Shown here: piece by piece, positions 1 to 64,000 of the stretch
How positions within the stretch are numbered: position 1 is the stretch's first letter
Layout of the letters: each line of letters begins with the position of its first letter
Assembly: GCA_028712355.1 (NCBI GenBank)
Contig: JAQTQH010000004.1
Coordinates: 9 to 64,008, forward strand
Direction: 5' to 3'
Length of the DNA: 64,000 nucleotides
Source of the DNA: Dehalococcoidales bacterium
GTDB lineage: Bacteria > Chloroflexota > Dehalococcoidia > Dehalococcoidales > RBG-16-60-22
The notes under the pieces: generated by a model
Databases searched by the model: none
What the model was told of the DNA's origin: nothing
The model's input: the letters and a program-made list of their open reading frames with translations, nothing else
Position numbers and translations under genes: made by a program

Positions 1-2777
1 TCATGGACTACTGGCTTAAACTGGGCGTCGACGGCATGCGGGTTGATGCAGTGCCGCATCTTTACGAGCGCGAAGGCACCACCTGTGAGAACCTGCCGGA
101 GAGCCATGACTTCATCAAACAAATGCGTGCCCATGTTGACAAGAAATTCAAAGACCGCATGCTCCTTGCCGAAGCGAACCAGTGGCCTGAGGATGCCGCT
201 GCCTACTTCGGTAAAGGCGATGAATTCCACATGGCGTTCCATTTCCCGCTCATGCCGCGCCTGTTTACGGCAATCCAGATGGAAGACCGTTTTCCCATCA
301 TCGATATTCTCCGGCAAACGCCTGCCATACCGGAAAACAGCCAGTGGGCGCTCTTCCTGCGCAATCACGATGAGCTCACCCTGGAGATGGTCACCGACGA
401 GGAACGCGATTATATGTACCGCATCTACGCCGCGAATCCCGCCGCCCGCCTTAACCTGGGCATCCGCCGCCGCCTCGCGCCGCTGCTGAACAACGACCGC
501 CGTAAGATTGAACTGATGAATATCCTGCTCTTTTCTCTGCCGGGGACGCCAGTCATCTACTACGGTGATGAAATCGGCATGGGGGACAACTTCTACCTGG
601 GCGACCGCAACGGGGTCCGCACGCCCATGCAGTGGAGCCCGGACCGCAATGCGGGTTTCTCCCATGCGAATCCTCAAAGGCTTTTCCTGCCGCCGATTAT
701 TGACCCCGAATACCATTATGAAGCCATCAACGTAGAAACCCAGCAGAGCAATTCAGATTCGCTGCTCTGGTGGATGAAGCGCGTCATTGCCCTGCGCAAG
801 CGTTACTCCGCCTTCGGCAACGGCGATATCGAGTTCCTGCACCCGGATAATCGCAAGGTGCTGGCTTTCCTGCGCCGCTACAAGAAAGATAGGCTCGACG
901 AAAATCTCCTTATCGTAGCTAATTTGTCCCATTTACCCCAGCAAACCCAGATTGACCTTTCCGCCTTTCAGGGCTACCGCCCAGTTGACCTGTTCGGGCG
1001 GGTGGAATTCGCCCCCATTACGGATAACAAATATTACTTTACCCTTAGTCCCCATGCTTACTATTGGTTCTCCCTGGAATCCAAGCCTGCCGAATCCCTG
1101 CGCATCCGCTCGCTCCCTGCCGAAGAGGTACGTGAAGTACCGACCATCGCCGAAACCGAGGATGCCCTTTTCCGGAAAGACAACTGGTTCAATTTGGAAA
1201 AACCATTACTGGAATACCTGCGAGGGCGCCGATGGTTCCGCGGTAAAGCACGCCACCCCTGGAAGGTAGACGTCCGCGACGCAATACCTATGGCACTGGG
1301 GGACGGAATGTCCTATTTTGTCCTGGCTGAGGTCAAATACGCCGAAGGAGAGATGGAAACATATGTCCTGCCGCTGATGGTGGCACCGACCGAACAGACG
1401 GAGCTTTTGCTGAAGCAGTACCCCGGCGCCGCGGTCGCCCACCTGCAGCCGAGATATGGCATCGGCGAGCGGCTGCTTTATGATGCCTTCGTGGATAAGC
1501 GCTTCGGGAAAATCCTGCTTGCCGCAATAGCCCGGCGGCGCCGCTTCGAGGGTACCTTCGGCAACATCACTGCCTCTGCCGCCCGCACCATGCGACATGC
1601 TCCCGGCATGAGCGTCCCGGAGCTCGAGCCGGTTCCCCTCAAAGTAGAACAGACGAACTCTTCAATGGTCTACGGCAACAGCTTTATCCTTAAGCTGTAC
1701 CGCAAGCTGGAAGAGGGACTGGCTCCTGATGTGGAAATCGGGCGGTTTCTTACCGAGAAGACATCTTTCGCTTACAGCGCGCGGGTTGCCGGCACTCTGG
1801 ACTACAATCTGGGCAAGAACCCGCCGATGAGCATCGCGGTACTCCATCATTACGTGCCCAATGAAGGCGATGCCTGGCAATACACCCTGGACTCCCTGGA
1901 GCGCTACTTCAAGATCGTGCTGGCGCATCCCACGGTACAGGTCCCCCCCCTCCCTCCCCAACACCTGCTCGTTTTACCTCGTGACCCTCCTGACCTCGCC
2001 AGGGAAACTATCGGGCTTTATTTGAACTCGATGCAGCTTCTCGGGAAGCGTACCGCCGAAATGCACCTGGCGTTGTCCTCATCAACGAATGTCCCTGACT
2101 TCGCGCCGGAGCCATTTACCTATATGTACCAGAACTCACGCTACCAGGCGATGCGGGCTTACGCTACCAGAACGCTGGCGACGCTCCGGAGAGAAATGGG
2201 CAACCTGCCTGAGGACCTGCGGGCTGATGCGCAGCGCGTACTGGAACAGGAAGCCAGTATCATCGAGCGTTTTCAACTCATACGCAACAAAAAAATTGGT
2301 GCCGCCCGCATCCGCATCCATGGTGATTATCATCTGGGACAGGTGCTCTACACCGGCAAGGATTTTGCCATCATTGATTTCGATGGCGAACCCGCGCGCC
2401 CCTTGAGTGAAAGACGGCTCAAGCGCTCGCCGCTGCTCGATGTCGCCGGAATGATACGCTCTTTCCACTATGCCTCCCATAGCGCACTGCTCCGGCAAGC
2501 GCCGCTGGTCGCTAAACCGGAAACGGAACTTCCCATTTTACGACAGTGGGCACGCTACTGGTACCTCTGGGTCTCCGCGGTTTTCCTGAATGCCTATCTG
2601 GACAGCATTGAGCCGGTTAACCTTCTCCCCGACGACCCGGAGCAGCTCAAGATACACCTGGATGCCTTTATCATGGACAAGGCTATATACGAAATCGGAT
2701 ATGAAATGGACAACCGCCCCGATTGGTTGGGTGTCCCGCTTCAGGGTATCCTGCAAATACTAGAGACCGCCGGATAA
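1..2777 (+). CDS. treS: Trehalose synthase / maltokinase fusion (TreS-Mak/Pep2), 5' end cut by window edge
   Basis: The frame is open from the window edge. The N-terminal part carries GH13/TreS motifs (GVDGMRVDAVPHLYE, FLRNHDELTLE, YYGDEIGMGDN). The C-terminal ~450 aa carries a maltokinase-type kinase motif (IHGDYHLGQVLYTGKDFAIIDFDGEP). Confidence 0.85.
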   Translation, partial: MDYWLKLGVDGMRVDAVPHLYEREGTTCENLPESHDFIKQMRAHVDKKFKDRMLLAEANQWPEDAAAYFGKGDEFHMAFHFPLMPRLFTAIQMEDRFPIIDILRQTPAIPENSQWALFLRNHDELTLEMVTDEERDYMYRIYAANPAARLNLGIRRRLAPLLNNDRRKIELMNILLFSLPGTPVIYYGDEIGMGDNFYLGDRNGVRTPMQWSPDRNAGFSHANPQRLFLPPIIDPEYHYEAINVETQQSNSDSLLWWMKRVIALRKRYSAFGNGDIEFLHPDNRKVLAFLRRYKKDRLDENLLIVANLSHLPQQTQIDLSAFQGYRPVDLFGRVEFAPITDNKYYFTLSPHAYYWFSLESKPAESLRIRSLPAEEVREVPTIAETEDALFRKDNWFNLEKPLLEYLRGRRWFRGKARHPWKVDVRDAIPMALGDGMSYFVLAEVKYAEGEMETYVLPLMVAPTEQTELLLKQYPGAAVAHLQPRYGIGERLLYDAFVDKRFGKILLAAIARRRRFEGTFGNITASAARTMRHAPGMSVPELEPVPLKVEQTNSSMVYGNSFILKLYRKLEEGLAPDVEIGRFLTEKTSFAYSARVAGTLDYNLGKNPPMSIAVLHHYVPNEGDAWQYTLDSLERYFKIVLAHPTVQVPPLPPQHLLVLPRDPPDLARETIGLYLNSMQLLGKRTAEMHLALSSSTNVPDFAPEPFTYMYQNSRYQAMRAYATRTLATLRREMGNLPEDLRADAQRVLEQEASIIERFQLIRNKKIGAARIRIHGDYHLGQVLYTGKDFAIIDFDGEPARPLSERRLKRSPLLDVAGMIRSFHYASHSALLRQAPLVAKPETELPILRQWARYWYLWVSAVFLNAYLDSIEPVNLLPDDPEQLKIHLDAFIMDKAIYEIGYEMDNRPDWLGVPLQGILQILETAG

Positions 2778-2785
2778 GTAAAAAG

Positions 2786-4735
2786 ATGGCACAAAAAGAT
2801 ATCAAGATTCGCCAAAGACACATCCATTCCCCAATACGATATGACATTACCCTGCTCACAGATGATGACCTTCACCTCTTCAATGAAGGCACCCACTACC
2901 GTCTTTACGGCAAACTGGGCGCACACCGGATGACGGTAGATGGCAGTCCGGGGACCTATTTTGCCGTCTGGGCGCCTAATGCCAAACAGGTATCAGTCAT
3001 CGGTGAATTTAACGGCTGGAACCGCCACAGCCATCTTCTGCGTCCCCGTGGACAATCCGGCATCTGGGAGGCTTTCATCCCCCATATCGGCAAAGGCATC
3101 ATGTATAAGTACTATATTGCCTCCCATCATAACGCGTACGCCGTGGAGAAAGCAGACCCGCTCGCGCTCCATTGTGAAACGCCCCCCAGTACCGCTTCCA
3201 TAATCTGGGATCTAGAATACCAGTGGCACGACCGCGACTGGATGGTGCAACGCCACGCCCGTAACGCCCTCAGCGCGCCCGCCTCAGTCTACGAGGTACA
3301 TCCCGGTTCCTGGCGACGCGTCCCGGAGGAAGGTTCCCGCCCGTTGACCTACCACGAGCTGGCGCCGCAACTGGCGGAGTATGTTACGAAAATGGGGTTC
3401 ACCCACGTTGAGTTCCTGCCCATTATGGAACATCCCTTTTACGGCTCCTGGGGCTACCAGATTACCGGCTATTTCGCACCCACCAGCCGCTACGGCACCC
3501 CGCAGGACTTCATGTATCTCATTGATTATCTCCACCAGAATAACATCGGCGTTATCCTGGACTGGGTACCTTCCCACTTTCCCGGTGATGAACACGGGCT
3601 GGGTTATTTTGACGGCACCCGGCTCTACGAGCACGCCGACCCCCGCCAAGGCTACCACCCCGATTGGGGCAGCCTGATTTTCAACTACGGACGCCATGAG
3701 GTGCGCAGTTTCCTCCTCAGCAGCGCCATGTTCTGGCTGGACAAGTATCACATTGACGGATTACGCGTGGACGCCGTTGCTTCCATGCTTTACCTAGACT
3801 ATGCCCGCACCGACAGCGATTGGGTACGCAACAAGTACGGAGGGCGGGAAAACCTGGATGCCGTTGCCTTACTGCGTGACTTCAACCGGGCGGTCTACAA
3901 GGAGTACCCGGATGTGCAGACTATCGCCGAGGAGTCCACGTCCTGGCCGCTGGTCTCACGACCCGTCGATAACGGCGGACTGGGCTTCGGGTTGAAATGG
4001 GACATGGGCTGGATGCATGACACGCTGGAATATATGGCTAAAGACCCCGTCTACCGCAAATACCACCAGAACAACCTGACTTTCCGCTCGGTGTACGCAT
4101 TTTCCGAGAACTTCGTCTTGCCCCTCTCCCACGATGAGGTCGTCCACGGCAAAGCATCGCTGCTCGGCAAGATGCCCGGGGATGACTGGCAAAAGTTCGC
4201 CAACCTGCGGCTGCTCCTCGGCTATATGTACGCCCAGCCCGGCAAGAAGTTGCTCTTCATGGGCGGCGAGTTCGGACAGTGGCGGGAATGGACCCACGAA
4301 GAAAGCCTGGACTGGCACCTGCTCAAATACCCGCCTCATTCCGGCTTGCAGCGCTGGGTGACCGACTTAAACCGTCTCTATCGCCAGGAGCCGGCGCTCC
4401 ATGAGAAGGACTGCGAGCCAGCGGGCTTCGCCTGGGTTGACGGCAGCGATGCCGATAGCAGCGTCATCAGCTTCCTCCGTAAAGGCAATAATGAACAAGA
4501 CACTATACTGGTCGTGGGTAACTTCACGCCGGTGGTCAGAGAGAATTACCGCATCGGCGTGCCGCAGCCGGGTTTCTGGCAGGAACTCCTGAACGGCGAT
4601 GCCGGCGAATACGGCGGCAGCGGCGCGGGCAATATGGGCGGCATTACCGCCGAAGCAAAACCGTGGCAGGGTCAGCCTTCTTCTATCAGTATCAAACTTC
4701 CGCCGCTGTGCATTCTGTTTTTCAAGGTAAAATAG
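2786..4735 (+). CDS. glgB: 1,4-alpha-glucan branching enzyme
   Basis: GH13 branching-enzyme motifs are present (HIDGLRVDAVASMLYLDY, IAEESTSWP, LPLSHDEVVHGK). The start is placed at ATG 2786 (MAQKDIK), just after the treS-mak stop. The ORF-track start at 2723 would overlap treS-mak. Confidence 0.9.
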   Translation: MAQKDIKIRQRHIHSPIRYDITLLTDDDLHLFNEGTHYRLYGKLGAHRMTVDGSPGTYFAVWAPNAKQVSVIGEFNGWNRHSHLLRPRGQSGIWEAFIPHIGKGIMYKYYIASHHNAYAVEKADPLALHCETPPSTASIIWDLEYQWHDRDWMVQRHARNALSAPASVYEVHPGSWRRVPEEGSRPLTYHELAPQLAEYVTKMGFTHVEFLPIMEHPFYGSWGYQITGYFAPTSRYGTPQDFMYLIDYLHQNNIGVILDWVPSHFPGDEHGLGYFDGTRLYEHADPRQGYHPDWGSLIFNYGRHEVRSFLLSSAMFWLDKYHIDGLRVDAVASMLYLDYARTDSDWVRNKYGGRENLDAVALLRDFNRAVYKEYPDVQTIAEESTSWPLVSRPVDNGGLGFGLKWDMGWMHDTLEYMAKDPVYRKYHQNNLTFRSVYAFSENFVLPLSHDEVVHGKASLLGKMPGDDWQKFANLRLLLGYMYAQPGKKLLFMGGEFGQWREWTHEESLDWHLLKYPPHSGLQRWVTDLNRLYRQEPALHEKDCEPAGFAWVDGSDADSSVISFLRKGNNEQDTILVVGNFTPVVRENYRIGVPQPGFWQELLNGDAGEYGGSGAGNMGGITAEAKPWQGQPSSISIKLPPLCILFFKVK

Positions 4736-4746
4736 ACGTCTTACAA

Positions 4747-4821
4747 AAAGATGTCATTCCCGCTTTCGCGGGAATCCAGCAAACGGACGTCTTAGTAGTC
4801 GGCTCAAGCCCGACCATGACA
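4747..4821. repeat. Dispersed intergenic element, copy A (GC hairpin module plus TCAAGCNCGACCATGACA box)
   Basis: The hairpin attcccgc-tttc-gcgggaat lies at 4756-4775. The box ctcaagcccgaccatgaca lies at 4803-4821. The same two modules recur in inverted orientation at 36182-36261. Confidence 0.6.
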
Positions 4822-4947
4822 TCCAAGATGCTGCCGATTTGCTCCCTCATAGTCACTCCGCTTACAATGAAGATAGGGAGCGCGTAAAACCGTGCATCAC
4901 TAACGAAATAATAAGATTCTTCGTTATATTTAGTAGAGGAATGTAAA

Positions 4948-5940
4948 TTGGAAATTTCCCGCCGCGAATTTATCCACCGCATGATGACGCTGGGTTTCAG
5001 CACCGCTGCTGCCACCGCTCTTTTCCCGCTGGCTGCCTGCTCTAAAGAGACCGCGCCCCTTCCCATATCTCCAAATGCTCCGCCGTCTACTACGGCACCA
5101 TCACCAACTCCGACATTGACAACGCCGGCAGTAACTGACGGGCTCGCTGTAGTGCGCGGCAAGAGTCCTTCGGCGATTACCGAAGCCGCCGTCAAGGCGC
5201 TGGGCGGCATCGAGCGCTTTGTGAAGCCCGGCAATACAGTGATTATCAAGCCCAACATATGCGTCGCCTATCATACTTACGAATACGCCGCCACGACCAA
5301 CCCGGAGGTCATCAGCACACTGGTACGGCTTTGCCGCGGCGCCGGCGCTCAAAAGGTCAGCGTGATGGATCAGCCCTTCGGCGGCACTGCGGAGCAGGCT
5401 TATCTGAGAAGCGGCATCCAGGAAGCCGTGCGCGCCGCCGGCGGCGAAATGGTGATTATGAGCCGCGCCGGATTTAAAGAGACAAACATCCCCGAAGGCA
5501 AAGATATTAAAAAATGGATGGTCTATAATGACGCCCTCGAAGCTGATGTCCTGATTAACGTGCCCATCGCCAAACATCACAGCCTGGCACGCCTGACATT
5601 AAGTATGAAAAACCTGATGGGACTGGTGCTCGATAGACCACAGTTTCACTTTAATTTACCGCAGCGAGTCGCCGACCTGGCCAGCCTGCTGCGCCCGGAA
5701 TTGACCGTAATCGATGCCGTGCGCATATTGACGAGAAACGGTCCCACGGGCGGCAGCCTCGATGATGTCAAAATGATGAACACGGTCATCGCCGGTACGG
5801 ACTTTGTGGCGATGGACGCCTACGCGGCGACACTCTTCGGCTTGACCGGCGCCGATATTCCGGTTGTCCGGGCGGCGGCGGGCATGGGACTGGGCATGAT
5901 GGACCTGAGCAAAGTCAAAATAACCGAGATAAGCGTATAG
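4948..5940 (+). CDS. DUF362 domain protein, predicted Tat-exported lipoprotein
   Basis: TTG start. The N-terminus MEISRREFIHRMMTLGFSTAAATALFPLAAC has a twin-arginine motif (SRREFI), a hydrophobic core and a lipobox Cys31. A Pro/Thr/Ser linker follows, then a DUF362-like core (VIIKPNICV...NVPIAKHH...MKNLMG). Confidence 0.8.
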   Translation: MEISRREFIHRMMTLGFSTAAATALFPLAACSKETAPLPISPNAPPSTTAPSPTPTLTTPAVTDGLAVVRGKSPSAITEAAVKALGGIERFVKPGNTVIIKPNICVAYHTYEYAATTNPEVISTLVRLCRGAGAQKVSVMDQPFGGTAEQAYLRSGIQEAVRAAGGEMVIMSRAGFKETNIPEGKDIKKWMVYNDALEADVLINVPIAKHHSLARLTLSMKNLMGLVLDRPQFHFNLPQRVADLASLLRPELTVIDAVRILTRNGPTGGSLDDVKMMNTVIAGTDFVAMDAYAATLFGLTGADIPVVRAAAGMGLGMMDLSKVKITEISV

Positions 5941-5951
5941 GAGGAGTAGAG

Positions 5952-7466
5952 GTGGCTGAGGCATTAATAAACCACAAGGGGGAAAAGTCCTCCGCTAAGT
6001 GGCGGTATTTCCGCCGTACTGTACAGGTGCTGGCATTGCTGATCTTCCTGTACCTGCTGCTGGCGACCCGGCAGAACAGCACCACATGGCTGCCCCATGA
6101 CCTTTTCTTCCGCCTCGACCCGCTGACCGGCATCACCGCTATGCTGGCGAGCCATACCTGGATGGCGCCGCTGGCGCTCGGCATCATTACCCTGCTTCTG
6201 ACGCTGGCGGTCTCCCGTGCATGGTGCGGCTGGCTCTGTCCGCTGGGCACTATCCTGGACTGGACGCCGTCACGCCGACTCCGTAAAGACAAGATAGACA
6301 TCCCGTCTTTCTGGCGGCATGGTAAATACCTGCTCCTCGCTGTCATCGTCTTTACCGCCATGCTGGGCAGCCTGACCCTGATTTTTCTCGACCCCATCAC
6401 GCTGCTTTTCCGCGCCATCGCCAGCTTTATTCTGCCCGGGCTTTCCGCCCTGCTGGCAAATACAGGAATCCCGGATTGGCTGAACAATCTGCTGAGAGGT
6501 GCTGTCATCAACGACCAGCCTTTCTGGGGACCGAACGTAGCGATTGCCCTGTTTTTTGCAGTGGTGCTGGTACTCAATGCCATCCGCGCCCGCTTCTGGT
6601 GCCGCTACCTTTGCCCGCTGGGCGGCTTGCTGGGACTGATTGGTAAAATCACATGGCTCCGCCATTATGTGGATGAACACAAATGCATCTCCTGCCGCCG
6701 CTGTGCCATTGCCTGCCCCACCGCCGCCATCGACCCGGCACAGAAATTCGCCGCCAACATCGCTGAATGCATCACCTGCTTGAAATGTGCCGAGGTCTGT
6801 CCCACCCAGGCAATCTCTTTCCGTAATAACTGGAAGTTGGCACCGCAGCACCACGACCCTTCCCGTCGCCGGTTCCTGGTTACCGCCAGCCTGGCGGCGA
6901 TAGCCGCCGCCGTATTGAAAATCGCGCCGCTTATCGGTGAGAGAATCTCATCATTTATCCGTCCGCCCGGCAGCAGCGAGTCATCACTCCAAACAAAATG
7001 CATCCGTTGCGGAGAGTGCGCCCGCGTCTGTCCCACTGGTGTGATTCAGCCAGCCGCACCATCCGGCGCTAAGGGAAAGCTCTGGACGCCGCAACTGGAG
7101 ACGCGCCTTGCCTACTGTGACTTTTCCTGTAACTCCTGCGGACAGGTCTGTCCCACCGGTGCCATCGCACCGCTTGCTCTTGAAGATAAGAGAAAGACCG
7201 TTATCGGCATCGCTAAGATCGACCGCACCCGCTGCATTCCCTGGAACGAGGGAACACCATGTGGTGTGTGCGAAGAGATGTGTCCGGTGCCTCAAAAAGC
7301 TATCGCCTTTAATGAAGGCGGGGGGCAGGGGCGCGGCGGCGGTCGTAACGGCGTGCAGCGCCCCCATGTGCTTGCGGAACTATGCATCGGCTGCGGTATC
7401 TGCGAAACATATTGCCCCGTTCCCGGCGAGTCCGCCATTCGCGTCCTGCCTGCACCAGAAGCCTAG
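5952..7466 (+). CDS. Membrane polyferredoxin, NapH/MauN-like N-half fused to NapG/MauM-like C-half
   Basis: GTG start 11 nt after the DUF362 stop. The N-half has TM helices, two CxxxCP motifs (WCGWLCPLG, FWCRYLCPLG) and two CxxCxxCxxxCP clusters. It is followed by an internal SRRRFLV motif with a hydrophobic helix, then IRPPG...CIRCGECARVCP and three more cluster motifs. Confidence 0.8.
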   Translation: MAEALINHKGEKSSAKWRYFRRTVQVLALLIFLYLLLATRQNSTTWLPHDLFFRLDPLTGITAMLASHTWMAPLALGIITLLLTLAVSRAWCGWLCPLGTILDWTPSRRLRKDKIDIPSFWRHGKYLLLAVIVFTAMLGSLTLIFLDPITLLFRAIASFILPGLSALLANTGIPDWLNNLLRGAVINDQPFWGPNVAIALFFAVVLVLNAIRARFWCRYLCPLGGLLGLIGKITWLRHYVDEHKCISCRRCAIACPTAAIDPAQKFAANIAECITCLKCAEVCPTQAISFRNNWKLAPQHHDPSRRRFLVTASLAAIAAAVLKIAPLIGERISSFIRPPGSSESSLQTKCIRCGECARVCPTGVIQPAAPSGAKGKLWTPQLETRLAYCDFSCNSCGQVCPTGAIAPLALEDKRKTVIGIAKIDRTRCIPWNEGTPCGVCEEMCPVPQKAIAFNEGGGQGRGGGRNGVQRPHVLAELCIGCGICETYCPVPGESAIRVLPAPEA

Positions 7467-7480
7467 TTTCGGCACTGGCA

Positions 7481-8176
7481 CTAGTGACTGATACCGGGGA
7501 AGCGCCTTAGCAATTCGTCGAATGCTTTGAACCAGCTCAGCTGAAGTTCTTCAGACCAGGCAGGGTCAAAAGAAGGGAATTTTGACAGCAGCGCCTCACT
7601 CCAGCCATTCCGTTGTGGAACTATTACCGTTGGTTGTGGAACTTGTATGTTCCTTAATGATTTAGTTCCAGATTTTTTGGCATTTAATTTAGTTCCGGTT
7701 CCATTATCGCTGGAGCGGAACCGTTTCACAATATGCGGTGACAATGGAACTCCGGCATCGGTAGTGAGTGCCACAAAAAACTTAATACACTTGCGCGCAA
7801 CATCTCCCGTAGGCTGGAAGCGGTCCCTGAATACTTCCTGAAGCTGTGCATAGGTTGCCGTTGCCAGGTCGAACGTGCCTTCACTTAAGAAGTTATAGGC
7901 ATCAACCGTAATAACCCGCAGGAGCGATTGCCTTTCCGTGCCTCGAGCTGCCACCAGTCTCTTCAAGCGTTCCGTAGGAAAATCGTTAGCATCGATAAGC
8001 CCCAGAAAACGCAATGAGGCGATCAAGTGCGTTCCGGTACTGCCGGAAAGGGTTTCTCCCCAGAAACTACGGTCGAAACGGGCTGGAATGCCCTGCTGCA
8101 GCCGGTCAACAAAGTTGCGAAACGTACGGTAAGAAACATACGGGGGGAGATGCCGCCGGCTTTTGTCATCTACCAC
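7481..8176 (-). CDS. Hypothetical protein (recalls the DUF5343 family)
   Basis: 231-aa ORF with a GTG start preceded by aggggga at 6-nt spacing. The region is AT-rich. The N-terminal pattern PPYVSYRTFRNFVDRL...SGSTGTHLIASLRFLGLID resembles DUF5343 from memory only. Confidence 0.6.
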   Translation of the reverse strand: MVDDKSRRHLPPYVSYRTFRNFVDRLQQGIPARFDRSFWGETLSGSTGTHLIASLRFLGLIDANDFPTERLKRLVAARGTERQSLLRVITVDAYNFLSEGTFDLATATYAQLQEVFRDRFQPTGDVARKCIKFFVALTTDAGVPLSPHIVKRFRSSDNGTGTKLNAKKSGTKSLRNIQVPQPTVIVPQRNGWSEALLSKFPSFDPAWSEELQLSWFKAFDELLRRFPGISH

Positions 8177-8401
8177 AATAATTCCCCCTTCAGTTACGTT
8201 TCCTTATTATATAAATACCAGAACCGATTTTCAAGTGGTTGGCACCGGACTTTTTTGTTATCAACAGTTCCAGTATTAAGCATTATTTGTTATGGAATTA
8301 AATGGAACTTGGCGGGACAATTTTTGACCCATGCCTCTGGTACTTAATATCATGGTGGTAACTAGTTCAAAAAGAACGAAGAAGGAGGAAGCACTAATCG
8401 T

Positions 8402-8614
8402 ATGGGAACTGCAATTGAGTACCAAAAACTGATGACGGAGATTGTCTACATCAATCTCCCCGGGCCCGAGGCACCGGCGCCAGGAATGAGCGGCGGCGAG
8501 CTCCTGCATGGTTTTCTCGCTGAACTGCACCGCATTCCGAGCCAGGAACTACGGAACACCCTGGAGATGCTGTGCAACAAGTGGAACATACGCTACCGCG
8601 AGACCAAGGGCTAA
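8402..8614 (+). CDS. Small hypothetical protein (70 aa) upstream of ftsA
   Basis: ATG preceded by gaaggagga. Third codon positions are GC-rich, like neighbouring genes. It competes with an antisense 84-aa ORF that looks non-coding. Confidence 0.45.
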   Translation: MGTAIEYQKLMTEIVYINLPGPEAPAPGMSGGELLHGFLAELHRIPSQELRNTLEMLCNKWNIRYRETKG

Positions 8615-8643
8615 GCGGTACACGGGATGATTAAGGAGGAACT

Positions 8644-9861
8644 ATGAAAAGAACCAGGATAGGAGCGATTGATGTAGGCACGACCAAGGTATGCACCATC
8701 ATGGCAGACACCGATGGCAGCATCGCCGGCACCCGCATTCTGGGCGTAGGCATCGTGCCTTCCCATGGACTACAAAAAGGAATGGTCGTCAACGTTAATG
8801 AAGCGAAGGAATCCATCCGCGATTCCATCCGTAAGGCCGAACAGGTAGCCGGCTATAAAATGGAATCGGCATTCATTGGTATTACCGGGCGGCACGTCGT
8901 TTCCTCTAATAATAAGGGCGCCGTCGCCATTACCCGCGGCGATCAGCTCGTCCGCCCTACCGACCTCCGGCGCGTGCTGGAAGTCGCCAAGTCAGTTAAA
9001 GTCCCCGGAGACCGCAAGCTGCTCCATGTCATTCCACGGACCTACATGGTCGATGGACAGGAAGGTGTCAAGAATCCCGTCGGCATGCATGGTTTCCGTC
9101 TCGATGTCGAGACTCATATCATCACGGCGGCGGTAACGTCCATCCAGAACCTGGCCAAGTGCATCCGCGGCGTCGGCATCGAAATCGATGACCTGGTACT
9201 GGAACCGTTAGCCAGCGCCGAAGCCGTACTCTCTGATGAGGAAAAACAGACCGGCGTTATCCTGGCGGATATCGGCGGCGGCACTACCGATATCGCCGTT
9301 TTCAAAGACAATACCATCTACCATACCTCGGTACTGCCCGTCGCCGGACACCTTATTACCCGAGATATCTCGGTCGGCATGGGACTCTCTTTCGATCTTG
9401 CTGAGGAGATGAAAAGGAAATACGGCAACGTAATGCCCGTGCAGGAAGAAAACGCCGACCAGGACCAGACACTGACGCAGGATGGTCACAGCGTTTCCTA
9501 TCGTGACCTTTCGGAGATTATCCGCATCCGCGTTGACGAACTTATCCGCCTCATCGTCCTCGAACTGCCCCACACCGATTATGCCAAGATCGTTCCATCC
9601 GGGATAGTGCTCACCGGCGGCAGCGCCAACCTCCCCGGTATCGCCGAACTGGGCATGGAAGTAACTCACTTGCCGGTCAGGGTCGGTGCTCCGGTCAATT
9701 TGTATGGCGTCTCCGATACACTGCGTGACCCGGCTTACGCTACCGGCGTAGGTCTCCTGATGTGGAAAATGCGCAACGAAGATACCAACGACATCAAGGC
9801 AAAACAACCTGAAAGCGGACTGCACCGCTTAGTGTCCGGGATTTTCCGGCTCTTCAAATAA
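8644..9861 (+). CDS. ftsA: Cell division protein FtsA
   Basis: Actin-like ATPase motifs are present (IGAIDVGTTKV, ADIGGGTTDIAVF). A strong RBS aaggagga precedes the start. It lies immediately upstream of ftsZ. Confidence 0.9.
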   Translation: MKRTRIGAIDVGTTKVCTIMADTDGSIAGTRILGVGIVPSHGLQKGMVVNVNEAKESIRDSIRKAEQVAGYKMESAFIGITGRHVVSSNNKGAVAITRGDQLVRPTDLRRVLEVAKSVKVPGDRKLLHVIPRTYMVDGQEGVKNPVGMHGFRLDVETHIITAAVTSIQNLAKCIRGVGIEIDDLVLEPLASAEAVLSDEEKQTGVILADIGGGTTDIAVFKDNTIYHTSVLPVAGHLITRDISVGMGLSFDLAEEMKRKYGNVMPVQEENADQDQTLTQDGHSVSYRDLSEIIRIRVDELIRLIVLELPHTDYAKIVPSGIVLTGGSANLPGIAELGMEVTHLPVRVGAPVNLYGVSDTLRDPAYATGVGLLMWKMRNEDTNDIKAKQPESGLHRLVSGIFRLFK

Positions 9862-9895
9862 ATAATACTGGAATGAAGAAGGAGTAGACTAAAAT

Positions 9896-11008
9896 ATGTC
9901 AAGACAGAGTTATGTTCCCAGCGGAGCGGTAATCAAGGTAATCGGTCTGGGCGGCGGCGGTTGTAATGCCATTACCCGCATGGTACGGGAGCAAATCCGC
10001 GGCGTGGAATTTATCGGCATGAATACCGATGCCCAAGCACTCTCGGTCACGGAAGCGGCGCTGCGCATCCAGCTCGGCGAAAAGATTACTCGCGGTCTCG
10101 GCGCGGGCGGCGATAACCACTTCGGACGGAAAGCCGCCGAAGAAAGCCGCGATGAGATTAAAGAGGCAGTCGCCGGGGCAGACATGGTATTCATCACCGC
10201 CGGCATGGGCGGCGGCACCGGTACCGGCTCGGCACCACTTGTTGCCGAATGCGCCAAGGCGACCGGCGCGCTCACCATTGCGGTAGTCACCAAGCCGTTC
10301 AACTTCGAAGGCGCACACCGCATGCATACCGCTGAAGAGGGCATCATGCAATTGATGGAACATGTCGATACCTTGATAATCATCCCCAATGACCGTCTGC
10401 TCGACCTCTGCGACCAGAAAACCGGAGTCGACGGCGCCTTCAAGGCGGCGGACGAAGTGCTGCACCATGGCGTGCAGGCTATCGCGGAGGTTATCACCGT
10501 ACCCGGTCTCATCAACCTGGATTTTGCGGACGTCAGGACCATCATGAAAGATGCCGGCCCGGCATGGATGTCGGTAGGACATGGCTCAGGACAGAACCGC
10601 GCCGTGGAAGCCGCCAAATCCGCGCTTGCCAGCCCCCTGCTGGATGTCTCGGTAGACGGTGCCAAGGGCGTCCTGTTCAACGTCGCCGGCGCCAACTTGA
10701 GCCTCTTCGAAGTCAACAATGCCGCCGAGATCATCCGCCAGGCGGTTGACCCGGATGCCAACGTAATCTTCGGCGTCGTCCTTGATCCAAACATGGGTAA
10801 CGAAGTCCGCCTTACTCTTGTCGCCACCGGCTTCGCCACCCAGGACGTGCTCAACGGCAACGCCCGCGATAAGGAAATAACCAAGGTGCTCAAGAACCTG
10901 AAACACGAAGAGCTGGATATCCCCTCTTTCCTGAGACAGCGCAGTGCTCCGGCCGCTCGCCCGGCTTACCGGCCGCCGGCAGGGCCTGCTGCGAACCGGT
11001 ATCGCTAA
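9896..11008 (+). CDS. ftsZ: Cell division GTPase FtsZ
   Basis: Tubulin signature GGGTGTG (AGMGGGTGTGSAP), together with IKVIGLGGGGCNA and NLDFADV. Confidence 0.95.
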   Translation: MSRQSYVPSGAVIKVIGLGGGGCNAITRMVREQIRGVEFIGMNTDAQALSVTEAALRIQLGEKITRGLGAGGDNHFGRKAAEESRDEIKEAVAGADMVFITAGMGGGTGTGSAPLVAECAKATGALTIAVVTKPFNFEGAHRMHTAEEGIMQLMEHVDTLIIIPNDRLLDLCDQKTGVDGAFKAADEVLHHGVQAIAEVITVPGLINLDFADVRTIMKDAGPAWMSVGHGSGQNRAVEAAKSALASPLLDVSVDGAKGVLFNVAGANLSLFEVNNAAEIIRQAVDPDANVIFGVVLDPNMGNEVRLTLVATGFATQDVLNGNARDKEITKVLKNLKHEELDIPSFLRQRSAPAARPAYRPPAGPAANRYR

Positions 11009-11130
11009 ACCGTTTTCCCGGATCTCACCAGGGGGCGGCAGTGTGCTTCTTCCTTCTTTTTCCGCTCCCTGGTGTGTTCTTTTGCCGGAGCTGACACCTG
11101 GATTCACAAGATTAAAAAAGAAGCCTTAAC

Positions 11131-11478
11131 ATGGTAACCACACACGCTCTTACGACTCGGGATGAGTTGTGCCGATTTATCAAACAAAATGCCGAAACAC
11201 GCCTCAAGCGCGAACTCTTAGCCTTTCTCGGTAGACATTCCTGCACCAGGTTTGCCATCTCCGCAATATGTCATTACCTCGGTTGCCACCGATTGGACAT
11301 TGAAGAAGTCCTCACTTCCTTAATAAGCGCGGGGCTCATCACCAGAGATAACAGCAGTGGCACGATATTTTACTCCCTGACGACCAGTAAGGAAAAACGG
11401 CGGATGGTCATAGAGTTGGCGGCACTTGATTGGGAACAAAGACAACTCATCGCCAGGCAACTAAACAACGAAAAATAG
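11131..11478 (+). CDS. Hypothetical protein, possible winged-helix DNA-binding fold
   Basis: 115-aa ORF. The central pattern (AISAICHYLGCHRLDIEEVLTSLISAGLITR) is MarR/ArsR-like. No further support. Confidence 0.5.
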   Translation: MVTTHALTTRDELCRFIKQNAETRLKRELLAFLGRHSCTRFAISAICHYLGCHRLDIEEVLTSLISAGLITRDNSSGTIFYSLTTSKEKRRMVIELAALDWEQRQLIARQLNNEK

Positions 11479-11642
11479 CGGGGCACCGTTCCCGATATGA
11501 TATTTAATTTAAAATCTATAAAGAAATTACTTATAAATAAATGACGATAAACCAAAGAGCATAGCGCCCCGGTGACGGCATCGAGTCCTGCCAAACACTG
11601 GTAATAGCCTCTGCCCGTAAAACGTCTCAGTAACATTTATTA

Positions 11643-11671
11643 CGCCCGTTTTTGGACGGGCGCTTCTCTTT
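11643..11671 (+). terminator. GC-rich hairpin with weak T-tract in the leader of the MFS gene
   Basis: The stem cgcccgt (11643-11649) pairs with acgggcg (11656-11662) around a 6-nt loop, followed by cttctcttt. Confidence 0.3.
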
Positions 11672-11694
11672 GCGTCCTGAAGCAGGAAGGATAT

Positions 11695-13197
11695 ATGGCA
11701 ACAACTAATTCTGAATCGAAACAATTTAACAAAAACCTGAAATACAGCATTGTGGATGGTTCAGCCCATGCCGCCATGCTTGGTCTCACCCAGGACTATA
11801 TCGTACCTTTCGCCCTAGCGCTTAAAGCTACCACCGCCCAGGTTGGACTGCTCACCAGCGTACCCAACCTGGCAATGGCTTTGTCCCAGCTGGCTGCCCC
11901 CCTCCTCACCGAAATCGCCGGCAATCGCAAGAAGATAATCCTCCCGGCGGTTATGCTCCATGCTTTCATGTGGATGCCCGTACTACTCACTGCCTTTGTG
12001 CCGCCGGGACTGCGCATTGCCTGTCTAATCGCCAACTATACCTTCACGGTAGTACTCGGCGCGCTGGGCAACCCGGCCTGGGGAAGCATGATGGCGGATA
12101 TCGTCCCGCAAAGAATACGCGGCAGATACTTCGGCTTCCGCGCCCGAATCTGCAACCTGGCGACGCTGGTTTTCTCTTTTATTGCTGGAGGCACCCTGCA
12201 ATTCTTTACCGCTAATATCATGACGGGCTTCACTCTGCTTTTTGGCGGCGCCACCCTGTTTCGGCTGATCTCATGGCGGTTCCTCAGTAAAATGCATGAG
12301 CCGCCGATGATCATCCAGGATTCCCCCAATTATCATCCTTTTACCCTGCTGAAAAACATCGGCGCGACGAATCTGGGCAGATTTATCATCTTAATTGCCC
12401 TGATAAACCTGACCACTAATATTGCGTCACCTTTTTTTGCGGTCTACATGCTGCGCGACCTCAAGTTCAGCTACGGGACATATGTTATCATCACCGCAGC
12501 GGCGACCCTCTCAAACCTTATCTTCCTGACCTTCTGGGGGCGGCGCGCCGACCGGGCGGGGAACATTGCTGTTCTGCGCATCACTGCTATGCTGGTTCCC
12601 GTCATCCCGTTGATGTGGCTGGGCGGTTCGCACTTTTATTATCTTATCTTCGTGCAGATTGTTTCCGGATTTGCCTGGTCCGGCTTCAACCTGGTCAGCA
12701 CCAACTTCCTGTACGGAGCAACACCCCCGGAAAAGAGGACGCAGTACATCGCCATTTTCAACGCACTGAACGGCGGGGCTATCTGCTTCGGTGCTATTAT
12801 CGGGGGATTCCTGGCATCTCACCTGCCTGCCATCCTCGGTTACCGTATGCTTACCTTATTCACCGTCTCCGGAGTGCTGCGGTTCTTCGCGGCAGCAATA
12901 CTGCTCCCCCGTATCAACGAAGTGCGTACCGTGCCTCTAACCAGTACTCCAGAACTTCTGATCGGTCAACTTACTACGGCGGGTAAGCGCGCCTGGAAAG
13001 TTCCTCGGATGGTACGCTATCCCCTGTCAACCCTGGGTATCGACCGCATGTCTTCAACCATCAATCTGCGGAAAGAATTGCGAGGGGCACCCGGCAATGA
13101 GCTGCGCCGACCGGAGAATGTCACGAAAATAGAAAAGGCAAAGAGCAAGGGACTTTTAATGATTCAGAAAACACCTAGCTCAACAGATAAACACTGA
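11695..13197 (+). CDS. MFS transporter
   Basis: 500 aa with about 12 hydrophobic segments and the MFS loop motif (DIVPQRIRGRYFGF, GRRADRAGN). RBS ggaagga. Confidence 0.85.
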   Translation: MATTNSESKQFNKNLKYSIVDGSAHAAMLGLTQDYIVPFALALKATTAQVGLLTSVPNLAMALSQLAAPLLTEIAGNRKKIILPAVMLHAFMWMPVLLTAFVPPGLRIACLIANYTFTVVLGALGNPAWGSMMADIVPQRIRGRYFGFRARICNLATLVFSFIAGGTLQFFTANIMTGFTLLFGGATLFRLISWRFLSKMHEPPMIIQDSPNYHPFTLLKNIGATNLGRFIILIALINLTTNIASPFFAVYMLRDLKFSYGTYVIITAAATLSNLIFLTFWGRRADRAGNIAVLRITAMLVPVIPLMWLGGSHFYYLIFVQIVSGFAWSGFNLVSTNFLYGATPPEKRTQYIAIFNALNGGAICFGAIIGGFLASHLPAILGYRMLTLFTVSGVLRFFAAAILLPRINEVRTVPLTSTPELLIGQLTTAGKRAWKVPRMVRYPLSTLGIDRMSSTINLRKELRGAPGNELRRPENVTKIEKAKSKGLLMIQKTPSSTDKH

Positions 13198-14014
13198 AGG
13201 CCATTACTATCATCCCTGATATCACACCGAGAATCACAATATGCTCTTCGCCGTAAAGATGCGCCGTCGGCAGGAGTTCATCGAGGCTGATATAGACCAT
13301 GACGCCGGCGGCAAAAGCAAGCAGGGCATAAACCAGATTCGGGGTGAGGAACGGGAAAAGAACGGCGTAAGCAATGAGCGCCCCCACCGGCTCCGCAAGC
13401 CCGGCGGCAAACGAATAAAGAAAAGCCCGCCGGCGATTACCCGTCGCTTCGCTGATAGGGACCGAAACGCATATGCCCTCCGGGATATTGTGCAAAGCGA
13501 TGGCAATCGCCACCAGCACGCCAAAACCAACATCACTGGTAATGGCGCTACTGAAGACTGCTATCCCTTCGGGGAAATTGTGAATCGCAATTCCCAGTGC
13601 CACAAAAACACCCGCCCGCCGCAGGCGCAAACCACGCCCGGTTCTCCGCTCGCCGAACCTGTGCCGCCCATGACGCGCCGGAGCAAGCTCCGCCTTGACG
13701 CTATCCGGGCTAATGAGCGAATCGCCAACATGCTCCTGCTGGTATTCATGAGGCACCAGCATATCCAGTAATGCGATGGCAATAATACCGGCGAAAAACA
13801 CGAGATTAGCGGTGATAAAGCCCACGTTTTCCAGAGACAGGTGCAGGAGTTCCCCGAAAGAGATGTAAAGCATCACGCCGGCGGAAAATCCCAGCAATAA
13901 CGCCATGTGCCGCGGCCTGGGTTTGCGCAGAAAATAGGCGAAAGCACTACCAATGCCGGTAGACAACCCCGCCAGCAGAGTCAACAGAAAGGCAAAGGAA
14001 ACGTTACTTGACAT
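13175..14014 (-). CDS. zupT: ZIP family divalent-metal (zinc) transporter, ZupT-like
   Basis: ZIP signature motifs are present (GIAIHNFPEGIAV, AIALHNIPEGICV) with a His-rich central loop. Its convergent 3' end overlaps the MFS gene by 23 nt. Confidence 0.85.
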   Translation of the reverse strand: MSSNVSFAFLLTLLAGLSTGIGSAFAYFLRKPRPRHMALLLGFSAGVMLYISFGELLHLSLENVGFITANLVFFAGIIAIALLDMLVPHEYQQEHVGDSLISPDSVKAELAPARHGRHRFGERRTGRGLRLRRAGVFVALGIAIHNFPEGIAVFSSAITSDVGFGVLVAIAIALHNIPEGICVSVPISEATGNRRRAFLYSFAAGLAEPVGALIAYAVLFPFLTPNLVYALLAFAAGVMVYISLDELLPTAHLYGEEHIVILGVISGMIVMAFSVYLLS

Positions 14015-14117
14015 TGGTTGTTATCCTAACTGATTATACGATATTCGCAAAACTGGCGTCTATTATAGAAAATCAGAGATTGTACTAAGGCAAGGCACAC
14101 TCTATAATTACATTATC

Positions 14118-14318
14118 ATGATAACTCTGGCCTATCTGGCAATCGGCTGCGGCATACTGGGTCTGCTGACTACATACTTCCTTCTCGCTGCGATTCAGCA
14201 TTTCCAGATCAATATCACACGGCACTGGTGGATTGTCGCCATGCCGGTGATTTTTGCCGTCATCGTGAACGTTTGCCTTATTGAGGTAATCCACAGGTAC
14301 CGGAAAAAGCGCCACTAA
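14118..14318 (+). CDS. Small membrane protein (66 aa), hypothetical
   Basis: Two hydrophobic helices and a basic C-terminus (HRYRKKRH). AT-rich context and no clear RBS. Confidence 0.4.
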   Translation: MITLAYLAIGCGILGLLTTYFLLAAIQHFQINITRHWWIVAMPVIFAVIVNVCLIEVIHRYRKKRH

Positions 14319-14391
14319 AGCTGTAGCTATGCTATAATAAAAACTGACCGCTTTTAAGCAGGATAGTATTTTGGTTTCAGGAGGAGTCTAA

Positions 14392-14676
14392 ATGAATAAA
14401 ACGAATAAATGGTTAGTTATCTGGAACATTGTCTTGACCATATTATTGATACCCTCATTACTCGGCGGCTGCACCGGCAGTGACCCGCGGATAGACTGGC
14501 TGGTAACCCAGGTCCAGGCTCAAGCCGCCACTATCGGCAACATCCAGGCTCAAGCCGACCAGAACAGGCAATCGATTCAGAACTACGCGGTACAGCTTTC
14601 CGCGGTCAATAATTATGTGCAGACCAGCATCGCGCAGCTCCAGCAATATGTCCAGGCCGTCATGGCAACCAAATAA
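14392..14676 (+). CDS. Small lipoprotein with coiled-coil/Gln-rich ectodomain
   Basis: RBS aggagg. It has a signal peptide plus lipobox (LLGGC), followed by heptad-like QAQAATIGNIQAQADQNRQSIQ. Confidence 0.5.
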   Translation: MNKTNKWLVIWNIVLTILLIPSLLGGCTGSDPRIDWLVTQVQAQAATIGNIQAQADQNRQSIQNYAVQLSAVNNYVQTSIAQLQQYVQAVMATK

Positions 14677-15306
14677 TAGCTGAACCATCATCTCTAATAA
14701 CCACAAGACGTGCCTCCTGGAAATTAATCCACGGGCACGCCTGGCTTGGCAACTGACCACACAAATCGGATTAAGCTGCTGGTATTTTGCCTATTGGCAA
14801 AGTGCCTCCATAAAAACTAATTCAAACGATTTGAAAGGTCGCCGTTATTACTATTTATATTGGTAGAGGCTGAATTGAATCCGGGTACATCCGCATCTTC
14901 ACTAACGCCCAGGTTGCTGCCAACAACTCAATTGCACATTCTCTTACACCCCAGGCTTTGCAGTATATCTTTATCGACAGGCTCGGAGAAGACGTTAAAG
15001 TCATGGTGGTTACTTCAGGGCAAAGGCTTGACCTGGTGCTATCTGAGGCGAAACCGTGAAAAAACGACCGATTAGCTATGTTTCTCTCCTCAGCACGATT
15101 GCGCTAGAACTTCTATCGCAGGTTACCAGTATGCCAATGAAATGTGTGCATAAAAGGGCAAACATCCCGAAGATTTGAACACAATAAATCTGCACCGTTT
15201 CGCCTTAAAATAGCAATTGATTCTTCGGTTTAGTCAGCCTATGTTTGTGCAGTAATAATTATTTTCCAACTGATTGATAAATTTGCTATAATATCAAGGA
15301 ACAAAC

Positions 15307-16623
15307 ATGTCACCGAAAGTTGCTTTAAAGAGATACGATTCCAGTCCGGAATCATTAAGACAGGTCATTGCCCTGTGTTCAGGTTTTCGAAATCTTAAAT
15401 CAAATTCGAAAATTCTGATTAAACCGAACCTGGTCGTATGGGATAATAAATTTCCAATCCCGCCGTATGGCGTGTTTACCACCACCCGTATTATCGAAGA
15501 TTTAATTATTCTTTTGAAAGAGCAGGGGTGTTCAGACATCACAATTGGGGAAGGCGGCCTCACCATGAAAGGCGAAGCGACAACATTTCCCGCTTTCGAA
15601 GGACTGGGCTACACCGCACTGGCTGAAAAATATGGTGTGCGACTGGTTGATTTTCACAAATCACAGACCGCCATCGCAAAAAACGGCGAAGGTCAACAGA
15701 TACGTTTTGCCAGGGACGCCATCGAAACTGACTTTTTTATAAATGTTCCGGTAATTAAAACGCACAGCCAAACCAAAGTATCCCTGGGCATGAAGAATAT
15801 GAAGGGTTGTCTGAAAACAGTATCACGGAAACAGTTCCATGATACCAGGTATGGACTGGAAAACTGGATCCAATGGCTCCCTGATATCCTTAACCCTGCA
15901 CTCACCATCATCGATGGCATCTATGCCCTGGAAATGGGCGCCCTCCACGTGGGCAGCACCGCACATCGTAAAAATATATTAATCGCGTCCACGGACGCAT
16001 TGGGGGCAGACCTGGTCGGAGCCAAGGCTATCGGCTTTAACGGTGATGAGATCGACCATCTAAAGAAGTATGCAACCCGGACCGGGAAACCACTGCAACT
16101 TGAGGCTTATGAAATAAAAGGAGACTCGCTGGCGGATAATATCACGCCTTTCAAATGGGACTGGAGATGGAATGAGGCTAATACGGGGCCGTATGCCTTC
16201 GAGAAGGCAGGCATACAGGGCATTTCCGTTCCTAAATATGATAGTTCCTTATGTTCGGGATGCAGCCCGCTGGTCAATATGATTAACGTTCTGGTGATGT
16301 CGGCATACAAAGGTGCGCCGTTTGAGAAGATAGAAGTACTTAACGGGAAGAAAATGCAAGCGCAGCCGGGTTTTGATAAAACCCTCCTCATCGGGAATTG
16401 CATTATCGCAGCCAACCGCGCTAATCCTAATATTAAAAAGGCGCTAAAAGTCGCCGGATGTCCGCCTTCAGAAGAAGCTCTGCTCAATGGTTTAAAATCA
16501 GCCGGTATCGAAATAGACCCTGATGCCTATTCGAGGTTTTTAATCCGTCAATCGGAAAAATATCTCGGGAAACCGGATTTTGTTAAAACGTTCTTTGAAT
16601 GCTCAACATCATGCAGCACTTGA
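15307..16623 (+). CDS. DUF362 domain protein (cytoplasmic paralog with Cys-rich C-terminal extension)
   Basis: It shares the DUF362 core with the 4948 gene (ILIKPNLV, NVPVIKTHSQTKVSLGMKNMKG). There is no signal peptide. The C-terminal half has CSGC, GNC, GCPP and ECSTSC motifs. Confidence 0.8.
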   Translation: MSPKVALKRYDSSPESLRQVIALCSGFRNLKSNSKILIKPNLVVWDNKFPIPPYGVFTTTRIIEDLIILLKEQGCSDITIGEGGLTMKGEATTFPAFEGLGYTALAEKYGVRLVDFHKSQTAIAKNGEGQQIRFARDAIETDFFINVPVIKTHSQTKVSLGMKNMKGCLKTVSRKQFHDTRYGLENWIQWLPDILNPALTIIDGIYALEMGALHVGSTAHRKNILIASTDALGADLVGAKAIGFNGDEIDHLKKYATRTGKPLQLEAYEIKGDSLADNITPFKWDWRWNEANTGPYAFEKAGIQGISVPKYDSSLCSGCSPLVNMINVLVMSAYKGAPFEKIEVLNGKKMQAQPGFDKTLLIGNCIIAANRANPNIKKALKVAGCPPSEEALLNGLKSAGIEIDPDAYSRFLIRQSEKYLGKPDFVKTFFECSTSCST

Positions 16624-16707
16624 TACCCGCCAGCTTAACAACACCCGCGTTGCTTACGAGTTGTTTTTAACTATCCTGCCTGGTAATAAGCTCAGCCAGG
16701 CTCTTCA

Positions 16708-16890
16708 ATGAGCCACCGTTCTCTGAGAGTAGATCTTCATCCAGAGCGGAAATCGCCCGTCAACTCGGTGTAAGCCGTACCTACATCACGCTGCTTTTAC
16801 AGGGAAAAAGACAACCAAGTCAACAGCTTGCCAACAAATTACAGCAGTTGATGTTAGCGGGTGAACTTCCGCGTGAATTAGACCCTGTGT
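16708..16890 (+). pseudogene. Frameshifted/truncated XRE-type helix-turn-helix gene remnant abutting tRNA-Leu
   Basis: ATG 16708 opens MSHRSLRVDLHPE..., which stops at 16773. The adjacent frame from about 16746 reads AEIARQLGVSRTYITLLLQGKRQPSQQLANKLQQL, a typical HTH_XRE core, but has no start codon and then runs antisense through the tRNA. Confidence 0.3.
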
Positions 16891-16893
16891 ATC

Positions 16894-16978
16894 TGGTGGG
16901 GAAGCGGGGATTTGAACCCCGACGTCTTACGACACATGATCCTAAGTCATGCCTGTCTGCCAGTTCCAGCACTCCCCC
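16894..16978 (-). tRNA. tRNA-Leu (anticodon TAG), class II with long variable arm
   Basis: The reverse complement is GGGGGAG-TG-...CATGA-CTTAGGA-TCATG...GGGGTTCAAATCCCC-GCTTCCCC-A-CCA. It has a 7-bp acceptor stem, anticodon loop CTTAGGA, T-loop TTCAAAT and an encoded CCA, for 85 nt in total. Confidence 0.9.
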
Positions 16979-17084
16979 GCCATACAACCGCCCTCAGTAT
17001 AGCAAATCAGCCGCACTGGCAACAATAACCCGCCAAAAACTTGATGGAAAGATACTGCCTATCTGATTAACTGCTAAACTCTAG

Positions 17085-17366
17085 TTATTCGCGCCAGCCC
17101 AGATGCTCGCTGGGTTTGAAGGAAGACTCTAGCCTTCCCTCAAGACTATCCAGAATCAATGCGCATTCTTCAAGCAGATCAGAGCACCGTGCCAGGTGCT
17201 CCCACGCGATTTTCCGGTACCTGTTACCAACATCGCTGTCTGCCGCAAATTCACTACTCAGAAAATCCGTCATATCTACCACTTTAGCATAATCAACGCA
17301 TCCAGGCAAAGCTCCTGAGCAGGTCAAAATACAGGTTTCCCCCCATTGAGAATGGATGATAACCAT
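17085..17366 (-). CDS. Hypothetical small protein
   Basis: ORF only, with no recognisable motif. An alternative start at M32 would give 62 aa. Confidence 0.3.
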   Translation of the reverse strand: MVIIHSQWGETCILTCSGALPGCVDYAKVVDMTDFLSSEFAADSDVGNRYRKIAWEHLARCSDLLEECALILDSLEGRLESSFKPSEHLGWRE

Positions 17367-17451
17367 CTCTGCTTACGTTCCAGGCAGATGTAGTATGTTC
17401 ATAAAACAACCCTTATCTTGGGCTAACTCAAACATCAGATTAGGAGCGGCG

Positions 17452-17928
17452 ATGAACAGTAAAATCAATACCACTGCAAAACCTGCCCTCAGAGTTAAAA
17501 GCGGAATGAATCCCGCCATCAAAGCACCAAAAGCTGCCGCAGGTACGCCGGACAGAATGACCGTCACCATTTCCGAGGTAGAACACATCCGGCGCAGCGC
17601 CCAGCGGGAACTGGAACTGGCACGCCGCATCCGCCTCGAAGCGGAAAAATACCAGCAGGAAACTGAAACCCACGCCCGCAGCCAAGCTCAGTTGCTCATT
17701 TTACAGGCGCGCCTGGAGACGCAGAAGGAAATCGCCGCGCTCAAGCAGAAAGCCAGCGAGGAAATCCAGAAGGTCCTCGCCGATATCCGCATGGTCCGCA
17801 TTACCGCGCAGGAAGAACTGGAAACGCAGCGTAAGTTCACCAACGCCGCCCGCATCCACGCCCTTTCCCTAGAGTTCTCCGATATGCATAGCCATGCCGA
17901 GTCAAAAAAGGAAGCGGTCGCCACCTGA
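17452..17928 (+). CDS. Hypothetical coiled-coil protein
   Basis: The start is moved to ATG 17452 (MNSKINT), which has the RBS aggag. The C-terminal ~110 aa is a continuous charged heptad-like helix (RRSAQRELELARRIRLEAEKYQQETE...). A clear terminator follows the gene. Confidence 0.55.
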   Translation: MNSKINTTAKPALRVKSGMNPAIKAPKAAAGTPDRMTVTISEVEHIRRSAQRELELARRIRLEAEKYQQETETHARSQAQLLILQARLETQKEIAALKQKASEEIQKVLADIRMVRITAQEELETQRKFTNAARIHALSLEFSDMHSHAESKKEAVAT

Positions 17929-17956
17929 CGAGTTAAAACGTCAAATTATAATTTCC

Positions 17957-17989
17957 GGGGGGGGGTATTAATGCCCCCCTTCTTTTTTT
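17957..17989 (+). terminator. Rho-independent terminator
   Basis: A G9 run, a tattaat loop and a C6 run are followed by a T-rich tract (ggggggggg tattaat cccccc ttcttttttt). Confidence 0.6.
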
Positions 17990-18063
17990 ATCTGATTAAA
18001 ATATTAACTTGGTATCCGCCCATCCCGTGATGTACAATGGCGGGAGAATCACGGGAGGCACTG

Positions 18064-18360
18064 ATGAATTTCTGGCAATCTACCATCATCATAACGGTAC
18101 TGCTCATACTGTTTACCATATTGACCGCCTGTGAACCCGTCTCCCGGGAAAGTTATCGGCAACAGCAGCAGGAGTACTACCGCCAGCAGTGTGAAAACAT
18201 TCTCCGGGAATTCCAGAGACAGCAGGACGCCCAGGATAAAGCCATGCAGGAATTCTACCAAGCTTATGCCGATAACCTGAGCCATTATTTCCAGCAGCAA
18301 CACGAAAACGAGCAGGCGCTACTGGAGCAGCAGATAAAACAGGCGCAGCAGCAACAGTAG
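18064..18360 (+). CDS. Gln-rich small lipoprotein, hypothetical
   Basis: ATG 18064 with RBS gggagg. It has a signal peptide and lipobox (ILTAC). The mature part is very Q-rich (YRQQQQEYYRQQ...QAQQQQ). Confidence 0.5.
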   Translation: MNFWQSTIIITVLLILFTILTACEPVSRESYRQQQQEYYRQQCENILREFQRQQDAQDKAMQEFYQAYADNLSHYFQQQHENEQALLEQQIKQAQQQQ

Positions 18361-18362
18361 AA

Positions 18363-19028
18363 ATGATAGCTTCCAATATCCGCGAGAACGTGAAAAGAAT
18401 ACTCGCCGAGCTACCGCCGGACGTGCGATTGCTGGCGGCGGCGAAAGGCAGTACTCCTCAGGAAATCCTCGAGGCGGTCGATGCCGGAGCACAGCTTATC
18501 GGGGAAAATTACGTACAGGAGGCCGCGCTAACCTATGAAACCATCGGACGGCGGGCGGAGTGGCACTACATCGGCCACCTGCAAAAAAACAAGGTGAAAA
18601 GAGCGGTCGGTCTATTTGATGTGGTTGAGACAGTTGATTCTTCGGAAATCGCCCGGGAGATTGACCGCAGAAGCGCGGAAATCGGCAAAGTCATACCCAT
18701 CTTCATCGAGATAAACAGCGGACGGGAGCCGCAGAAATCGGGCGTATTCCCGGAGAATGTCGAAGCATTGATTAGAGAAATTGCTTCGCTCCCGAACCTC
18801 AAAGTCTCTGGTCTGATGACCATGGGTCCCGTTTCCGACAATCCTGAGGACGTCCGACCTTGCTTTACCGAGACGCGGAAAGTATTCGAGCGCATCCGCA
18901 ACTTAAATCTACCCAACGTGGAGATGAAGCACCTTTCGATGGGAATGTCTAACTCTTACCGCATCGCGGTGGAAGAGGGCGCTAACATCGTGCGTATCGG
19001 CACGCTTATTTTCGGCGCACGCGAATAA
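18363..19028 (+). CDS. yggS: YggS-family pyridoxal-phosphate homeostasis protein
   Basis: Its length and motifs fit the family (LLAAAKGSTPQEI, HYIGHLQKNKVK, LSMGMSNSYRIAVEEGANIVRIGTLIFG). Confidence 0.9.
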   Translation: MIASNIRENVKRILAELPPDVRLLAAAKGSTPQEILEAVDAGAQLIGENYVQEAALTYETIGRRAEWHYIGHLQKNKVKRAVGLFDVVETVDSSEIAREIDRRSAEIGKVIPIFIEINSGREPQKSGVFPENVEALIREIASLPNLKVSGLMTMGPVSDNPEDVRPCFTETRKVFERIRNLNLPNVEMKHLSMGMSNSYRIAVEEGANIVRIGTLIFGARE

Positions 19029-19033
19029 CAAAA

Positions 19034-19055
19034 GGGCGCACTTTTCAGTGCGCCC
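19034..19055. terminator. Hairpin between convergent genes (possible bidirectional terminator)
   Basis: gggcgcac-ttttca-gtgcgccc forms an 8-bp GC stem. The flanking U-tract is weak. Confidence 0.35.
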
Positions 19056-19148
19056 TCTGTATTTCCTAGTATTGCCTTAAGACCGGGAAATGTCGTTTTT
19101 CTAAAAATCGCAAAAGTCCTTGTCAACCAATCTGCAGTGACCCATCCT

Positions 19149-20570
19149 TTAGTACTTTATCGGGGTGCATTTCCACCAGTAGTCATGAACGCCTGCGACC
19201 AGACGCACCTGACGGAAGGTCATCTCTACAGGCATGCCCACTTTCACCTGGTCGGGATCGCGGTCGGTCATATCGCACATGATTCGGCCACCGCCTTCGA
19301 AGTCGACGGCGCAGACCGTGGACGGCGGGTCGACGCTGGCCGCCAGGTTATCCTGCGAGAACGTGGTGACTTTCGCCGGCTTATTGGCAAATGGATACGA
19401 GGTGAAATCATCTTTGCTGTGGCAAATCATGCACACGCGCTGCGCCGGGTACTGAGGAGCGCCGCACTTGTTGCACTTATTGCCGTACAGGGAAAGCCCA
19501 CCCATATTATCACGCCACAGGGCAACCGCCGAGGGGCGGTCCTGGGGCGGACGGGACGGTGGCTCGGAGATGACGATATCGCGCCAGCGCAGGTACTTCT
19601 CGTAGCTGGGCATCATCCTCTTGGCCGCGGCATGCTTCTTGATGCCGCGCTTGCCCGCCATTTTAGCAACCTTATCTGTTACTGCTATCGAATAGACATC
19701 GCAGCCATCGCCGTAGCTGACCCAGAGCAGCTTATCGCCGGCTTTGGCGTTCTCCAGGGCTTCCACCAGTAACATGAGAGACAGGGCGGTGCCGGTATTG
19801 CCAACCGTGTCCGCCATTGTGCTCTGCACCTGAGTCTTGGGGTCGAAACCGAGACCCTTGACGATGCTGTTCAGCAGGCCAGTATTGGGCACGTTGCAGA
19901 CTATTTTCGTGTAGTCTTTCGGAGTCTTTTTGAAGGCCGCGAGCGCTGCCTTCACCGTATCGTTAATAACCTTGGTATAGCCCTTCTCACGCACGAAACG
20001 CTCTTCGGAGGACTGCACGTAGGTATCCGTCTGCGAGCGATAGACATCAATCATTTCATTAAAGGCAGAATAGGCGTTGTCAATGGTAGCCACCGGCTCG
20101 CCATCACCGATGAGCAATGCACCAGCACCATCACCGAACTCCATCTCCTTGGCGCTGTTAGGCCAGGCGAGGCGGATATCAGCAGCGCAAACCAATGCGT
20201 TCTTTGATGTCTTGGACTTCACGGCGTCCAAAGCAATCTTAACTCCGCTGGTACCGCCGCGCATAGTGCTCGCCAGATCCAGCGTGAAAGCGCCCTTGCC
20301 GACATCAACCGCCATGGCAATTACCGAAGCAGACTGCTTTTCCTTATACGGGAATGTGGTGGAAGCAAAGTAGACGCTATCGACGGACTTTGCGTCTATC
20401 CCGGAGACACAGTCACGGCAGGCGGCTACTGCCAGCGTAATGCTGTCCTCATCAAAATTGGCGACGGCTTTTTCGCCGCGCGAGGGTGGGCCACCCCAGC
20501 CGCGGGCAATTTCCGCCCGGCTCAACCGGTGCCAGGGAACATAAGCGCCATAAGATAAAATACCTATCAT
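19149..20570 (-). CDS. Archaeal-type HMG-CoA-synthase-like (thiolase-fold) domain fused to a DUF35 zinc-ribbon/OB-fold domain
   Basis: The N-terminal ~345 aa resembles archaeal HMGCS (IGILSYGAYVPWHRLSRAEIARGWG, VGNTGTA, VSYGDG). The C-terminal ~120 aa is a DUF35-type rubredoxin-like ribbon (CNKCGAPQYPAQRVCMICHS) plus an OB fold. The start is set at ATG 20570, which has RBS aaggagagg at 8-nt spacing. Confidence 0.8.
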   Translation of the reverse strand: MIGILSYGAYVPWHRLSRAEIARGWGGPPSRGEKAVANFDEDSITLAVAACRDCVSGIDAKSVDSVYFASTTFPYKEKQSASVIAMAVDVGKGAFTLDLASTMRGGTSGVKIALDAVKSKTSKNALVCAADIRLAWPNSAKEMEFGDGAGALLIGDGEPVATIDNAYSAFNEMIDVYRSQTDTYVQSSEERFVREKGYTKVINDTVKAALAAFKKTPKDYTKIVCNVPNTGLLNSIVKGLGFDPKTQVQSTMADTVGNTGTALSLMLLVEALENAKAGDKLLWVSYGDGCDVYSIAVTDKVAKMAGKRGIKKHAAAKRMMPSYEKYLRWRDIVISEPPSRPPQDRPSAVALWRDNMGGLSLYGNKCNKCGAPQYPAQRVCMICHSKDDFTSYPFANKPAKVTTFSQDNLAASVDPPSTVCAVDFEGGGRIMCDMTDRDPDQVKVGMPVEMTFRQVRLVAGVHDYWWKCTPIKY

Positions 20571-20826
20571 CCTTGTCACCTCTCCTTAATAATATATGAA
20601 CTCATTTACGGAATAGCCTGAAAAGGAATTAAAAGTGAATTTTGAGGGTACCCAACACCCAGAAAGACCGCAATGTTTGACTGATTTTTCGCACACCAGA
20701 CTACCTTCACACGTTAGAACTTGAGTGGAAACTTAAGAAAATACCAGCCCAAACTCACTCCAATATAACCCTAAGCACCGCGCATTGTCAAGAATTCCGT
20801 ATGCTGGGGCGATAAGCGGATTATGA

Positions 20827-20856
20827 TTGACAAAAGTCGGTTAAAACCTGTATAGT
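20827..20856 (+). promoter_or_regulatory. Sigma-70-like promoter upstream of the acyl-CoA dehydrogenase gene
   Basis: ttgaca (20827-20832), an 18-nt spacer, then tatagt (20851-20856). Confidence 0.4.
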
Positions 20857-20940
20857 GAAGCCGAATTATGCACCTCTGCCGCAACATTTTTTCCCGCAGG
20901 CAGTTAACCCGCAAAATAATATTAAGATAAGGAGAAGACT

Positions 20941-22065
20941 GTGGATTTTAACCTGAGCGAAGAGCAGTTGATGCTGCAATCGATGGTAAAAGATTTTACC
21001 GCTAAAGAAATCGAACCGAGGGGCAAGCAAATTGACGACACCGCCAAGATTCCCGAAGATTTGATGAAAAAATACGCCGACCTCGGACTGTTCGGCATGG
21101 CGGTACCTAAGGAATATGACGGCTCCGAGATGGGCAACTTCGCCAAGATACTGGCGCTGGAACAACTGGCTTATGCCGGCTGCCCAGCCTGGTGGCCGGT
21201 AGCCTTCAACAACAGCCTGCCGTTCACCATTTATAAATTCGGCAATGATGAGCAGCGCCAGAAATATGTGAAAGGTAACCTGGACGGCAGCAAGCTCTAC
21301 TCCATCCAGTTTACCGAGCCGGAGACTGGCTCCGACCCCACCGCCCTCAAGACCACCGCCAAAAAAGACGGCGATTACTACATCATCAACGGGCAGAAGC
21401 GCTTCAGCACCTTCGGGCAGAAGAACGGCACAGCGATTGTCTGGACCAAGGACGATGAAGGCGGCTGCACCGCTTTCCTCGTCGAAAAGAACACCAAGGG
21501 CTACAGCGCCCCCACCGTCTGGGAACTAATGGCCGGTGAAGGCGAGCCTGCCGATGTCTACTACGAGGACTACCGCGTTCACAAGGACAACATCCTCTAC
21601 GGGAAAGGCAAGGGTTTCGATGTTCTGCTCTTCTGGATTTCCGTGGAAAAGATAGAGGGCTGCATCGTCGCAGTGGCAATGGCGCAGGCTGCCCTTGACG
21701 AGGCGGTCAAATACGGCAAGGAGCGCATCGTCCGCGGCAAACCGATGTCCGATATGCAGGGTATCCGATGGGAGTACGCCGATATGTACGCCAAGATTCA
21801 GGCGTGCCGGTGGATGACCTACCGCACCGCCGCCCTGCTCGATACCGACCCCAAGGCGTTCCAGCGGGAAGCCGCCGCCTGCAAGATATTCGTCCAGCCC
21901 ACCTGCACGCAGGTCATCCTCGACGCGCTGCGACTGCACGGCGGCTACGGCATTACCAAGGAATTCAAGATTGAGCGGCTGTACCGCTCCCAGCCCGGTA
22001 ACATTGTCATCTCGGTAAGCCTGGAAATCAATAAGTCCATCGTGGGTTCGGCGCTGGTAAGATAA
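20941..22065 (+). CDS. Acyl-CoA dehydrogenase
   Basis: GTG start with RBS aaggag. Typical ACAD layout and motifs (FTEPETGSDP, GQKRFST, RLHGGYGITKEF). Confidence 0.9.
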   Translation: MDFNLSEEQLMLQSMVKDFTAKEIEPRGKQIDDTAKIPEDLMKKYADLGLFGMAVPKEYDGSEMGNFAKILALEQLAYAGCPAWWPVAFNNSLPFTIYKFGNDEQRQKYVKGNLDGSKLYSIQFTEPETGSDPTALKTTAKKDGDYYIINGQKRFSTFGQKNGTAIVWTKDDEGGCTAFLVEKNTKGYSAPTVWELMAGEGEPADVYYEDYRVHKDNILYGKGKGFDVLLFWISVEKIEGCIVAVAMAQAALDEAVKYGKERIVRGKPMSDMQGIRWEYADMYAKIQACRWMTYRTAALLDTDPKAFQREAAACKIFVQPTCTQVILDALRLHGGYGITKEFKIERLYRSQPGNIVISVSLEINKSIVGSALVR

Positions 22066-22144
22066 TCTAAACAAGAAAAAGCACTTACCGCACCGTATGT
22101 CGCCACGATGTCCGGTGCGGTAAGTTTTATAAAGGGGGCAGCAA

Positions 22145-23200
22145 ATGATTAAAACCAGAATCACGGAACTGTTCGGCATCAAGCATCCCATCATGCTGGC
22201 GGGTATGAACTGGGTCACTGAACCTAACATCGTCTCCGCCGTCTGCAACGCCGGCGCACTGGGCGTTTTTGCCACCGCGCACTGCACCCCTGAGGAGACT
22301 CGTAAGAACATACAAGAAATCCGCAAGCTCACGGACAAGCCGTTCGGGGTGAATGTCATGCTTAACCTGCCCACGGCACCGGGTAACGTGGAAGCTATCC
22401 TTGATGAGAAGGTGCCCATCGTCAACTATGCGCTGGGCAAACCCGCATTTATCGATAAGGTGCATGCCTACGGCGGCAAGGTCATCGGCACAATCGCCAA
22501 AGCCAAGCACGCCGCCATGGCGGAAAAGCTGGGCGTCGATGCCATGTCCATCACCGGGCATGAAGCCGCCGCCCACGGCATGGAAGCGACTTCCATGATT
22601 CTGATTCCAATCGTCACCAGATGGTCAAAGGTACCCCTCATTGCGGCGGGCGGCTTTTATGACGGGAGCGGATTAGCCGCCGCCCTTTCGCTGGGCGCCG
22701 ATGCCGTCTCAATGGGCACGCGATTCATGCTGACTAAAGAAAGCCCTGTCCACGAAAACCTGAAGAAGTTCTGCCTCGATGCCACCGAGGAAGATTCCGT
22801 TTATAGCGATGTCTTCGACGGACTGCCCAGCCGCGTGATGCGCAACAAGGCATCTTTAAAGCTGCTGAAAGGCGGCTTCCCCCTCTTTAGTTCCTTCACC
22901 AGCGCCCTGCAGATGAAGAAGCTACTCAAGCTCTCGACGTGGGAGATGGTGCGCACCAGCCTGGGCATGATGAAGGCGGAGGAAAAGCGCAATCTCCTCG
23001 ACCAGGCGCGTTTCGCCAACATGGTCATCCTCGCCGAAAAAGCTATTTATAAGGGCGATGTGGAAAACGGCATCATTATCGCAGGGCAGAGCTGCGGCGG
23101 CATCAAAGACAAGGAATTGCCCACCTGTAAAGAGGTCATTGAAAACACGGTCGCCCAGGCGGAATCCATTATGAAGCGGCTGGGCACGCAGGTCTACTAA
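22145..23200 (+). CDS. Nitronate monooxygenase / FMN-dependent enoyl reductase family protein (NPD/FabK-like)
   Basis: TIM-barrel FMN oxidoreductase motifs are present (HPIMLAGMNWV, LIAAGGFYDGSGLAAALSLGADAVSMGTRF). Confidence 0.85.
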   Translation: MIKTRITELFGIKHPIMLAGMNWVTEPNIVSAVCNAGALGVFATAHCTPEETRKNIQEIRKLTDKPFGVNVMLNLPTAPGNVEAILDEKVPIVNYALGKPAFIDKVHAYGGKVIGTIAKAKHAAMAEKLGVDAMSITGHEAAAHGMEATSMILIPIVTRWSKVPLIAAGGFYDGSGLAAALSLGADAVSMGTRFMLTKESPVHENLKKFCLDATEEDSVYSDVFDGLPSRVMRNKASLKLLKGGFPLFSSFTSALQMKKLLKLSTWEMVRTSLGMMKAEEKRNLLDQARFANMVILAEKAIYKGDVENGIIIAGQSCGGIKDKELPTCKEVIENTVAQAESIMKRLGTQVY

Positions 23201-23259
23201 AATCCCTCTTGTGTCTCCCCTTTTCAAGGGGAGCAGCTCATCGTCACCTACCCTCTACG

Positions 23260-23295
23260 TCTCCTTCCCTTATATAGGGAGGGAGAATTGTTTTT
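23260..23295 (+). terminator. Rho-independent terminator after the NPD-family gene
   Basis: The 10-bp stem pairs tctccttccc with gggagggaga (one G-U pair) around the loop ttatata, followed by attgttttt. A second small hairpin (ctcccc-ttttcaa-ggggag) lies at 23215-23233. Confidence 0.55.
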
Positions 23296-23381
23296 AGGAG
23301 AGTCCTATTTTTATTACGTACTAAAGTAATATTGCGCTATTACTAGTACTAACATATCATAATATTTACGGGGTATTAATC

Positions 23382-23993
23382 ATGGTACAATTTTTAAATA
23401 CCGCTCAAACCTATTCTGAAATAGAAAGCATTGTAACAAAAGCAGAAAACAAACTTGTGCTCATTTCGCCCTTCTTAAGCGTTCCAGAACTTATGGTAGA
23501 ACGCCTACGATATGCTGCCATCAGACACAATTTGCCCGTAACGGTAGTATGTCGATTGAAAAAATTGAAAAAAGAAGAACGCAAATCCCTCAAGCGGGTT
23601 TGTAATCTGAAGTTGTTGGATTTACCCAACTTGCATGCAAAGTGTTTCTATAATGAGCAGTCGATGGTTATTACGTCTCTGAACCTTTATGATTTTTCAC
23701 GACTAAACAATAGAGAAATGGGAATTCTGTTGACCAAAGCAAATGATACTGAAGTGTTCAATGAAGCTATGAGCGAAGCTGAATTCATTGTTCAGACCGC
23801 AGTTCCAGAGACACATCGTGTGTTTTCTTTTGAATCGACCAGGGGACCGAGCCAGTTAAATAAATGGGAACACAATCGAAAGCGGAATTCGGTTGGCAGC
23901 CCTTTCACCGCTGATGTTGGTCTCTCGCTAAAAAGAGCTTTCCCAACGTTTTCCAAATTGCTGGGCTTCACGGGCAACAGAAACAGGTTCTAG
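23382..23993 (+). CDS. Phospholipase-D-superfamily (single HKD-like) Nuc-type nuclease candidate
   Basis: AT-rich 203-aa ORF. It has a single HxK motif in the context NLHAKCFYNEQSMVITSLNL (HKD-like with Glu in place of Asp) and a basic C-terminal tail. Confidence 0.6.
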   Translation: MVQFLNTAQTYSEIESIVTKAENKLVLISPFLSVPELMVERLRYAAIRHNLPVTVVCRLKKLKKEERKSLKRVCNLKLLDLPNLHAKCFYNEQSMVITSLNLYDFSRLNNREMGILLTKANDTEVFNEAMSEAEFIVQTAVPETHRVFSFESTRGPSQLNKWEHNRKRNSVGSPFTADVGLSLKRAFPTFSKLLGFTGNRNRF

Positions 23994-24006
23994 AATTTGA
24001 TTCTTC

Positions 24007-24795
24007 TTACTTCCCTTTAAACTTCGGCGGGCGCTTCTCGAAAAAAGCGGCAATCCCCTCGGCGTGGTCATCCGAGTGAATCAACATACCAAAGGCATGG
24101 GCTTCCGCTTCCAGTGACTCTTTGAGGTCTTTATCCACGGCGGTATTGAGCTGGGTCTTGATAATGCCCAGCGCCCGCGTCGGCCCGGCGGCAAGCTGAT
24201 TCGCCAGCGCATAGACTGTCTTTTCCAGCTCGGCGTCCGGCACCACCTGATTAATCAACCCGATGCGCTCGGCTTCTTTAGCGTCAACCATCTTGCCGGT
24301 CATAAAAAGCTCTTTGGCTTTCGCCAGGCCGACCAGCCGCGTCACTAAATAGGAGCCGCCGTAGTCCGAGGCAAGCCCCACCCGCACAAAGAGTTCCCCG
24401 AACATTGCATTATCCGAAGCGATTATCATATCGCAGGCGAGCGCCAGGTTAAAACCCGCCCCCACCGCCGGGCCGCGCACCATGGCGATAACCGGTTTTT
24501 CCATCCCGGTGATGCCGCCCAAAACCCGCAGCATCATCCGGCGCACAGAATCGCGCGTCTCCAGGGGAGTCTTATTATCATGCAGATTTTTCAGGTCTTT
24601 GATGTCCCCGCCCGCGCAAAAGGCTTTGCCTTCACCGCACAGCACCACGACTTTCGTTTCCTCATCATCGCGCAGTTCCTCAAAGACCTGCGCGATACTC
24701 TGGCTCATCCGGCCATCCAGAGCGTTACGGATTTCGGGATGGCTCAATATTAACGTGGTCACACCCTGCTCTTTTTTTACCTTAACAAAATCCAT
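24007..24795 (-). CDS. Enoyl-CoA hydratase/isomerase (crotonase family)
   Basis: The crotonase oxyanion motifs are present (GKAFCAGGDI, VRGPAVGAGFNLALACD). Confidence 0.9.
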   Translation of the reverse strand: MDFVKVKKEQGVTTLILSHPEIRNALDGRMSQSIAQVFEELRDDEETKVVVLCGEGKAFCAGGDIKDLKNLHDNKTPLETRDSVRRMMLRVLGGITGMEKPVIAMVRGPAVGAGFNLALACDMIIASDNAMFGELFVRVGLASDYGGSYLVTRLVGLAKAKELFMTGKMVDAKEAERIGLINQVVPDAELEKTVYALANQLAAGPTRALGIIKTQLNTAVDKDLKESLEAEAHAFGMLIHSDDHAEGIAAFFEKRPPKFKGK

Positions 24796-24811
24796 GCTGT
24801 CCTCCTTTATG

Positions 24812-26200
24812 TCAACTGCGTTGCTGGCGGAGCGCTCTCTTCCCTGCCGGGCGTGTATCGCCCCGGTAGTCCGGCGCCAGTATCACGAAGAACGTGCTCA
24901 GCTTGGGGTCAATCAAGCGGGACGCCACGCGCGTCTCTATTTTATCCAGCGAGCAGGTGGTCGTAATGATGGTCGCCAGGCGGGCATTATATCGATAATT
25001 GATTATCTGATAGAGCTTTTCCTGCGCCCACGGCGTGCTCGATTGCTCCCCGAAATCGTCCAGCACCAGCAGCGGCGCCGTCTTGACGCTCTCGAAAAGC
25101 TGGTCGTAAGAGACCTTGCTGTCCGGGCTGAAGGCGTAGCGTAAATGGTCGAGCAGTTCCGGTACGACCTGGAACATGGCGGGGCGGTCCGCTTCATACT
25201 GGTAATTGATGATTGCCGCCGCGAGGTGGGTCTTGCCGCAGCCGTTGACGCCCTGGAAGACCAGCCAGCCTTCCGGCGTCCTGGCAAATTCAAAAGCGAG
25301 GCGCTTCGCCGCTTCAAGGTTTTCGCGCTGCTCGGGCAGCAGGTTGACCCTTTCCATAAAATTCTGGAAAGTCATGCTCTTTTGCGCTTCAAACTGCTGC
25401 CCCCATCCGTAGCCCAGCGTCGGTTTTTCTTCCCCGATGGTATAGATGCAGCACAAGCGCGGGTCGGTGAAGCGCGTGCGCAGTCGGTCGTCGTATTGCT
25501 CCACGGGCGATTGTAAGACAATCACAGTGGGCAACTCGCTGTTAAAGCGGTGCGTCAGCAATTGCTCCAGTTTCTCTTTTGCCCAGGGAGTACCGGCCTG
25601 TGCGCTCAGGTCGTCCAGAACCAGCAGCGGGGCGCTGCGCATCCGCTCAAAAAACTCGTCATAAGGCATCTCGCTGCCGGGACTGAAGGCGGAGCGCAGG
25701 TGGTCGAGCAGGTCGGGAGCGGAGAGGTAAAGAGCCGGGTTATCCTGCTTAATCCGCTCGTTGGCGATCGCGGCGGCGAGGTGGGTCTTGCCGCAGCCGC
25801 TGGGACCGGAGATGATGAACCAGCCTTCTGGCTCAGCGGCGAAAGACTTCGCCGCATTATATACTCGGGCGAACTGCTCCTGCTGGACCGGGCTGCCGCT
25901 CCGGCCGCGCGGCTCAAGATTTTCAAAAGTGGAATTTCGTAGCGAGCCAAGATTACTATATTGTTGCAAGCGTGCCTGGCGGTCTTTGTCCAGATTCTGC
26001 TGCGTGCAGCGGCAGGGCACCACTAGGCTATAGTCCGCCTTCCCCGAAGGAAGAACGGGGTGAACGAAGCCAGCACCTTTACAGAGAGGGCAGTCAGCGT
26101 TGGGCGAAGTTCTTTCCTCAGCGCTGGACCATGTGTCCATATCTCTGTTTGAGGTACCGTTCGCCGCCTTCTTGAGAATCTCGCGGATGTGTTCCATCAC
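24812..26200 (-). CDS. dnaC: DnaC/DnaI-type helicase loader with two tandem AAA+ modules and an N-terminal Cys motif
   Basis: There are two Walker A motifs (SGPSGCGKTHLAAAIAN and QGVNGCGKTHLAAAIIN) and two Walker B motifs (LLVLDDLSAQ and LLVLDDFGEQ). The N-terminus has CPLCKGAGF...CRC. The start is uncertain: codons at 26200/26197/26140 all overlap the upstream gene. Confidence 0.8.
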   Translation of the reverse strand: MMEHIREILKKAANGTSNRDMDTWSSAEERTSPNADCPLCKGAGFVHPVLPSGKADYSLVVPCRCTQQNLDKDRQARLQQYSNLGSLRNSTFENLEPRGRSGSPVQQEQFARVYNAAKSFAAEPEGWFIISGPSGCGKTHLAAAIANERIKQDNPALYLSAPDLLDHLRSAFSPGSEMPYDEFFERMRSAPLLVLDDLSAQAGTPWAKEKLEQLLTHRFNSELPTVIVLQSPVEQYDDRLRTRFTDPRLCCIYTIGEEKPTLGYGWGQQFEAQKSMTFQNFMERVNLLPEQRENLEAAKRLAFEFARTPEGWLVFQGVNGCGKTHLAAAIINYQYEADRPAMFQVVPELLDHLRYAFSPDSKVSYDQLFESVKTAPLLVLDDFGEQSSTPWAQEKLYQIINYRYNARLATIITTTCSLDKIETRVASRLIDPKLSTFFVILAPDYRGDTRPAGKRALRQQRS

Positions 26201-26828
26201 TCCTGCCTTCGTTCGACCAGTGCTCTAAAATTGCAGAAATATAACTCCATTTGCGCTTGTTCTGATTGACCGCTTCTTTGATAGCGTCCCGGATCCAGTC
26301 CGCCGGGTAGAGCTTCTCGGCTTCTTTCAGTTCGTCGGCAATCAGAGGCGTCAACATGCCGATATTCTGTTCGTACATCACAAAAATGTCCGGCGGCGTT
26401 TCGGTTTCTACATACTCACGCCCGGCGACCTTCAGTCCGCTCAGCTTGAACTCTCCGTTTTTTATCCGGGTAATAATCTGCCGGTTGGAGTCATTGTTTA
26501 AAAAATAGACGTCCTCCGATTTGCCGTCTTTCTCTAATTGGAGGTGAAGAAATATGCCCCGCTCCACCGTCATTTGCAGCGCACTTCGCAGAATTGTTTC
26601 CGTCTCTTTTCCCGGACTTTGCAGGCTGCTCATCAGTGCAGCATCCGCTGCCATCTCTCCGTAGCCGACGAATTTGGGGTAGCCGCGCTTGCGGTAAAGC
26701 GCCGCCATTACATATAGAGTAGCCTTCAGTTCGGCAACATCCGTTACCTGGGGCAGCACCGCGCTGAAAAACAGGTTGGGAATCGGCGTGAATTCCAGAC
26801 GCGCAGGGAAACCGTTAAACTTCTTCAT
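26118..26828 (-). CDS. dnaD: DnaD-domain replication protein
   Basis: The C-terminal DnaD/DnaB_2 motif is present (YEQNIGMLTPLIADELKEAEKLYPADWIRDAIKEAVNQNKRKWSYISAILEHW). It has a 4-nt overlap with the dnaB stop. Confidence 0.75.
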   Translation of the reverse strand: MKKFNGFPARLEFTPIPNLFFSAVLPQVTDVAELKATLYVMAALYRKRGYPKFVGYGEMAADAALMSSLQSPGKETETILRSALQMTVERGIFLHLQLEKDGKSEDVYFLNNDSNRQIITRIKNGEFKLSGLKVAGREYVETETPPDIFVMYEQNIGMLTPLIADELKEAEKLYPADWIRDAIKEAVNQNKRKWSYISAILEHWSNEGRSDGTHPRDSQEGGERYLKQRYGHMVQR

Positions 26829-28210
26829 CGCAAGGGGTCTCCCACGCTCTGCTGGCTGGGGAAGTTATCGAACTTGGCCAGGCCGGGGATAAAGCGCAGC
26901 TTAACCTGTCCCGTGGGACCGTTGCGGTGCTTGGCAATGATAATATCGGCTTCGCCGCGGGGGTACTCCTTGTCCGGGTTCTGCAGTTTCCACTCTTCCT
27001 CATTAGGATGATAATATTCTTCGCGATAGATAAACAGCACGATATCGGCATCTTGCTCGATGCTGCCGGACTCGCGGAGGTCGGAGAGCTGGGGAATGTG
27101 GATGGGGCGGCCTTCTACGGCGCGGCTAAGCTGAGAAACGGCGATGACCGGTACGTTAAGCTCGCGCGCCAGCCCCTTCAGCGAACGTGTAATATAACTC
27201 AGTTCCTGCACGCGATTTTCCCGCCGGCCTTCCTCGGTGATGAGCTGGAGGTAATCGACAATAATCATATCAATAGGATGGTCATAGTGCAACCTCAGGG
27301 CTTTGCTGCGCATCTCGGCAACCTTGAGCATCGGCGAATCATCGATATAAATAGGTGCTTCGGAAAGTACGCCGATGGCCTCCATAACGCGTTTTTCTTC
27401 CTCTTCGGTATGCTGCCCGAAACGCACTCGCCGCGAGTTGACTCCCGATTCGTTGGAGAGCAGGCGCATGACCAGCGAGTCCTTCGCCATTTCCAGACTG
27501 AAAATCGCCACGCAGGCACCCTGCATTACTGCGGCGTTGCGCGCGATGCCCAGCGCGAAGCTCGTCTTACCCATGCTGGTCCGTCCCGCCACGATAACAA
27601 GGTCGGAGCGCTGGAATCCGCCGTTAAAGAACTCATCCAGCCCGGTATAGTTGGAGCTGACGTATGGCAGGATAGCATGGGACTTTTCCCCGGCGGCTTC
27701 ACCGACCTCAAAGAATTTGTCCAGCTCCTGCCGGATATGAACGAAATCACGCGGACTCTGCCCGTGACGCAGTTTAAAAAGCAACGACTCGGCGCGGCTA
27801 ATACTCTCATCAACATCGGGGCCGGACTCGTAGCCGATGGCGGAGATACGGTCGCCGGCACTGATAAGCTGACGCATCACCGAAAGGCGAAAAACGATAT
27901 TGGCATAATGTTCGATGTCCAGAGCAGTAGGACAAATCGCAATCAGGTGACTGAGTTGCGCGGCGCCCCCGCAAGACTCCAGCCTGCCCTGCCGCGCCAG
28001 TTCCTGCGCCACCGTAATCTGGTTGATGGCTTCATTACGCCGGTAAAGCTCGGCGCAGGACTGGTACAGCCAGCGGTTCTGCTCGTAGTAAAAATGCTCG
28101 TCGCGAAGGAACGTGGCAATCTTGTGAATGGCGCTGCCATCAATCAGCAGCGAACCGATAACCGCTTCTTCCGCATCGACATCATGGGGCGGTAGTTTTT
28201 CGCCGGTCAT
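26825..28210 (-). CDS. dnaB: Replicative DNA helicase DnaB
   Basis: PPHDVDAEEAVIGSLL is present, with Walker A GRTSMGKTSFAL and IIVDYLQLI. No intein is evident at 461 aa. Confidence 0.95.
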   Translation of the reverse strand: MTGEKLPPHDVDAEEAVIGSLLIDGSAIHKIATFLRDEHFYYEQNRWLYQSCAELYRRNEAINQITVAQELARQGRLESCGGAAQLSHLIAICPTALDIEHYANIVFRLSVMRQLISAGDRISAIGYESGPDVDESISRAESLLFKLRHGQSPRDFVHIRQELDKFFEVGEAAGEKSHAILPYVSSNYTGLDEFFNGGFQRSDLVIVAGRTSMGKTSFALGIARNAAVMQGACVAIFSLEMAKDSLVMRLLSNESGVNSRRVRFGQHTEEEEKRVMEAIGVLSEAPIYIDDSPMLKVAEMRSKALRLHYDHPIDMIIVDYLQLITEEGRRENRVQELSYITRSLKGLARELNVPVIAVSQLSRAVEGRPIHIPQLSDLRESGSIEQDADIVLFIYREEYYHPNEEEWKLQNPDKEYPRGEADIIIAKHRNGPTGQVKLRFIPGLAKFDNFPSQQSVGDPLR

Positions 28211-28214
28211 GGCG

Positions 28215-28706
28215 TCAAATCTCCTTCTTCCCCTCCCCCACCGGTTTAGCCACCTCGTCTTCTTCTCTCTGAACGGTTACCTTTACTTTAGGGACAATAT
28301 CGTGGGCGAGGCGTACTGGTACATCATAGCTGCCCAGTTGATGAATCGGCTCCGCCATTTCGATTGTCTTCTTGTCAATTTCATAGCCGCAGGCTTTACT
28401 CAGCGCGCCGGCAACATCAGCGCTGGTAATGGATCCATAAAGGCGCTCTTTTTCCCCGGCGTGCGCCTTGAGCAATATTTCCGTCCCCTCGATTTTAGTC
28501 GCCAGTTCGCGCATCTCTCCTTCAAATTTGGCGATGCGGCGCTCTCTCTGTTTTAACTGAGCCTCAACGACGTTGGCGTATTTGGAGTCCGCCAGCACCG
28601 CCAGTTTGCGGGGCAGCAGGTAGTTGCGGCCGTAGCCGTCCGCCACTTCTTTAGTCTGACCGGCTTTCGCCACGTTGGAGACATCTTCCAAAAAAGTTAC
28701 CTTCAC
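28215..28706 (-). CDS. rplI: 50S ribosomal protein L9
   Basis: MKVTFLEDVSNVAKAGQTKEVADGYGRNYLLPRKLA is the canonical L9 N-terminus. The C-terminus is extended and acidic. Confidence 0.9.
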   Translation of the reverse strand: MKVTFLEDVSNVAKAGQTKEVADGYGRNYLLPRKLAVLADSKYANVVEAQLKQRERRIAKFEGEMRELATKIEGTEILLKAHAGEKERLYGSITSADVAGALSKACGYEIDKKTIEMAEPIHQLGSYDVPVRLAHDIVPKVKVTVQREEDEVAKPVGEGKKEI

Positions 28707-28826
28707 TTAACTCACTCCTTATAAATTTACAGAGTCATTATACTTCAGTAAAGACGAAAAAGCCATGAGAAATCAATATTCCTTAACTGATAAGAGACGA
28801 GAAAGAGATTTTTTAAATCCCTCAGT

Positions 28827-29759
28827 TTACCCGTACCCGCCGAGCGCCCGCTCCACATGGATACCCGCACAGGCGCCGTCGCCGGCGGCGGTGATAACCT
28901 GCCACACGGAGCGACTGCGCACGTCTCCGGCGGCATAAATCCCCGGTATTTTTGTCTGCAAATTTTCATCCACGATGACCGCACCGGCTTGATCCAGCGG
29001 AACGATACTCTTAAGAAAGCTCGTATTGGGACGGAAGCCGACCGAGACAAAGACGCCCGCCACTTCCAGAGTGCAATTCTTTTTTGTGTTGACATCCCGC
29101 AGCTTCAGTTCGCTCACGAATTCATTACCTTCGATGGCATCAACTACGGTATCCAATCGCAACGCCATCTTCGGATTGCTGCGGATGCGCTCCTGCATAA
29201 TGGCGGTGGCACGCAACTGGTTACGGCGATGGATAAGCGTCACTTTAGAAGCATAATGGGTAAGATGGAGGGCTTCGGTCAGCGCAGAATTGCCACCCCC
29301 CACCACCGCCACCGGTTTATCTCTAAAGAAAGCGGCATCACAGGTAGCACAATAGGAAACACCCTTACCGGTGTACTTCTCTTCGCCGGGAACACCCAGC
29401 TTGCTGCGCTCCGAACCGCTGGCGATAATGATGGCATGCGCGGCGAAGCTACCGTTGCCAGTATTGACTGTTTTGCGTTCCCCTTCGGTAGAGATGCCGG
29501 TAACCTCTCCGGTCACTGTTTTCAGCCCGAAGCCGGTCGCCTGCTCGTGCATCTTCTGGGTCAACTCCATACCGCTGATGCCCGCATAGCCGGGGTAGTT
29601 CTCCACCAGTTCGGCATTAACGATTTGCCCCCCTACCATGCCCCGCTCGATAAGCAGCGTATTCAGGCGCGCCCGTGCCGTATAAATGGCGGCGCTGAGA
29701 CCCGCCGGTCCCCCGCCGATAATGACGACATCGTACTGTAAAACTTCAGGCATCATCAA
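28827..29759 (-). CDS. trxB: Thioredoxin-disulfide reductase
   Basis: FAD motif VVIIGGGPAGLSAA, redox CATCDA and NADPH motif VVGGGNSA. Confidence 0.9.
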   Translation of the reverse strand: MMMPEVLQYDVVIIGGGPAGLSAAIYTARARLNTLLIERGMVGGQIVNAELVENYPGYAGISGMELTQKMHEQATGFGLKTVTGEVTGISTEGERKTVNTGNGSFAAHAIIIASGSERSKLGVPGEEKYTGKGVSYCATCDAAFFRDKPVAVVGGGNSALTEALHLTHYASKVTLIHRRNQLRATAIMQERIRSNPKMALRLDTVVDAIEGNEFVSELKLRDVNTKKNCTLEVAGVFVSVGFRPNTSFLKSIVPLDQAGAVIVDENLQTKIPGIYAAGDVRSRSVWQVITAAGDGACAGIHVERALGGYG

Positions 29760-29762
29760 TCC

Positions 29763-30089
29763 TCACGCCAGGGCTGTATCCAGGCTCTTCTTAAGCTGGT
29801 CTTTGGGACGAAAGCCGACAATATTGGTCACCGGTTTACCATCTTTAAAGATTAGCAACGTGGGAATGCTCATAATACCGTATTTGCCGGCAATAGTAGG
29901 GTTCTGGTCGACGTCTACCTTGCCGAAGACCATCTTTCCGGCATACTCCTCGGAAAGCTCTTCAACCACCGGCGCCACCATGCGGCACGGTCCACACCAT
30001 GTTGCCCAGAAATCGACGAGGACCGGCGTTTTTGCCTTCAGTACTACCTCCTCAAAACTTTTTTCATCAACGACGACGGTCTTTCCCAT
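29763..30089 (-). CDS. trxA: Thioredoxin
   Basis: WCGPC active site (FWATWCGPCRMVAP), 108 aa. Confidence 0.9.
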   Translation of the reverse strand: MGKTVVVDEKSFEEVVLKAKTPVLVDFWATWCGPCRMVAPVVEELSEEYAGKMVFGKVDVDQNPTIAGKYGIMSIPTLLIFKDGKPVTNIVGFRPKDQLKKSLDTALA

Positions 30090-31098
30090 GTTTGTTGCTC
30101 CCTTCCTTACTATTCTGCGCTACTTTATTATCACCTTCAACAGTCTGTCTCGCCAGTGCGATGGCGCTCTTGATTGCTTTCGCCTGGCTGCGCCCGTGCG
30201 CGATGATGACATTGCCGTTAATACCCAAAAGCCCCGCCCCGCCGAACTCGGTATAGTCCATCCGTTTGGTCAACGCACCCAACCCGATATCGCGCAGCAG
30301 GTCACGCCCGCGGTGCTGGGAGATACTGGTAAAAATGTGACCGATTTGCCGCGCCGCCGCCAGGAAATTATCATTCAAACCTTCGATGGTCTTTATCACC
30401 ACGTTGCCGGTAAAGCCATCGGTGACGATAACATCCACGGTGCGACGGCCGATGTCATGCCCTTCAATATTACCGTAAAAATTGATGTCTTTAGCTTCAG
30501 TAAGAAGTTGGAACGTTTCCTGTACCAGCTTGGTGCCCTTGGTATTCTCGGTGCCGATGTTGAGCAGACCTACCGTCGGCGACTTGATGCCAAGCAGGCT
30601 GCGGCTGTATTCCGACCCCAGACGGGCAAATTCCAGCAAATGCTGGGGACGGCATTCCACATTGGCGCCGGCATCCACCAGCAAAGCCGGATAGGAAGAT
30701 AGCGCATCCAAAAGACAGCCGATGGCCGGGCGTTCTACCCCCTGCTTTACCCCCAGGCTGAGCATCGCGGCGCAGAATACGGCACCGGTACTACCTGCGG
30801 AAACGAAAGCATCCGCTTCACCATTCTTGACCAGATTGATCCCCACCACGATGGACGAGTCCGGCTTGTTCTTGACTGCTTTCATGGGGTGCTCATCAAA
30901 AGCAATAACCTGACTGGCTTCCACAATGTTGATATTGAGCTTACGTGCCGCTTTGTCTTTATCGAGCATCACCCGCAGGACATTCTTACGCCCCACCAGC
31001 GCAATCTCAACATCGAACTCCTGGGCAGCCTTGATTGCCCCTTTAATTATTTCATGTGGAGCGTAATCCCCACCCGCCGCATCGACCGCTATTATCAT
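30067..31098 (-). CDS. plsX: Phosphate acyltransferase PlsX
   Basis: MIIAVDAAGGDYAPHEIIKGA, VSAGSTGA and GHGRS-like IIAHGRSQAKAI are present. Its 3' end overlaps the trxA start by 23 nt. Confidence 0.9.
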   Translation of the reverse strand: MIIAVDAAGGDYAPHEIIKGAIKAAQEFDVEIALVGRKNVLRVMLDKDKAARKLNINIVEASQVIAFDEHPMKAVKNKPDSSIVVGINLVKNGEADAFVSAGSTGAVFCAAMLSLGVKQGVERPAIGCLLDALSSYPALLVDAGANVECRPQHLLEFARLGSEYSRSLLGIKSPTVGLLNIGTENTKGTKLVQETFQLLTEAKDINFYGNIEGHDIGRRTVDVIVTDGFTGNVVIKTIEGLNDNFLAAARQIGHIFTSISQHRGRDLLRDIGLGALTKRMDYTEFGGAGLLGINGNVIIAHGRSQAKAIKSAIALARQTVEGDNKVAQNSKEGSNKHGKDRRR

Positions 31099-31112
31099 TG
31101 CTTTTTCCTTAG

Positions 31113-32084
31113 TTAAGATTCCGAGCCTGGAGCTCTCTCCCAGATATCACAGCGCCCGCCCCAGCGTGCCAGCACCTTCCCCTCGCGGGTAACCTGCGCC
31201 AACTCACATAGATTGGGGCAGGAATGACACTCGAACGCAGACGTCTGATATTGAACGTTGCTCACGCTAAAACCTTTAAAACAGCTACCTACCGCCTTAC
31301 CGGACATCTTCTCCTGTACCAGCAAAGCGGCACCAATGGCGCCCATCAACTCATGATGAAGCGGGATAACAACACCCTGTCCCAGTTCCTCCCGAAAAGC
31401 CCGCACCATACCTTCATTGAAAGCAACGCCGCCCTGGAAGACCACCGGCGGCTCAATGGGCTTGCCCGCCGCCACTCCGCTTATATAGTTGCGCACCAGG
31501 GCTTGGCAAAGACCATACACAATATCCTCGGTGCGGTGCCCCATCTGCTGTTTATGTACCATGTCCGATTCAGCAAAGACGGTGCATTTCCCGGCGATAC
31601 GTACGGGATTCCTGCTCAGCCGCGCGCTCCGGCTGAACTCCTTGATGCTCATGCCCAGGCGCTGCGCCTGGTGGTCAAGAAAGCTGCCGGTGCCGGCGGC
31701 GCAGGCGTTATTGGTACCGAAATCGGTCACCACGCCGTCTTTAATAATAATAATCTTGCTATCCTGTCCGCCTATCTCGATTACGGTTCGAGCATCAGGA
31801 ACGTAATACAGCGCCGCCACCGCATGAGCGGTAATCTCATTCTTGACCAGGTCCGCGCCGATGAGGACCCCCGCCAGGTAGCGGGCGCTGCCTGTCGCCG
31901 CCACACCATAAATCTCCGCATCCGGCAGCAACTGCGGCCGCAACCGCTTCAGACACTCCTGTACCATCAACACCGGCTTACCGGCGGTGGGCAGGTAAAC
32001 ACTGGCGACCAATCTCTTCCCCTCATCAAGCGCCGCCAGTTTGGTCGTTACCGAACCGACATCAATCCCTAGATAAACTTTCAT
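31113..32084 (-). CDS. BadF/BadG/BcrA/BcrD-family ATPase (acyl-CoA dehydratase activase-like)
   Basis: ASKHA-fold motifs are present (LGIDVGSVTTK, IEIGGQDSKII, ACAAGTGSFLD). It has an extra C-terminal Cys cluster (CHSCPNLCEL...GGRCDIWE). Confidence 0.75.
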   Translation of the reverse strand: MKVYLGIDVGSVTTKLAALDEGKRLVASVYLPTAGKPVLMVQECLKRLRPQLLPDAEIYGVAATGSARYLAGVLIGADLVKNEITAHAVAALYYVPDARTVIEIGGQDSKIIIIKDGVVTDFGTNNACAAGTGSFLDHQAQRLGMSIKEFSRSARLSRNPVRIAGKCTVFAESDMVHKQQMGHRTEDIVYGLCQALVRNYISGVAAGKPIEPPVVFQGGVAFNEGMVRAFREELGQGVVIPLHHELMGAIGAALLVQEKMSGKAVGSCFKGFSVSNVQYQTSAFECHSCPNLCELAQVTREGKVLARWGGRCDIWERAPGSES

Positions 32085-32270
32085 AACCTTCCCGTCATTC
32101 AGGCTAACATTACATTATAACCTACTAAAACAGGGATTTCTAGGCGAGCGGGTGTATTGCGGCTTGCCGTTGCCTGTGCTATACTAGTAAGTAATCTAGT
32201 CGTTTCTTGAAAGTGGGTTTCATACCCGCTTTTTTGTTGCGCAGTAATAGTTAGGGAGGCGTGATTCGGG

Positions 32271-33668
32271 ATGAAGAGTGACTTCATGCTCGCTCTCACT
32301 CAGCTTTCTGCTGAGAAGAACCTGCCGGCGGAGGTAGTTATCACGGCGATAGAATCGGCGCTGGTCTCCGCCTATCGTAAAGAAAGTTTCGCCCTTAACC
32401 AGAATATCGCCGTCAAGATTAACCCGAACAGCGGTAAGGTGGAAGTATGGGCGGAAAAAACGGTGGTGGAAAAGGTGACCGACACGCGCCGTGAAATTAC
32501 CCTGAATGAAGCGCGCCGGATTAAACCTGATTTGAAGATTGACGATACCGTCATGGTAGAGGATACCCCGCAGAACGCCGGACGTATCGCCGCGCAGACC
32601 GCCAAACAGGTTATCCTGCAGCGCCTCAACGAAGCGGAATACAGCGCTATTTATGAGGAGTTCACCAGCCGTGAAGGCGACGTCGTGACTGTCGTCGTGC
32701 AGCGTATGGAGCCGGGACAAATTATAGTCGACCTGGGACGGACGGAGGGAGTATTGCCTGCCGCTGAACAGGTGCGCACCGAGCGCTACCGGGCGGGACA
32801 GCGGCTTAAGGTGGTTATCCTGCAGGTCGTACGCACGGGCAAAGGCCCCAAGGTAATGGTATCACGGTCGCACCCCGACCTGCTGCGCCGGCTTTTTGAA
32901 ATTGAAGTCCCCGAGGTACACGGCGGAACGGTAGAAATCAAAGCCATCGCCCGCGAAGCCGGCTTCCGCAGCAAGATTGCCGTAGCGGCGCGCCAGGAAG
33001 GCGTCGACCCGGTCGGCTGTTGCGTCGGGCTGCGCGGCATACGTATCCAGAACATCGTCAAGGAACTCAACGGCGAAAAAATCGACGTTATCCAGTGGCA
33101 CCCAGATTCTGCCGTCTTTATCGCCAACGCCCTGAGCCCGGCGCACATTATTTCGGTCGAGACCAACAAAGCCACCGAAATTGCCACGGTGATCGTGCCG
33201 GACAAGCAGCTTTCCCTGGCCATCGGCAAAGAAGGACAAAACGCCCGGCTAGCCGCCAAGCTGACCGGCTGGAAGATAGATATTAAGAGTTCTTCCGCCG
33301 CGGAAGCGGAGAAACCGGTGCCCGCCAAACCTGCCGCAGAAGCCGTACCGGAGGCCGTTGAAGCGCCCGCAGTTGAGACGGTGCCCGCGGAAGTCGCCGA
33401 AATCCCCGTTGCTGTGGAAGCTGCGCCAGCCGCGCCGGCTGAAGAAATTCCGGCGGTGTCCTTTGTCTTAAAGCCACCTGTTCCGGTCAGGGAAGAAAAA
33501 ACACAACTGCGCTTCGCCGAAGATATCCTGGCGCCGCTGCCGCCGAAACCCAGTACCAAAGCCGTTAAGGGTAAAAAGAAGAAGGGCTACCGCGAGGGCG
33601 AGGAAGCCAAGCCCAAGAAAAAACGCCGCGAGGTTGTTGAAGTCCCGGAGGAAGAAGAGGAATTTTAA
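32271..33668 (+). CDS. nusA: Transcription termination/antitermination factor NusA with a long low-complexity C-terminal tail
   Basis: NusA N-terminal, S1 and KH1/KH2 motifs are present ([60 protein letters not shown]). The last ~125 aa are Pro/Ala/Glu-rich and then Lys-rich. Confidence 0.9.
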
Positions 33669-33671
33669 GAT

Positions 33672-33956
33672 ATGCCGGCTACCGTCAAGCGCGCTCCGCA
33701 ACGGACCTGTCTGGCTTGCCGCAAGGTAAAAGCCAAGCGGGAACTCCTGCGATTAGTACGCACTCCGGACGGTGCCATTGAAATCGACCCCACCGGGAAA
33801 AAGGCGGGGCGAGGGGCTTACTTCTGCCGATTGCCGGAATGCTGGGAAGCCGGACTCAAGGGAAACCGGCTGGAAAACGCCCTGAAAAGCAAGCTGAGCA
33901 ACCAGGAAAGAGAGCAATTACTGAGTCAGGTAAAGGAACTCCTCAAAGGAGCCTGA
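33672..33956 (+). CDS. ylxR: YlxR/RnpM (DUF448) RNA-binding protein
   Basis: [17 protein letters not shown]...GRGAYFC motif. It sits in the conserved position between nusA and infB. Confidence 0.8.
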
Positions 33957-33963
33957 TAAAATT

Positions 33964-35799
33964 ATGGTAAACAAGCCGGAAAACACCATGGAAACTGCCG
34001 GGGAAAAGGGCAAAGCCACCCCGCCAGCGGCGAACGCGCCGCAGGTGGAACTGCCGGCATCCGTTAATGTCCGGCAGCTGGCGGACATGCTCAATGTCAA
34101 CTCCATTCAGATTATCAAGCAACTGATGCGCAGCGGCATCATGGCTAATATCAACCAGGTGATTGATTATGAGTCCGCCGCCAATGTCGCGCGCGGTCTG
34201 GGTTTTGAACCAAAACCGCAGCCCAAGGCGCCCGGCAAGCGCCTGGCGGCACTCGCTGCCGCCCGCAAAGCCGCCCAGCTCCAGGGGGAAGCCGCTACGG
34301 GACTGGTGCCGCGCCCTCCGGTGGTAACCGTCATGGGACACGTCGACCACGGCAAGACCAAGCTTCTCGACGCCATCCGTTCGGCTAACGTCGCCGCCAC
34401 GGAAGCCGGCGGCATTACCCAGCACATCGGCGCTTACCAGGTTACGCTAGGCGAGAACCGCATCACCTTCCTGGACACGCCGGGGCACGAGGCTTTCACC
34501 GCCATGCGCGCCCACGGCGCCCAGATAACCGATATTACCATCCTGGTGGTCGCCGCCGATGACGGCGTACAGCCCCAGACTATCGAAGCCATCAACCACG
34601 CCAAAGCCGCCGGTGTGCCTATCGTGGTGGCAATTAATAAAATTGACATGCCCAACGCTAACCCGGACCAGGTCAAGAGGCAACTTACCGAAAACGGACT
34701 GGTCATTGAAGAATGGGGCGGCGATACCATCGCCGTGCCGATTTCCGCCAAAGAAAAAACCGGCATTGATAACCTGCTGGAAAACGTCCTGCTCGTAGCG
34801 GAAATGCTGGAGCTCAAGGCAAACCCCAATCTCCCTGCCTCCGGTGTTGTCATTGAAGCCGAACTGGATAAGTCACGCGGGCCGATTGCCCGCATCCTGG
34901 TGCAGTCCGGCACACTCAAGGTGGGCGATACGGTAGTCGTCGGCACAATGTCCGGCAGAGTAAGAGCCATGCTAAATCAGGCGGGCAAGCAGGTCAAGAA
35001 AGCGCCGCCCGCTACCCCCGTAGAGATTCTTGGTCTCAACGGGGTGCCGCGCGCCGGAGATACCCTATCCGCAGTCGCCAACGAAAAGCTGGCGCAAATA
35101 CTGGTGACGAAGAACAAGACGGATCAGGCGAAAGAGTCCGGTAAAGCAATCAGCCTGACCAATATTTATGACGAAATCAGCGCCGGCAAGATTAAAGAGT
35201 TGAATGTCGTCCTCAAGACCGATGTCCAGGGCAGCCTCGATCCCATACGTACCTCGCTGGAGCGCCTCGGCACGGAAGAGGTCAAAGTAAGAATCATCCA
35301 TGCCGCAACAGGCAACATCACCGAAAATGATGTCATGCTCGCCCTGGCTTCCAACGGTCTGATTATAGGCTTCGGTGTCACTGCGGATGAAGGCGCACGC
35401 CGACTTGCCGGGACACGGGGTACCGATATCCGCACTTACAACATCATCTATTCCCTGATTGATGACGTGGAGAAGGCGCTCAAAGGCATGCTGGAACCGA
35501 CCTATACCGAAGTTATCGAAGGACGCGCCGAGGTGCGGGCGGTCTTTTCCGCAGGCAAGGGCGCTAAAGCCGCCGGTTCCTACGTTACCGAAGGCAAAGT
35601 CACCCGCGGCAGCAAGGTCAGAGTACGGCGCGGCAAAGAGATACTCATTGATTCTACCGTCAACAGCCTCAAACGATTCAAGGATGACGTTCGGGAAGTA
35701 GCGACCGGCTACGAGTGCGGTATCGGTGTGGAAGGCTTCAATAGTTTCCAGGCCGGTGACATTCTGGAATTTTACAAAATAGAGCAGGTCAGCCGCTAG
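33964..35799 (+). CDS. infB: Translation initiation factor IF-2
   Basis: GTPase G1-G4 motifs are present ([26 protein letters not shown]). The N-terminal region is short. Confidence 0.95.
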
Positions 35800-35816
35800 C
35801 CTGAGCCGCTGGAACC

Positions 35817-36170
35817 ATGTCACACCGCATTGAACGCGTCAATCATCTTATCCGGGCAGAAATCAGCGAACTGATCCAGCGCGAGGTAAAAGATCCGCGC
35901 CTGAACAGTCTGGTCTCGATTACAGATGTCGAAACATCACAGGATATGAAACACGCCCGGGTTTTCGTCAGCTGCATTTGCAGTGAGGAAGAAAGACAGA
36001 ATATCCTCAAGGCTTTAACTGCCGCTGCCGGATTTTTGCACCGGGAGTTGACTAAAAGCCTGCGCATGCGGATTATCCCGGACCTGAGCTTCCACTGGGA
36101 CGATTCGATGGAGCGCGCCGATCATATCACCCAACTGCTTGACAGGGTCAACTCCGAGCGCCAAGAATAG
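35817..36170 (+). CDS. rbfA: Ribosome-binding factor A
   Basis: RIERVNHLIRAEISELIQREVKDPRL and MRIIPDLSFHWD motifs. Confidence 0.9.
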   Translation: MSHRIERVNHLIRAEISELIQREVKDPRLNSLVSITDVETSQDMKHARVFVSCICSEEERQNILKALTAAAGFLHRELTKSLRMRIIPDLSFHWDDSMERADHITQLLDRVNSERQE

Positions 36171-36181
36171 TAGCATGGCTT

Positions 36182-36261
36182 TGTCATGGTCGTGCTTGAC
36201 CCAATCATCCAAACATCCCCGTCCCTTTCCGAATCCCCGCGAAGGCGGGAATGGCATTTTT
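36182..36261. repeat. Dispersed intergenic element, copy B (inverted relative to copy A at 4747-4821)
   Basis: The minus strand reads aaaaatgccattcccgccttcgcggggattc-[30 nt]-gtcaagcacgaccatgaca. On the plus strand, the hairpin is followed by ggcattttt and could terminate rbfA. Confidence 0.6.
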
Positions 36262-36278
36262 AGTTTTCATTGATAAAC

Positions 36279-37166
36279 ATGGAAGCTATATTGAATATCA
36301 ATAAACCCGCCGGTATGACCTCCTATGCGGTGGTGGCAACAGTCAAACGCCTCAGCGGGGAAAAGCGGGTGGGGCATGCCGGCACGCTGGACCCGGATGC
36401 CACCGGTGTCCTGCCCCTCTGTACGGGGCAAGCCACCCGCATCGTTGAATTCCTCGCCGATGCCGCCAAGACCTATCATGCCGTGATCGAACTGGGTACC
36501 ACCACCGACACCTACGACGCCAGCGGCAAAGTGACCGGGAAAGGCGATGCCTCCGCCATCACTCGCGAGCTGTGCCAAATGGCTCTGGACTCCTTCGTTG
36601 GCACTATCGAACAGACACCGCCGATGTTCAGCGCACTCAAGCGCAACGGCAAGCCGCTGTATCAACTGGCGCGCGCCGGAATCACTGTTGAAAGAGCGAG
36701 CCGTAACGTGGAAATCTACCGACTCCGTCTTACCGGATGGCAGCTGCCGCTGGTCACCATCGAAGTAGAATGCAGCAAAGGCACCTATATCCGCTCGCTC
36801 GCCCACGATTTAGGGCAAAGACTGGGTTGCGGCGCCCATTTAAAGAATCTGGAACGCACCCGCTACGGCATTTTCGATATCGGGAACGCCATAACCCTGC
36901 CCGTTCTGGAAGAAGCCTGCCGCGGCGGCTACTGGCATGACTTTACCTATTCCATCGATTCCGTACTTCTTGAACTGCCGGCGATGGTGGTAGATTCGGC
37001 TACCGCACAAGCCATTAAAAGCGGCAAAGCTATCACTCCCGGTGAGGGCACTACTCCCACCCCGGAAAGTCTTTGCCGCGTTTACACGCTCGATGGTGAC
37101 TTCCTGGCGGTGCTTCGCTATGATGCAGAGAAGGCAACCTGGCAGCCGAAAAAGGTTTTCTGTTAG
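36279..37166 (+). CDS. truB: tRNA pseudouridine(55) synthase TruB
   Basis: ILNINKPAGMTS and HAGTLDPDATGVL contain the catalytic Asp motif. ATG 36279 is preferred over TTG 36270. Confidence 0.9.
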   Translation: MEAILNINKPAGMTSYAVVATVKRLSGEKRVGHAGTLDPDATGVLPLCTGQATRIVEFLADAAKTYHAVIELGTTTDTYDASGKVTGKGDASAITRELCQMALDSFVGTIEQTPPMFSALKRNGKPLYQLARAGITVERASRNVEIYRLRLTGWQLPLVTIEVECSKGTYIRSLAHDLGQRLGCGAHLKNLERTRYGIFDIGNAITLPVLEEACRGGYWHDFTYSIDSVLLELPAMVVDSATAQAIKSGKAITPGEGTTPTPESLCRVYTLDGDFLAVLRYDAEKATWQPKKVFC

Positions 37167-37447
37167 TTCATCACTAATCAGTCTCAGGGATTACAATATA
37201 ATATACCTGACCCACTTAATCTCTTGCTCAAAATTCGGCAGCTAATAGTAATCCTGAAATTAGACTAACGGAGCCTGGGGAAGGGTTTTAAGAGAAAGAG
37301 CGAAATCCCTTCTGCTTCTTTCACTTCTCCTTTCCAGCCAGCAGGAATTCGGAACCTTAGAAGTTCCGGATGGAAAGAGGCCATGGGATAGGCTGACAAG
37401 CCCCCCTCCCCCAGTCATCCAATTATCGGACAGAACACGCTCTGCGC

Positions 37448-37476
37448 TTGACAGCTAGCTCTCAATGGGGTATAGT
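37448..37476 (+). promoter_or_regulatory. Near-consensus sigma-70 promoter for the small zinc-ribbon gene / inositol cluster
   Basis: ttgaca (37448-37453), a 17-nt spacer, then tatagt (37471-37476). The RBS aaggagga follows at 37491-37498. Confidence 0.5.
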
Positions 37477-37502
37477 GCATCGGATGTCACAAGGAGGAAA
37501 AA

Positions 37503-37637
37503 GTGCAAGCATATTGCTTTAAGTGCCGTAACAAGAAAGAAATCAAGAGCCCGCAGAAAGTCACCCTGAAGAACGGCCGCCCCGCCACCCGCGGCGTCTG
37601 CCCCACCTGCGGAACTAAACTTTTTAGAATTGGATAA
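37503..37637 (+). CDS. Small zinc-ribbon protein (44 aa), DUF5679-like
   Basis: GTG start 5 nt after aaggagga. The translation is VQAYCFKCRNKKEIKSPQKVTLKNGRPATRGVCPTCGTKLFRIG, with CxxC...CxxC. It is below the ORF-track length cutoff. The family assignment is from memory. Confidence 0.7.
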   Translation: MQAYCFKCRNKKEIKSPQKVTLKNGRPATRGVCPTCGTKLFRIG

Positions 37638-37743
37638 ACCTGCCAATAAAGTAATAAAACTAATACAACTCTGCCGCCCGGCAGCTCAGGCAATATCCGC
37701 CGGGCAATCACAAAAAACTAATTTTACGAGGGAGCGTTAAATC

Positions 37744-38862
37744 ATGGGCAAGATAAACGTAGCTATTGTTGGAGTCGGCAACTGCTGTTCCGCGCTGGTC
37801 CAGGGCGTCCACTTTTACCGCAACGCTAAAGAAGATGAGTCCGTCCCGGGACTAATGCACGTCAACCTGGGCGGATACCACATCAGCGATATCAACTTCG
37901 TCGCCGCCTTCGATATTGATAAGAACAAGGTGGGTAAGGACCTCTCGCAGGCAATATTCACTTACCCGAACAACACCTACAAGTTCTGCGATGTACCCAA
38001 CCTCGGCGTCAAGGTCAACCGCGGCATGACGCATGACGGACTGGGCAAATACCTCTCTCAGATTATAGAAAAATCCCCCGGCCCCACCGCGGATATCGTC
38101 AAAATCCTCAAGGAAACCAAGACTGACGTCGTATTGAACTACCTGCCAGTCGGCAGCGAAGAAGCCACCAAGTGGTACATCGAGCAGATACTGGCAGCCG
38201 GCTGCGGCATGGTCAACTGTATCCCGGTCTTTATCGCCCGTGAGAAGTACTGGCAGAAACGCTTCGCCGACCGCGGGTTGCCGGTAATCGGCGATGATAT
38301 TAAATCCCAGGTAGGCGCCACCATCACCCACCGTATTCTCACCCGGCTTTTCCGCGACCGCGGCGTTAAGCTGGAGCGCACCTATCAGTTGAACGTCGGC
38401 GGCGATACTGATTTCCTCAACATGCTGGAGCGCGAGCGTCTTGAGTCCAAGAAAATATCCAAGACCAATGCGGTCACTTCACAGCTTGATTATCAAATCG
38501 ACCCCAGAAACATCCATGTCGGACCAAGCGATTATATTCCTTGGCTGGATAACCGCAAGTTCTGCTTTATCAAGATGGAAGGCACGACCTTCGGTAACGT
38601 ACCCCTCAATATGGAAGTTAAGATGGAAGTCTGGGACAGTCCCAACTCCGCCGGCGTCGTTATCGATGCCCTGCGCTGCATCAAGCTCGGCATGGACAAG
38701 GGCTTGAAAGGTGCCCTGGAAGGGCCAGCATCATACTTCATGAAGTCGCCGCCCGTCCAGTATTCCGATGACGAAGCACACCGCCTGACCGAGGAGTTTA
38801 TTAAAACCAACGCTCTGACGGCACCGAAAATCAGCCCGGCGAAGAAGGCTACCAACAAATAG
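37744..38862 (+). CDS. ino1: myo-Inositol-1-phosphate synthase
   Basis: It has the bacterial/archaeal MIPS layout, with [18 protein letters not shown] (NAD-binding), [11 protein letters not shown] and a NVGGDTD-type motif. Confidence 0.9.
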
Positions 38863-38894
38863 ACTCCGGGGCACCCGGACAACGCTGATACCAG

Positions 38895-40052
38895 ATGAAA
38901 ATAGCGCTGGTTTCACCCTATGACTTTGCTTATCCCGGTGGCGTGGTGAACCATATTTCCTGTCTGGAGCATCACCTGACCCGGATGGGCCACGAAGTAA
39001 AGATTATTGCCCCGGCGTCACGCTCGGTGGTTGACTTCGGCGAGCGCTTTATCCCCGTCGGCAAACCACGCTCTCTCCCCGCCAGCGGCTCGGTGGCACG
39101 CATTACCATTTCCCCGTGGATTGCCACCAAGGTGAAGCAGATACTGGAGCGGGAACACTTTGATATTATACACCTGCATGAGCCGTTTATGCCGATGCTA
39201 TGCACAACCGTACTGCGCCTGACCGAGACCCCCGCCGTAGGGACGTTCCACGCCTCCGGCGGCAAGCCCTGGTATAATATCTGTACCCCCGTCGGCAAGT
39301 TTTTCCTGAAAAAATGGTACCGCAAACTCGATGCTAAAATCGCGGTTTCGCCGCCCGCCCTGGGCTATATCTCCAAGTATTTCCCCGGCGAATATACAAT
39401 TCTCCCCAACGGCATTGATACCAACCACTTCCACCCCGACGTCGCCCCCCTCGATGAGTTTAACGACGGCAAACTGAACATCCTCTTCGTCGGGCGGCTG
39501 GAAAAGCGCAAGGGCGTGGACTATCTGCTCGATGCCTACCGGATGTTGAAGCCGGATTTCCCCAACACCAGACTCATCATCGTTGGGCCGGGCGTCCGCT
39601 TGCGCCACAAGTATGAAAAACGGGTGGCAAAAAACCGCCTGACCGATGTCGTCTTCCGCGGTTATGTTTCTTTTGACGATTTGCCCCGCTATTATAAAAG
39701 CGCGACCGTGGTCTGCGCCCCGGCAACCGGCTGGGAGAGCTTCGGCATCGTCCTGCTGGAGGCGATGGCTACCAACAAGCCGCTGGTAGCCTCAAACATC
39801 GAGGGTTATGCCACCGTCGTCAGCGATGGTGAAGACGGGCTGCTGGTGCCTCCGCGCAATTCCGTAAAACTCGCGGAAGCCCTGCGCCGCGTCCTGACCG
39901 ACCCGGCATTACAGCAAAAGCTGGCGGCTCACGGCAGGGAAAAGGCGCTGCGCTACGATTGGAATAATATCACACACCGGCTGGTCGAGGTTTACCAGAA
40001 AGCGGTTTTACAGAAGTCCGCGACCCATAAAGACACCAGAATTCAAAAATAA
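38895..40052 (+). CDS. pimA: GT4 glycosyltransferase, PimA-like (phosphatidylinositol mannosyltransferase candidate)
   Basis: The N-terminus MKIALVSPYDFAYPGGVVNH..GHEV..IAPAS..GSVARI..HLHEP..GTFH parallels mycobacterial PimA as I recall it. The C-terminal GT-B E-x7-E region is present (ESFGIVLLEAMA). Confidence 0.7.
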   Translation: MKIALVSPYDFAYPGGVVNHISCLEHHLTRMGHEVKIIAPASRSVVDFGERFIPVGKPRSLPASGSVARITISPWIATKVKQILEREHFDIIHLHEPFMPMLCTTVLRLTETPAVGTFHASGGKPWYNICTPVGKFFLKKWYRKLDAKIAVSPPALGYISKYFPGEYTILPNGIDTNHFHPDVAPLDEFNDGKLNILFVGRLEKRKGVDYLLDAYRMLKPDFPNTRLIIVGPGVRLRHKYEKRVAKNRLTDVVFRGYVSFDDLPRYYKSATVVCAPATGWESFGIVLLEAMATNKPLVASNIEGYATVVSDGEDGLLVPPRNSVKLAEALRRVLTDPALQQKLAAHGREKALRYDWNNITHRLVEVYQKAVLQKSATHKDTRIQK

Positions 40053-40078
40053 AGAGAAAGTGGCAACTGAGATTAAAT

Positions 40079-40681
40079 ATGGCAAATAAAAACACCGATA
40101 TCCGGAAAAACCTGCAACAGTATTTCACGGAACCGATTGTACGGTTGCTGGCGCGTACTCCATTAACGCCCAATGCCGTTACCATCATCGGCTTTCTGGT
40201 GACGGTGCTGGCGGCCGTATATATTGCAACGGGGGAATTCTTCATCGGCGGAATTATTGTGCTGGCGGCGGGTTTCCTTGATATGCTGGATGGCGCTCTG
40301 GCACGTCTGACCAACCAGACCACCCGTTTCGGCGCCGTGCTGGACTCGACGCTGGACCGCCTTTCTGAAGCCGCCCTGATGCTGGGTATCCTGGTACCCT
40401 TCGCCAGTCAGGGCATGGTCGCGGAAAGCCTGCTGGTCGGTCTCACGCTGGTCGGCTCGCTGATGGTCAGCTATCTCCGCGCCCGCGCGGAAGGTATCGG
40501 TATCGATTGCAAGGTAGGGCTGTTCACCCGTGCCGAAAGGGTCATCGTGCTGGCGCTGGGACTGCTCCTGAGCCAGTTTGATTACGTCCTGGTCATCGCG
40601 CTGGTCATTATCGCCCTGTTCAGCTTTTTCACGGCGGGACAGCGGCTGTGGCACGCCTATCGACAGACCCGGAACACCTGA
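40079..40681 (+). CDS. CDP-alcohol phosphatidyltransferase (phosphatidylinositol-phosphate synthase candidate)
   Basis: The signature D-x2-DG-x2-AR-x8-G-x3-D-x3-D is present (LDMLDGALARLTNQTTRFGAVLDSTLDRLSE). About 6 TM segments. Confidence 0.85.
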   Translation: MANKNTDIRKNLQQYFTEPIVRLLARTPLTPNAVTIIGFLVTVLAAVYIATGEFFIGGIIVLAAGFLDMLDGALARLTNQTTRFGAVLDSTLDRLSEAALMLGILVPFASQGMVAESLLVGLTLVGSLMVSYLRARAEGIGIDCKVGLFTRAERVIVLALGLLLSQFDYVLVIALVIIALFSFFTAGQRLWHAYRQTRNT

Positions 40682-40764
40682 AATAAACGGGTTCCTGCGC
40701 CCAGTAAATTTAGAAGCAAAGTACTGGCGCGCGCAGTTGGGAGACTTAACTGACGGGAGGAAGT

Positions 40765-42054
40765 ATGCCGGTTATCGCAGTTATCGGGGCACAATGGGGT
40801 GATGAAGGAAAAGGCAAAATCGTGGATATGCTGGCGGAAAAGGTACAGATGGTGGTACGCTTTTCCGGCGGCGATAACGCCGGGCATACGGTCGTCAACC
40901 AGTACGGCGAATTCGGACTGCATCTTGTGCCATCGGGGATTTTCTCCACGCAAGCCACCTGTGTGATTGCCAACGGCGCCATCATTAAGCCGGATGTGTT
41001 GCTCAAGGAGATTGACCTGATTAGAAGTCGCGGCGTGGATACCTCGCGATTATTCATCAGCAACCGCACCCATGTTATCATGCCTTACCACATCCTGTTT
41101 GACGGTCTGGAAGAAGAGGTGCGGGGCGGTAAAGCAATCGGCACGACCCGTAAGGGTATCGGGCCGGCTTATGCCGATAAGATAGCGCGGATGGGCATCA
41201 GAGTAGGCGACCTGCTGGATAAAGACGGCTTACTGGAGCGTCTGCGCCCCGTCCTCGAATATAAGAACAATATCCTGACGAAAATATTTAATGTCAAGCC
41301 TCTTGCGCTGGATGAAGTCTATAACGAGTACATCAAGTATGGCGAGCGCCTGGCACCCTACGTGCGGGACACCGTGACCATGCTGGAAGCGGCGCTGGAC
41401 CGCAAGGAATGGGTACTGATGGAAGGCGCTCAGGGCACGATGCTCGACCCCGATTTCGGTACTTATCCCTACACCACATCATCTTCCCCGATGGCCGGCG
41501 GCGCCTGCACCGGCGCCGGTCTGGGCCCCAGCCGGATAACGCATGTACTGGGCATCTTCAAGGCATACTGCACCCGCGTCGGCGGCGGTCCTATGACCAC
41601 CGAACTAAAGGATGAAATGGGCAACGCTTTACGCGAACGCGGTCACGAATACGGCACGACCACAGGCCGTGCCCGGCGCTGCGGCTGGTTCGATGCGGTC
41701 GCCGCCCGCTACAGCACAATTATCAACGGCTTCACCACCGCTGCCATCACCCGCCTCGATGTACTGGACGGTCTACCGTCGCTCAAGATATGCACCGCTT
41801 ACCGGCTAAACGGCAAGACCATCCATGAGTTTCCCGCCAGCATCGCCGAGCTGGAAAAATGCCAGCCGATTTACGAGGAAGTACCCGGATGGCAGACCTC
41901 GACTAATGATGCCCGCCATTTTGAAGACCTGCCGGAGAATGCCCGCCGTTATGTCAAACGTCTGGAAGAAGTTATCGGCTGTCCGGCGAGCATAATTTCC
42001 GTGGGTATGCGCCGCGAGCAGACCATCCACAAGATAAATATATTGCCGCAGTAG
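40765..42054 (+). CDS. purA: Adenylosuccinate synthase
   Basis: VIGAQWGDEGKGKIVD, GTTRKGIGPAY and GTTTGRARRCGWFD motifs. Confidence 0.95.
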   Translation: MPVIAVIGAQWGDEGKGKIVDMLAEKVQMVVRFSGGDNAGHTVVNQYGEFGLHLVPSGIFSTQATCVIANGAIIKPDVLLKEIDLIRSRGVDTSRLFISNRTHVIMPYHILFDGLEEEVRGGKAIGTTRKGIGPAYADKIARMGIRVGDLLDKDGLLERLRPVLEYKNNILTKIFNVKPLALDEVYNEYIKYGERLAPYVRDTVTMLEAALDRKEWVLMEGAQGTMLDPDFGTYPYTTSSSPMAGGACTGAGLGPSRITHVLGIFKAYCTRVGGGPMTTELKDEMGNALRERGHEYGTTTGRARRCGWFDAVAARYSTIINGFTTAAITRLDVLDGLPSLKICTAYRLNGKTIHEFPASIAELEKCQPIYEEVPGWQTSTNDARHFEDLPENARRYVKRLEEVIGCPASIISVGMRREQTIHKINILPQ

Positions 42055-42153
42055 AACAACTGTCATTGCGAGACGGAAGTTCCTAACCCGACGTATTGTT
42101 GTACGGTTCGACTCTTGTTTTTCCATTCGGCATGAACTATAATCATCTGCAAA

Positions 42154-43526
42154 ATGAAGCCTCTATCTTACAGTGTTACGCTTCTCAGGCAGTGGGACCT
42201 CAGGCTTTTCTTTCTCATATTCTTGTACATGGCATTGCCTCAGTTTTACCGTTCTTACAGCGTGTACTTGATTGGGAACGTGATTCCAGATATTAATGCC
42301 TTAGCTACCGTTGCCCAATGGCAATTCATTGAGTTATTACTCGAGGTAGTACAGGAAACATTCGTCCTTGCTATATTCTTTTTCGTTGGCATGGGAATAC
42401 AAAATAAACAAGGGCCCGGCTACCCTATTAGAACATCAATCACCTTGATATTCTTCTTTTCTATCGTCCTCTCTGTAACACTTTTTCTTATATCCTCTCA
42501 TTTCGTTACAATTATTGGGACACCTGAAACTATACGAGAAACGACATCAACGTTCCTGAAGATAAAAACCGCCGGCATCCCAGTATTCTTATTAAGTGCT
42601 GCGTCTGTAGTTATTGTCGAGACCATAAATCGTAAGAGGATTATCTTTATCCTCGCGATAATGCAGGTGGTTTATCGCTTTATTCTGGATAGCCTCTTTT
42701 ATGGCGGGTATTCATTTTCTCTCGATATAGGAATATTGGGAGTTGCCTGGGCGGATGTGTTGTCCAGCCTATTATTATTAATTACAGCTTTGATACTCAT
42801 AAAACCTTTCGCCTTCGATAAGTTAAATAGCTTAAAGTCATTCTTCACACTAAAAGATTGGAGGACTTATCTCAGAGTAGGAATATGGTCGGGATTAGAT
42901 AGCCTAATCAGGAACGTCGCCTACTTTTTTATGATTGTCAGGCTGCTTAACCTATTGGGGGCGAATTCTATCGGTGGATATTATCTGACGATGCATATTT
43001 TCTGGAGTTTCCTGCTAGTGCCCATTCTTGCTATTTCTGAGAGCGCCAAAGTATTGATGCTAATAACTCAGCGAACATTAATAAGGTTAGATCCTTGTGG
43101 TATGCGTCTCTAATTGTTGGAGGGTTTATAACAATTCTCTGGCTAACATTTTTGCCGTTTTGGGGTCTTTTTGCAGGATTTCTAAACTCTAATCAAGAGA
43201 TTGTCAGCTTCTCAACAAAGGCTATGGGAATATTGATTTTCCCTTATATTCTATTCGCACTTAATACCATTACAGATAGCATCTTCTACGGTGTCGGGAA
43301 AACTCAATATCAGGCTTATCAGTCGATAATTACTAATGGAACAGTTTATGTTATTGCTTTTACAGCCTATTTAGCAGGGCTATGGTCACCAACATTCACG
43401 TCTATTTTGGCACTTTTCAGCATAGGGATTCTCGTCGATTCCTTGCTCACAGTTCGCTATGCAATTAAAGTACTATTTCCGAAAGAAAGGCGCGTAGAAA
43501 GATATAAAATTGTTGAGCTTACTTAA
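42154..43526 (+). pseudogene. MATE-family efflux transporter interrupted by a frameshift
   Basis: Two adjacent ORFs (42154..43113 and 43095..43526) total about 460 aa, all TM-rich. The reading frame changes around 43057-43065: ...SAKVLM in one frame continues as ANNSANINKVRSLWYASLIVGG in the other. The region is AT-rich. Confidence 0.65.
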
Positions 43527-43577
43527 CCGTCAGTATGGAGAGAAAGGGAATTTCATCCGCATCTCACATCAACCAAT

Positions 43578-43617
43578 AAAAACAGAGGGGGCAGAAAATT
43601 CTGCCCCCTCTGTTTTT
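43578..43617. terminator. Bidirectional rho-independent terminator between MATE (+) and dapA (-)
   Basis: Perfect palindrome aaaaacagagggggcagaa-aa-ttctgccccctctgttttt, with A/T tracts on both sides. Confidence 0.7.
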
Positions 43618-43631
43618 GAGTCTGCCTCGTC

Positions 43632-44525
43632 TTATTTTACCGGCAAATCAATGGTGAACTTCTTCAGGGTTTCCTTGATGAACGCCGCCGATTTTTCGTC
43701 CGGCTCCACCAGCGGCAGGCGCGGCTTGCCCACGCGGAAGCCAATCTGGTTCAACGCGTATTTCACCGGGCTGGGATTGGAGACGATGAACATCGCCTTG
43801 ACCATCAGCATAAGGCGGTGATGGATGGCGGCAGCTTCGGCGGTCTTGCCGCTGACGATGTAGTTAATCATATCTTTAATCTGTTTGCCGACCAGGTGAG
43901 AGATAACGCTGATGATGCCGTAGCCACCCATATTCATAATGGGGAAGGTATCGCCATCATTGCCGCTCCAGATTAAGAAACCTTTCTTCGCACCGGTGAT
44001 TACTTTGGACACGTGCTCCATGTTGGCGCTGGCTTCTTTCAGTCCGATGATATTATCAATCTGACTGAGCCTGATGATGGTCTCGGCGTCCAGGTTGGCG
44101 ACGGTGCGCGAGGGCACGTTATAGAGGATGCAGGGCAGCTTTGTGCTCTGGGCGATGGTCTTGAAATGCTGGTATAAGCCTTCCTGGGTAGGGCGATTGT
44201 AGTAGGGCACCACCAGCAGACAGGCATCGACACCGATTTTCTCGGCTTCCTGCGTCGCTTCTACCGCCTCGGCAGTGCTGTTGCTGCCGGTGCCGGCGAT
44301 GACTGAACCATTCTTGCCGACCGCCTTCTTGATTTCGGCAAAGAGCTTGAGCTCTTCTTCCCGGACCAGCGTCGGCGATTCGCCGGTCGTGCCGACGACT
44401 ACCAGCCCGTCGCTCCCCGAAGCGAGCAGCGCCAGTGCCAGCTTTTTCGCCTGCTCATAATCTACTGCGCCGCTTTCCGTAAATGGGGTCACCATGGCGG
44501 TTATCAATCGTCCCAGTTCTTTCAT
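43632..44525 (-). CDS. dapA: 4-hydroxy-tetrahydrodipicolinate synthase
   Basis: LITAMVTPF, VVGTTGESPTL, a YNVPSRT motif and the Schiff-base Lys region (IGLKEAS). Confidence 0.95.
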   Translation of the reverse strand: MKELGRLITAMVTPFTESGAVDYEQAKKLALALLASGSDGLVVVGTTGESPTLVREEELKLFAEIKKAVGKNGSVIAGTGSNSTAEAVEATQEAEKIGVDACLLVVPYYNRPTQEGLYQHFKTIAQSTKLPCILYNVPSRTVANLDAETIIRLSQIDNIIGLKEASANMEHVSKVITGAKKGFLIWSGNDGDTFPIMNMGGYGIISVISHLVGKQIKDMINYIVSGKTAEAAAIHHRLMLMVKAMFIVSNPSPVKYALNQIGFRVGKPRLPLVEPDEKSAAFIKETLKKFTIDLPVK

Positions 44526-44559
44526 TGTCTTTCTCCCGGCTCCAGCCTGTTTAATATGA

Positions 44560-45351
44560 TTATACCAGACCTAAAAGATTATCCAACCCGTAAATCAGAC
44601 CTTTACGCCTGGTCACCTCTTTGATTGCCATCAAAACGCCCGGCATATAGCATTCCCGGCTGATAGTATCGTGGCGGATGCTCAGGGTCTGCCCTGCAGC
44701 ACCGAAGAGCACTTCCTGGTGCGCCAGCAGTCCGGGCAGGCGTACGCTATGCAGAGCAATCCCTTCTACCGTCTGTCCGCGGCTTTCGAATTTTTCTTTG
44801 GCAGACGGCTGGATGAAAGGTTTGCCACGCGAGGATGCCATTGAACGGGCAGTCGTTAAAGCCGTGCCGGAAGGCGCGTCTGCCTTCTTGTCGTGGTGCA
44901 GCTCGATGATTTCCGCATAGTCCAGGTATTTCGCGGCGATTTTAGCCAGGTGCATCATCATGACCGCACCCAGCGCGAAGTTGGAAGCCAGCACAATGCC
45001 GATTTTATTCGCTGATGCTTCCCGCTCGATTTCCTTGATCTGGTCGGCGGTGATTCCAGTTGTACCGATTACCAGGTTCACCCTCTTTTCCCCGGCGAGG
45101 TGCACCAGCGGCATGACCGCCCTGGCATTGGAAAAGTCGACCACCACATCAGGATTCGTGGCAGAAATGATTCCCGCCAGGTCAGCAGCGAAGGGCACCG
45201 ACGAGCCATCAGCTAAAGTAAGAACACCACCAATGGGCTTGACATCAACCGCACCGACCAGCTTCGTGGCAAGGTCGGCAGTAACCGCCCTGATGACCTC
45301 CTGCCCCATTTTACCGGCAGCGCCGTGCACAACTACTTTGATTGGCTCCAT
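44560..45351 (-). CDS. dapB: 4-hydroxy-tetrahydrodipicolinate reductase
   Basis: IKVVVHGAAGKMG and ELHHDKKADAPSGTA motifs. Confidence 0.9.
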   Translation of the reverse strand: MEPIKVVVHGAAGKMGQEVIRAVTADLATKLVGAVDVKPIGGVLTLADGSSVPFAADLAGIISATNPDVVVDFSNARAVMPLVHLAGEKRVNLVIGTTGITADQIKEIEREASANKIGIVLASNFALGAVMMMHLAKIAAKYLDYAEIIELHHDKKADAPSGTALTTARSMASSRGKPFIQPSAKEKFESRGQTVEGIALHSVRLPGLLAHQEVLFGAAGQTLSIRHDTISRECYMPGVLMAIKEVTRRKGLIYGLDNLLGLV

Positions 45352-45392
45352 AGCAGCAGTTCCTTCAATTCAATATAAATGAATCTCAAGCG

Positions 45393-47618
45393 CTAGCGAA
45401 AGGGAGGTCGCCTGTCCCGCTGCGGAGGACGCCGGTCATCGTCAGAACGGCGAGGACGGCTGCCGCCGCCGAAAGATGGGCGGCGTGGGGCGCTGGCTCT
45501 CTTGGCGGCACGCTCGGCGGCTTCCGCAACACCGGACTCGCCGGCATAGACCGCCCGCCGGGACAGGTTGACCCTGCCCAGATTATCGATGCCGATTACC
45601 TTGACGGTAACCTCATCGCCGATTTTCACTTCATCTTCGACCTTGTTAACCCGGTGATCGGCGAGCTCGCTGATATGCACCAGCCCATCCTTGCCGGGTA
45701 AAATTTCCACCATGGCGCCGAATTCCAGTATCCGGCTCACTTTGCCGGTAAAGGTCGCGCCGACTTCCGGCTCGCGGGTCAGCCCCTCAATAATCTCGAT
45801 TGCCCGCTGCGCGGACGATGCATCGGTCGAGCCGATAATCACGGTGCCGTCATCTTCAATATCAATGGTGGTCTTGGTCTGCTCAATGATGGAGCGGATA
45901 GTTTTGCCGCCGGTGCCGATGACCGCGCCAATCTTATCCGGGTTAATCTTCATCTTGTGCATGCGCGGCGCATACTGGCTGACTTCGGGACGGCTGGCGC
46001 TTATCGTCGCCTGCATCTTGTCCAAAATCACCATGCGCGCGGCCTTGCCGTCAGCAAGCGCCTTATCAACTACTTCCATGGTGATACCCTGGAGCTTGGT
46101 ATCCATCTGGATTGCGGTAATACCATTACGGGTACCCGCAATTTTGAAGTCCATATCGCCGTGGGCATCCTCCCAGCCTTCGATATCGGTCAGGACGACC
46201 CACCTGCCGGCGTCATCGGTAACCAGTCCCATCGCAATTCCGGCGACCGCCGCTTTGACCGGCACGCCGGCATCCATCAAGGACAGACTACCGGCACAAA
46301 CACTCGCCATGGAGGTGCTGCCGCTGGAACTGAGTGCCTCAGAAACGAGACGGATAGTGTACGGGAAATCAGCTTCGGAAGGAATCACCTGAGACAATGC
46401 GCGTTCCGCCAGAGCGCCATGACCGATTTCACGGCGTGACGGGGACCCGGTACGCCTCACCTCTCCGGTGGAAAAGCCGGGGAAGTTATAGTGGTGCATG
46501 AAACGCTTGGTCTCTTCCAGTCCCAACCCGTCAAGCTGCTGGCTTTCTCCCATCGAACCAAGCGTGGCGATATTCAATACCTGCGTTTGCCCGCGGGTAA
46601 ACAGCGCCGAGCCATGTGTGCGCGGCAGGATACCGACGTTGCTGCTGATGGGACGAATTTCGGTGATAGCGCGCCCGCCCACCCGCCAGCCGCGGTCTAG
46701 GACTGCCTTACGCACTTCGCTATGGATCTGCTTGTCCAGCGCGGCGGCAATCACCGCCTCGGTATACTTGGTACCCAGCTTTTCGATAAGCTCGGCATTA
46801 AGTTTACGCAGGGCTTCTTCGCGGAGCGCCTTATCGGAATCCGCCAGCACCGGGAGCAGCCGATCACCCAGTACCGCTGCCACTTCACGGATAACTTCTT
46901 CACTCAGGACACCTCCGGGCACCGGCAGCTTGGTCTTGCCGCAGGTTTGCCGCAGACGCTCCTGCAGCCGGATAATGTCCTGGTTGGCTTCATGCCCGAA
47001 GCGTATTGCTTGATTGATAATGTCTTCCGGGACCTCGCTGGCGCCCGCTTCCAGCATGATTACCTTGTCTCTGGTGCTAGCGACAATGACGTCCATTTTG
47101 CTTTCGGCAAGCTGTTGCGATGTGGGATTAAGCACCATCTCTCCGTTGATATAGCCTACATGCACCGCGCCTACCGGCCCATCAAACGGGATGGGTGACA
47201 GCGTCAATGCGGCAGAAGCACCGATAACGGACATAACGTCCGGCTCGTTTTCCTGGTCGACGGAAAGGACGGTGGTGATGAGCTGAATTTCATTGCGCCA
47301 GGTCTTAGGCAACAGAGGACGGATAGGACGATCAGTGAGGCGGCAGGCCAGGATAGCTTCCTGGCTGGGGCGTCCTTCCCGGCGGATGAAACCGCCCGGG
47401 ATTTTACCAGCGGCGTAGAGCCGCTCCTCATAATCAATCGTCAGCGGTAAAAAGTCGACTCCCTCCCTCACGCCCCGCGCATAGCAGGCGGTGACCAGAA
47501 TGACAGTCTCCCCGTAAGTCACGGTGACTGCCGCATCCGCCTGTCCCGCCACCTTCCCCGTTTCAATAATTAACTGTCTACCCCCGAGGGTACACTCAAA
47601 AGATTGTGGTTGTAGCAA
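45393..47618 (-). CDS. pnp: Polyribonucleotide nucleotidyltransferase (PNPase)
   Basis: Two RNase PH domains, a KH domain (IGAVIGTGGKTIRSI) and an S1 domain. TTG start with ggag RBS. The C-terminal tail is Arg/Pro-rich. Confidence 0.95.
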   Translation of the reverse strand: MLQPQSFECTLGGRQLIIETGKVAGQADAAVTVTYGETVILVTACYARGVREGVDFLPLTIDYEERLYAAGKIPGGFIRREGRPSQEAILACRLTDRPIRPLLPKTWRNEIQLITTVLSVDQENEPDVMSVIGASAALTLSPIPFDGPVGAVHVGYINGEMVLNPTSQQLAESKMDVIVASTRDKVIMLEAGASEVPEDIINQAIRFGHEANQDIIRLQERLRQTCGKTKLPVPGGVLSEEVIREVAAVLGDRLLPVLADSDKALREEALRKLNAELIEKLGTKYTEAVIAAALDKQIHSEVRKAVLDRGWRVGGRAITEIRPISSNVGILPRTHGSALFTRGQTQVLNIATLGSMGESQQLDGLGLEETKRFMHHYNFPGFSTGEVRRTGSPSRREIGHGALAERALSQVIPSEADFPYTIRLVSEALSSSGSTSMASVCAGSLSLMDAGVPVKAAVAGIAMGLVTDDAGRWVVLTDIEGWEDAHGDMDFKIAGTRNGITAIQMDTKLQGITMEVVDKALADGKAARMVILDKMQATISASRPEVSQYAPRMHKMKINPDKIGAVIGTGGKTIRSIIEQTKTTIDIEDDGTVIIGSTDASSAQRAIEIIEGLTREPEVGATFTGKVSRILEFGAMVEILPGKDGLVHISELADHRVNKVEDEVKIGDEVTVKVIGIDNLGRVNLSRRAVYAGESGVAEAAERAAKRASAPRRPSFGGGSRPRRSDDDRRPPQRDRRPPFR

Positions 47619-47651
47619 GTGTTTTACTCCAGTAAACGGCTTAAATTTATT

Positions 47652-47930
47652 TTATTTGCGCAGCCCGAGGCCCTTGATAAGCTTGTTGTAGCGGTCCATG
47701 TCCTCGCGGCTCAGGTAAGACAACAGCCGTCTGCGCTGCCCGACCAGTTTTAGTAAGCCCCGCTGCGTGTGGTAGTCATGGCGTTGAACCGCCATGTGCC
47801 GGGTCAACTGGTTGATACGTTCCGTAAGCAGCGCGACCTGCACTTCAGTGGAACCAGTATCGCCTTCCTTCTGTTTAAAGTTGCCGATGATTTCTGTTTT
47901 CTTAGCTTTGTCCAAACGAGTCTTCTCCAA
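47652..47930 (-). CDS. rpsO: 30S ribosomal protein S15
   Basis: GDTGSTEVQVALLTERINQLTRH...HDYHTQRGLLKLVGQRRRLLSYL. Confidence 0.95.
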   Translation of the reverse strand: MEKTRLDKAKKTEIIGNFKQKEGDTGSTEVQVALLTERINQLTRHMAVQRHDYHTQRGLLKLVGQRRRLLSYLSREDMDRYNKLIKGLGLRK

Positions 47931-47954
47931 AATAATCTTTCTTTATACTGCCAA

Positions 47955-47982
47955 ATTATATCATATGTAACCATACCTGTAA
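47955..47982 (-). promoter_or_regulatory. Possible promoter for rpsO-pnp
   Basis: The minus strand reads ttacag, a 16-nt spacer, then tataat. Confidence 0.3.
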
Positions 47983-48255
47983 ATTCAAGTCGATTAAAAA
48001 TCCCTTTTTTGTCTCCCTTTTACGAAGGCAGACGAAGGATAATTTCAACTAATCAAATTGAACAATTTACCCACCTTAACCTGCGCTGAAGTTATTTGCA
48101 CGAAATCACGATTACCCAGGGCATTCTGGAAATCGAGTGGGGGATGGAACTTTCCCCCAAGCTACATCAAAAAATGCCGGAGATAGTCCGGACAGTATAA
48201 AAGAGATCAGCCCAGATGATGATTGACCTTACGCATTTTCTGCGTAGAACAATCC

Positions 48256-49026
48256 TTACCAGCAGCAATACCCGCCGTCGATAAGTATTACGCTTCCCGT
48301 CATAAAACTTGACGCTCGGGACGCCAGGTAAAGTGCCAGCCCCTTAATTTCATACGGCTCGCCAAACCTGCCCATCGGAGATAGCTGGAGCCATTCATTA
48401 GCCATATCAGAATTGAGCACCGGTGCCGTCATCTCGGTCTTCATATAACCGGGAGCGATGGCATTGACGCGGATATTATACTTGGCCAATTCCATGGCGA
48501 TGCTCTTGGTAAAATGAGCAATGGCCGCTTTAGCTGCATTATAGTGGGCCTGCTTCTGCGGCCGGTTAATGATAAATCCACTCATCGAGGAAATATTAAT
48601 GATGGTTCCTTTCTTCTCTTTGACCATTTCACGCGCGACCATCTGACTGCACAGGAAAGTACCCTTCATGTGGATATCTATCATACTGTCCCAGTCTTCT
48701 TCAGACATGCCCAAAAAAGATTTCCCCTGGCCGATTCCGGCATTGTTAATCAAGATATCGATTTTTCCGAACTTGGCTTTAACTATGTTAACCATATTTT
48801 GAACTTCCTGGGTTTTACTTACATCTACACTTACGGCAAGTGCATCTCGGCCCAATTTTCTAATTTCGTCAGCCGTCTTTTCTGCTACTTCCAGACGTCT
48901 CTGGGCTATAGCGATATCCGCCCCGGCTTCCGCCAGAGCTAATGCCATTTCCCGGCCAAGCCCCTGGCCGCCGCCGGTAATGATTGCCTTTTCACCTTTT
49001 AAATCAAACATGGATAACACGTTCAT
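48256..49026 (-). CDS. SDR-family oxidoreductase (FabG / gluconate-5-dehydrogenase-like)
   Basis: TGGGQGLG cofactor motif, NNAG, and a catalytic S...YxxxK (YNAAKAA). Confidence 0.85.
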   Translation of the reverse strand: MNVLSMFDLKGEKAIITGGGQGLGREMALALAEAGADIAIAQRRLEVAEKTADEIRKLGRDALAVSVDVSKTQEVQNMVNIVKAKFGKIDILINNAGIGQGKSFLGMSEEDWDSMIDIHMKGTFLCSQMVAREMVKEKKGTIINISSMSGFIINRPQKQAHYNAAKAAIAHFTKSIAMELAKYNIRVNAIAPGYMKTEMTAPVLNSDMANEWLQLSPMGRFGEPYEIKGLALYLASRASSFMTGSVILIDGGYCCW

Positions 49027-49054
49027 TAGCCTGCCTCCTTACAAAACGATATAA

Positions 49055-49134
49055 CTAGTGTAGTGTCACCGTAATACCTTTACAATGAGTCTAAGGTCGC
49101 CCATTGTAAAGCTGTCGTTGAGATACTACACTAG
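49055..49134. repeat. 80-bp nested palindrome in the divergent SDR/tatA intergenic region
   Basis: The outer 10-bp arms are ctagtgtagt (49055-64) and actacactag (49125-34). The inner 10-bp arms are ctttacaatg (49078-87) and cattgtaaag (49102-11). Symmetric 13-nt spacers that cannot pair separate the outer and inner arms. Confidence 0.6.
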
Positions 49135-49270
49135 CATATATTATCAGCATATGTATTGACCTTATCAAGCTATTACCCCAACTCCCAATTACAGACACGG
49201 TTAGACTTCTATTGATACAAAGGATATAATAATTTAGGCTAAACAGTCCAGCAGACAGGAGGGACGAATA

Positions 49271-49468
49271 ATGCCGTTTCGCATGGGACCATGGGAAATC
49301 GCCCTCATTCTGGCAATCATACTCATCATCTTCGGCGTCGGCAAATTGCCGCAGGTCGGCAGCGCCCTCGGCAAAGGCATCCGCATGTTCAAGAAAGCCC
49401 AGTCCGGCGAGGATGAAGAATCAAAGGAAAAACCCAAAGACACTCCCGAAAAGACGGAAAAGAGCTGA
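49271..49468 (+). CDS. tatA: Twin-arginine translocase subunit TatA
   Basis: [39 protein letters not shown] is the canonical TatA TM plus amphipathic helix. Confidence 0.85.
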
Positions 49469-49514
49469 CCGTCATTTGCCGCTTCTTAGACCGGTAAACT
49501 GACAGACAAGGACT

Positions 49515-49751
49515 ATGGATTTTTTCGGAATGGGTTTTGGGGAAATTCTCCTCATTCTCATCATCGCCCTCATCATCTGGGGTCCCGGCAAGCTGCCGGA
49601 AATCGCCCGTACCATCGGCAAGACCGCGCGCGCCCTGCGCAAAGCCAGTACCGACTTCACCAGCGCGATTACCCGGGAAATCGAGGAAGAAGAGAAGGCG
49701 AAGCCGCCTCCGCTTCCTCCCGCGAAAGGCAGCGACACTAAAAATGACTGA
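49515..49751 (+). CDS. tatB: Twin-arginine translocase subunit TatA/TatB paralog
   Basis: FGMGFGEILLILIIALIIWGPGKLPEIARTIGKTARALRKA. Its stop overlaps the tatC start (ATGACTGA). Confidence 0.75.
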   Translation: MDFFGMGFGEILLILIIALIIWGPGKLPEIARTIGKTARALRKASTDFTSAITREIEEEEKAKPPPLPPAKGSDTKND

Positions 49752-50469
49752 TGCCAAGCTGACCGTTTTGGGTCACCTCAACGAACTGCGCAAACGTCTC
49801 ATCCGCATCGTCATCGCCTTAGCCGTAACCACCACGGTTTCCTTTATCTTCTACGAGCGGCTCTTCCAGATTCTGATCCTGCCGGCGCGGAATATCAATC
49901 TTATCTTCGTGGAGATGACCGAGATGCTGGGCACGGTGATGCGCGTCTGCCTTGCCGGCGGTATCGTGCTGGCTATGCCTTATATCGTCCACCAGATGGT
50001 TATGTTCATCGTCCCCGCCCTGAACAGACGCGAAAAGAAATACCTTTACATCGCGATGCCTTTCGTCTTCCTCATGTTCGCCGGCGGCGTGGTCTTCGGA
50101 TACTTTGTGCTCATTCCCCCCGCCGTCGAGTTCCTGCTCAATTTCGGCAGCGATATCGCGACCCCGCAGATTAAGATAGGCAACTACATCGGTATTATTA
50201 CACGGCTGCTGCTGGCAATCGGGCTGGTCTTCGAACTGCCCGTGCTGACCACCGTCCTCGCCCGCCTCGGCATCATCAAGGCGCACTGGCTGGCGCGGAA
50301 ACGCCGCCTCGCCATCATCTTCGCCTTCATCCTCGCCGCACTCATCACGCCAACTTTCGACCCCATCAACCAGAGCCTGGTGGCTATACCATTGATTATC
50401 CTTTACGAGCTGAGCATCTGGCTGGCGAAGATCTTCGAGCGGCGGGACGTTCAGGAAGCCGCCGGATAG
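49744..50469 (+). CDS. tatC: Twin-arginine translocase subunit TatC
   Basis: The start is moved to ATG 49744 (MTDAKLTVLGHLNELRKRL). Six TM segments, with the FTEMxxxxx-like motif (FVEMTEML). Confidence 0.9.
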   Translation: MTDAKLTVLGHLNELRKRLIRIVIALAVTTTVSFIFYERLFQILILPARNINLIFVEMTEMLGTVMRVCLAGGIVLAMPYIVHQMVMFIVPALNRREKKYLYIAMPFVFLMFAGGVVFGYFVLIPPAVEFLLNFGSDIATPQIKIGNYIGIITRLLLAIGLVFELPVLTTVLARLGIIKAHWLARKRRLAIIFAFILAALITPTFDPINQSLVAIPLIILYELSIWLAKIFERRDVQEAAG

Positions 50470-50500
50470 TTAAGCCCTGCCTTATAAGCGGCTAGCGGAC

Positions 50501-50719
50501 TTATTTCTTGATTTCTTCCAGTTCCTCGGTGATGTCGCGCGACATCTTTAAGAAAAGTTTGCGGAGGCGCTTCATAACCTGCTCGGCAGCCACTTCACCC
50601 GCAACTTTTGCATCATCGGCGGCTTTACGCGCGTCGGCGGCGGCTTCCTGAATTTCATTCAAAATAACCGGTAACGGTTTCTCAAAAATGCTCTGACCTT
50701 CCGAATTTTGTTCCTTCAA
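50501..50719 (-). CDS. Small helical hypothetical protein (72 aa)
   Basis: TTG start with RBS aggaga at 6-nt spacing. Ala/Glu/Lys-rich helical sequence. Confidence 0.45.
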   Translation of the reverse strand: MKEQNSEGQSIFEKPLPVILNEIQEAAADARKAADDAKVAGEVAAEQVMKRLRKLFLKMSRDITEELEEIKK

Positions 50720-50821
50720 CGTATTTCTCCTATTGAATATGAATTCCCTCTAATAAAGAATAGCTTACGTTATTATTCTTTTCAATAGCATGTCATCTTT
50801 GTTCCGCCAGCAAACACCGTA

Positions 50822-50850
50822 TTGCTTCCCGCGCAGACAGCGATTATAAT
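50822..50850 (+). promoter_or_regulatory. Promoter candidate for tRNA-Sec
   Basis: ttgctt (50822-27), a 17-nt spacer, then tataat (50845-50), about 33 nt upstream of the mature tRNA 5' end. Confidence 0.45.
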
Positions 50851-50882
50851 GAAAATTGCGAGCGTACTTCACGTTCGCACAC

Positions 50883-50978
50883 GGGAGCGCATAAGCCCCG
50901 GTGGACTTCGCGGACTTCAAATCCGTTGGGGGGCACGTCAGTGTCTTCGGTGGGTTCGACTCCCATGCGCTCCCGCCA
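50883..50978 (+). tRNA. selC: tRNA-Sec (selenocysteine, anticodon TCA)
   Basis: The 8-bp acceptor stem pairs GGGAGCGC with GCGCTCCC, followed by G-CCA. The anticodon loop is CTTCAAA. It has a long variable arm and T-arm TGGGTTCGACTCCCA, for 96 nt. It closely parallels E. coli selC in the GGACTTCAAATCC and GGTTCGACTCC blocks. Confidence 0.9.
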
Positions 50979-51019
50979 ATCTTTGCCTTATTTTCACTTT
51001 CCCCAGTATAATTAACACC

Positions 51020-51541
51020 GTGACTTACTCTTATCTTTCTCAGTTTGTGTCTTATCTCCATCGCAGGTGGGTGAGAATAAGATCTGAATTCCGCCTGCTG
51101 TGGAAGCACTACATTTACCAGAGCCTTCTGGCGACCTTCGTGCTGGTAATCGTACTGTTAGTATTGCGGGCGGAGCATGCCGTGGTGGTGGCGTCTATCG
51201 GTGCAACGGCATTCCTTGTGTTTACGATACCGTCAACCCCTACCGCCAAGCCGCGGCGCATCGTCGGCGGGCATATTATCGGCCTGCTTACCGGCTCTCT
51301 ATGCGCGCTGCTGCCGCATTCCTCGACGGCTACGTCCGTCATCGTTTACTCGGCATCAGTCGGCATCTCGATGTTTCTCATGGTAACGCTGGACGCGGAA
51401 CATCCCCCCGCCTCCGGTACGGCGCTGGGCGTCGCCATTACCGGTTTTTCCCCTGCCCTGTTTCTGACCGTCATCACCGCCAGCATTATTCTGGCACTGG
51501 CGCACCGCTATCTGCACAAGTATCTAAGGAATCTTACCTGA
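51020..51541 (+). CDS. HPP-family membrane protein
   Basis: ASIGATAFLVFTIPSTPTAKPRRIVGGHIIGLLTG and DAEHPPASGTAL match the HPP motif. The start is uncertain: in-frame GTGs occur at 51020, 51047 and 51071. The ORF-track 5' extension runs through tRNA-Sec. Confidence 0.65.
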   Translation: MTYSYLSQFVSYLHRRWVRIRSEFRLLWKHYIYQSLLATFVLVIVLLVLRAEHAVVVASIGATAFLVFTIPSTPTAKPRRIVGGHIIGLLTGSLCALLPHSSTATSVIVYSASVGISMFLMVTLDAEHPPASGTALGVAITGFSPALFLTVITASIILALAHRYLHKYLRNLT

Positions 51542-51545
51542 CGGA

Positions 51546-52031
51546 ATGATTAAACTTACTGATAAGCAAATTACAGAATATCTCTACCGCAGCTACACTA
51601 CCGTAGATGGGCTGTGGTTCATGAAGCTGGAAGAGAAATATGGCTTCGATACCGCTCTGGACATTGACGATGCCGTTTGGAAAGTTCTTCCTAAGATTCA
51701 GGCACGCATACTCAAGGCACTGGTCAAAGCTGATAGTCCCGTCGAAGCTCTATTCGAGTGTCTGACGACGCGGCAGGCGCTGGAAGGCTTCCATCTCAAA
51801 GACTGGAAAAAGTATGGCAACGACGGCTTCGAGCTTAGTATCGACCGCTGCCCCTTCTTTGATATTCAGGTCAAGTCCGGACGTAAAAAAGTTTCCGCGC
51901 GCGTTGGGGATACCATCTGCAATACCGTCCACTCCACCTGGGCAGCCGAGTTTGATAGTAAACTGACCTTTAAACTCCTGCAGCGTATGTGCCGTGGTGC
52001 CGAATTCTGTATTTTCCAGTTCCGCCGTTAG
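51546..52031 (+). CDS. DUF6125 / ATC-hydrolase-like cytosolic protein
   Basis: The VDGLWFMKLEEKYGFDTALDIDDAVW pattern and the C-terminal C...GAEFCIFQF pattern are recalled from these families. No catalytic assignment is possible. Confidence 0.55.
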   Translation: MIKLTDKQITEYLYRSYTTVDGLWFMKLEEKYGFDTALDIDDAVWKVLPKIQARILKALVKADSPVEALFECLTTRQALEGFHLKDWKKYGNDGFELSIDRCPFFDIQVKSGRKKVSARVGDTICNTVHSTWAAEFDSKLTFKLLQRMCRGAEFCIFQFRR

Positions 52032-52066
52032 CCTTTTTTCACTGCCGGTTATATAATCAGAATAAA

Positions 52067-52936
52067 ATGAATTTCGATTTTCGGAAAAAGCTCACCATCA
52101 TCCTGGCGGCGGTGGCGATAATCTCCATCGGCCTGAGCATCAGCGCCCTGTACCGCTACGAACATCTTTCCAACCGGCTGACCCGGCAGGAGCAGATGCT
52201 GGCGAACTACGCGGAGATAAAAGCGCAGCTGGATGTCAGACTGGGCACCGGGCAGAACGCCCGGGCGTTCATCACTCCCGATGAGCCGGCGGTAGCCGCC
52301 CTCGTGGACAATATCACTGGCGGATTCAATCCGGATAGATTCTGGAGAGACTATACCGAGATGTACCGCTGGGTTTTAATCAATGTGGAATACACCCAGG
52401 ACAGCCCCACCCCCATTCTCCCCGAAGATTTGACCGCCGGCGTCGCCGCCCTGCACTGGGAAAATGATTTTTGGCGCCTGCCCGTCGAGACTATCTTTCA
52501 CCGGCAGGGAGACTGTGAAGACCTTTCAGCACTGCTCGTGAGCATGCTGCTTAATTACAACCAGAGGCAGTATCCCATCTGGATTATCGGAGCTAAGACG
52601 GAAAACCCGGTACCCAAAGCCCACGTTGCCGTAGGCATTCCTCTTGAAGGCGGGCACCTCTCCATCTTCGATGTTTCCGGGCGGTATTACACGCCGTTTG
52701 CCACCCTGGGCGGATTCGGCAGCCAGCCCTTTCCGCAGGCGCTGGCACACTGGTTCACCAACATGGAACGGTCCGGCATGTTCAACGCTGAGATTTACGT
52801 GGCGTTTTCCGAGGACTTCTACCGCGAATTCACCGGTACCGAAGAATTCCTCGCCTGGGTGAATGATTATTATCAGATGGTCAACAGCGCCCCGCCCCCT
52901 ACCAATCCACCGTCTTCTTCTTCAACACCTCAATGA
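52067..52936 (+). CDS. Membrane-anchored transglutaminase-like cysteine peptidase-fold protein
   Basis: The start is at ATG 52067 (MNFDFRKK plus a TM helix). A Cys-His-Asp arrangement is present (GDCEDLSALLVSML ... KAHVAVGI ... SIFDVSG). The C-terminal tail is Pro/Ser-rich. Confidence 0.6.
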   Translation: MNFDFRKKLTIILAAVAIISIGLSISALYRYEHLSNRLTRQEQMLANYAEIKAQLDVRLGTGQNARAFITPDEPAVAALVDNITGGFNPDRFWRDYTEMYRWVLINVEYTQDSPTPILPEDLTAGVAALHWENDFWRLPVETIFHRQGDCEDLSALLVSMLLNYNQRQYPIWIIGAKTENPVPKAHVAVGIPLEGGHLSIFDVSGRYYTPFATLGGFGSQPFPQALAHWFTNMERSGMFNAEIYVAFSEDFYREFTGTEEFLAWVNDYYQMVNSAPPPTNPPSSSSTPQ

Positions 52937-53204
52937 GTCGGTCGGTAGACATCGCCGGCATGGTAGTAGCGCTAACCGTACCGCGGGCGCTCAGATTGAT
53001 GGCCAGTTTCGCCGCGATTTCATCGCTGGGCGCTTCGACAATATTCACAAAATCGTAAGGGCCGAGCAGGGCGTACTGCGTCAGTATCTTCACCCCCATC
53101 AACTCGACTTCTCTATCAACTTCCTTGATTCTTTCCGGATTGTCCCGGATGGTCTTCCTGCCTTCCTGCGTCAGCGTAGTCAACATCATATAGACTGGCA
53201 TCAT
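52899..53204 (-). CDS. GYD domain protein
   Basis: MPVYMMLTTLTQEGRKTI...LLGPYDFVNIVEAPSDE is the typical GYD family pattern. Confidence 0.75.
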   Translation of the reverse strand: MMPVYMMLTTLTQEGRKTIRDNPERIKEVDREVELMGVKILTQYALLGPYDFVNIVEAPSDEIAAKLAINLSARGTVSATTMPAMSTDRLIEVLKKKTVDW

Positions 53205-53259
53205 ACCCTCCTTAATCAGCCGCTTTGTGCGGTAATCTTATCCTGTAGCGGGCTAATTG

Positions 53260-54378
53260 TCAACCATCCTTTTGTCCCGTCTTCCGCACATCGTCCGGAG
53301 AATTACCGAAATACACCTTCATATGCGGCCATGGTATCTCGATGCTTTCGGCTTCAAACGCTTTCTTCAGCCGCAGGCGCATTTCCCCCATCACATTCCA
53401 CTGCTCAATGGGTTTAACGTCTCCAGTGATTTTAAGCTCAATACCGGAATCCCCGAATTTATCTACCCGCAACACCTGGGGAACCGTCCGGATGACCTTT
53501 GACCACTTATCTTCGGCAGACATCTCGCGGCACACGCGGTTGATGACGTTGATAGCATGGTCGAGGTCAGTATTATAAGAGACTGAGATATTCAGATTTA
53601 CCCTGGAGAAATGGCGTGTGAAGTTGCTGGCAACCCGGATTTCCCCATTCGGTACATGATGCACAATGCCATCCAGGTCACGCAGCACGGTCTTACGAAG
53701 GTTAATCTCCTCTACCAGTCCGGAAACATCGGCTATCTTGACCACATCGCCGACGCGGTACTGGTTTTCCATCAAAACAAAAACACCCGCAATTAAATCT
53801 TTAATCAGGTATTGCGCGCCAAAGCCCACGGCGATACCGGCAATACCGAAGCCGGCCAGGATTGGAGCAATAGGTATCTTCATTTCATCCAGAATCATAA
53901 ACAAAATGATGATGATGATAGTTATTTTCCCGATGCTCATGAAAACATTACGGAGGGTGGCAGTCCGCTTTTTGATCCCCTCCAGGCTCTCGCCCCGCAC
54001 CGGGTGCACCATGAGACGGGTCAGCAGGGGCGGCAGGAACCGGGTCAGACCATACCATAAGGCCAAGCCCAGCAATAGAATAAATAAAATAGCACTGCCA
54101 TGTTCTTTAAGCCATCCCGTAACCATTTCAGGCGTAATCAAAGTGCCAATACCTTCGCGCGATACGATAATCGCCCACAGAGATGCCGCCACCAGCGCCA
54201 GGAGAATTGCTTCGATAATCCAGAATACGACGGTTAAATAAGTACTAGGTTTCTTCAGTTTCGAGTCCTTTTCAGAAGTCTTTTTTGACGCTCTATCCCT
54301 CATGACCAGCAGCGCAACCAAAAGAAACGCCGAAACCAGCATAATCCAGGTGCTATTGGAGGTGAACCATTCCCACAT
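53260..54378 (-). CDS. Mechanosensitive ion channel (MscS family)
   Basis: The MscS core is present (GFGAQYLIKDLIAGVFVLMENQYRVGDVVKI). The start is moved to ATG 54378, which has RBS gaggag at 6-nt spacing. Confidence 0.85.
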   Translation of the reverse strand: MWEWFTSNSTWIMLVSAFLLVALLVMRDRASKKTSEKDSKLKKPSTYLTVVFWIIEAILLALVAASLWAIIVSREGIGTLITPEMVTGWLKEHGSAILFILLLGLALWYGLTRFLPPLLTRLMVHPVRGESLEGIKKRTATLRNVFMSIGKITIIIIILFMILDEMKIPIAPILAGFGIAGIAVGFGAQYLIKDLIAGVFVLMENQYRVGDVVKIADVSGLVEEINLRKTVLRDLDGIVHHVPNGEIRVASNFTRHFSRVNLNISVSYNTDLDHAINVINRVCREMSAEDKWSKVIRTVPQVLRVDKFGDSGIELKITGDVKPIEQWNVMGEMRLRLKKAFEAESIEIPWPHMKVYFGNSPDDVRKTGQKDG

Positions 54379-54453
54379 GACAATCTCCTCGTCGCAAGAT
54401 AGCAATATTATACAACAACGCCCACTAAAACGGCTGGTAGAACTACCGGCATT

Positions 54454-55323
54454 TTAGACATCCACCCCCAGGGCCTGTCTCACAATAAAGCCGATGCCAT
54501 ATGATACTGCGGCAATTCCAATCGCCAGCAGCGCCATCTCGAAGAACCTCGTCCAGAAAGACAGGCTTCTGGCAACCGAGAAATAAAAATTGAATGCGGT
54601 GATTACGATAATCGCATTGACCATCATAATACCCATGGATAGATAAACATTGGGTAAAACCAGATAAGGGAACACCAGAAAGAGAACGGTGAAAACATAA
54701 GCCACTCCGGTGTATAAGGCAGATTTCAGAGGTGCTTTGCTGCCTCCTTCCGTCTTACTCGCGAGGTACTCCGAAGCCGCCATGGACATCGAACCCGCCA
54801 GCCCGGTAATCAGTCCCGCCGTGGCAATAAGGCGGGGCTCTCCGAGTGCCAGCGTCAAGCCCGCCAGCACGCCGGTAAGCTCGATAAGGGCATCGTTCAG
54901 ACCACGCACCACAGAGCCTATATAATTCAACCGCTCTTCGTCAATCATCTCAATTAGCCGATCTTCGTGCTCCGCTTCTTCCCTGGCTATTTCCAGAGCC
55001 TGAGGTACGATACTGGAAATATTGTGGTAATTCACCTGTGCCCTGCCTTCTCCGATTTCCATCGCTTTGAGACCGAACATCAGACCGAACACTTTAGCGA
55101 CCAGATAGTAGCCCCATATTTTTAGCCAGTCGGGTTTTTCCACAATTCCGGTGTAATTTTTCCAGAGGTTATAATGCCTCAATTCATCCTGTGATATACG
55201 CAGCAAAATTTCCTTATTGTGGGCATCTTTAACGGAACGCGCAAGTTTTTTATAGAAAATGTGCTCGGTTATTTCACTCCGCTGTGCTGTCTTGATTTCA
55301 TTGATTGCCTGTTTCTTGTCCAT
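54454..55323 (-). CDS. Ferritin-like (rubrerythrin-type) domain fused to a VIT1/CCC1 iron/manganese transporter
   Basis: The N-terminus has ferritin-like E-x2-H motifs (SEITEHIFY, QDELRHYNLW, EEAEHEDRL). The C-terminus has VIT1 TM helices (GLNDALIELTGVLAGL). Confidence 0.8.
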   Translation of the reverse strand: MDKKQAINEIKTAQRSEITEHIFYKKLARSVKDAHNKEILLRISQDELRHYNLWKNYTGIVEKPDWLKIWGYYLVAKVFGLMFGLKAMEIGEGRAQVNYHNISSIVPQALEIAREEAEHEDRLIEMIDEERLNYIGSVVRGLNDALIELTGVLAGLTLALGEPRLIATAGLITGLAGSMSMAASEYLASKTEGGSKAPLKSALYTGVAYVFTVLFLVFPYLVLPNVYLSMGIMMVNAIIVITAFNFYFSVARSLSFWTRFFEMALLAIGIAAVSYGIGFIVRQALGVDV

Positions 55324-55373
55324 TGTCTTTTTCTCCCGCGGCGTAGCAACAATCTCCTTTGCCTGAAAAGCCG

Positions 55374-57227
55374 CTATTGGTACAGCCCCCGGTCATCGCC
55401 GGTACGGCGGGTCACCTTCTGCCCATCGAGATATTCCAGCAAAGCCTGCGCATACTTGCGGCTGGTCTGGAAAAGGTCTCGTACTTCACCCAGGGTCACT
55501 TTACCGTGCTCTTTGATGTGCGCCTTTATTTTCGCCACCATTTCATCATAAGCCGCCGTACTGAAAATAATATTATCACTCACTTTAACTGCTTTCCGCT
55601 GGCTGACCAGCAGATTCACGAGGTCGGACTCGGGTATCAACTCGGAAGGCGGCGCATAGGGCTGCTGCGCCAGCGCTTTGAGGAAGGCATCCATTTTCGC
55701 CTGTTGCGCAGAGGTAAGCTTAGGCTGGTGGGTCGGCACACGCATCACACTAACTTCTTCGGCGATAAGCCTTTGCTCGCTGAGTTTATTTAAAGCAAGA
55801 ATGGAATAATCGCCCATTTTCAGCTTGCTGGCAAGCTCCACCCGCGGCATGCCGCTGCGTGCCGGGAATTTCTGGTGGTAGTCCTGCAGCCAGGAGACTA
55901 CCCGCTTCGCCAGGTTGTTCCAGCCGTTTGCCGTCAGCAATATGCGCTGTTCTTCAGTTCCGATAGTGATAATTCTACCCGCTGCGATGAGGGCTTGAAT
56001 CAGCGCGCGGGCTTCTTCCTCAGGCAAGTGACTCTGTGCGAGAAGCGCCGACAGGAGCATCGGCTGTTTGGTCTCCAGCAGCGCCATGACCGATTCTTCG
56101 GCGGTGCCGGCTTGGCGGGCTTCCAGACTTTGGAAAATTTCCGGCCGGAACCGGCGCAGGCGCGCCGCATGGGCTTCCACGATTTCACCGCCGCCCAGCG
56201 TCTCCACCGGAGACCGGATAATGAAGCGGTCGCCGCCGACCACCGCTACTGACTCTTCAAGCATTATCTGTCCCCACGCCGACTCCCCCGGCTTGAGGGT
56301 CTCCGCTTGCAGCAAGCGCACCTTGGCTATCGCCTCGGCGGCGCCGCAATGAAAGCTGATACTGGTACCATGGCGCAGCGGGCGCGGCAGGTATGACAGA
56401 AGCTGCAGTTTTACGGTCAACATGCTCGTCGGCTTGAGCCAGCCGGGCCTGGTGAGGACGTCGCCGCGCTTGAGCTGCTCAATAGACACACCCACCAGGT
56501 TCGCCGCCACGCGGGTGCCGGGCTGGGCGGATTCTACCTTCGCCTTGTGCGTCTGCAAGCCGCGCAGGCGCGATTTCAACCCCGACGGGACAATCTCCAC
56601 CTCCTGTCCCAGGGATAGCGAACCGTCAATCAGGGTACCGGTCACCACCGTGCCGGCGCCGGTGATGGTGAAAATCCGGTCGATGGGCAGGCGGGGTTTC
56701 CCTAAATCCTTGCGCGGCTCGGTTGTCTCCAGTAATTTACCGATAATTTCCCGTAATTCAGGCAAACCATCGCCAGTGATTGCAGAAACCGCCACGACGG
56801 GGGCTTGCGCTAAAGTGGTGGGGGCGAGCAGTTCGGCAATCTCCATTTTGACCAGGCTGAGCAAGTCGTCATCCACCAAATCCTTCTTGGTGATAACCAC
56901 GATACCGCGGCGCACCTTGAGCAGATCGAGAATGGCGAGATGCTCCCGCGTCTGCGGCATGACCCCTTCGTTAGCCGCCACGACGAGCAGCGCCAGGTCG
57001 ATGCCCCCCACCCCCGCCAGCATGTTCTTGATGAAACGCTCATGACCGGGAACATCAACAATGCCAACTTCTTTACCGCCGGGCAGCTTGAGCCAGGCAA
57101 AGCCGAGGTCGATGGTCATGCCGCGCTCTTTTTCCTCTTTGAGCCGGTCGGGGTCGATGCCGGTGAGCGCCTGCACCAGCGCCGATTTACCGTGGTCGAT
57201 ATGCCCCGCCGTCCCCATAACAAACAT
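55374..57227 (-). CDS. selB: Selenocysteine-specific elongation factor SelB
   Basis: The EF-Tu-like GTPase motifs are present ([26 protein letters not shown]), followed by a C-terminal winged-helix extension. It lies in an operon with selA. Confidence 0.9.
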
Positions 57228-57255
57228 CTATTGCTATCTCCCGAAAAATATTATC

Positions 57256-57903
57256 CTAAGTATATCTTAGCTGAACCAGAAACAAACCGGTAATTGCCCC
57301 TACCGCAAGACCGCCCAGCAGTCCCGCGGCGGCGCCGATGGCAATTATCACCGGTAAAGCGGTATCTGCCGTGGGCAAAGCAGCGCCGAGGAAAATAACC
57401 AGCAGCCCCGCCATCCAGGCGAGAAGATTCGCCGGAATCCAGCGAGCGGCATCCGGGGTGTGTTTTTTCAATTCCAGCCATTGAAACGCGCCGAAAACGG
57501 CGCCCAGGACAATCCCCATGCCAAGCGAGAGCAGTGCGGTCTGCCAGACCGCCATTTTCACCATGTCTGCGGTATCCGGCTGGGACAGGAACGTCGATGG
57601 CAGCATCCCCAACAGCCAGGCGACCGCCGCACCCAGCGCGGTAACGAAAAGCCAGTTGCGTGTCTTGAGGATGGCAAATCTTTGCTTCAGCACCCACCAC
57701 TGGAAAGCGCCGGTGACCGAACCTTCAATGATGCCCGCCAGAATCATCACCAGAATCAACAGCAGTTGCCAGGGCAGCGTCTGCGGCTCGCCGAAAAGCC
57801 GGAGGTGCAGCATCCAGATACCCGCCGCCACGCCGATGCCAATCAACTCGCCGGCGCCGCAGGCAAAAGTCCATTTCAACCAGTAGCTATGGCGTTCGGA
57901 CAT
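57256..57903 (-). CDS. Six-TM membrane protein of unknown function embedded between selA and selB
   Basis: ATG 57903 has RBS aaggag at 8-nt spacing. There are six hydrophobic segments and a duplicated motif [10 protein letters not shown] / [10 protein letters not shown]. The intergenic gaps are 22 nt to selA and 28 nt to selB. Confidence 0.65.
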
Positions 57904-57925
57904 TTCGCGATGCTCCTTCAGCTCG

Positions 57926-59293
57926 CTAATCCGGAGAAAAAGCACGCAGGGCTTGCAATACTATTTCGTCCTCCTCGGGAAGCACAGAGCGAGGGTCGAG
58001 GAGAAAAGTATCATTTTCAATCCTGCCGATTAAGGGGACTTCCTGCCGGCGCAACTGCTGGCTCAAACGCTGCACCAGAGTTTGCTCTCCTTTGCCGATG
58101 GCAACGAGCCGGGTCGGCAGAGTCCCGCCAGGCAGGCTGCCCCCACCCACCATGCTCTCCCCGGGGACTACCTCAGCCTGCATTACAATCGCTTTTGCCC
58201 ATTGATTCGCCCGGCTCTCAATCAGCGCAACCGGAGCGGCAATCATGCGCCAGACGGGGACCTTCTTTTCCGCCTCGCCTTTGAGATAGTGAAGCAGAGT
58301 TGCCGACAGCCCCGCCAGCCGCACCTTGTCAATACGCATCGCCCGCATCAACGGATGCCGGCGCAGTTTATCAATGTATTCCTTCTTCCCGGCGATTATC
58401 CCCGCCTGCGGACCGCCCAGCAGCTTATCTCCAGAGAAAAAAGCCAGCGTCACACCGCAGGCAATACTTTGCGGCACCATCGGCTCAACAGCCAGCCCGA
58501 ACTTCGCGGTGTCCAGGAAACACCCGCTGCCGAGGTCGTCAAAGACCGGGACATTGCTTTTCTTGCCCAGCGCCGCCAGTTCCTCAATGCCGACCTCGTT
58601 GGTAAAACCGACGACTTTAAAGTTACTCGAATGCACTCTCAGGAGCGCCGCCGTGCGGTCGTTGATTGCCTGCTCGTAATCGGCGATATAAGTACAGTTG
58701 GTGGTGCCGACCTCAATCAGCTTCGCGCCGCTCTGGCGCATCACGTCCGGGACACGGAAGCCGCCTCCGATTTCCACTGCCTGCCCGCGTGAGACAATGA
58801 CCTCTTTCCTTTTCGCCAGGGCGGTCAGTCCCAGCAACACGGCAGCGGCGTTATTGTTGACCACCAGCGCCGCTTCCGCGCCGGTCAGACGGCAGAGCAG
58901 CGATTCAGCATGCACATCTCGCGAGCCTCGCTTGCCGCTTTCCAGGCTGAATTCCAGGTTGCAGTAACCTCGACTGGCGGTCTCCATCGCGGCGATAGCT
59001 TCGGAGCTTAACGGAGCGCGGCCCAGGTTGGTGTGCAGGATTACCCCGGTGGCATTTATGACCCGGCGCAGGGAAGGTTTTTCCAGAGACCCCATATTCG
59101 CCAGAACGCCGTCAGCAATCTCTTCCGCCGTGTGTGGTTTCTTACCGCTGGCGATTCTCCGCCGTTCAGAATCAAGCTGCTCCCGCACCAGACTCACGAG
59201 CAACTCATGGGGATAAACCGATTCCCGCGATTTGATTCGCTCATCGGACAGCACCCTGTCCACGGAGGGGAGACTGCGAAATTCACCGGTCAT
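57926..59293 (-). CDS. selA: L-seryl-tRNA(Sec) selenium transferase SelA
   Basis: LPSVDRVL N-terminus, with INATGVILHTNLGRA and the PLP-Lys region FSGDKLLGGPQAGII. Confidence 0.9.
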   Translation of the reverse strand: MTGEFRSLPSVDRVLSDERIKSRESVYPHELLVSLVREQLDSERRRIASGKKPHTAEEIADGVLANMGSLEKPSLRRVINATGVILHTNLGRAPLSSEAIAAMETASRGYCNLEFSLESGKRGSRDVHAESLLCRLTGAEAALVVNNNAAAVLLGLTALAKRKEVIVSRGQAVEIGGGFRVPDVMRQSGAKLIEVGTTNCTYIADYEQAINDRTAALLRVHSSNFKVVGFTNEVGIEELAALGKKSNVPVFDDLGSGCFLDTAKFGLAVEPMVPQSIACGVTLAFFSGDKLLGGPQAGIIAGKKEYIDKLRRHPLMRAMRIDKVRLAGLSATLLHYLKGEAEKKVPVWRMIAAPVALIESRANQWAKAIVMQAEVVPGESMVGGGSLPGGTLPTRLVAIGKGEQTLVQRLSQQLRRQEVPLIGRIENDTFLLDPRSVLPEEDEIVLQALRAFSPD

Positions 59294-59431
59294 GTACGTA
59301 CTTTATACAACAATATGTTTCTACTTGTAAAGACTGTCCCGTGTCATTGCAAGACCATCCTTCCAGAGAAAGGAGGCAAATCAATTTCCTCTTTACCTAT
59401 TGGGACTTGCTTCGCTCCATTCGCAATGACA

Positions 59432-60838
59432 TCAACTCAGCTGTACTTCCTGTCCATATGCCGGCACAGTTACCGGCCAGCTGGTGCCCCGCGCCACATA
59501 ATCAGCAAAGCGGCGTGCGGAATCGGCATCGCCGTGGGTGACGAAAACGCGGCGGGGCGCTTTCTCCAGCCCGCCAAGCCACCGATAGAGCCCGTCCCGG
59601 TCGGCATGACCGGAAAACCCGTGTATCTGAGCAATCCTCGCCCGCACCCGGTATTTCTGCCCCAGAATACGCACTACCTTCTCCCCTTCTACGATAATTT
59701 TGCCCAGTGTTCCCTGCGCCTGATAGCCCACAAAAAGAATGGTGCTTTCCCGGCGGGAAATATTGGTGACGAGATGGTGCTTGATACGCCCGCCGGTACA
59801 CATCCCGGAACCAGCAATTATCATCGCCGTCCCGACGACGTGATTAATAGACTTGGACTCCTCGACCGTGCGGATTTGTTGCAGCCCGGGAAAATGAAAT
59901 GGGTGTTTCTTCTGGCGGACGAGCTCCATCATTTCCCGGTCGTAAAGCTCAGGATGGCGCTCAAAAACATCAGTGATGCTGTTGGCCATGGGGCTGTCCA
60001 AGAAGGCCATGATATGCGGGATACTTCCGGCAATGAGCAGTTCATTCATGTAATAAAGGAGTTCCTGGGCGCGTTCCAAGGCGAAGCTGGGCACGACGAT
60101 GTTGCCCCGCGCCTGCACGGTATCATTAACCACATCGGCAAGGTCTTCCGCAGTGTTCTGCGCCCTCTCGTGCAGACGATCACCGTAAGTCGACTCCACA
60201 ATAACGTAATCCGCCTGAGAAAAGATGGTACGGTCGCGCAGTATGGGCTTATTTCGCGAGCCGACATCGCCGGAAAAGATAATGGTGCGCTTCTCGCCCC
60301 CCTCGTTCGCGACAATCTTAATCATCGCCGAGCCGAGGACATGACCCGCATCATGAAAAGATACTTCAACGCCCTCACCGAATTTAAGCGGCTGTCCGTA
60401 GTCCACCGGCGTAAAATAAGGTGTTACCGCCTGAGCATCAGCGATGGTATAAAGCGGGACCTCCGGATAAGGCCCCTGCCTGCCTTCGCGCTGGTGCCGC
60501 TTTTTCTTAATCTCAGCGTCTTCTTCCATCAGCTTGGCGGAGTCCCGTAGCATGATATCCGTGATTTCAGTGGTTGCCGCAGTACCATATATTTTGCTGC
60601 GGTAGCCTTCCCGAACCAGCCTGGGCAGCAACCCCGAGTGGTCCAGGTGGGCATGCGTCAGCAGCACGGCATTGATGCTTTGCAACGGGTAACGAAAAGG
60701 AGCCCAGTCACGCCCCCGCAGTTCCCTTTCCTGGTGCAGTCCGCAATCTATCAGCAGTCTCACACCGCCGGCTTCCAAAAGATACTGCGAGCCGGTAACA
60801 TTTTGCGCCGCACCGAGAAAAGTGAGTTTTATCGACAA
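59432..60838 (-). CDS. MBL-fold beta-CASP ribonuclease (CPSF/RNase-J-related)
   Basis: The HxHxDH motif is present (LLTHAHLDHSG), with beta-CASP motifs and a C-terminal FSGHAD...VFVTHGD. Confidence 0.85.
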   Translation of the reverse strand: MSIKLTFLGAAQNVTGSQYLLEAGGVRLLIDCGLHQERELRGRDWAPFRYPLQSINAVLLTHAHLDHSGLLPRLVREGYRSKIYGTAATTEITDIMLRDSAKLMEEDAEIKKKRHQREGRQGPYPEVPLYTIADAQAVTPYFTPVDYGQPLKFGEGVEVSFHDAGHVLGSAMIKIVANEGGEKRTIIFSGDVGSRNKPILRDRTIFSQADYVIVESTYGDRLHERAQNTAEDLADVVNDTVQARGNIVVPSFALERAQELLYYMNELLIAGSIPHIMAFLDSPMANSITDVFERHPELYDREMMELVRQKKHPFHFPGLQQIRTVEESKSINHVVGTAMIIAGSGMCTGGRIKHHLVTNISRRESTILFVGYQAQGTLGKIIVEGEKVVRILGQKYRVRARIAQIHGFSGHADRDGLYRWLGGLEKAPRRVFVTHGDADSARRFADYVARGTSWPVTVPAYGQEVQLS

Positions 60839-60903
60839 GGTAACCTCCTTTGCTGTTTTTCTTAATCATACCATTCTAGCGTAGCTGTCCACCAGCAGCT
60901 ATG

Positions 60904-60932
60904 TTGACAGGTTTATCCGGAGCATGTTAAAT
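60904..60932 (+). promoter_or_regulatory. Promoter candidate for the Rrf2-cysK operon
   Basis: ttgaca (60904-09), a 17-nt spacer, then ttaaat (60927-32). Confidence 0.3.
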
Positions 60933-60975
60933 TTTATACTATCCTAATTATTTTGGTCAACAATGGAGATGTAAC

Positions 60976-61419
60976 ATGAAACTATCGACGAGAGCAAGGT
61001 ACGGCACCAGAGCGCTCCTTGACCTGGTGCGGCAGCCTCCAAACGAGCCGGTACAACTGAAGGAAATCGCCCGGCGGCAAGGGGTTTCCCTGCACTACCT
61101 GGAACATCTCATAACGCCGCTTATCACCGCCGGTATCATCCGGAGTATCCGCGGGGCGCGGGGCGGGGTCAAGCTCGCCCGGCCGGCGGAGCAGATTAGC
61201 CTTGCCGAAATCATCCGGCTGCTCGAAGGCTCCCTTACTCCCGTGGAATGCATCGACAAGCCGGATAATTGCCCGCGCGCCGCAGCCTGCGCCACCCGCG
61301 ATGTCTGGAGCGAAATGCAGCAAATAATACAGAATTTCCTGGAGGGGATAACTCTTCGCGACATGGCGGAGCGACAGAAAAACAAAGATGCGGCGGGGCA
61401 GACCATGTATTACGTATGA
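60976..61419 (+). CDS. Rrf2-family transcriptional regulator (CymR/IscR-like)
   Basis: [17 protein letters not shown] and [14 protein letters not shown] are present. There are three Cys in the C-terminal half (C-x6-C-x5-C: [14 protein letters not shown]). Confidence 0.85.
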
Positions 61420-61430
61420 AGGAGCGTCAG

Positions 61431-62420
61431 ATGACCGACAAAATAAAATACCGGCAAATTGAAATTTCACAGCTTACCCGGGGCATCGCGGCAGATGTCA
61501 CCGGGCTTATCGGCAATACTCCGATGGTGCGGCTGAACCACATTACCGAAGGAGTAAAGGCGGAAGTAGTCGCCAAGCTCGAGTCATTCAACCCGGCAGG
61601 CAGCGTCAAGGACCGTATCGGCGTTGCCATGATTGCCGATGCCGAGTCGAAAGGACTTCTTAAAAAAGACACTGTTATCGTCGAGCCGACCAGCGGCAAC
61701 ACCGGCATCGCCCTTGCCTTTATTTGCGCAGCGCGCGGCTACCATCTGGTCCTCACCATGCCGGAGACCATGTCCCTTGAGCGCCGGCAGCTCCTCTCTT
61801 ACCTGGGCGCACGGCTGGTGCTTACTCCGGGCGCGGAAGGCATGACGGGCGCCGTCAAAAAAGCGGCGCAGCTGGCGTCCGGAAATCCCAACTACTTTAT
61901 GCCCCTGCAATTCGAAAACCCGGCTAATCCCGAAATACACCGCCTGACCACCGCCGCGGAAATCTGGCGGGACACCGATGGCAAGGTGGATATTTTCGTG
62001 GCGGGTGTAGGCACCGGCGGCACCATCACCGGAGTCGCCGCGGCAATCAAAGCGAAAAGGCCCCGCTTCAAGGCAATCGCCGTAGAGCCGGCAGCTTCGC
62101 CCGTCCTTTCCGGCGGCAAGCCGGGCGCCCATAATATCCAAGGCATCGGCGCCGGGTTTGTCCCCGCCGTGCTGGATAGAAGCCTCATTGACGAGGTAAT
62201 CAAAGTAACGGATAATGACGCCCTGAACACGGCGCGGCGGCTCGCCCGGGAAGAAGGCCTCCTGGCGGGAATTTCTTCCGGGGCGGCGGTATGGGCGGCA
62301 CTGGAGGTCGCGAAAAGGGCAGAGAACAAAGGCAAGCTGATTGTCGTGTTATTGCCGGATACCGGCGAACGGTATCTTTCCACCGCCCTCTTCCAGGAAT
62401 TAAAACCGAACCTATCTTGA
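61431..62420 (+). CDS. cysK: Cysteine synthase A (O-acetylserine sulfhydrylase)
   Basis: The start is at ATG 61431 with RBS gaaggag. Motifs are [10 protein letters not shown], the PLP Lys in NPAGSVKDR, and TSGNTG. Confidence 0.9.
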
Positions 62421-62556
62421 CGGTAATCTATCACCATGTCCCTTTCCTAGGAATTCAGTAAAGGGTGAGGGTTTCTAAAAGACCTTACTACGTATTGAGC
62501 ATGAAAAGCGGTATAATATAGCTATAATATCACGGGACAAACGATGAGATTGTTCT

Positions 62557-63276
62557 ATGTTTAAGACACTCCGGGAAGACATCCGCACCGTGTTTAGCAA
62601 AGACCCGGCCGCCCGTAGCACCCTGGAGGTGCTGCTCTGCTACCCGGGCTTGCATGCCCTGTGGTCTCATCGTTGCTCCCACTGGATGTGGAACCATAAC
62701 CTCAAGTTCTTTGCCCGGCTGACCTCACACCTCAGCCGCTTCTTCACCGGTATTGAAATTCACCCCGGCGCCAGAATCGGCAGGAGGTTCTTCATCGACC
62801 ATGGAGCGGGGGTGGTCATCGGCGAGACCGCTGAAATCAGCGATGACGTTCTGCTCTACCAGGGGGTAGTACTGGGCGGGACAACATTAGAGAAGAAAAA
62901 GCGTCATCCCACGCTGGGCAACAACGTGGAGATGGGCAGCGGCTCGATTGCGCTCGGTCCCATCACCATCGGGGACGGCGCCCGCATCGGCTCCGGTTCG
63001 GTGGTTATCAAGTCCGTGCCGCCGGGAGCGACGGTGGTAGGCATCCCCGGCAAGGTCGTCCGCGACCGTCTCAGACCGTACCAGGACCTGGAGCACGGCA
63101 AGTTGCCCGACCCGGTGGCGGAAGTCATCCGGCTGGTGCACCAGGAACTGCGCAAGGTCGAGGAGCGTTTAGGCAAGCTGGAAAGCGCTGCCGGTATTAC
63201 GCCGCCGGAGGAAGCCCCGGGAGAAGTCCCTGAGGTAATTGCCGAGGTCGAGGATATCAACAGTGAACCCAAATAA
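62557..63276 (+). CDS. cysE: Serine O-acetyltransferase
   Basis: [16 protein letters not shown], a [11 protein letters not shown] hexapeptide-repeat core and HPTLGNNV. Confidence 0.9.
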
Positions 63277-64000
63277 GAACACCAGAATAGCCGTGGCGAT
63301 GAGCGGCGGCGTCGATTCCTCGGTGGCGGCGGCACTGCTCAAGCAGCAAGGCTGCCAGGTGACGGGCATCACCATGAAAATATGGGACGGCAAAGACCTG
63401 CCCGCGACCGGCCGCCATCACGGCTGCTACGGTACTGAGGAAACCGCCGATATCGAAGACGCCCGCCGGGTGGCGGAATCTTTACAAATCCCTTTCCGGG
63501 TCATCGACCTGACCGGCGAATATAAATCAGTGGTGCTGGACTATTTTTGCAAAGAATATCTCTCCGGGCGGACACCCAATCCCTGTGTGCGGTGCAACCA
63601 GCGCATCAAGTTCCAGGCTCTGGTGGAAAAAGCCCGCGAAACCGGGCTGGAGTTCGATTTCATCGCCAGCGGGCATTATGCCCGAATCGAATACAACCAT
63701 GAACTAAACTGCTACCTTCTGAAGAAAGCGAAAGACCTGTCCAAAGACCAATCATACTTTCTGTCCTTTCTTACCCAGGAACAGTTGAGCCGCCTGATAT
63801 TACCGCTAGGCGGCTACACCAAGGATGAAGTCAGGAAAATGGCGACACAATTTGGATTGGAAATTGCAGACAAGCCGGATAGCCAGAATTTCATCTCTGG
63901 CGGCTACTCCGCGATGATTGAAACGGAAGGCAAACCGGGACCAATCATAGACACGGGCGGTAAAGTAATCGGAGAGCATCGCGGAATACAATATTACACG
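63263..64000 (+). CDS. mnmA: tRNA 2-thiouridine(34) synthase MnmA, 3' end cut by window edge
   Basis: This gene is not in the ORF track because it has no stop within the window. GTG 63263 opens [26 protein letters not shown] (PP-loop), followed by NPCVRCN and DQSYFL. The frame stays open to 64000. Confidence 0.85.

Follow-up and report, generated by a model that had tools for sequence, protein, structure and literature searches.

A predicted Tat-exported DUF362 lipoprotein related to LarA and a polytopic polyferredoxin form a conserved two-gene module

Results

Organisation of the locus

The window analysed here is a stretch of 64,000 nucleotides from a Dehalococcoidales MAG. Two genes lie in tandem on its forward strand (Table 1), and our ORF check agrees with the first-pass annotation on the coordinates of both and on the 11 nt that separate them. 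Gene 1 starts with TTG, with GAGGAA 7–8 nt 5' of the start codon. Gene 2 starts with GTG, and the 11-nt spacer in front of it includes GGAGGAG. A search for riboswitches or regulatory RNAs 5' of gene 1 returned none.

Table 1. Positions in the window of the two genes, of their features and of the tat genes.
Feature	Position	Strand	Basis
Gene 1, Tat-signal lipoprotein with DUF362 (LarA-fold, as modelled) domain	4948..5940	+	ORF; 330 aa; PF04015 E=1.4e-49
SRREFI (residues 4–9), hydrophobic region and lipobox LAAC (L28–C31)	4957..5040	+	Motif reading
Pro/Thr/Ser-rich flexible linker, residues 32–62	5041..5133	+	Composition and low pLDDT
Putative active-site segment: K209, H211, K221, H234, D256	5572..5715	+	Invariant in 120 diverse homologs
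Gene 2, polytopic polyferredoxin (NapH-like + NapG-like fusion)	5952..7466	+	504-aa ORF, NCBIfam matches
NapH-like half: membrane helices, two CxxxCP, two-[4Fe-4S] ferredoxin domain	5952..6839	+	TIGR02163, Fer4_5 (two matches)
Internal Tat-type signal anchor: SRRRF (304–308), then helix 310–328	6858..6935	+	R305/R306 invariant
NapG-like predicted extracytoplasmic domain, four [4Fe-4S] motifs, 16 Cys	6963..7466	+	NF007012, motifs
tatA, tatA/B, tatC	49271..50469	+	Pfam TatA_B_E, TatC matches

Gene 1 had been described from its sequence as a twin-arginine motif, a lipobox cysteine, a Pro/Thr linker and a DUF362 domain, and all four were found again, the PF04015 match covering residues 98–294 with 169.3 bits against a gathering score of 24. 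The twin-arginine motif is followed by a stretch at residues 13–31 that reads as moderately hydrophobic. Pro, Thr and Ser make up about 65% of the linker, which in the AlphaFold model has a pLDDT of 56–69 and no secondary structure; the folded domain extends from about residue 64 to residue 330, with a pLDDT of 92 for DUF362. Chloroflexota are usually monoderm, and "periplasmic" is therefore read here as the outer face of the cytoplasmic membrane, a location that the lipobox and the linker would suit.

The assignment of gene 1 to the Tat pathway was based on the motif and on its conservation in the family. R5 and R6 are invariant in a 23-sequence alignment, and among DUF362 homologs linked to a polyferredoxin the RR motif is present in 117 of 129 and a lipobox in 54 of 129. 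The dedicated model, the Pfam TAT_signal HMM, gave no match to the DUF362 N-terminus at E≤10. The Tat signal of the first-pass annotation thus stands as a motif kept across the family, but not as a hit of the signal model.

Homologs of the DUF362 domain are numerous (a search at E≤1e-3 found over 6,800 cluster representatives). Seven residues are invariant among 120 sequences of 34–59% identity. The same alignment, and the sequence itself, revealed neither a conserved cysteine nor a recognisable redox-cofactor motif belonging to DUF362. The conserved basic residues K101, K209, R230 and R259 suggest, by analogy with the hydroxy acids used by LarA, that the substrate could be anionic. The window also encodes a cytoplasmic DUF362 paralog that has no export signal and no polyferredoxin, and that retains the invariant K, H, K, H, D-type residues.

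Gene 2 is a NapH/NapG-like fusion

The two modules of gene 2 follow each other in one polypeptide. Hydrophobic segments lie at residues ~20–44, 65–87, 127–173 and 193–211. The CxxxCP pairs are C92/C96 and C217/C221, and two CxxCxxCxxxCP motifs (245–256 and 273–284) belong to the NapH-like ferredoxin domain (C245–C283), which is predicted to be cytoplasmic. The internal RRRF region matches the Rieske Tat-signal HMM UCR_Fe-S_N (E=2e-4). By the Sec-to-Tat handover rule of such polyferredoxins, the last helix should be weakly hydrophobic, with positive charges behind it. K323 lies within helix 310–328, and R330 and R337 come after it; the mean Kyte-Doolittle value of 2.05 is not especially low. 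IRPPG at residues 336–340 is followed by cluster motifs at 350–361, 389–401, 428–445 and 478–489. All 28 cysteines of gene 2 are invariant in an 18-sequence alignment, and the AlphaFold model made with that alignment is of low confidence (pLDDT 43.6).

Both halves matched NCBIfam models, with scores far below the curated cutoffs. For the NapH type, TIGR02163 matched at E=1.2e-30 (106.9 bits versus a cutoff of 213) and NF007013 at 5.4e-30 (104.5 versus 234). For the NapG type, NF007012 matched residues 300–501 at 8.5e-28 (97.2 bits versus 269) and TIGR00397 (MauM/NapG) matched at 4.7e-22 (78.6 versus 178.9). The label "NapH/NapG-like" given in the first-pass annotation is therefore correct at the level of sequence, whereas "NapH/NapG" would not be. 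The two halves were fused in 80 of 80 metagenome relatives.

DUF362 and the polyferredoxin are neighbours in many phyla

Species-representative genomes were scanned with a search seeded by the 23-sequence DUF362 alignment. At 75 of 80 loci, from at least 10 phyla, a NapH+NapG gene lies just 3' of the DUF362 gene on the same strand. These loci come from Chloroflexota, Spirochaetota, Calditrichota, Latescibacterota, Zixibacteria, Nitrospirota, Acidobacteriota, Ignavibacteria/Cytophagia, Actinomycetota and Deltaproteobacteria. In the reverse direction, a DUF362 gene adjoins the polyferredoxin at about 51 of 58 informative metagenome loci (34–58% identity). Adjacency thus amounts to 88–94%, and start and stop codons often overlap. 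DUF362 and the polyferredoxin are a conserved two-gene module, their synteny being well beyond chance in both directions, as had been predicted from the single locus.

Either gene can also occur without the other. No DUF362 gene accompanies the polyferredoxin at one locus (L002) and at 7 of the 58 metagenome loci, and Tat-DUF362 genes without polyferredoxin were seen at two others (L046 and L054). At a few loci the same polyferredoxin adjoins cytoplasmic NuoF-like or AOR-like enzymes or a different Tat-exported flavoprotein; with such neighbours it is a general electron module, which could be fed from the cytoplasm. The only third gene conserved at the DUF362 loci was DUF6599 (10 of 80). The genes glgB and treS were considered as functional neighbours and rejected, their adjacency to the module not being conserved in other genomes.

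The DUF362 domain resembles LarA

As modelled, the DUF362 domain has a LarA-type fold. In a Foldseek comparison of the model with the PDB, the top 19 matches all belonged to the LarA family (E=3e-7 to 3e-4, TM-score normalised to the query 0.36–0.50), and the next ones were generic Rossmann folds with E>5e-3. DUF362 and LarA are placed in the same Pfam clan (CL0471). Genuine LarA proteins themselves carry PF04015 matches: a genuine LarA was scored at 26 bits by the DUF362 HMM, whose cutoff is 24, and a LarA homolog search returned only close relatives of 73–99% identity. Within gene 1, PF04015 was the only match at E≤0.01, and neither Lar_N (PF09861) nor LarA_C (PF21113) was detected. Against PDB sequences, the single DUF362 sequence gave no match at E≤1 and the 120-sequence profile gave only noise.

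Residues of the two proteins were mapped onto each other through Pfam HMM coordinates, using shortened segments. H211 and K221 of DUF362 share HMM positions 111 and 121 with LarA His174 (catalytic) and Lys184 (NPN-tethering). H234 is at position 136; the LarA alignment ends at residue 194 (position 130), and its gapless extension brings His200 (Ni-ligand) to position 136. LarA His108 maps to the non-conserved F144, so that DUF362 does not have the pair of catalytic histidines; LarA homologs with one catalytic His exist (PMC12611868). By this alignment, three of LarA's four signature residues would have counterparts in DUF362. The correspondence of K221 with Lys184 is put forward as a sequence equivalence and does not imply attachment of a cofactor.

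The Lys184–K221 register was common to hmmsearch and hhalign. With hhalign, the DUF362 profile aligned to a single LarA sequence in the expected register (E=0.26). Against a 123-sequence LarA profile, also after broadening of the DUF362 profile, the best local matches were others and non-significant, one off-register match joining DUF362 61–101 to LarA_C 274–316. Therefore, profile-profile comparison alone cannot fix the DUF362–LarA register.

The first-pass annotation had called DUF362 a family with no assigned function. This holds for the literature searched, where no functional study of DUF362, of PF04015 or of the DUF362–polyferredoxin pairing was present, but the family is not without features: as modelled it has the fold of LarA, and by the alignment it would have counterparts of three LarA signature residues. 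Unlike LarA (~424 residues), the DUF362 domain has only about 270 residues, a predicted Tat export and a putative coupling to an Fe-S chain; in the literature searched, neither export nor a connection with electron transfer was encountered for any homolog of LarA. No larB, larC or larE was seen among the window ORFs scanned, nor was any lar-like family conserved beside the DUF362–polyferredoxin module. LarA-type chemistry is a redox-neutral hydride shuttling that needs no external electron chain, a counterpoint to a redox role.

Discussion

Comparison with known systems

A single polypeptide with NapH-like and NapG-like halves is indeed what gene 2 encodes, but it is not new. The fused protein is known from the dual Sec/Tat polytopic polyferredoxin PFD (MLMS-1 Q1NSB0) of Tooke et al. 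(2017, eLife), whose topology was tested experimentally (PMC5449189). Gene 2 shares with it the two halves, the twin-arginine motif directly before the last membrane helix and a cysteine complement that would fit about three cytoplasmic and four external clusters. For the MLMS-1 homolog, translocation of the C-terminal domain was shown to depend on Tat (PMC5449189), whereas for the window polyferredoxin this dependence is predicted from sequence. The PFD homologs listed in that study (Anaerolinea, Nitrospirae, Caldithrix, Latescibacteria) come from the same phyla as the DUF362 module. The study treats membrane insertion only, names no partner or function and does not mention DUF362 (PMC5449189). 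No description of a DUF362 partnership was found in the literature searched.

The second reference point is NapGH of E. coli and Wolinella succinogenes, which has the same two modules with the same predicted sidedness. As in NapH, gene 2 has membrane helices, two CxxxCP motifs and two C-terminal [4Fe-4S] motifs, and as in NapG, a Tat-type signal precedes four [4Fe-4S] motifs. The relay proposed below, from a membrane Fe-S protein to a Tat-exported catalytic subunit, would also be of the Nap kind. Unlike in NapGH, where they are two proteins, both modules are in one polypeptide, and the partner is DUF362 in place of a molybdoenzyme or cytochrome; among the window ORFs scanned there were no napA/napB, molybdopterin or cytochrome genes. 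A quinol-dehydrogenase function for gene 2 is suggested by analogy, its scores falling well short of the cutoffs for NapH and NapG, and so is the quinol-linked chain with DUF362 as its catalytic end that the first-pass annotation had proposed. MsrPQ (YedYZ) likewise combines a Tat-exported catalytic subunit with a dedicated membrane partner, which is encoded by the adjacent gene and supplies it with electrons of the respiratory chain (PMC5449189), an arrangement predicted here as well. MsrPQ differs from the DUF362 module in using Moco and haem b, in its folds and in having a known substrate.

A possible electron route and its alternatives

We consider it somewhat probable that DUF362 works outside the cytoplasm as an oxidoreductase that carries a cofactor and is fed by the polyferredoxin, the two forming a conserved redox module. 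Gene 2 would be a dual Sec/Tat-inserted polyferredoxin, with the NapH-like half in the membrane and its Fe-S clusters on the cytoplasmic side, and with the internal twin-arginine helix carrying the NapG-like four-cluster domain outside, so as to form a chain of about 6–7 [4Fe-4S] clusters across the membrane. Its catalytic partner, the product of gene 1, would be an enzyme of LarA fold that reaches its folded state in the cytoplasm, most probably takes up its cofactor there and is then exported; binding of a cofactor in the cytoplasm would explain the conserved Tat signal. In the Dehalococcoidales bacterium, the lipid anchor and the flexible linker would tether it beside the NapG-like domain. 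An active site built from the invariant His211, Lys221, His234, Lys209 and Asp256 would exchange electrons with the menaquinone pool or, alternatively, with a donor in the cytoplasm. The domain architecture, the synteny, the LarA fold of the model and the alignment with three LarA signature residues enter this scheme as observations. What we infer is that the two products interact physically and that DUF362 is catalytic, as well as its cofactor and substrate, the link to quinol and the way the electrons flow.

A bolder version of the oxidoreductase proposal, which we regard as possible though rather unlikely, is that Tat-exported DUF362 represents a new class of enzyme with a nickel-pincer nucleotide (NPN) or a related pyridinium-metal cofactor, delivering electrons into the polyferredoxin. 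Synthesis of the cofactor and its attachment to Lys221 would both take place in the cytoplasm, after which Tat would export the holo-enzyme. The hydride would not return to the substrate, unlike in LarA, and its two electrons would enter the seven-cluster polyferredoxin singly, so that oxidation or reduction of a C-H bond in an extracytoplasmic substrate would be linked to the respiratory chain. The substrate could perhaps be a hydroxy acid or a sugar, other DUF362 proteins being fused to CBM9 or GH13.

The same likeness to LarA may be read in the opposite sense. DUF362 could be a redox-neutral isomerase, racemase or hydrolase, either LarA-like or a metalloenzyme with a modified lysine, which exchanges no electrons with the polyferredoxin and is co-transcribed with it, for example, since both serve one extracytoplasmic pathway. 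The characterised LarA-family enzymes, all racemases or epimerases, need no electron donor (PMC11770544; PMC13524815), and DUF362 is found outside the cell with no polyferredoxin involved, fused to CBM9/dockerin (PMC5742341) or, at one locus (L034), to a GH13 amylase. However, adjacency of 88–94% over at least 10 phyla, where no third gene is conserved, is what one typically sees for subunits that belong to a single complex, and fusions of DUF362 with Fe-S or ferredoxin domains are frequent and recurrent elsewhere (PMC5742341). A redox-neutral DUF362 is in our judgment improbable. We hold it to be quite improbable that DUF362 is not catalytic at all, but serves the exported NapG-like domain as an accessory lipoprotein, by docking, stabilising or maturing it. 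In that case the polyferredoxin itself would pass its electrons on, either to an acceptor outside the cell, soluble or insoluble, or to an enzyme whose gene lies elsewhere. Such an accessory role would fit the loci where the polyferredoxin has no DUF362, and so may have other partners or work on its own, and it would fit a domain with no conserved cysteine or obvious redox motif. It is at odds with the solved relatives of the DUF362 fold, which are all enzymes, and with the seven residues that do not vary, most of them polar and of active-site type, which are kept in the paralog without polyferredoxin. Tat export is conserved, moreover, whereas a simple scaffold could use Sec. As to coincidence or an annotation artefact, only the general possibility and the TTG and GTG start codons speak for it. 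Both ORFs have strong ribosome-binding sites and thousands of homologs, and recurrence of the pairing at about 126 independent loci refutes it; we give it practically no weight.

Significance

DUF362 is a large family, and the polyferredoxin has been studied so far only as a model of membrane insertion. Their module, present in many anaerobic phyla (Chloroflexota, Acidobacteriota/Aminicenantes, Nitrospirota, Zixibacteria and others), places the two proteins in a functional setting and directs attention to a redox reaction outside the cytoplasm that has yet to be characterised and may be widespread in sediments and in the subsurface. It is a recognised open question which enzymes besides LarA employ the nickel-pincer cofactor (PMC13524815), and the link to the LarA active site makes DUF362 a testable candidate. 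The 2026 Nat Chem paper on NPN enzymes was inspected for a prior claim on DUF362; it contains none and covers AKR-fold enzymes (PMC13524815). Were the NPN proposal true, DUF362 would be without precedent among NPN enzymes, both in its net redox chemistry and in its location outside the cytoplasm, and it would help to explain the many genomes that make NPN yet have no LarA. If the cofactor differs from NPN, its identity would still be new biochemistry.

The tatA/tatB/tatC set listed for this window in the first-pass annotation was recovered. TatA/B-family genes lie at 49271–49468 and 49515–49751 (TatA_B_E, E=1.8e-19 and 1.5e-14), and TatC (Pfam E=2.9e-62) is encoded by an ORF that ends at 50469. 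They would provide the machinery that export of the gene 1 and gene 2 products needs. The tat genes are 42 kb away from the DUF362–polyferredoxin pair and outside that operon.

Conservation of the DUF362-polyferredoxin pair

The DUF362 gene and the polyferredoxin gene form a strongly conserved pair, as observed in scans run in two directions. In the forward scan, an alignment of DUF362 was used against one genome per species and gave 80 loci, labelled as at least 10 phyla. At 75 of these 80 loci, the DUF362 gene is immediately followed, in the same orientation, by an ORF with matches to the NapH-like as well as the NapG-like half; the two genes usually abut or overlap. This ORF was a single fusion in about 72 of the 75 cases, and in the other three the halves were apparently split or frameshifted. 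The five unpaired loci include L007, where the gene runs past the contig end, and L034, where one 1287-aa ORF (3190-7050 of that locus) carries a GH13 alpha-amylase domain and a C-terminal DUF362, with no polyferredoxin nearby.

The reverse scan, performed on metagenomes and seeded with NapH-specific CxxxCP motifs, returned 80 full-length polyferredoxins (34-58% identity), all 80 of them fused. Only the 58 loci whose upstream sequence extends for 1 kb or more were counted. A same-strand DUF362 gene was present upstream in 49 of them under a strict filter, and about 51 have a DUF362 once two loci are added: L092, which failed the filter solely through stop-to-stop ORF overlap, and L145, where the polyferredoxin is followed by two Tat-DUF362 genes in tandem. 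The pairing of a Tat-signal DUF362 gene with a NapGH-like gene, read by the first-pass annotation from one contig, is therefore conserved in both directions.

All-against-all clustering of neighbour ORFs revealed no third conserved family beside the module except DUF6599 (PF20244), so that the module is self-contained and consists of two genes. A secreted DUF6599 protein of about 300 aa, which may be an optional third component, is encoded at 10 of the 80 genome loci (L005, L006, L007, L011, L013, L015, L058, L067, L074 and L083), and in five of the ten its gene lies between the other two. The treS- and glgB-like genes directly before the module share its strand (gap 212 nt); this adjacency is not conserved at other loci.

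Features of the window, a stretch of a Dehalococcoidales MAG
Feature	Position	Strand	Remarks
Trehalose-synthase/maltokinase-like ORF	3-2777	+	named from its translation, not by HMM
glgB-like branching enzyme	2723-4735	+	named from its translation, not by HMM
Gene 1, DUF362 protein	4948-5940	+	ORF, 330 aa
Gene 2, polyferredoxin	5952-7466	+	ORF, 504 aa
ORF convergent with gene 2	7481-8176	-	weak DUF5343 match, 25.7 bits versus cutoff 27
Second DUF362 gene	15307-16623	+	438 aa, Pfam E=2.8e-36
myo-Inositol-1-phosphate synthase, GT4 glycosyltransferase, CDP-alcohol phosphatidyltransferase	37744-40681	+	cluster
Lowest-GC stretch	42001-44000		GC 0.427
ORF in lowest-GC stretch	42154-43113	+	319 aa, no Pfam match
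tatC and two TatA/B-family genes	49271-50469		
tRNA-Sec	50883-50974	+	Rfam, 74.8 bits
selB	55374-57227	-	
selA	57926-59293	-	

Predicted export of the DUF362 protein

ORF reading of the window placed both genes precisely where they had been annotated. Gene 1 starts with TTG, 7-8 nt after a ribosome-binding site (GAGGAA), and gene 2 with GTG, 11 nt past the gene 1 stop, the spacer holding GGAGGAG. The gene 1 product begins with MEISRREFI, followed by a moderately hydrophobic stretch (residues 13-31) that closes with the lipobox LAAC31, by a segment of about 65% Pro/Thr/Ser (residues 32-62), and by the DUF362 domain (residues 98-294, Pfam, E=1.4e-49).

The Pfam TAT_signal model gave no score on this N-terminus, which counts against the proposed Tat signal, whereas the motif and its conservation in the family speak for it. 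All 23 sequences of one alignment share R5 and R6, and an RR motif occurs in about 113 of 150 diverse DUF362 cluster representatives. Complete N-termini are available for 129 DUF362 ORFs linked to a polyferredoxin: 117 of these show the RR motif, 108 the strict form xRRxF[LIVMA] and 54 a lipobox. Family conservation thus supports the Tat assignment at the level of sequence. The tat gene set reported for the window was recovered. Chloroflexota are usually monoderm, and lipobox and linker may be a means of holding the enzyme at the membrane in such cells. Because DUF362 has no conserved cysteines and yet its Tat signal is conserved, a cofactor would be put into the protein in the cytoplasm, before export.

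Another DUF362 gene of the window lies in a stretch of low GC content (0.448). Its product has no signal peptide, ends in a Cys-rich extension about 200 residues long, and retains the invariant residues in a K..H..K..H..D motif (VIKTH, GMKN, QFH, IIDG).

The polyferredoxin and its other neighbours

The fused polyferredoxin is an already known family. The "polytopic polyferredoxins" of Tooke et al. (2017, eLife, PMC5449189) are fusions of NapH and NapG in which five membrane helices are predicted, the last of them right behind a twin-arginine motif; the homologs listed come from Anaerolinea, Nitrospirae, Caldithrix, Latescibacteria and one Thermoplasmatales archaeon. For the MLMS-1 protein Q1NSB0, Tooke et al. 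demonstrated experimentally that Tat translocates the C-terminal part and Sec the earlier helices; their paper mentions neither DUF362 nor a partner or function of the polyferredoxin.

The gene 2 product has several hydrophobic segments by hydropathy, two Fer4_5 matches with CxxxCP motifs (C92/C96 and C217/C221), two canonical [4Fe-4S] motifs (residues 245-284), SRRRF at 304-308 before a helix (310-328), then IRPPG and four further cluster motifs reaching residue 489. Across 18 aligned sequences (the window protein and relatives), there is no variation in the 28 cysteines, in R305/R306 or in the RPPG motif. Of the cysteines, 16 are predicted to lie outside, eight belong to the ferredoxin domain on the cytoplasmic side and four to the CxxxCP motifs, a distribution that agrees with the three-plus-four cluster arrangement proposed by Tooke et al. 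In NCBIfam, the N-terminal half is matched by NapH/MauN models (E about 1e-30) and residues 300-501 by NapG/MauM models (E=8.5e-28), as the annotated architecture had it, but all scores are below half of the curated cutoffs, so that the halves are NapH-like and NapG-like rather than orthologs. Since the structure model is of low confidence (pLDDT 43.6), hydropathy and homology to the MLMS-1 protein are the basis of the topology given here. The window protein is about 11 residues shorter than most homologs in the loop between hydrophobic regions 3 and 4 (alignment columns ~180-190), where P0234, a homolog with no DUF362 neighbour, has a larger deletion.

Where DUF362 is missing, the polyferredoxin adjoins a Tat-signal FAD flavoprotein (FAD_binding_2; L154), an aldehyde:ferredoxin-oxidoreductase-like protein (L093, L101), DUF4230 (L101, L139) or a NuoE/NuoF-like NADH-dehydrogenase module (L149); no recognisable partner was found beside it at L002, L095 and L109. 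Our reading is that the polyferredoxin carries electrons across the membrane as a general module, with DUF362 as its chief partner. At L149, L093 and L101 the partners are cytoplasmic, which suggests that it may be fed from the cytoplasmic side there. The quinol link of the module is therefore an analogy to NapGH.

DUF362 and the lactate racemase LarA

The DUF362 protein is, by its predicted structure, a LarA-fold protein. The AlphaFold model, built on a 120-sequence alignment, has high confidence, with a mean pLDDT of 92 and values above 95 from residue 71 on, and its best 19 PDB matches in Foldseek are LarA or LarA homologs (E=3e-7 to 3e-4), below which matches drop to generic Rossmann folds. 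A genuine LarA with 89% identity to the crystallised protein reaches 26 bits with the Pfam DUF362 HMM (cutoff 24), HMM positions 18-171 aligning to LarA residues 82-245. Profile-profile runs of DUF362 against the LarA family profile gave other, non-significant local matches.

Seven residues are invariant among 120 DUF362 sequences: P119, K209, H211, K221, G225, H234 and D256. The register was set by submitting truncated window and LarA segments to the DUF362 HMM; the LarA reference is identical to 5HUQ chain A, and its numbering was confirmed.

Register of window DUF362 and LarA residues on the DUF362 HMM
Residue	HMM position	Basis
Window H211	111	segment end
Window K221	121	segment end
Window H234	136	segment end
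LarA H108	44	corresponds to window F144, unconserved
LarA H174	111	gapless register, same by hhalign and hmmsearch
LarA K184	121	segment end, E=0.014; longer segment E=7e-4
LarA residue 194	130	end of longer segment's alignment
LarA H200	136	gapless extension from residue 194

K221 is thus equivalent to LarA K184, and H211 and H234 would correspond to H174 and H200, in sequence rather than by superposition, the H174 and H200 equivalences being drawn from gapless register or extension and not from a direct alignment endpoint. In LarA, His174 is a catalytic acid/base, Lys184 the tether of the nickel-pincer nucleotide (NPN) and His200 a nickel ligand. The lysine tether has been confirmed, and the His/Lys motif is a marker for NPN binders (PMC13524815).

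Discussion

That DUF362 and the DUF2088 domain of LarA share one Pfam clan was already known (PMC11770544). The conserved module, the Tat-exported DUF362 subfamily and the correspondence with LarA signature residues are in no paper among the searchable literature.

We interpret the pair as a NapGH-type electron module together with the so far uncharacterised catalytic subunit that it serves. DUF362 would take up its cofactor, leave the cytoplasm via Tat and dock on the NapG-like domain; the polyferredoxin would provide a chain of about seven [4Fe-4S] clusters spanning the membrane, and the pocket of H211, K221 and H234 would be the site of the substrate chemistry. Several basic residues (K101, K209, R230, R259) are conserved, which points to an anionic substrate. 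Electron-flow direction, substrate, cofactor and quinone link are all what we infer. The general picture, DUF362 as catalytic redox partner in complex with the polyferredoxin, is somewhat favoured. Within it, a nickel-pincer-type cofactor seems rather unlikely. The chief difficulty is chemical, NPN chemistry known so far being redox-neutral hydride shuttling; the NPN synthesis genes larB, larC and larE were found neither among the scanned ORFs of the window nor conserved beside the module. Should DUF362 prove to catalyse net redox chemistry with NPN, it would be an entirely new category of enzyme, and it would bear on which enzymes use NPN in genomes without LarA, a question restated in 2026 (PMC13524815). 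The GH13 fusion at L034, together with published CBM9-DUF362-dockerin fusions (PMC5742341), hints at a link of extracellular DUF362 to carbohydrates.

Elsewhere in the window, the cluster at 37744-40681 suggests synthesis of an inositol-containing lipid, and the presence of tRNA-Sec, selB and selA indicates that the organism makes selenoproteins.

What the first reader, a model, noticed from the sequence alone, without database searches (positions are those of the whole stretch)
24812..26200. Helicase loader with two complete DnaC-type AAA+ modules in one polypeptide
The ORF contains two ~185-aa repeats. Each has Walker A (GCGKTHLAAAI), Walker B (LLVLDD), the PWA(K/Q)EKL helix and a downstream Arg-rich box.

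At the DNA level, the 22-mer gaggtgggtcttgccgcagccg occurs twice (about 25221 and about 25775), roughly 555 nt apart. An N-terminal CPLCKGAGF...CRC motif precedes the repeats. The gene closes an rplI-dnaB-dnaD-dnaC operon.

Characterised loaders (DnaC, DnaI) have one AAA+ module per chain and assemble around hexameric DnaB. A tandem version implies a different stoichiometry, for example three chains per helicase, and possibly specialised ATP sites.
Basis: partly seen in the sequence, partly recalled or inferred. Interest (0 to 1): 0.65.

Follow-up and report, generated by a model that had tools for sequence, protein, structure and literature searches.

The report
Helicase loader with duplicated ATPase module
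This Dehalococcoidales bacterium, like most of its phylum sampled here, encodes next to its replicative helicase a DnaC/DnaI-type loader with two ATPase modules on one chain instead of one. No paper I could search describes this form, and it could change how many loader chains are needed per helicase ring.

Summary
A 461/462-aa ORF on the minus strand (24812-26197/26200) has a Cys4 zinc N-terminal domain followed by two DnaC/DnaI-type AAA+ modules. The modules are offset by 185 aa and are 44% identical. The gene follows trxA-trxB-rplI-dnaB-dnaD-like.

It is not an artefact. The same architecture occurs in hundreds of independent Chloroflexota sequences (genomes labelled Dehalococcoidia and Anaerolineae) down to about 33% identity. 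It almost always sits after dnaB and a DnaD-domain gene. All phage and outside relatives found are single-module.

"Two complete modules" is only partly right. Both keep the Walker A Lys, Walker B DD, box VII Arg-coupler and Arg-finger, and the ssDNA-contact residues. M1 lacks the sensor I Asn and the sensor II Arg. M2 keeps sensor II (PDYR).

Anaerolineae show the reverse pattern: M1 is canonical and M2 is eroded. Relatives at the same locus carry 1, 3 or 4 modules.

Best reading: this is the chromosomal helicase loader, built as a covalent asymmetric pair. Three chains per DnaB hexamer is plausible but unproven. AlphaFold gives no fixed inter-module packing.

It is a new variant of a known kind. 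I found no published description.

The parts
24812..26197 (-). Tandem-AAA+ helicase-loader gene (461 aa from ATG 26197; the ORF listing gives GTG 26200, 462 aa; stop codon included)
   Evidence: 100% identical to P0001, 461 aa, 'ATP-binding protein [Dehalococcoidales bacterium]'
25961..26098 (-). N-terminal Cys4 zinc-binding domain (aa 35-80; C37, C40, C63, C65). It is the presumed helicase-binding domain, and there is one per chain.
   Evidence: All four Cys are 50/50 conserved in A3. AF2 pLDDT is 57-74, with a beta-hairpin plus a helix at aa 64-79. The position is analogous to the Zn-binding N-domain of DnaI (PMC1636449); homology is not shown.
25436..25939 (-). AAA+ module 1 (aa 88-255). 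Walker A K138; Walker B D196/D197; sensor I position Q230 (not Asn); Arg-coupler R239; Arg-finger R243; no sensor II Arg. ssDNA-tetrad equivalents R169/F172/T204/W206.
25382..25435 (-). Inter-module linker (aa 256-273); aa 258-263 are predicted disordered
   Evidence: pLDDT <50 in both AF2 models
24857..25381 (-). AAA+ module 2 (aa 274-448). Walker A K323; Walker B D381/D382; sensor I position T415; coupler R424; Arg-finger R428; sensor II R446 in the PDYR motif. ssDNA-tetrad equivalents R354/F357/T389/W391.
25778..25799 (+). Copy 1 of the exact 22-mer (reverse complement encodes G135-L141 of the M1 P-loop)
25223..25244 (+). Copy 2 of the exact 22-mer (reverse complement encodes G320-L326 of the M2 P-loop)
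26118..26828 (-). DnaD-domain protein gene (236 aa). Its 3' end overlaps the loader start by 80 nt.
   Evidence: PF07261 1.6e-9 and TIGR01446 7e-13. The overlap is conserved in Dehalococcoidales loci.
26825..28210 (-). dnaB replicative helicase gene (461 aa)
   Evidence: PF03796 2.8e-97 and PF00772 7.7e-29
28215..28706 (-). rplI (ribosomal protein L9)
   Evidence: PF03948 and PF01281

Best explanation
This is the chromosomal replicative-helicase loader of a Dehalococcoidales bacterium. It belongs to the DnaC/DnaI family (AAA+ initiator clade).

**What the sequence shows.**
- One zinc-binding N-terminal domain, presumably the DnaB-binding domain, is followed by two AAA+ modules. These arose by an internal duplication inside Chloroflexota.
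- The gene is co-transcribed, and probably translationally coupled, with dnaB and a DnaD-domain protein.
- The two modules are not equivalent. Both keep a P-loop, Walker B DD, the box VII Arg-coupler and Arg-finger, and the residues that contact ssDNA in E. coli DnaC. M2 keeps the sensor II Arg. M1 has lost the sensor I Asn and sensor II.

**What I infer.**
- Both modules bind ATP and ssDNA, and both join the loader's AAA+ spiral on DnaB.
- The composite site made of the M2 pocket plus the strictly conserved M1 R239/R243 is the hydrolysis-competent 'switch' site.
- The site made of the M1 pocket plus M2 R428 is a binding or regulatory site.
- The chain therefore acts as a covalent version of the non-equivalent DnaI dimer.
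- The favoured assembly is three chains (six modules, three zinc domains) per DnaB hexamer. This stoichiometry is not demonstrated.
For: **Family and fold.**
- Pfam IstB_IS21 and Bac_DnaA each match two stretches. NCBIfam PRK08116 scores above its cut-off.
- The PDB profile search hits Aquifex DnaC at 1.5e-29, E. coli DnaC at 3e-26 and DnaI at 5e-25.
- By Foldseek, each module matches 3ec2 (TM 0.78), 2w58, 5he8 and 6qem_G.

**Context.**
- The order dnaB, then a DnaD-like gene, then the loader is kept in nearly all of about 40 Chloroflexota loci.
- The gene also lies on 3.9-4.0 Mb contigs.

**Not an artefact.**
- At least 120 clusters are 64-85% identical.
- About 90 of the best 150 representatives at 50% clustering are full-length tandems, down to 33% identity.
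- M1/M2 nucleotide identity is 56%, with no excess of shared synonymous codons.

**Origin.**
- All Chloroflexota modules group together against outside single-module relatives.
- Position-1 modules are more M1-like than position-2 modules in 84 of 99 proteins.
- Phage and IMG/VR relatives are all single-module.

**Asymmetry.**
- Residues were mapped onto the E. coli DnaC functional residues of PMC8213410.
- In the window's clade (alignment A3, 50 sequences):
  - M1 coupler R 49/50 and M1 finger R 48/50.
  - M1 sensor I is Ile/Val/Leu in 38/50 (Asn in 4) and M1 has no sensor II.
  - M2 finger R 50/50 and M2 sensor II R 50/50.
  - M2 coupler R only 32/50.
- The ssDNA tetrad is kept in both modules.

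**Precedents.**
- DnaI binds DnaB6 as three non-equivalent dimers (PMC3791466).
- DciA binds DnaB at 3:6 (PMC8216460).
Against: - There is no biochemical or structural evidence for any member of the family.
- AlphaFold2 gives confident modules (pLDDT 87) but no defined M1-M2 arrangement (pTM 0.46 full length, 0.52 core).
- Module number at the same locus varies. L033 has 1. P0122 and P0271 have 3. P0121 has 4. Four modules do not divide six.
- Across the whole family the eroded module also loses its own Arg finger in 13-19% of lineages, while the canonical module never does. This fits canonical-canonical contacts as well as it fits an alternating ring.
- Neither module of this protein has the sensor I Asn. 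In E. coli DnaC the N203A substitution abolishes ATPase activity (PMC8213410).
- The rest of the genome is unseen, so a second loader or a DciA cannot be excluded.
Confidence: 0.7

Rival explanations
1. Six chains bind each DnaB hexamer, one zinc domain per DnaB subunit as in DnaC and DnaI. Only the canonical module (M2 here) forms the usual six-membered loader spiral. The extra module (M1) is an accessory or regulatory nucleotide-binding domain outside the ring. It might be an autoinhibitor, a second ssDNA or DnaA/DnaD contact, or a second tier.
For: - Across the family, cis and trans elements erode in the same module, while the canonical module keeps everything, including its own Arg finger (100% against 81-87%).
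- A close relative (L033) has only the zinc domain plus an M2-type module.
- In L042, M1 is heavily degraded (GSGRTR, no box VII Arg).
- The module count varies from 1 to 4.
- AF2 shows no fixed M1-M2 interface.
Against: - The eroded module still keeps its P-loop Lys (98% or more), its ssDNA-contact tetrad (W 43/43 and R 38/43 in Type B M1) and, mostly, its Arg finger.
- In the window's own clade, the M1 coupler and finger are nearly invariant while M1's own pocket has decayed. That is the pattern expected if M1 completes M2's site.
Confidence: 0.27
2. The tandem is an assembly or sequencing artefact: a collapsed or duplicated repeat, or two adjacent genes fused by a missed stop codon.
For: An exact 24-nt repeat lies at the two P-loops.
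Against: - The modules are only 56% identical in DNA and 44% in protein, with no stop between them.
- The same architecture occurs in at least 120 close clusters and about 90 distant representatives. These come from NCBI, JGI, ENA and Logan assemblies, including megabase contigs.
Confidence: 0.01
3. It is not the host's loader. It would instead be a mobile-element ATPase (an IS21 IstB helper) or a prophage replication module that happens to sit near dnaB.
For: - Pfam's best hit is IstB_IS21.
- Phage genomes carry DnaD-like plus DnaC-like gene pairs with 30-37% identity.
- Literature proposes that dnaC/dnaI genes were domesticated from phages, including once in Chloroflexi (PMC5109545).
Against: - NCBIfam IS21_help_AAA scores 119.5 against a cut-off of 200.
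- There is no transposase or phage gene nearby. The neighbours are trxA, trxB, rplI, dnaB and fatty-acid metabolism genes.
- Synteny with dnaB is conserved across two classes.
- No viral contig carries a tandem form.
Confidence: 0.03

Closest known systems
DnaI of Bacillota (B. subtilis, G. kaustophilus, S. aureus; PDB 4M4W, 2W58, 5HE8) with its partners DnaD and DnaB(remodeller)
   Same: - An N-terminal zinc-binding domain is followed by a DnaC/DnaI-type AAA+ fold (TM 0.69-0.76).
- The box VII pattern R-x3-R aligns to DnaI's ARIMER.
- A DnaD-domain gene is its partner.
- DnaI sits on DnaB6 as three non-equivalent dimers.
   Different: - It has two AAA+ modules per chain and one zinc domain per pair.
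- The zinc site is Cys4, whereas DnaI uses C67/C70/H84 (PMC1636449).
- It is below the NCBIfam DnaI equivalog cut-off (108 against 228).
- The loader gene lies directly after dnaB.
DnaC of Aquifex aeolicus (PDB 3EC2/3ECC) and E. coli (6QEL/6QEM)
   Same: - Aquifex DnaC is the best structural and sequence match for each module (1.5e-29; TM 0.78).
- It shares Walker A, Walker B, the ssDNA tetrad, the Arg coupler and finger and, in M2, sensor II.
   Different: - DnaC has one AAA+ module per chain and six chains per DnaB6.
- E. coli DnaC has a helical, non-zinc N-terminal domain.
- Neither module here has the sensor I Asn.
- It is below the DnaC equivalog cut-off (104.5 against 357).
Single-module Chloroflexota loaders (Ktedonobacteria L038, Thermomicrobiales L040, L035, L039) and NCBIfam PRK08116 / PRK06921 'DnaC-like ATP-binding proteins'
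   Same: - Same zinc domain, same module type and same position after dnaB and the DnaD-like gene.
- PRK08116 is matched above its cut-off.
   Different: They have one module. They represent the presumed ancestral state of the tandem form.
Type II AAA+ proteins with two modules per chain (p97/Cdc48, NSF, ClpB)
   Same: - Two P-loop AAA+ modules on one chain.
- In some of these proteins one ring is catalytic and the other mainly structural or regulatory (my own knowledge, not tested here).
   Different: - They belong to a different AAA+ clade and have lid domains.
- Whole-chain superposition is poor (TM about 0.25, rmsd 15-20 A).
- There is no evidence here for stacked rings.

Membership tests
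DnaC/DnaI-type replicative helicase loader (AAA+ initiator clade) | AAA+ P-loop domain with Walker A GxxGxGK[TS] and Walker B hhhhD[DE] | tested here: met
   Present twice: K138 with D196/D197, and K323 with D381/D382. All are 50/50 conserved in the clade.
DnaC/DnaI-type replicative helicase loader (AAA+ initiator clade) | Fold and sequence closest to solved DnaC/DnaI AAA+ domains | tested here: met
   Profile against PDB: Aquifex DnaC 1.5e-29, E. coli DnaC 3e-26, DnaI 4.8e-25. Foldseek TM 0.63-0.78 per module.
DnaC/DnaI-type replicative helicase loader (AAA+ initiator clade) | Box VII arginine finger (and the upstream Arg-coupler of PMC8213410) | tested here: met
   R239/R243 and R424/R428. 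The SRL motif aligns with high posterior probability to Aquifex ASRL and DnaI ARIMER. The register against E. coli DnaC is ambiguous.
DnaC/DnaI-type replicative helicase loader (AAA+ initiator clade) | Sensor I Asn (E. coli N203) | tested here: not met
   The positions are Q230 in M1 and T415 in M2. In the clade M1 is mostly Ile/Val and M2 mostly Arg/Ala. The Asn is present in Anaerolineae M1 and in the single-module L033.
DnaC/DnaI-type replicative helicase loader (AAA+ initiator clade) | Sensor II Arg (E. coli R237) | tested here: inconclusive
   Met in M2 (R446 in PDYR, 50/50). Absent from M1.
DnaC/DnaI-type replicative helicase loader (AAA+ initiator clade) | N-terminal helicase-binding domain | tested here: inconclusive
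   A conserved Cys4 domain is present. No sequence or fold match to the DnaI or DnaC N-domains was obtained. Binding to DnaB is untested.
DnaC/DnaI-type replicative helicase loader (AAA+ initiator clade) | Genomic or functional link to the replicative helicase DnaB | tested here: met
   The gene lies two genes downstream of dnaB. This synteny is conserved in about 40 loci.
DnaC/DnaI-type replicative helicase loader (AAA+ initiator clade) | One AAA+ module per polypeptide | tested here: not met
   There are two modules here, and 1-4 in relatives.
DnaC/DnaI-type replicative helicase loader (AAA+ initiator clade) | ATP- and ssDNA-dependent loading of DnaB | not testable with these tools
   Needs biochemistry.
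NCBIfam equivalogs DnaC (NF005931) and DnaI (NF006505) | Whole-protein score above the curated cut-off | tested here: not met
   DnaC 104.5 against 357. DnaI 108.1 against 228. Only the subfamily model PRK08116 passes (198.1 against 189).
IstB (IS21 transposition helper ATPase) | Score above the equivalog cut-off and an adjacent IstA transposase | tested here: not met
   IS21_help_AAA scores 119.5 against 200. No transposase lies in the neighbourhood.
Type II AAA+ (p97/NSF/ClpB-like two-ring ATPases) | Two AAA+ modules with lid domains that superpose on D1-D2 chains | tested here: not met
   Whole-chain TM is about 0.25 with rmsd 15-20 A. The modules are of the DnaC type without lids.

The most novel reading that the evidence does not exclude
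Most of the Chloroflexota sampled here (genomes labelled Dehalococcoidia and Anaerolineae) would load their replicative helicase with a covalent-dimer loader. Three chains per DnaB hexamer would form a six-module spiral in which hydrolysing and non-hydrolysing ATP sites alternate, in the manner of F1-ATPase. Only three helicase-binding domains would be used. Which module is catalytic would have been fixed in opposite ways in the two classes.
Probability: 0.35. Interest if true: 0.75.

Novelty: new variant of a known kind. Interest (0 to 1): 0.58.

Why it matters
Every characterised AAA+ helicase loader (DnaC, DnaI, phage homologues) has one ATPase module per chain and is discussed as six equivalent protomers. 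Yet structures show cracked, asymmetric assemblies, and for DnaI a trimer of non-equivalent dimers.

A natural, phylum-wide covalent pair offers several things:
- It hard-wires that asymmetry.
- The two ATP sites can be mutated separately.
- It poses a clean stoichiometry question: three or six chains, and three or six helicase contacts.
- It comes with built-in evolutionary controls. These are the reciprocal erosion in Anaerolineae versus Dehalococcoidia, a single-module revertant, and three- and four-module forms.

It also affects annotation. These genes are labelled 'ATP-binding protein' or 'DnaC' with no hint of the architecture. Surveys that count dnaC/dnaI presence treat the Chloroflexi gene as ordinary.

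Tried and rejected
- **NJ tree of modules.** Deep branches are unresolved, so it cannot decide between one duplication and several.
- **Plain identity test of M1/M2 orthology.** It was ambiguous: M2-M2 identity (0.35) is no higher than cross-module identity (0.37). The reciprocal erosion found later explains this.
- **HMM contrast test.** It supports positional orthology in 84 of 99 proteins. All 15 exceptions are Type A proteins, so independent duplications in Anaerolineae and Dehalococcoidia are not excluded.
- **MAFFT alignment of box VII to E. coli DnaC.** It put R243 opposite R216. I rejected this in favour of the HMMER profile alignments to Aquifex DnaC and DnaI.
- **Two AlphaFold2 runs, full length and core only.** Neither gave a confident inter-module arrangement.
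- **AFDB search.** The library was unavailable.
- **Gene-conversion test for the 22-mer.** Only a weak local signal.
- **Cluster look-up for names of cultured organisms.** Only MAG or unnamed entries came back.
- **Four literature searches.** None found a description of a tandem-AAA+ helicase loader.
- **Fixed-offset motif counts for M2 in the 111-sequence set (last lines).** Discarded because of indels. The alignment-based counts were used instead.
Full report
**1. The observation**

The minus strand carries an uninterrupted ORF at 24812..26200. Three things point to ATG 26197 as the real start, giving 461 aa. The homologues begin MEHI. There is a GAAGG Shine-Dalgarno 8 nt upstream. The 100%-identical database entry P0001 is 461 aa.

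A local self-alignment pairs aa 88-255 with aa 274-440. It gives 74/167 identities (44%), score 393, and an offset of 185 aa or 555 nt.

The 22-mer occurs exactly twice, at + strand 25223 and 25778. It is the reverse complement of the codons for GCGKTHL, and the exact run is 24 nt.

Upstream on the same strand lie a DnaD-domain protein (26118..26828), DnaB (26825..28210), L9 (28215..28706), thioredoxin reductase and thioredoxin.

Downstream, a crotonase-family gene starts 16 nt after the loader's stop codon. No terminator-like site lies in the gap. That gene is absent from the related loci. So the loader is the last conserved gene of the replication cluster, but it is not demonstrably the end of the transcript.

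**2. It is real and lineage-wide**

Several results exclude an assembly duplication.
- The two modules are 56% identical in DNA.
- At identical residues the same codon is used 31 times out of 70, against 29.3 expected from codon usage.
- The word-indexed protein search returned at least 120 clusters at 64-85% identity and 442-474 aa, all from Chloroflexota or Dehalococcoidia assemblies.
- The exhaustive search of 50%-identity representatives found 626 proteins at E<1e-30.
- About 90 of the best 150 are full-length two-P-loop proteins, down to 33% identity.

A scan of species-representative genomes found the tandem in MAGs labelled Dehalococcoidia and Anaerolineae. Two hits carry other labels (Acidimicrobiia L017, Pleurocapsa L021). 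A few loci have single-module loaders: L033, L035, L039, L038 (Dictyobacter) and L040 (Thermomicrobiales).

In nearly all of these loci the order is dnaB, then a DnaD-like gene, then the loader. rplI lies upstream in the Dehalococcoidia loci, and trxB too in the closest ones. Some members lie on 3.9-4.0 Mb contigs.

All hits in 574 phage records and in the best 80 IMG/VR loci span no more than about 810 nt, which means one module. Several sit beside a DnaD-like gene.

**3. What it is**

- Pfam IstB_IS21 and Bac_DnaA each match two stretches.
- NCBIfam PRK08116 passes its cut-off. The DnaC, DnaI and IstB equivalogs do not.
- A profile of diverse tandem proteins hits Aquifex DnaC (1.5e-29), E. 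coli DnaC (3e-26), DnaI (about 1e-23 to 1e-25), then IstB and DnaA.
- The AlphaFold2 model has confident modules. Each superposes on Aquifex DnaC (TM 0.78, rmsd 2.9 A), DnaI (0.69-0.76) and E. coli DnaC (0.63).
- The two-AAA+ chains of p97 and NSF align only by domain order (TM about 0.25).
- The N-terminal domain has four invariant Cys. It occupies the position of DnaI's zinc-binding helicase-interaction domain (PMC1636449, PMC2673437). Homology between the two was not shown.
- The DnaB 'determinant' position of PMC8216460 aligns to M276 or E277. It is not the Ser found in dciA species. The register is uncertain by one residue, and one of the two alignments uses an E. coli fragment recalled from memory.

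**4. The two modules are not equivalent**

I mapped the residues that Puri et al. tested in E. coli DnaC (PMC8213410): K112, E170, N203, R216, R220, R237 and the ssDNA tetrad K143/F146/S177/Y179.

| Element | M1 | M2 |
|---|---|---|
| Walker A Lys | K138 | K323 |
| Walker B | D196/D197 | D381/D382 |
| Sensor I position | Q230 | T415 |
| Arg-coupler | R239 | R424 |
| Arg-finger | R243 | R428 |
| Sensor II Arg | none | R446 |
| ssDNA-tetrad equivalents | R169/F172/T204/W206 | R354/F357/T389/W391 |

MAFFT's register against E. coli in box VII was overruled by the high-posterior HMMER alignments to Aquifex ASRL and DnaI ARIMER.

In the window's clade (50 sequences, 41-85% identity):
- The M1 coupler and finger are nearly invariant (R 49/50 and 48/50).
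- The M1 sensor I position is mostly Ile or Val.
- M1 has no sensor II.
- The M2 finger and sensor II are invariant.
- The M2 coupler is relaxed (R 32/50).

This is the pattern expected if M1's box VII completes M2's pocket to form the 'good' site, and M2's box VII faces M1's decayed pocket. That reading is an inference.

**5. Family-wide pattern**

Among 92 aligned sequences (the window protein plus 91 tandem representatives), two reciprocal subtypes appear.
- **Type A (30 proteins).** M1 is fully canonical: sensor I Asn 29/30, coupler 29/30, finger 30/30, PDYR present. M2 is eroded.
- **Type B (43 proteins, including the window).** M2 is canonical and M1 is eroded.
- **Both sensor II motifs (12 proteins).**
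- **Neither motif (7 sequences).**

In the taxon-labelled loci, M1 is canonical in Anaerolineae, where M2 often still keeps its sensor II. Dehalococcoidia are Type B.

Both modules keep the P-loop Lys in at least 98% of proteins. Both keep the ssDNA tetrad in both types. The eroded module loses its own Arg finger in 13-19% of lineages. The canonical module never does.

**6. Origin**

- All Chloroflexota modules group together against outside single-module relatives from Acidobacteriota, Clostridia, Aquificae and others.
- HMMs of M1 and M2 trained on the window's clade rank position-1 modules as more M1-like than position-2 modules in 84 of 99 other tandem proteins (p about 8e-13). All 15 exceptions are Type A. 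One ancient duplication is therefore favoured, but two are not excluded.
- L033 is a close relative (DnaB 66% identical). It has the zinc domain joined to an M2-type module with the M2-specific lead-in, which is best read as a secondary deletion of M1.
- P0121 has four modules: three M1-type copies 55-67% identical to each other, plus M2. It lies after an intein-bearing dnaB and a DnaD-like gene.
- P0122 and P0271 have three modules: two M1 copies 85% identical, plus M2.

Module number at this locus is therefore evolutionarily labile.

**7. Mechanism**

*Shown:* the family, the fold, the motifs, the synteny and the conservation.

*Inferred:* the protein loads DnaB, both modules bind ATP and ssDNA, and M2 carries the hydrolytic switch site completed by M1's arginines.

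The stoichiometry is open.

For three chains per hexamer:
- There is a single zinc domain per pair of modules.
- DNA-contact and P-loop residues are retained in both modules.
- The clade-level co-variation of section 4 fits.
- There are precedents: DnaI as a trimer of non-equivalent dimers on DnaB6 (PMC3791466), and DciA at 3:6 (PMC8216460).

Against it:
- pTM is 0.46 (full length) and 0.52 (core), with a disordered linker at aa 258-263.
- Forms with 1, 3 and 4 modules exist.
- The family-wide erosion is concentrated within one module.

I put the alternating three-chain model at about 0.35-0.45 and the six-chain accessory-module model at about 0.27.

**8. Novelty**

Brezellec et al. counted one dna[CI] domestication in Chloroflexi, with Dehalococcoides and Anaerolinea in their data set. 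The main text of that paper does not mention 'tandem' or duplication. Four full-text searches found no paper describing a helicase loader with tandem AAA+ modules. Databases label these proteins 'ATP-binding protein' or 'DnaC'.

It is a new architectural variant of a known kind, not a new kind of system.

Noticed in passing
window 26118-26197 (minus strand): The 3' end of the DnaD-like gene and the 5' end of the loader gene overlap by 80 nt in different frames. Overlaps of 80-83 nt recur in the close Dehalococcoidales loci L001-L006. In Anaerolineae the overlap is small or absent, yet the loader still matches from residue 2 in some (L008, L009). So the N-terminal peptide appears to be real, and translational coupling is likely.
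   Followed up: partly
P0032 (671 aa) and P0352 (638 aa), relatives /: These longer relatives carry about 200 extra N-terminal residues ahead of the zinc motif. P0032 also has a PF07261 DnaD-type domain. They are either natural DnaD-loader fusions or frameshifted calls across the overlap.
   Followed up: partly
L081 5001-7484 (P0121) and L082 5001-7385 (P0271); also P0122: These are loaders with four and three AAA+ modules at the same dnaB-linked position. In L082 there is no separate DnaD-like gene between dnaB and the loader. P0271 also has a duplicated C-terminal segment of about 85 aa.
   Followed up: partly
L081 2433-4259: The dnaB gene next to the four-module loader is 608 aa and carries an intein (PF14890 Intein_splicing).
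   Followed up: no
L033 5974-6840: A Dehalococcoidia relative (DnaB 66% identical to the window's) has a single-module loader made of the zinc domain plus an M2-type module. That module has a canonical TTN sensor I. It looks like a precise secondary loss of M1. Assembly collapse was not checked.
   Followed up: partly
window 25223-25246 and 25778-25801; P-loop codons in 33 genomes: The two P-loops share a 24-nt exact run. Across 33 genomes, codon identity between the two P-loops of the same genome is 0.62, against 0.44 between genomes. For the other columns the figures are 0.50 and 0.41. This is a weak hint of short-tract gene conversion at the P-loop.
   Followed up: partly
window 23382-23993 (+ strand): A 203-aa ORF with no Pfam hit at 1e-5. 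It contains an LHAKCF...TSLN stretch that resembles a phospholipase-D/HKD nuclease motif. This is my own reading and was not tested.
   Followed up: no
window 19149-24795: A cluster of fatty-acid or CoA-ester metabolism genes abuts the replication cluster. It comprises a thiolase-like/ChsH2 OB-fold protein, an acyl-CoA dehydrogenase, an NMO-family oxidoreductase and an enoyl-CoA hydratase. The hydratase starts 16 nt after the loader's stop codon on the same strand.
   Followed up: partly
L017 ('Acidimicrobiia') and L021 ('Pleurocapsa minor'): Two MAGs labelled as non-Chloroflexota carry a typical dnaB, DnaD-like, tandem-loader locus. These are probably mis-binned or mislabelled contigs rather than horizontal transfer. 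This was not checked.
   Followed up: no

Follow-up and report, generated by a model that had tools for sequence, protein, structure and literature searches.

An uncharacterised six-helix membrane protein encoded between selA and selB in a Dehalococcoidia/Chloroflexota lineage

Introduction

What is a gene for an integral membrane protein doing between selA and selB? The question is raised by a 64,000-nt stretch of DNA from a Dehalococcoidales bacterium (hereafter, the window), in which the slot between these two genes is filled by an open reading frame at 57256-57903 on the minus strand. We refer to this gene and its protein as X. A preliminary description of the locus proposed, from operon membership, that X could serve in selenium uptake, delivery or export. 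According to a review, prokaryotes are not known to possess a dedicated selenium transporter of high affinity (PMC9312934), and a membrane protein fixed in a selA-selB operon is therefore a legitimate candidate. Genomic loci and family proteins are cited below by L and P numbers, respectively.

Results

The sel operon of the window

X lies between selA and selB with all three genes on the minus strand, and both flanking genes were identified by their TIGRFAM models (Table 1). The spacers given in the preliminary description are exact by sequence, with 22 nt between the selA stop codon TAG (57928-57926) and the ATG of X (57903), and 28 nt between the stop codon of X (57258-57256) and the ATG of selB (57227). 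Two smaller details required correction. The reading frame does comprise 216 codons, but these include the stop codon and the protein is 215 amino acids long; likewise, the AAGGAG ribosome-binding site is present, but is separated from the ATG by 9 nt and not 8. A longer version of the protein (229 amino acids) starting from a GTG at 57945 was rejected, as that start overlaps selA and has no ribosome-binding site, whereas the alignment with homologues begins at the ATG (57903).

Since a tRNA-Sec gene is present in the window, the organism decodes Sec. This gene is located approximately 4.4 kb past selB, directly after tatC, and a listed ORF that overlaps it is probably spurious. In L002 and L005, too, a tatC gene is no more than a few kb away from the sel operon. 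No selD was found in the 64,000 nt of the window. The gene directly upstream of selA is RNase-like, at a position where relatives have a divergent selD, and beyond it is a divergent cluster of regulatory and cysteine synthase-type genes; L001 has the same RNase-like and Rrf2/PALP/hexapeptide arrangement. Directly after selB are a VIT1-family gene and, following it, an MscS-type channel gene. The GC content of these two genes (0.48-0.49) is clearly below that of selA-X-selB (0.59).

Table 1. Features of the sel operon and its surroundings in the window
Feature	Position (nt)	Strand	Basis or remarks
MscS-type channel	53260-54405	-	follows VIT1-family gene
VIT1-family protein with N-terminal rubrerythrin/ferritin-like segment	54454-55323	-	directly after selB
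tatC	49537-50469	+	
tRNA-Sec (selC)	50883-50978	+	ARAGORN; Rfam RF01852, 74.8 bits
Listed ORF	50822-51541	+	overlaps tRNA-Sec
selB (Sec-specific elongation factor)	55374-57227	-	TIGR00475, 367.7 bits; SelB winged-helix and beta-barrel domains
Gene X (215-aa integral membrane protein, six TM helices, large unnamed family)	57256-57903	-	ORF and translation
Hairpin repeat 3 of X (aa 151-215, TM5+TM6)	57259-57453	-	hhalign vs hairpins 1 and 2, E 1.4e-7 each
Hairpin repeat 2 of X (aa 77-150, TM3+TM4)	57454-57675	-	hhalign and conserved columns
Hairpin repeat 1 of X (aa 1-76, TM1+TM2)	57676-57903	-	hhalign vs hairpin 2, E 7.2e-13
Shine-Dalgarno AAGGAG of X	57918-57913	-	9 nt before ATG at 57903; read from sequence
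selA (L-seryl-tRNA(Sec) selenium transferase)	57926-59293	-	TIGR00474, 573.5 bits; PF03841, 473 bits
Beta-CASP/metallo-beta-lactamase RNase-like gene	59432-60838	-	directly upstream of selA
Rrf2 regulator, cysteine synthase (PALP), serine acetyltransferase-like (hexapeptide) cluster	60976-63276	+	divergent, beyond RNase-like gene

X is a genuine gene

GC-rich DNA yields long spurious frames, and the plus-strand ORFs at 57460-58284 and 57518-57886, antisense to the operon, are examples. This would favor reading X as an open frame that arose by chance, or as a gene wrongly called in GC-rich spacer DNA, an explanation that we find hardly credible. A word-indexed search returned 53 homologues of X, and an exhaustive HMMER scan over 1.84 billion representatives, with clusters at 50% identity, matched 1163 clusters at E<=1e-3, 535 at E<=1e-10 and 45 at E<=1e-30. 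Conserved columns run through hundreds of homologues. One database protein, from a Dehalococcoidales MAG and named 'hypothetical protein', is identical (100%) to X. Between X-carrying operons, dN/dS of X is 0.13-0.20, compared to 0.09-0.12 for selA and selB in the same operon pairs, with dS near saturation in these comparisons; pN is far below pS. The GC content (0.59) and GC3 (0.71) of X equal those of selA and selB. AlphaFold2 predicted the fold with confidence from a 47-sequence alignment (pLDDT 93.1, pTM 0.88), and X has a ribosome-binding site. The homologues, the family clusters, the model and the ratio of pN to pS together refute a spurious origin, and show X to be under purifying selection across deep divergence.

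Three hairpins and a conserved polar core

The six TM helices claimed for X are supported by the confident AlphaFold2 model, which contains long helices at residues 3-37, 43-72, 81-106, 119-145, 152-174 and 183-209. Both GAFQW motifs are present as described, at residues 65-69 and 138-142. An internal duplication had also been suggested, and family sub-alignments were compared by hhalign profile-profile alignment. The repeat is statistically real (TM2-3 versus TM4-5, E 4.6e-13, against 0.01-0.12 for control helix pairs), but it is rather a triplication, made up of three 2-TM hairpins. Hairpin 1 (TM1-2) matched hairpin 2 (TM3-4) with an E-value of 7e-13, and hairpin 3 (TM5-6) matched hairpin 1 and hairpin 2 at 1.4e-7 in each case. 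For single helices, the E-values were 4e-13 for TM2 versus TM4, about 1e-5 to 1e-6 for TM2 or TM4 versus TM6, 8e-6 for TM1 versus TM5, 1.4e-4 for TM1 versus TM3 and 9e-5 for TM3 versus TM5, whereas the control pairs TM1 versus TM2, TM3 versus TM4 and TM2 versus TM3 gave 0.12, 0.014 and 0.022.

The repeats share recognizable landmarks. Even-numbered helices carry a GxxxGxxxG pattern (G57/G61/G65, G130/G134/G138 and G198/G202/G206), TM2 and TM4 continue into Q-W-x-x-L-[KR][KR], and a conserved tryptophan opens each odd-numbered helix (W11, W84 and W155). Hairpin 1 holds the invariant E19 and E60 together with the first GxxxGxxxG/GAFQW-x-x-LK (residues 57-73; GAFQW at nt 57711-57697). Hairpin 2 holds W84, T88, W96 and the second GAFQW-x-x-LK (GAFQW at nt 57492-57478), in which Q141 is invariant, and hairpin 3 holds W155, N159, W163 and a degenerate G198xxxG202xxxG206 helix. 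Across 47 sequences, the invariant columns are E19, G22, E60, G61, L72, Q141, W155 and W163, and those conserved in at least 90% include W11, G18, Q68, W84, T88, W96, G99, N159 and the zipper glycines. Lysine and arginine are concentrated on one side of the predicted membrane: in 170 family members, a mean of 10.7 such residues is found in the two termini together with loops 2-3 and 4-5, versus 0.9 in loops 1-2, 3-4 and 5-6. The topology is therefore N-in/C-in, with the repeated QW...[KR] motif at the cytoplasmic interface. Judging from their position along the predicted helices, E19, E60, T88, N159, Q68 and Q141 would all sit in the half of the membrane that faces the cytoplasm.

A large family without a name

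The preliminary description knew of no characterised family with the GAFQW-x2-LK motif, and searches of Pfam, NCBIfam and the PDB, by sequence and with Foldseek, agreed in yielding no valid match. In Pfam and NCBIfam, X and 47 family members gave only sub-threshold hits (TMD0_ABC, E 0.046; YabQ, E 0.004; LapA_dom, 24 bits). A profile search of the PDB at E<=10 returned nothing meaningful for the family. When the model of X was compared by Foldseek to 350,542 PDB chains, the best E-value was 0.5 and TM-scores did not exceed 0.36, with GPCR/rhodopsin-type hits that amount to helical-bundle noise. DedA/SNARE_assoc, TauE/SafE, SulP and SMR/EmrE were matched neither in the Pfam scans nor when the PDB was searched by profile (E<=10). 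Among 86 matches to the family profile, every informative source name was 'hypothetical protein', except for one 'MFS family permease' on a 277-aa fragment. Only P0001, which is identical to the window protein, bore a precomputed Pfam tag among these matches (PF26472.1), and Pfam scans at E<=10 did not reproduce it.

X belongs to this unnamed family by both architecture and sequence. It has six TM helices from three homologous hairpins (AlphaFold2, hhalign) and possesses the core residues E19, G22, E60-G61, Q68, W84, T88, W96, Q141, W155, N159 and W163, all invariant or at least 90% conserved. Family members occur in Chloroflexota (Dehalococcoidia, Anaerolineae and Chloroflexia), in many Actinomycetota (Rhodococcus, Amycolatopsis, Nocardia, Arthrobacter, Knoellia, Microbacterium, Actinomycetospora and Cellulomonas), and in Acidobacteriota, Myxococcota and a few Proteobacteria.

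Linkage to sel genes in one subclade

Ten distinct proteins with genomic context form a close subclade at 48-71% identity to X. Their loci are the window, L001 (= L012), L002-L004, L005, L013, L014, L144, L145, L146-L149 and L150. X is directly downstream of selA in all ten (>=48% identity), and selB follows X in eight of the nine loci with downstream sequence. The exception is the P0005 lineage (L146, 777-3965, and L147; 7 contigs), in which the order is selA-X-mscS with no selB in the locus and only a 40-aa ORF without SelB similarity between X and mscS; selB was either moved or lost there. Spacers are 4-32 nt in six selA-X-selB loci and 65-68 nt where measured elsewhere. The outer flanks differ, consisting of a beta-CASP RNase, selD or nitroreductase gene upstream, and of VIT1/MscS, CAP, Zincin or nitroreductase genes downstream. 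X thus has the properties of a sel-operon component, i.e., the same strand, short spacers and an order that is kept across diverged genomes. We infer that X is co-transcribed with selA and selB.

Operon membership, as originally claimed, therefore holds for this Dehalococcoidia/Chloroflexota subclade, where the position behind selA is kept in 10 of 10 loci, but it does not extend to distant relatives. No selA, selB or selD was detected by tblastn or in gene tables within +/-10 kb of any of about 50 homologue loci with <=43% identity to X. The preliminary description had made its proposal depend on an enrichment of homologues near sel genes; one subclade is indeed linked, but the wider family of 1163 clusters had no sel genes in about 50 loci.

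The sel-linked clade keeps every core residue of the family, including E19, E60, Q141, W155 and W163. Its clade-specific positions are mostly conservative hydrophobic or small residues (T12, G16, F20, I23, G28, L85, F140, S175 and I189), to which E144 must be added. The mean number of cysteines is 1.5 in the clade and 1.6 in the rest of the family, and C15 is conserved in 97% of the clade versus 46% elsewhere. In its sequence, the clade has no selenium-specific feature and does not look specialised.

With this in mind, we considered whether members of this clade have been neofunctionalised into a selenium-specific transporter or channel serving the Sec pathway, either for selenite/selenide uptake or for Se export. 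Such a role would explain why X directly follows selA throughout the subclade (10 of 10 loci) although the outer flanks are unrelated, with tight spacers and purifying selection. No further candidate for Se transport is encoded beside the sel genes of the window, and the review cited above leaves the place of a high-affinity transporter vacant (PMC9312934). The conservation of C15 and the clade-specific E144 could also be cited in its favor. We nevertheless regard this role as unlikely. Contexts across the family are unrelated to selenium, and sister operons do without X (see below). The invariant buried carboxylates would suit anionic Se species (oxyanion, HSe-) poorly, X adjoins selA and selB and not selD, which encodes the selenide-consuming enzyme, and Foldseek against the PDB gave no match to a transporter fold. 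In addition, L002 has YeeE/YedE-type and TusA-like genes nearby as well as X. Nothing beyond operon position ties X to selenium, and the uptake, delivery or export role first proposed for X is not supported otherwise.

Orthologous operons without X

A metagenome scan with the window SelA as query yielded 80 loci. In most of them selB is located 22-181 nt 3' of selA, in agreement with the premise that the two genes are normally adjacent. The 12 closest SelA loci (64-70% identity) have no X at the locus, and the X-bearing L002, L005, L013 and L145 fall in the same range of SelA identity. In L064, L065, L068, L070 and L071, selB follows selA after 39-58 nt, and in L072-L075 after 114-282 nt, with no X in either set; without L073, the distances in these loci are 39-150 nt. 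In L067 (2827-4002, +), the slot is occupied by a 391-aa AICARFT/PurH-like gene (PF01808, E 3.6e-58). The expectation that the ORF would be kept in orthologous selA-selB loci held only in part, X being absent from nine of these loci and replaced in L067. In L100 (5775-7136, +), a more distant operon, a gene for a 453-aa aminopeptidase-like protein stands between selA and selB. The presence of PurH-like and aminopeptidase-like genes in the slot indicates that the selA-selB junction tolerates unrelated genes, and insertions appear to recur there.

A neighbour-joining tree was built from concatenated SelA and SelB (1071 columns, 300 bootstraps). X-bearing and closest X-less operons formed one clade with 100% support, within which none of the 300 bootstraps recovered the X-bearing loci as monophyletic, and the X-bearing L002 paired with L067 at 96%. 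Since X-bearing loci span the SelA+SelB clade, the simplest history is a single ancestral insertion of X, with two or more later losses or replacements. Deep nodes are weakly supported (30-59%), which makes the count of events uncertain. The divergence of X correlated with that of SelA/SelB with a Pearson coefficient of 0.71, which is driven by one close pair, and a Spearman coefficient of 0.29, which is not significant. Genomes with X-less operons could carry an X gene elsewhere, beyond their short contigs. Based on this comparison of operons, X is most likely dispensable for Sec decoding in the sister lineages.

Contexts and fusions in the wider family

Several members of the family carry the 6-TM domain fused to nucleotide-dependent enzymes of the cytoplasm. 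A C-terminal SDR domain is present in P0142, P0087 and P0049 and an N-terminal one in P0172; P0196 (= L015, 4395-5651) joins the 6-TM domain to an NAD(P)H-binding NmrA-like domain, and P0143 (near L044) joins it to a HycI hydrogenase-maturation protease domain. Fusions make up about 5% of the listed family representatives and 3 of 52 genome loci. Their attachment to cytoplasmic domains at either end agrees with the N-in/C-in topology and suggests an anchoring or partner-binding role of the 6-TM domain in the lineages that have them.

These fusions bear on another possible function, in which X would be a membrane dock that tethers SelA, or a complex of SelA, SelB and tRNA-Sec, through its cytoplasmic QW-x-x-L-[KR][KR] loops. 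A dock of this kind could couple selenoprotein synthesis to Tat-exported, membrane-bound enzymes of the formate dehydrogenase type. The domain is fused elsewhere to soluble cytoplasmic enzymes (SDR, NmrA-like, HycI), the N-in/C-in topology fits anchoring, and X stays with selA where selB is absent from the locus. Moreover, tatC is a few kb from the sel genes in the window, L002 and L005, the last of which also has a formate dehydrogenase-type cluster nearby. We consider a dock quite improbable all the same: fusions are rare, a simple anchor needs no invariant intramembrane glutamate, asparagine or threonine, and sister lineages manage without X.

Distant homologues of X share no universal conserved neighbour, and only lineage-specific associations were seen, in Actinomycetota. 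A P2-type (PMR1/SERCA-like, Ca-ATPase-like) P-type ATPase gene often adjoins the X homologue there (about 9-12 loci), and genes for a GAF-GAF-HisKA_3 sensor kinase, a LuxR-type response regulator and a Pyridox_ox_2 protein are also near. The association was noted in L020, L021, L025, L028, L029, L034, L036, L040, L054, L057, L059 and L062, around position 10000 in each case. This set of genes may resemble DosR-type hypoxia/dormancy islands, as in the M. tuberculosis regulon. None of the contexts of the distant family concerns selenium.

Discussion

Taken together, these analyses lead us to favor, with slightly better than even confidence, the interpretation that X is an inner-membrane protein that is expressed together with selA and selB yet can be dispensed with, an accessory or a passenger whose biochemistry is the generic one of its family. 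X would have lodged directly behind selA, inside the selA-selB unit, in the ancestor of one Dehalococcoidia/Chloroflexota lineage. It would since have been inherited with that unit, and lost or replaced at least twice. X would be co-expressed with the Sec machinery, yet sister lineages probably synthesise and decode Sec without it. Its biochemistry would be that of the general family and not that of a dedicated selenium transporter. We predict that E19, E60, T88 and N159 form a buried polar site for a proton, a cation or a polar head-group; alternatively, the same residues may provide a docking surface for a cytoplasmic partner. A gene wedged between two others under selection to remain together is shielded from rearrangement regardless of its own function, and because the selA-selB junction accepts unrelated genes, position there is in itself weak functional evidence.

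Some observations fit a passenger less well. So far, every known member of the sel-linked subclade adjoins selA (10 of 10 loci), and in one lineage selA-X persists in a locus without selB. The purifying selection on X over deep divergence would also fit a functional partner of the Sec pathway. We do not dismiss a Sec-related role, because the subclade exclusively adjoins selA. The sel-linked subclade might then be a neofunctionalised, selenium-dedicated component, either a small selenide/selenite channel or carrier or a SelA dock, with an undescribed fold of three 2-TM units; we think this improbable. If true, X would provide the first example of a membrane protein encoded within a Sec-synthesis operon. 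Whatever probability remains after the passenger, transport and dock interpretations belongs to something that we have not considered.

The present evidence lowers the expectation that X transports selenium. An unnamed membrane family is not surprising in itself. The one defined by X is large, with more than 1000 clusters at 50% identity in at least four phyla, and has neither a Pfam or NCBIfam model nor a relative in the PDB. Its architecture of three hairpins is unusual and its intramembrane glutamates are invariant, and this uncharacterised family may represent a new fold. Its hosts include the cultivable Rhodococcus, Arthrobacter, Amycolatopsis and Microbacterium, which makes it experimentally tractable.

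Among known systems, YedE/YeeE (PF04143, Sulf_transp) and YedF/TusA have been predicted to act as a selenium/sulfur transporter pair in prokaryotes that utilise Se (Lin et al. 2015, PMC5322559), and in that study YedE and SelD co-occur in genomes of different phyla (P = 2.2e-16). Like X, YedE/YeeE is a membrane protein tied to selenium by genomic context with sel genes. However, PF04143 matched neither X (E<=10) nor 47 family members (E<=1), X has six TM helices versus about 9-10 in YedE, and its family has no invariant functional cysteine and is not near sel genes outside one subclade (+/-10 kb windows around about 50 loci). Both types occur together in L002, where a YeeE/YedE-type Sulf_transp gene (10079-11581, -) and two small TusA-like genes were observed approximately 3.5 kb downstream of selB.

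LapA_dom (PF06305; LPS assembly protein LapA/YciS) was the most frequent weak match, found in 15 of 47 family members. It resembles the X family in being a short 2-TM hairpin unit, with a Gly-rich helix that runs into a W-L-x-L-[RK]-rich cytoplasmic stretch. In contrast, the best score was 24.2 bits against a gathering threshold of 28, and covered only profile positions 16-54 of 64, i.e., one helix. This best match (P0021, residues 120-158) comprises TM4 and the basic motif only and omits E19/E60; the LapA hairpin is single, whereas X has three hairpins and the invariant E19 and E60.

Proteins of the mitochondrial carrier family consist of three 2-TM repeats of about 100 amino acids, which form a 6-TM bundle with pseudo-threefold symmetry. 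X is likewise built from three tandem 2-TM repeats with six helices, and the analogy is one of architecture. The differences are that X has no PF00153 match, that its repeats are about 70 amino acids long with other signature motifs, and that Foldseek against the PDB gave no structural match for X.

The literature on membrane proteins between selA and selB, or on Sec operons of Dehalococcoidia, contained nothing relevant that we could find. The sel operon is of a known kind, and the variant with an embedded uncharacterised membrane protein is, as far as we found, undescribed. Similar to canonical selAB and selD-selA-selB operons, the window operon occupies one strand with short spacers and has tRNA-Sec nearby, and in several of its relatives selD is divergent upstream, as in canonical sel operons. 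It differs from them in the extra membrane-protein gene that it carries between selA and selB.
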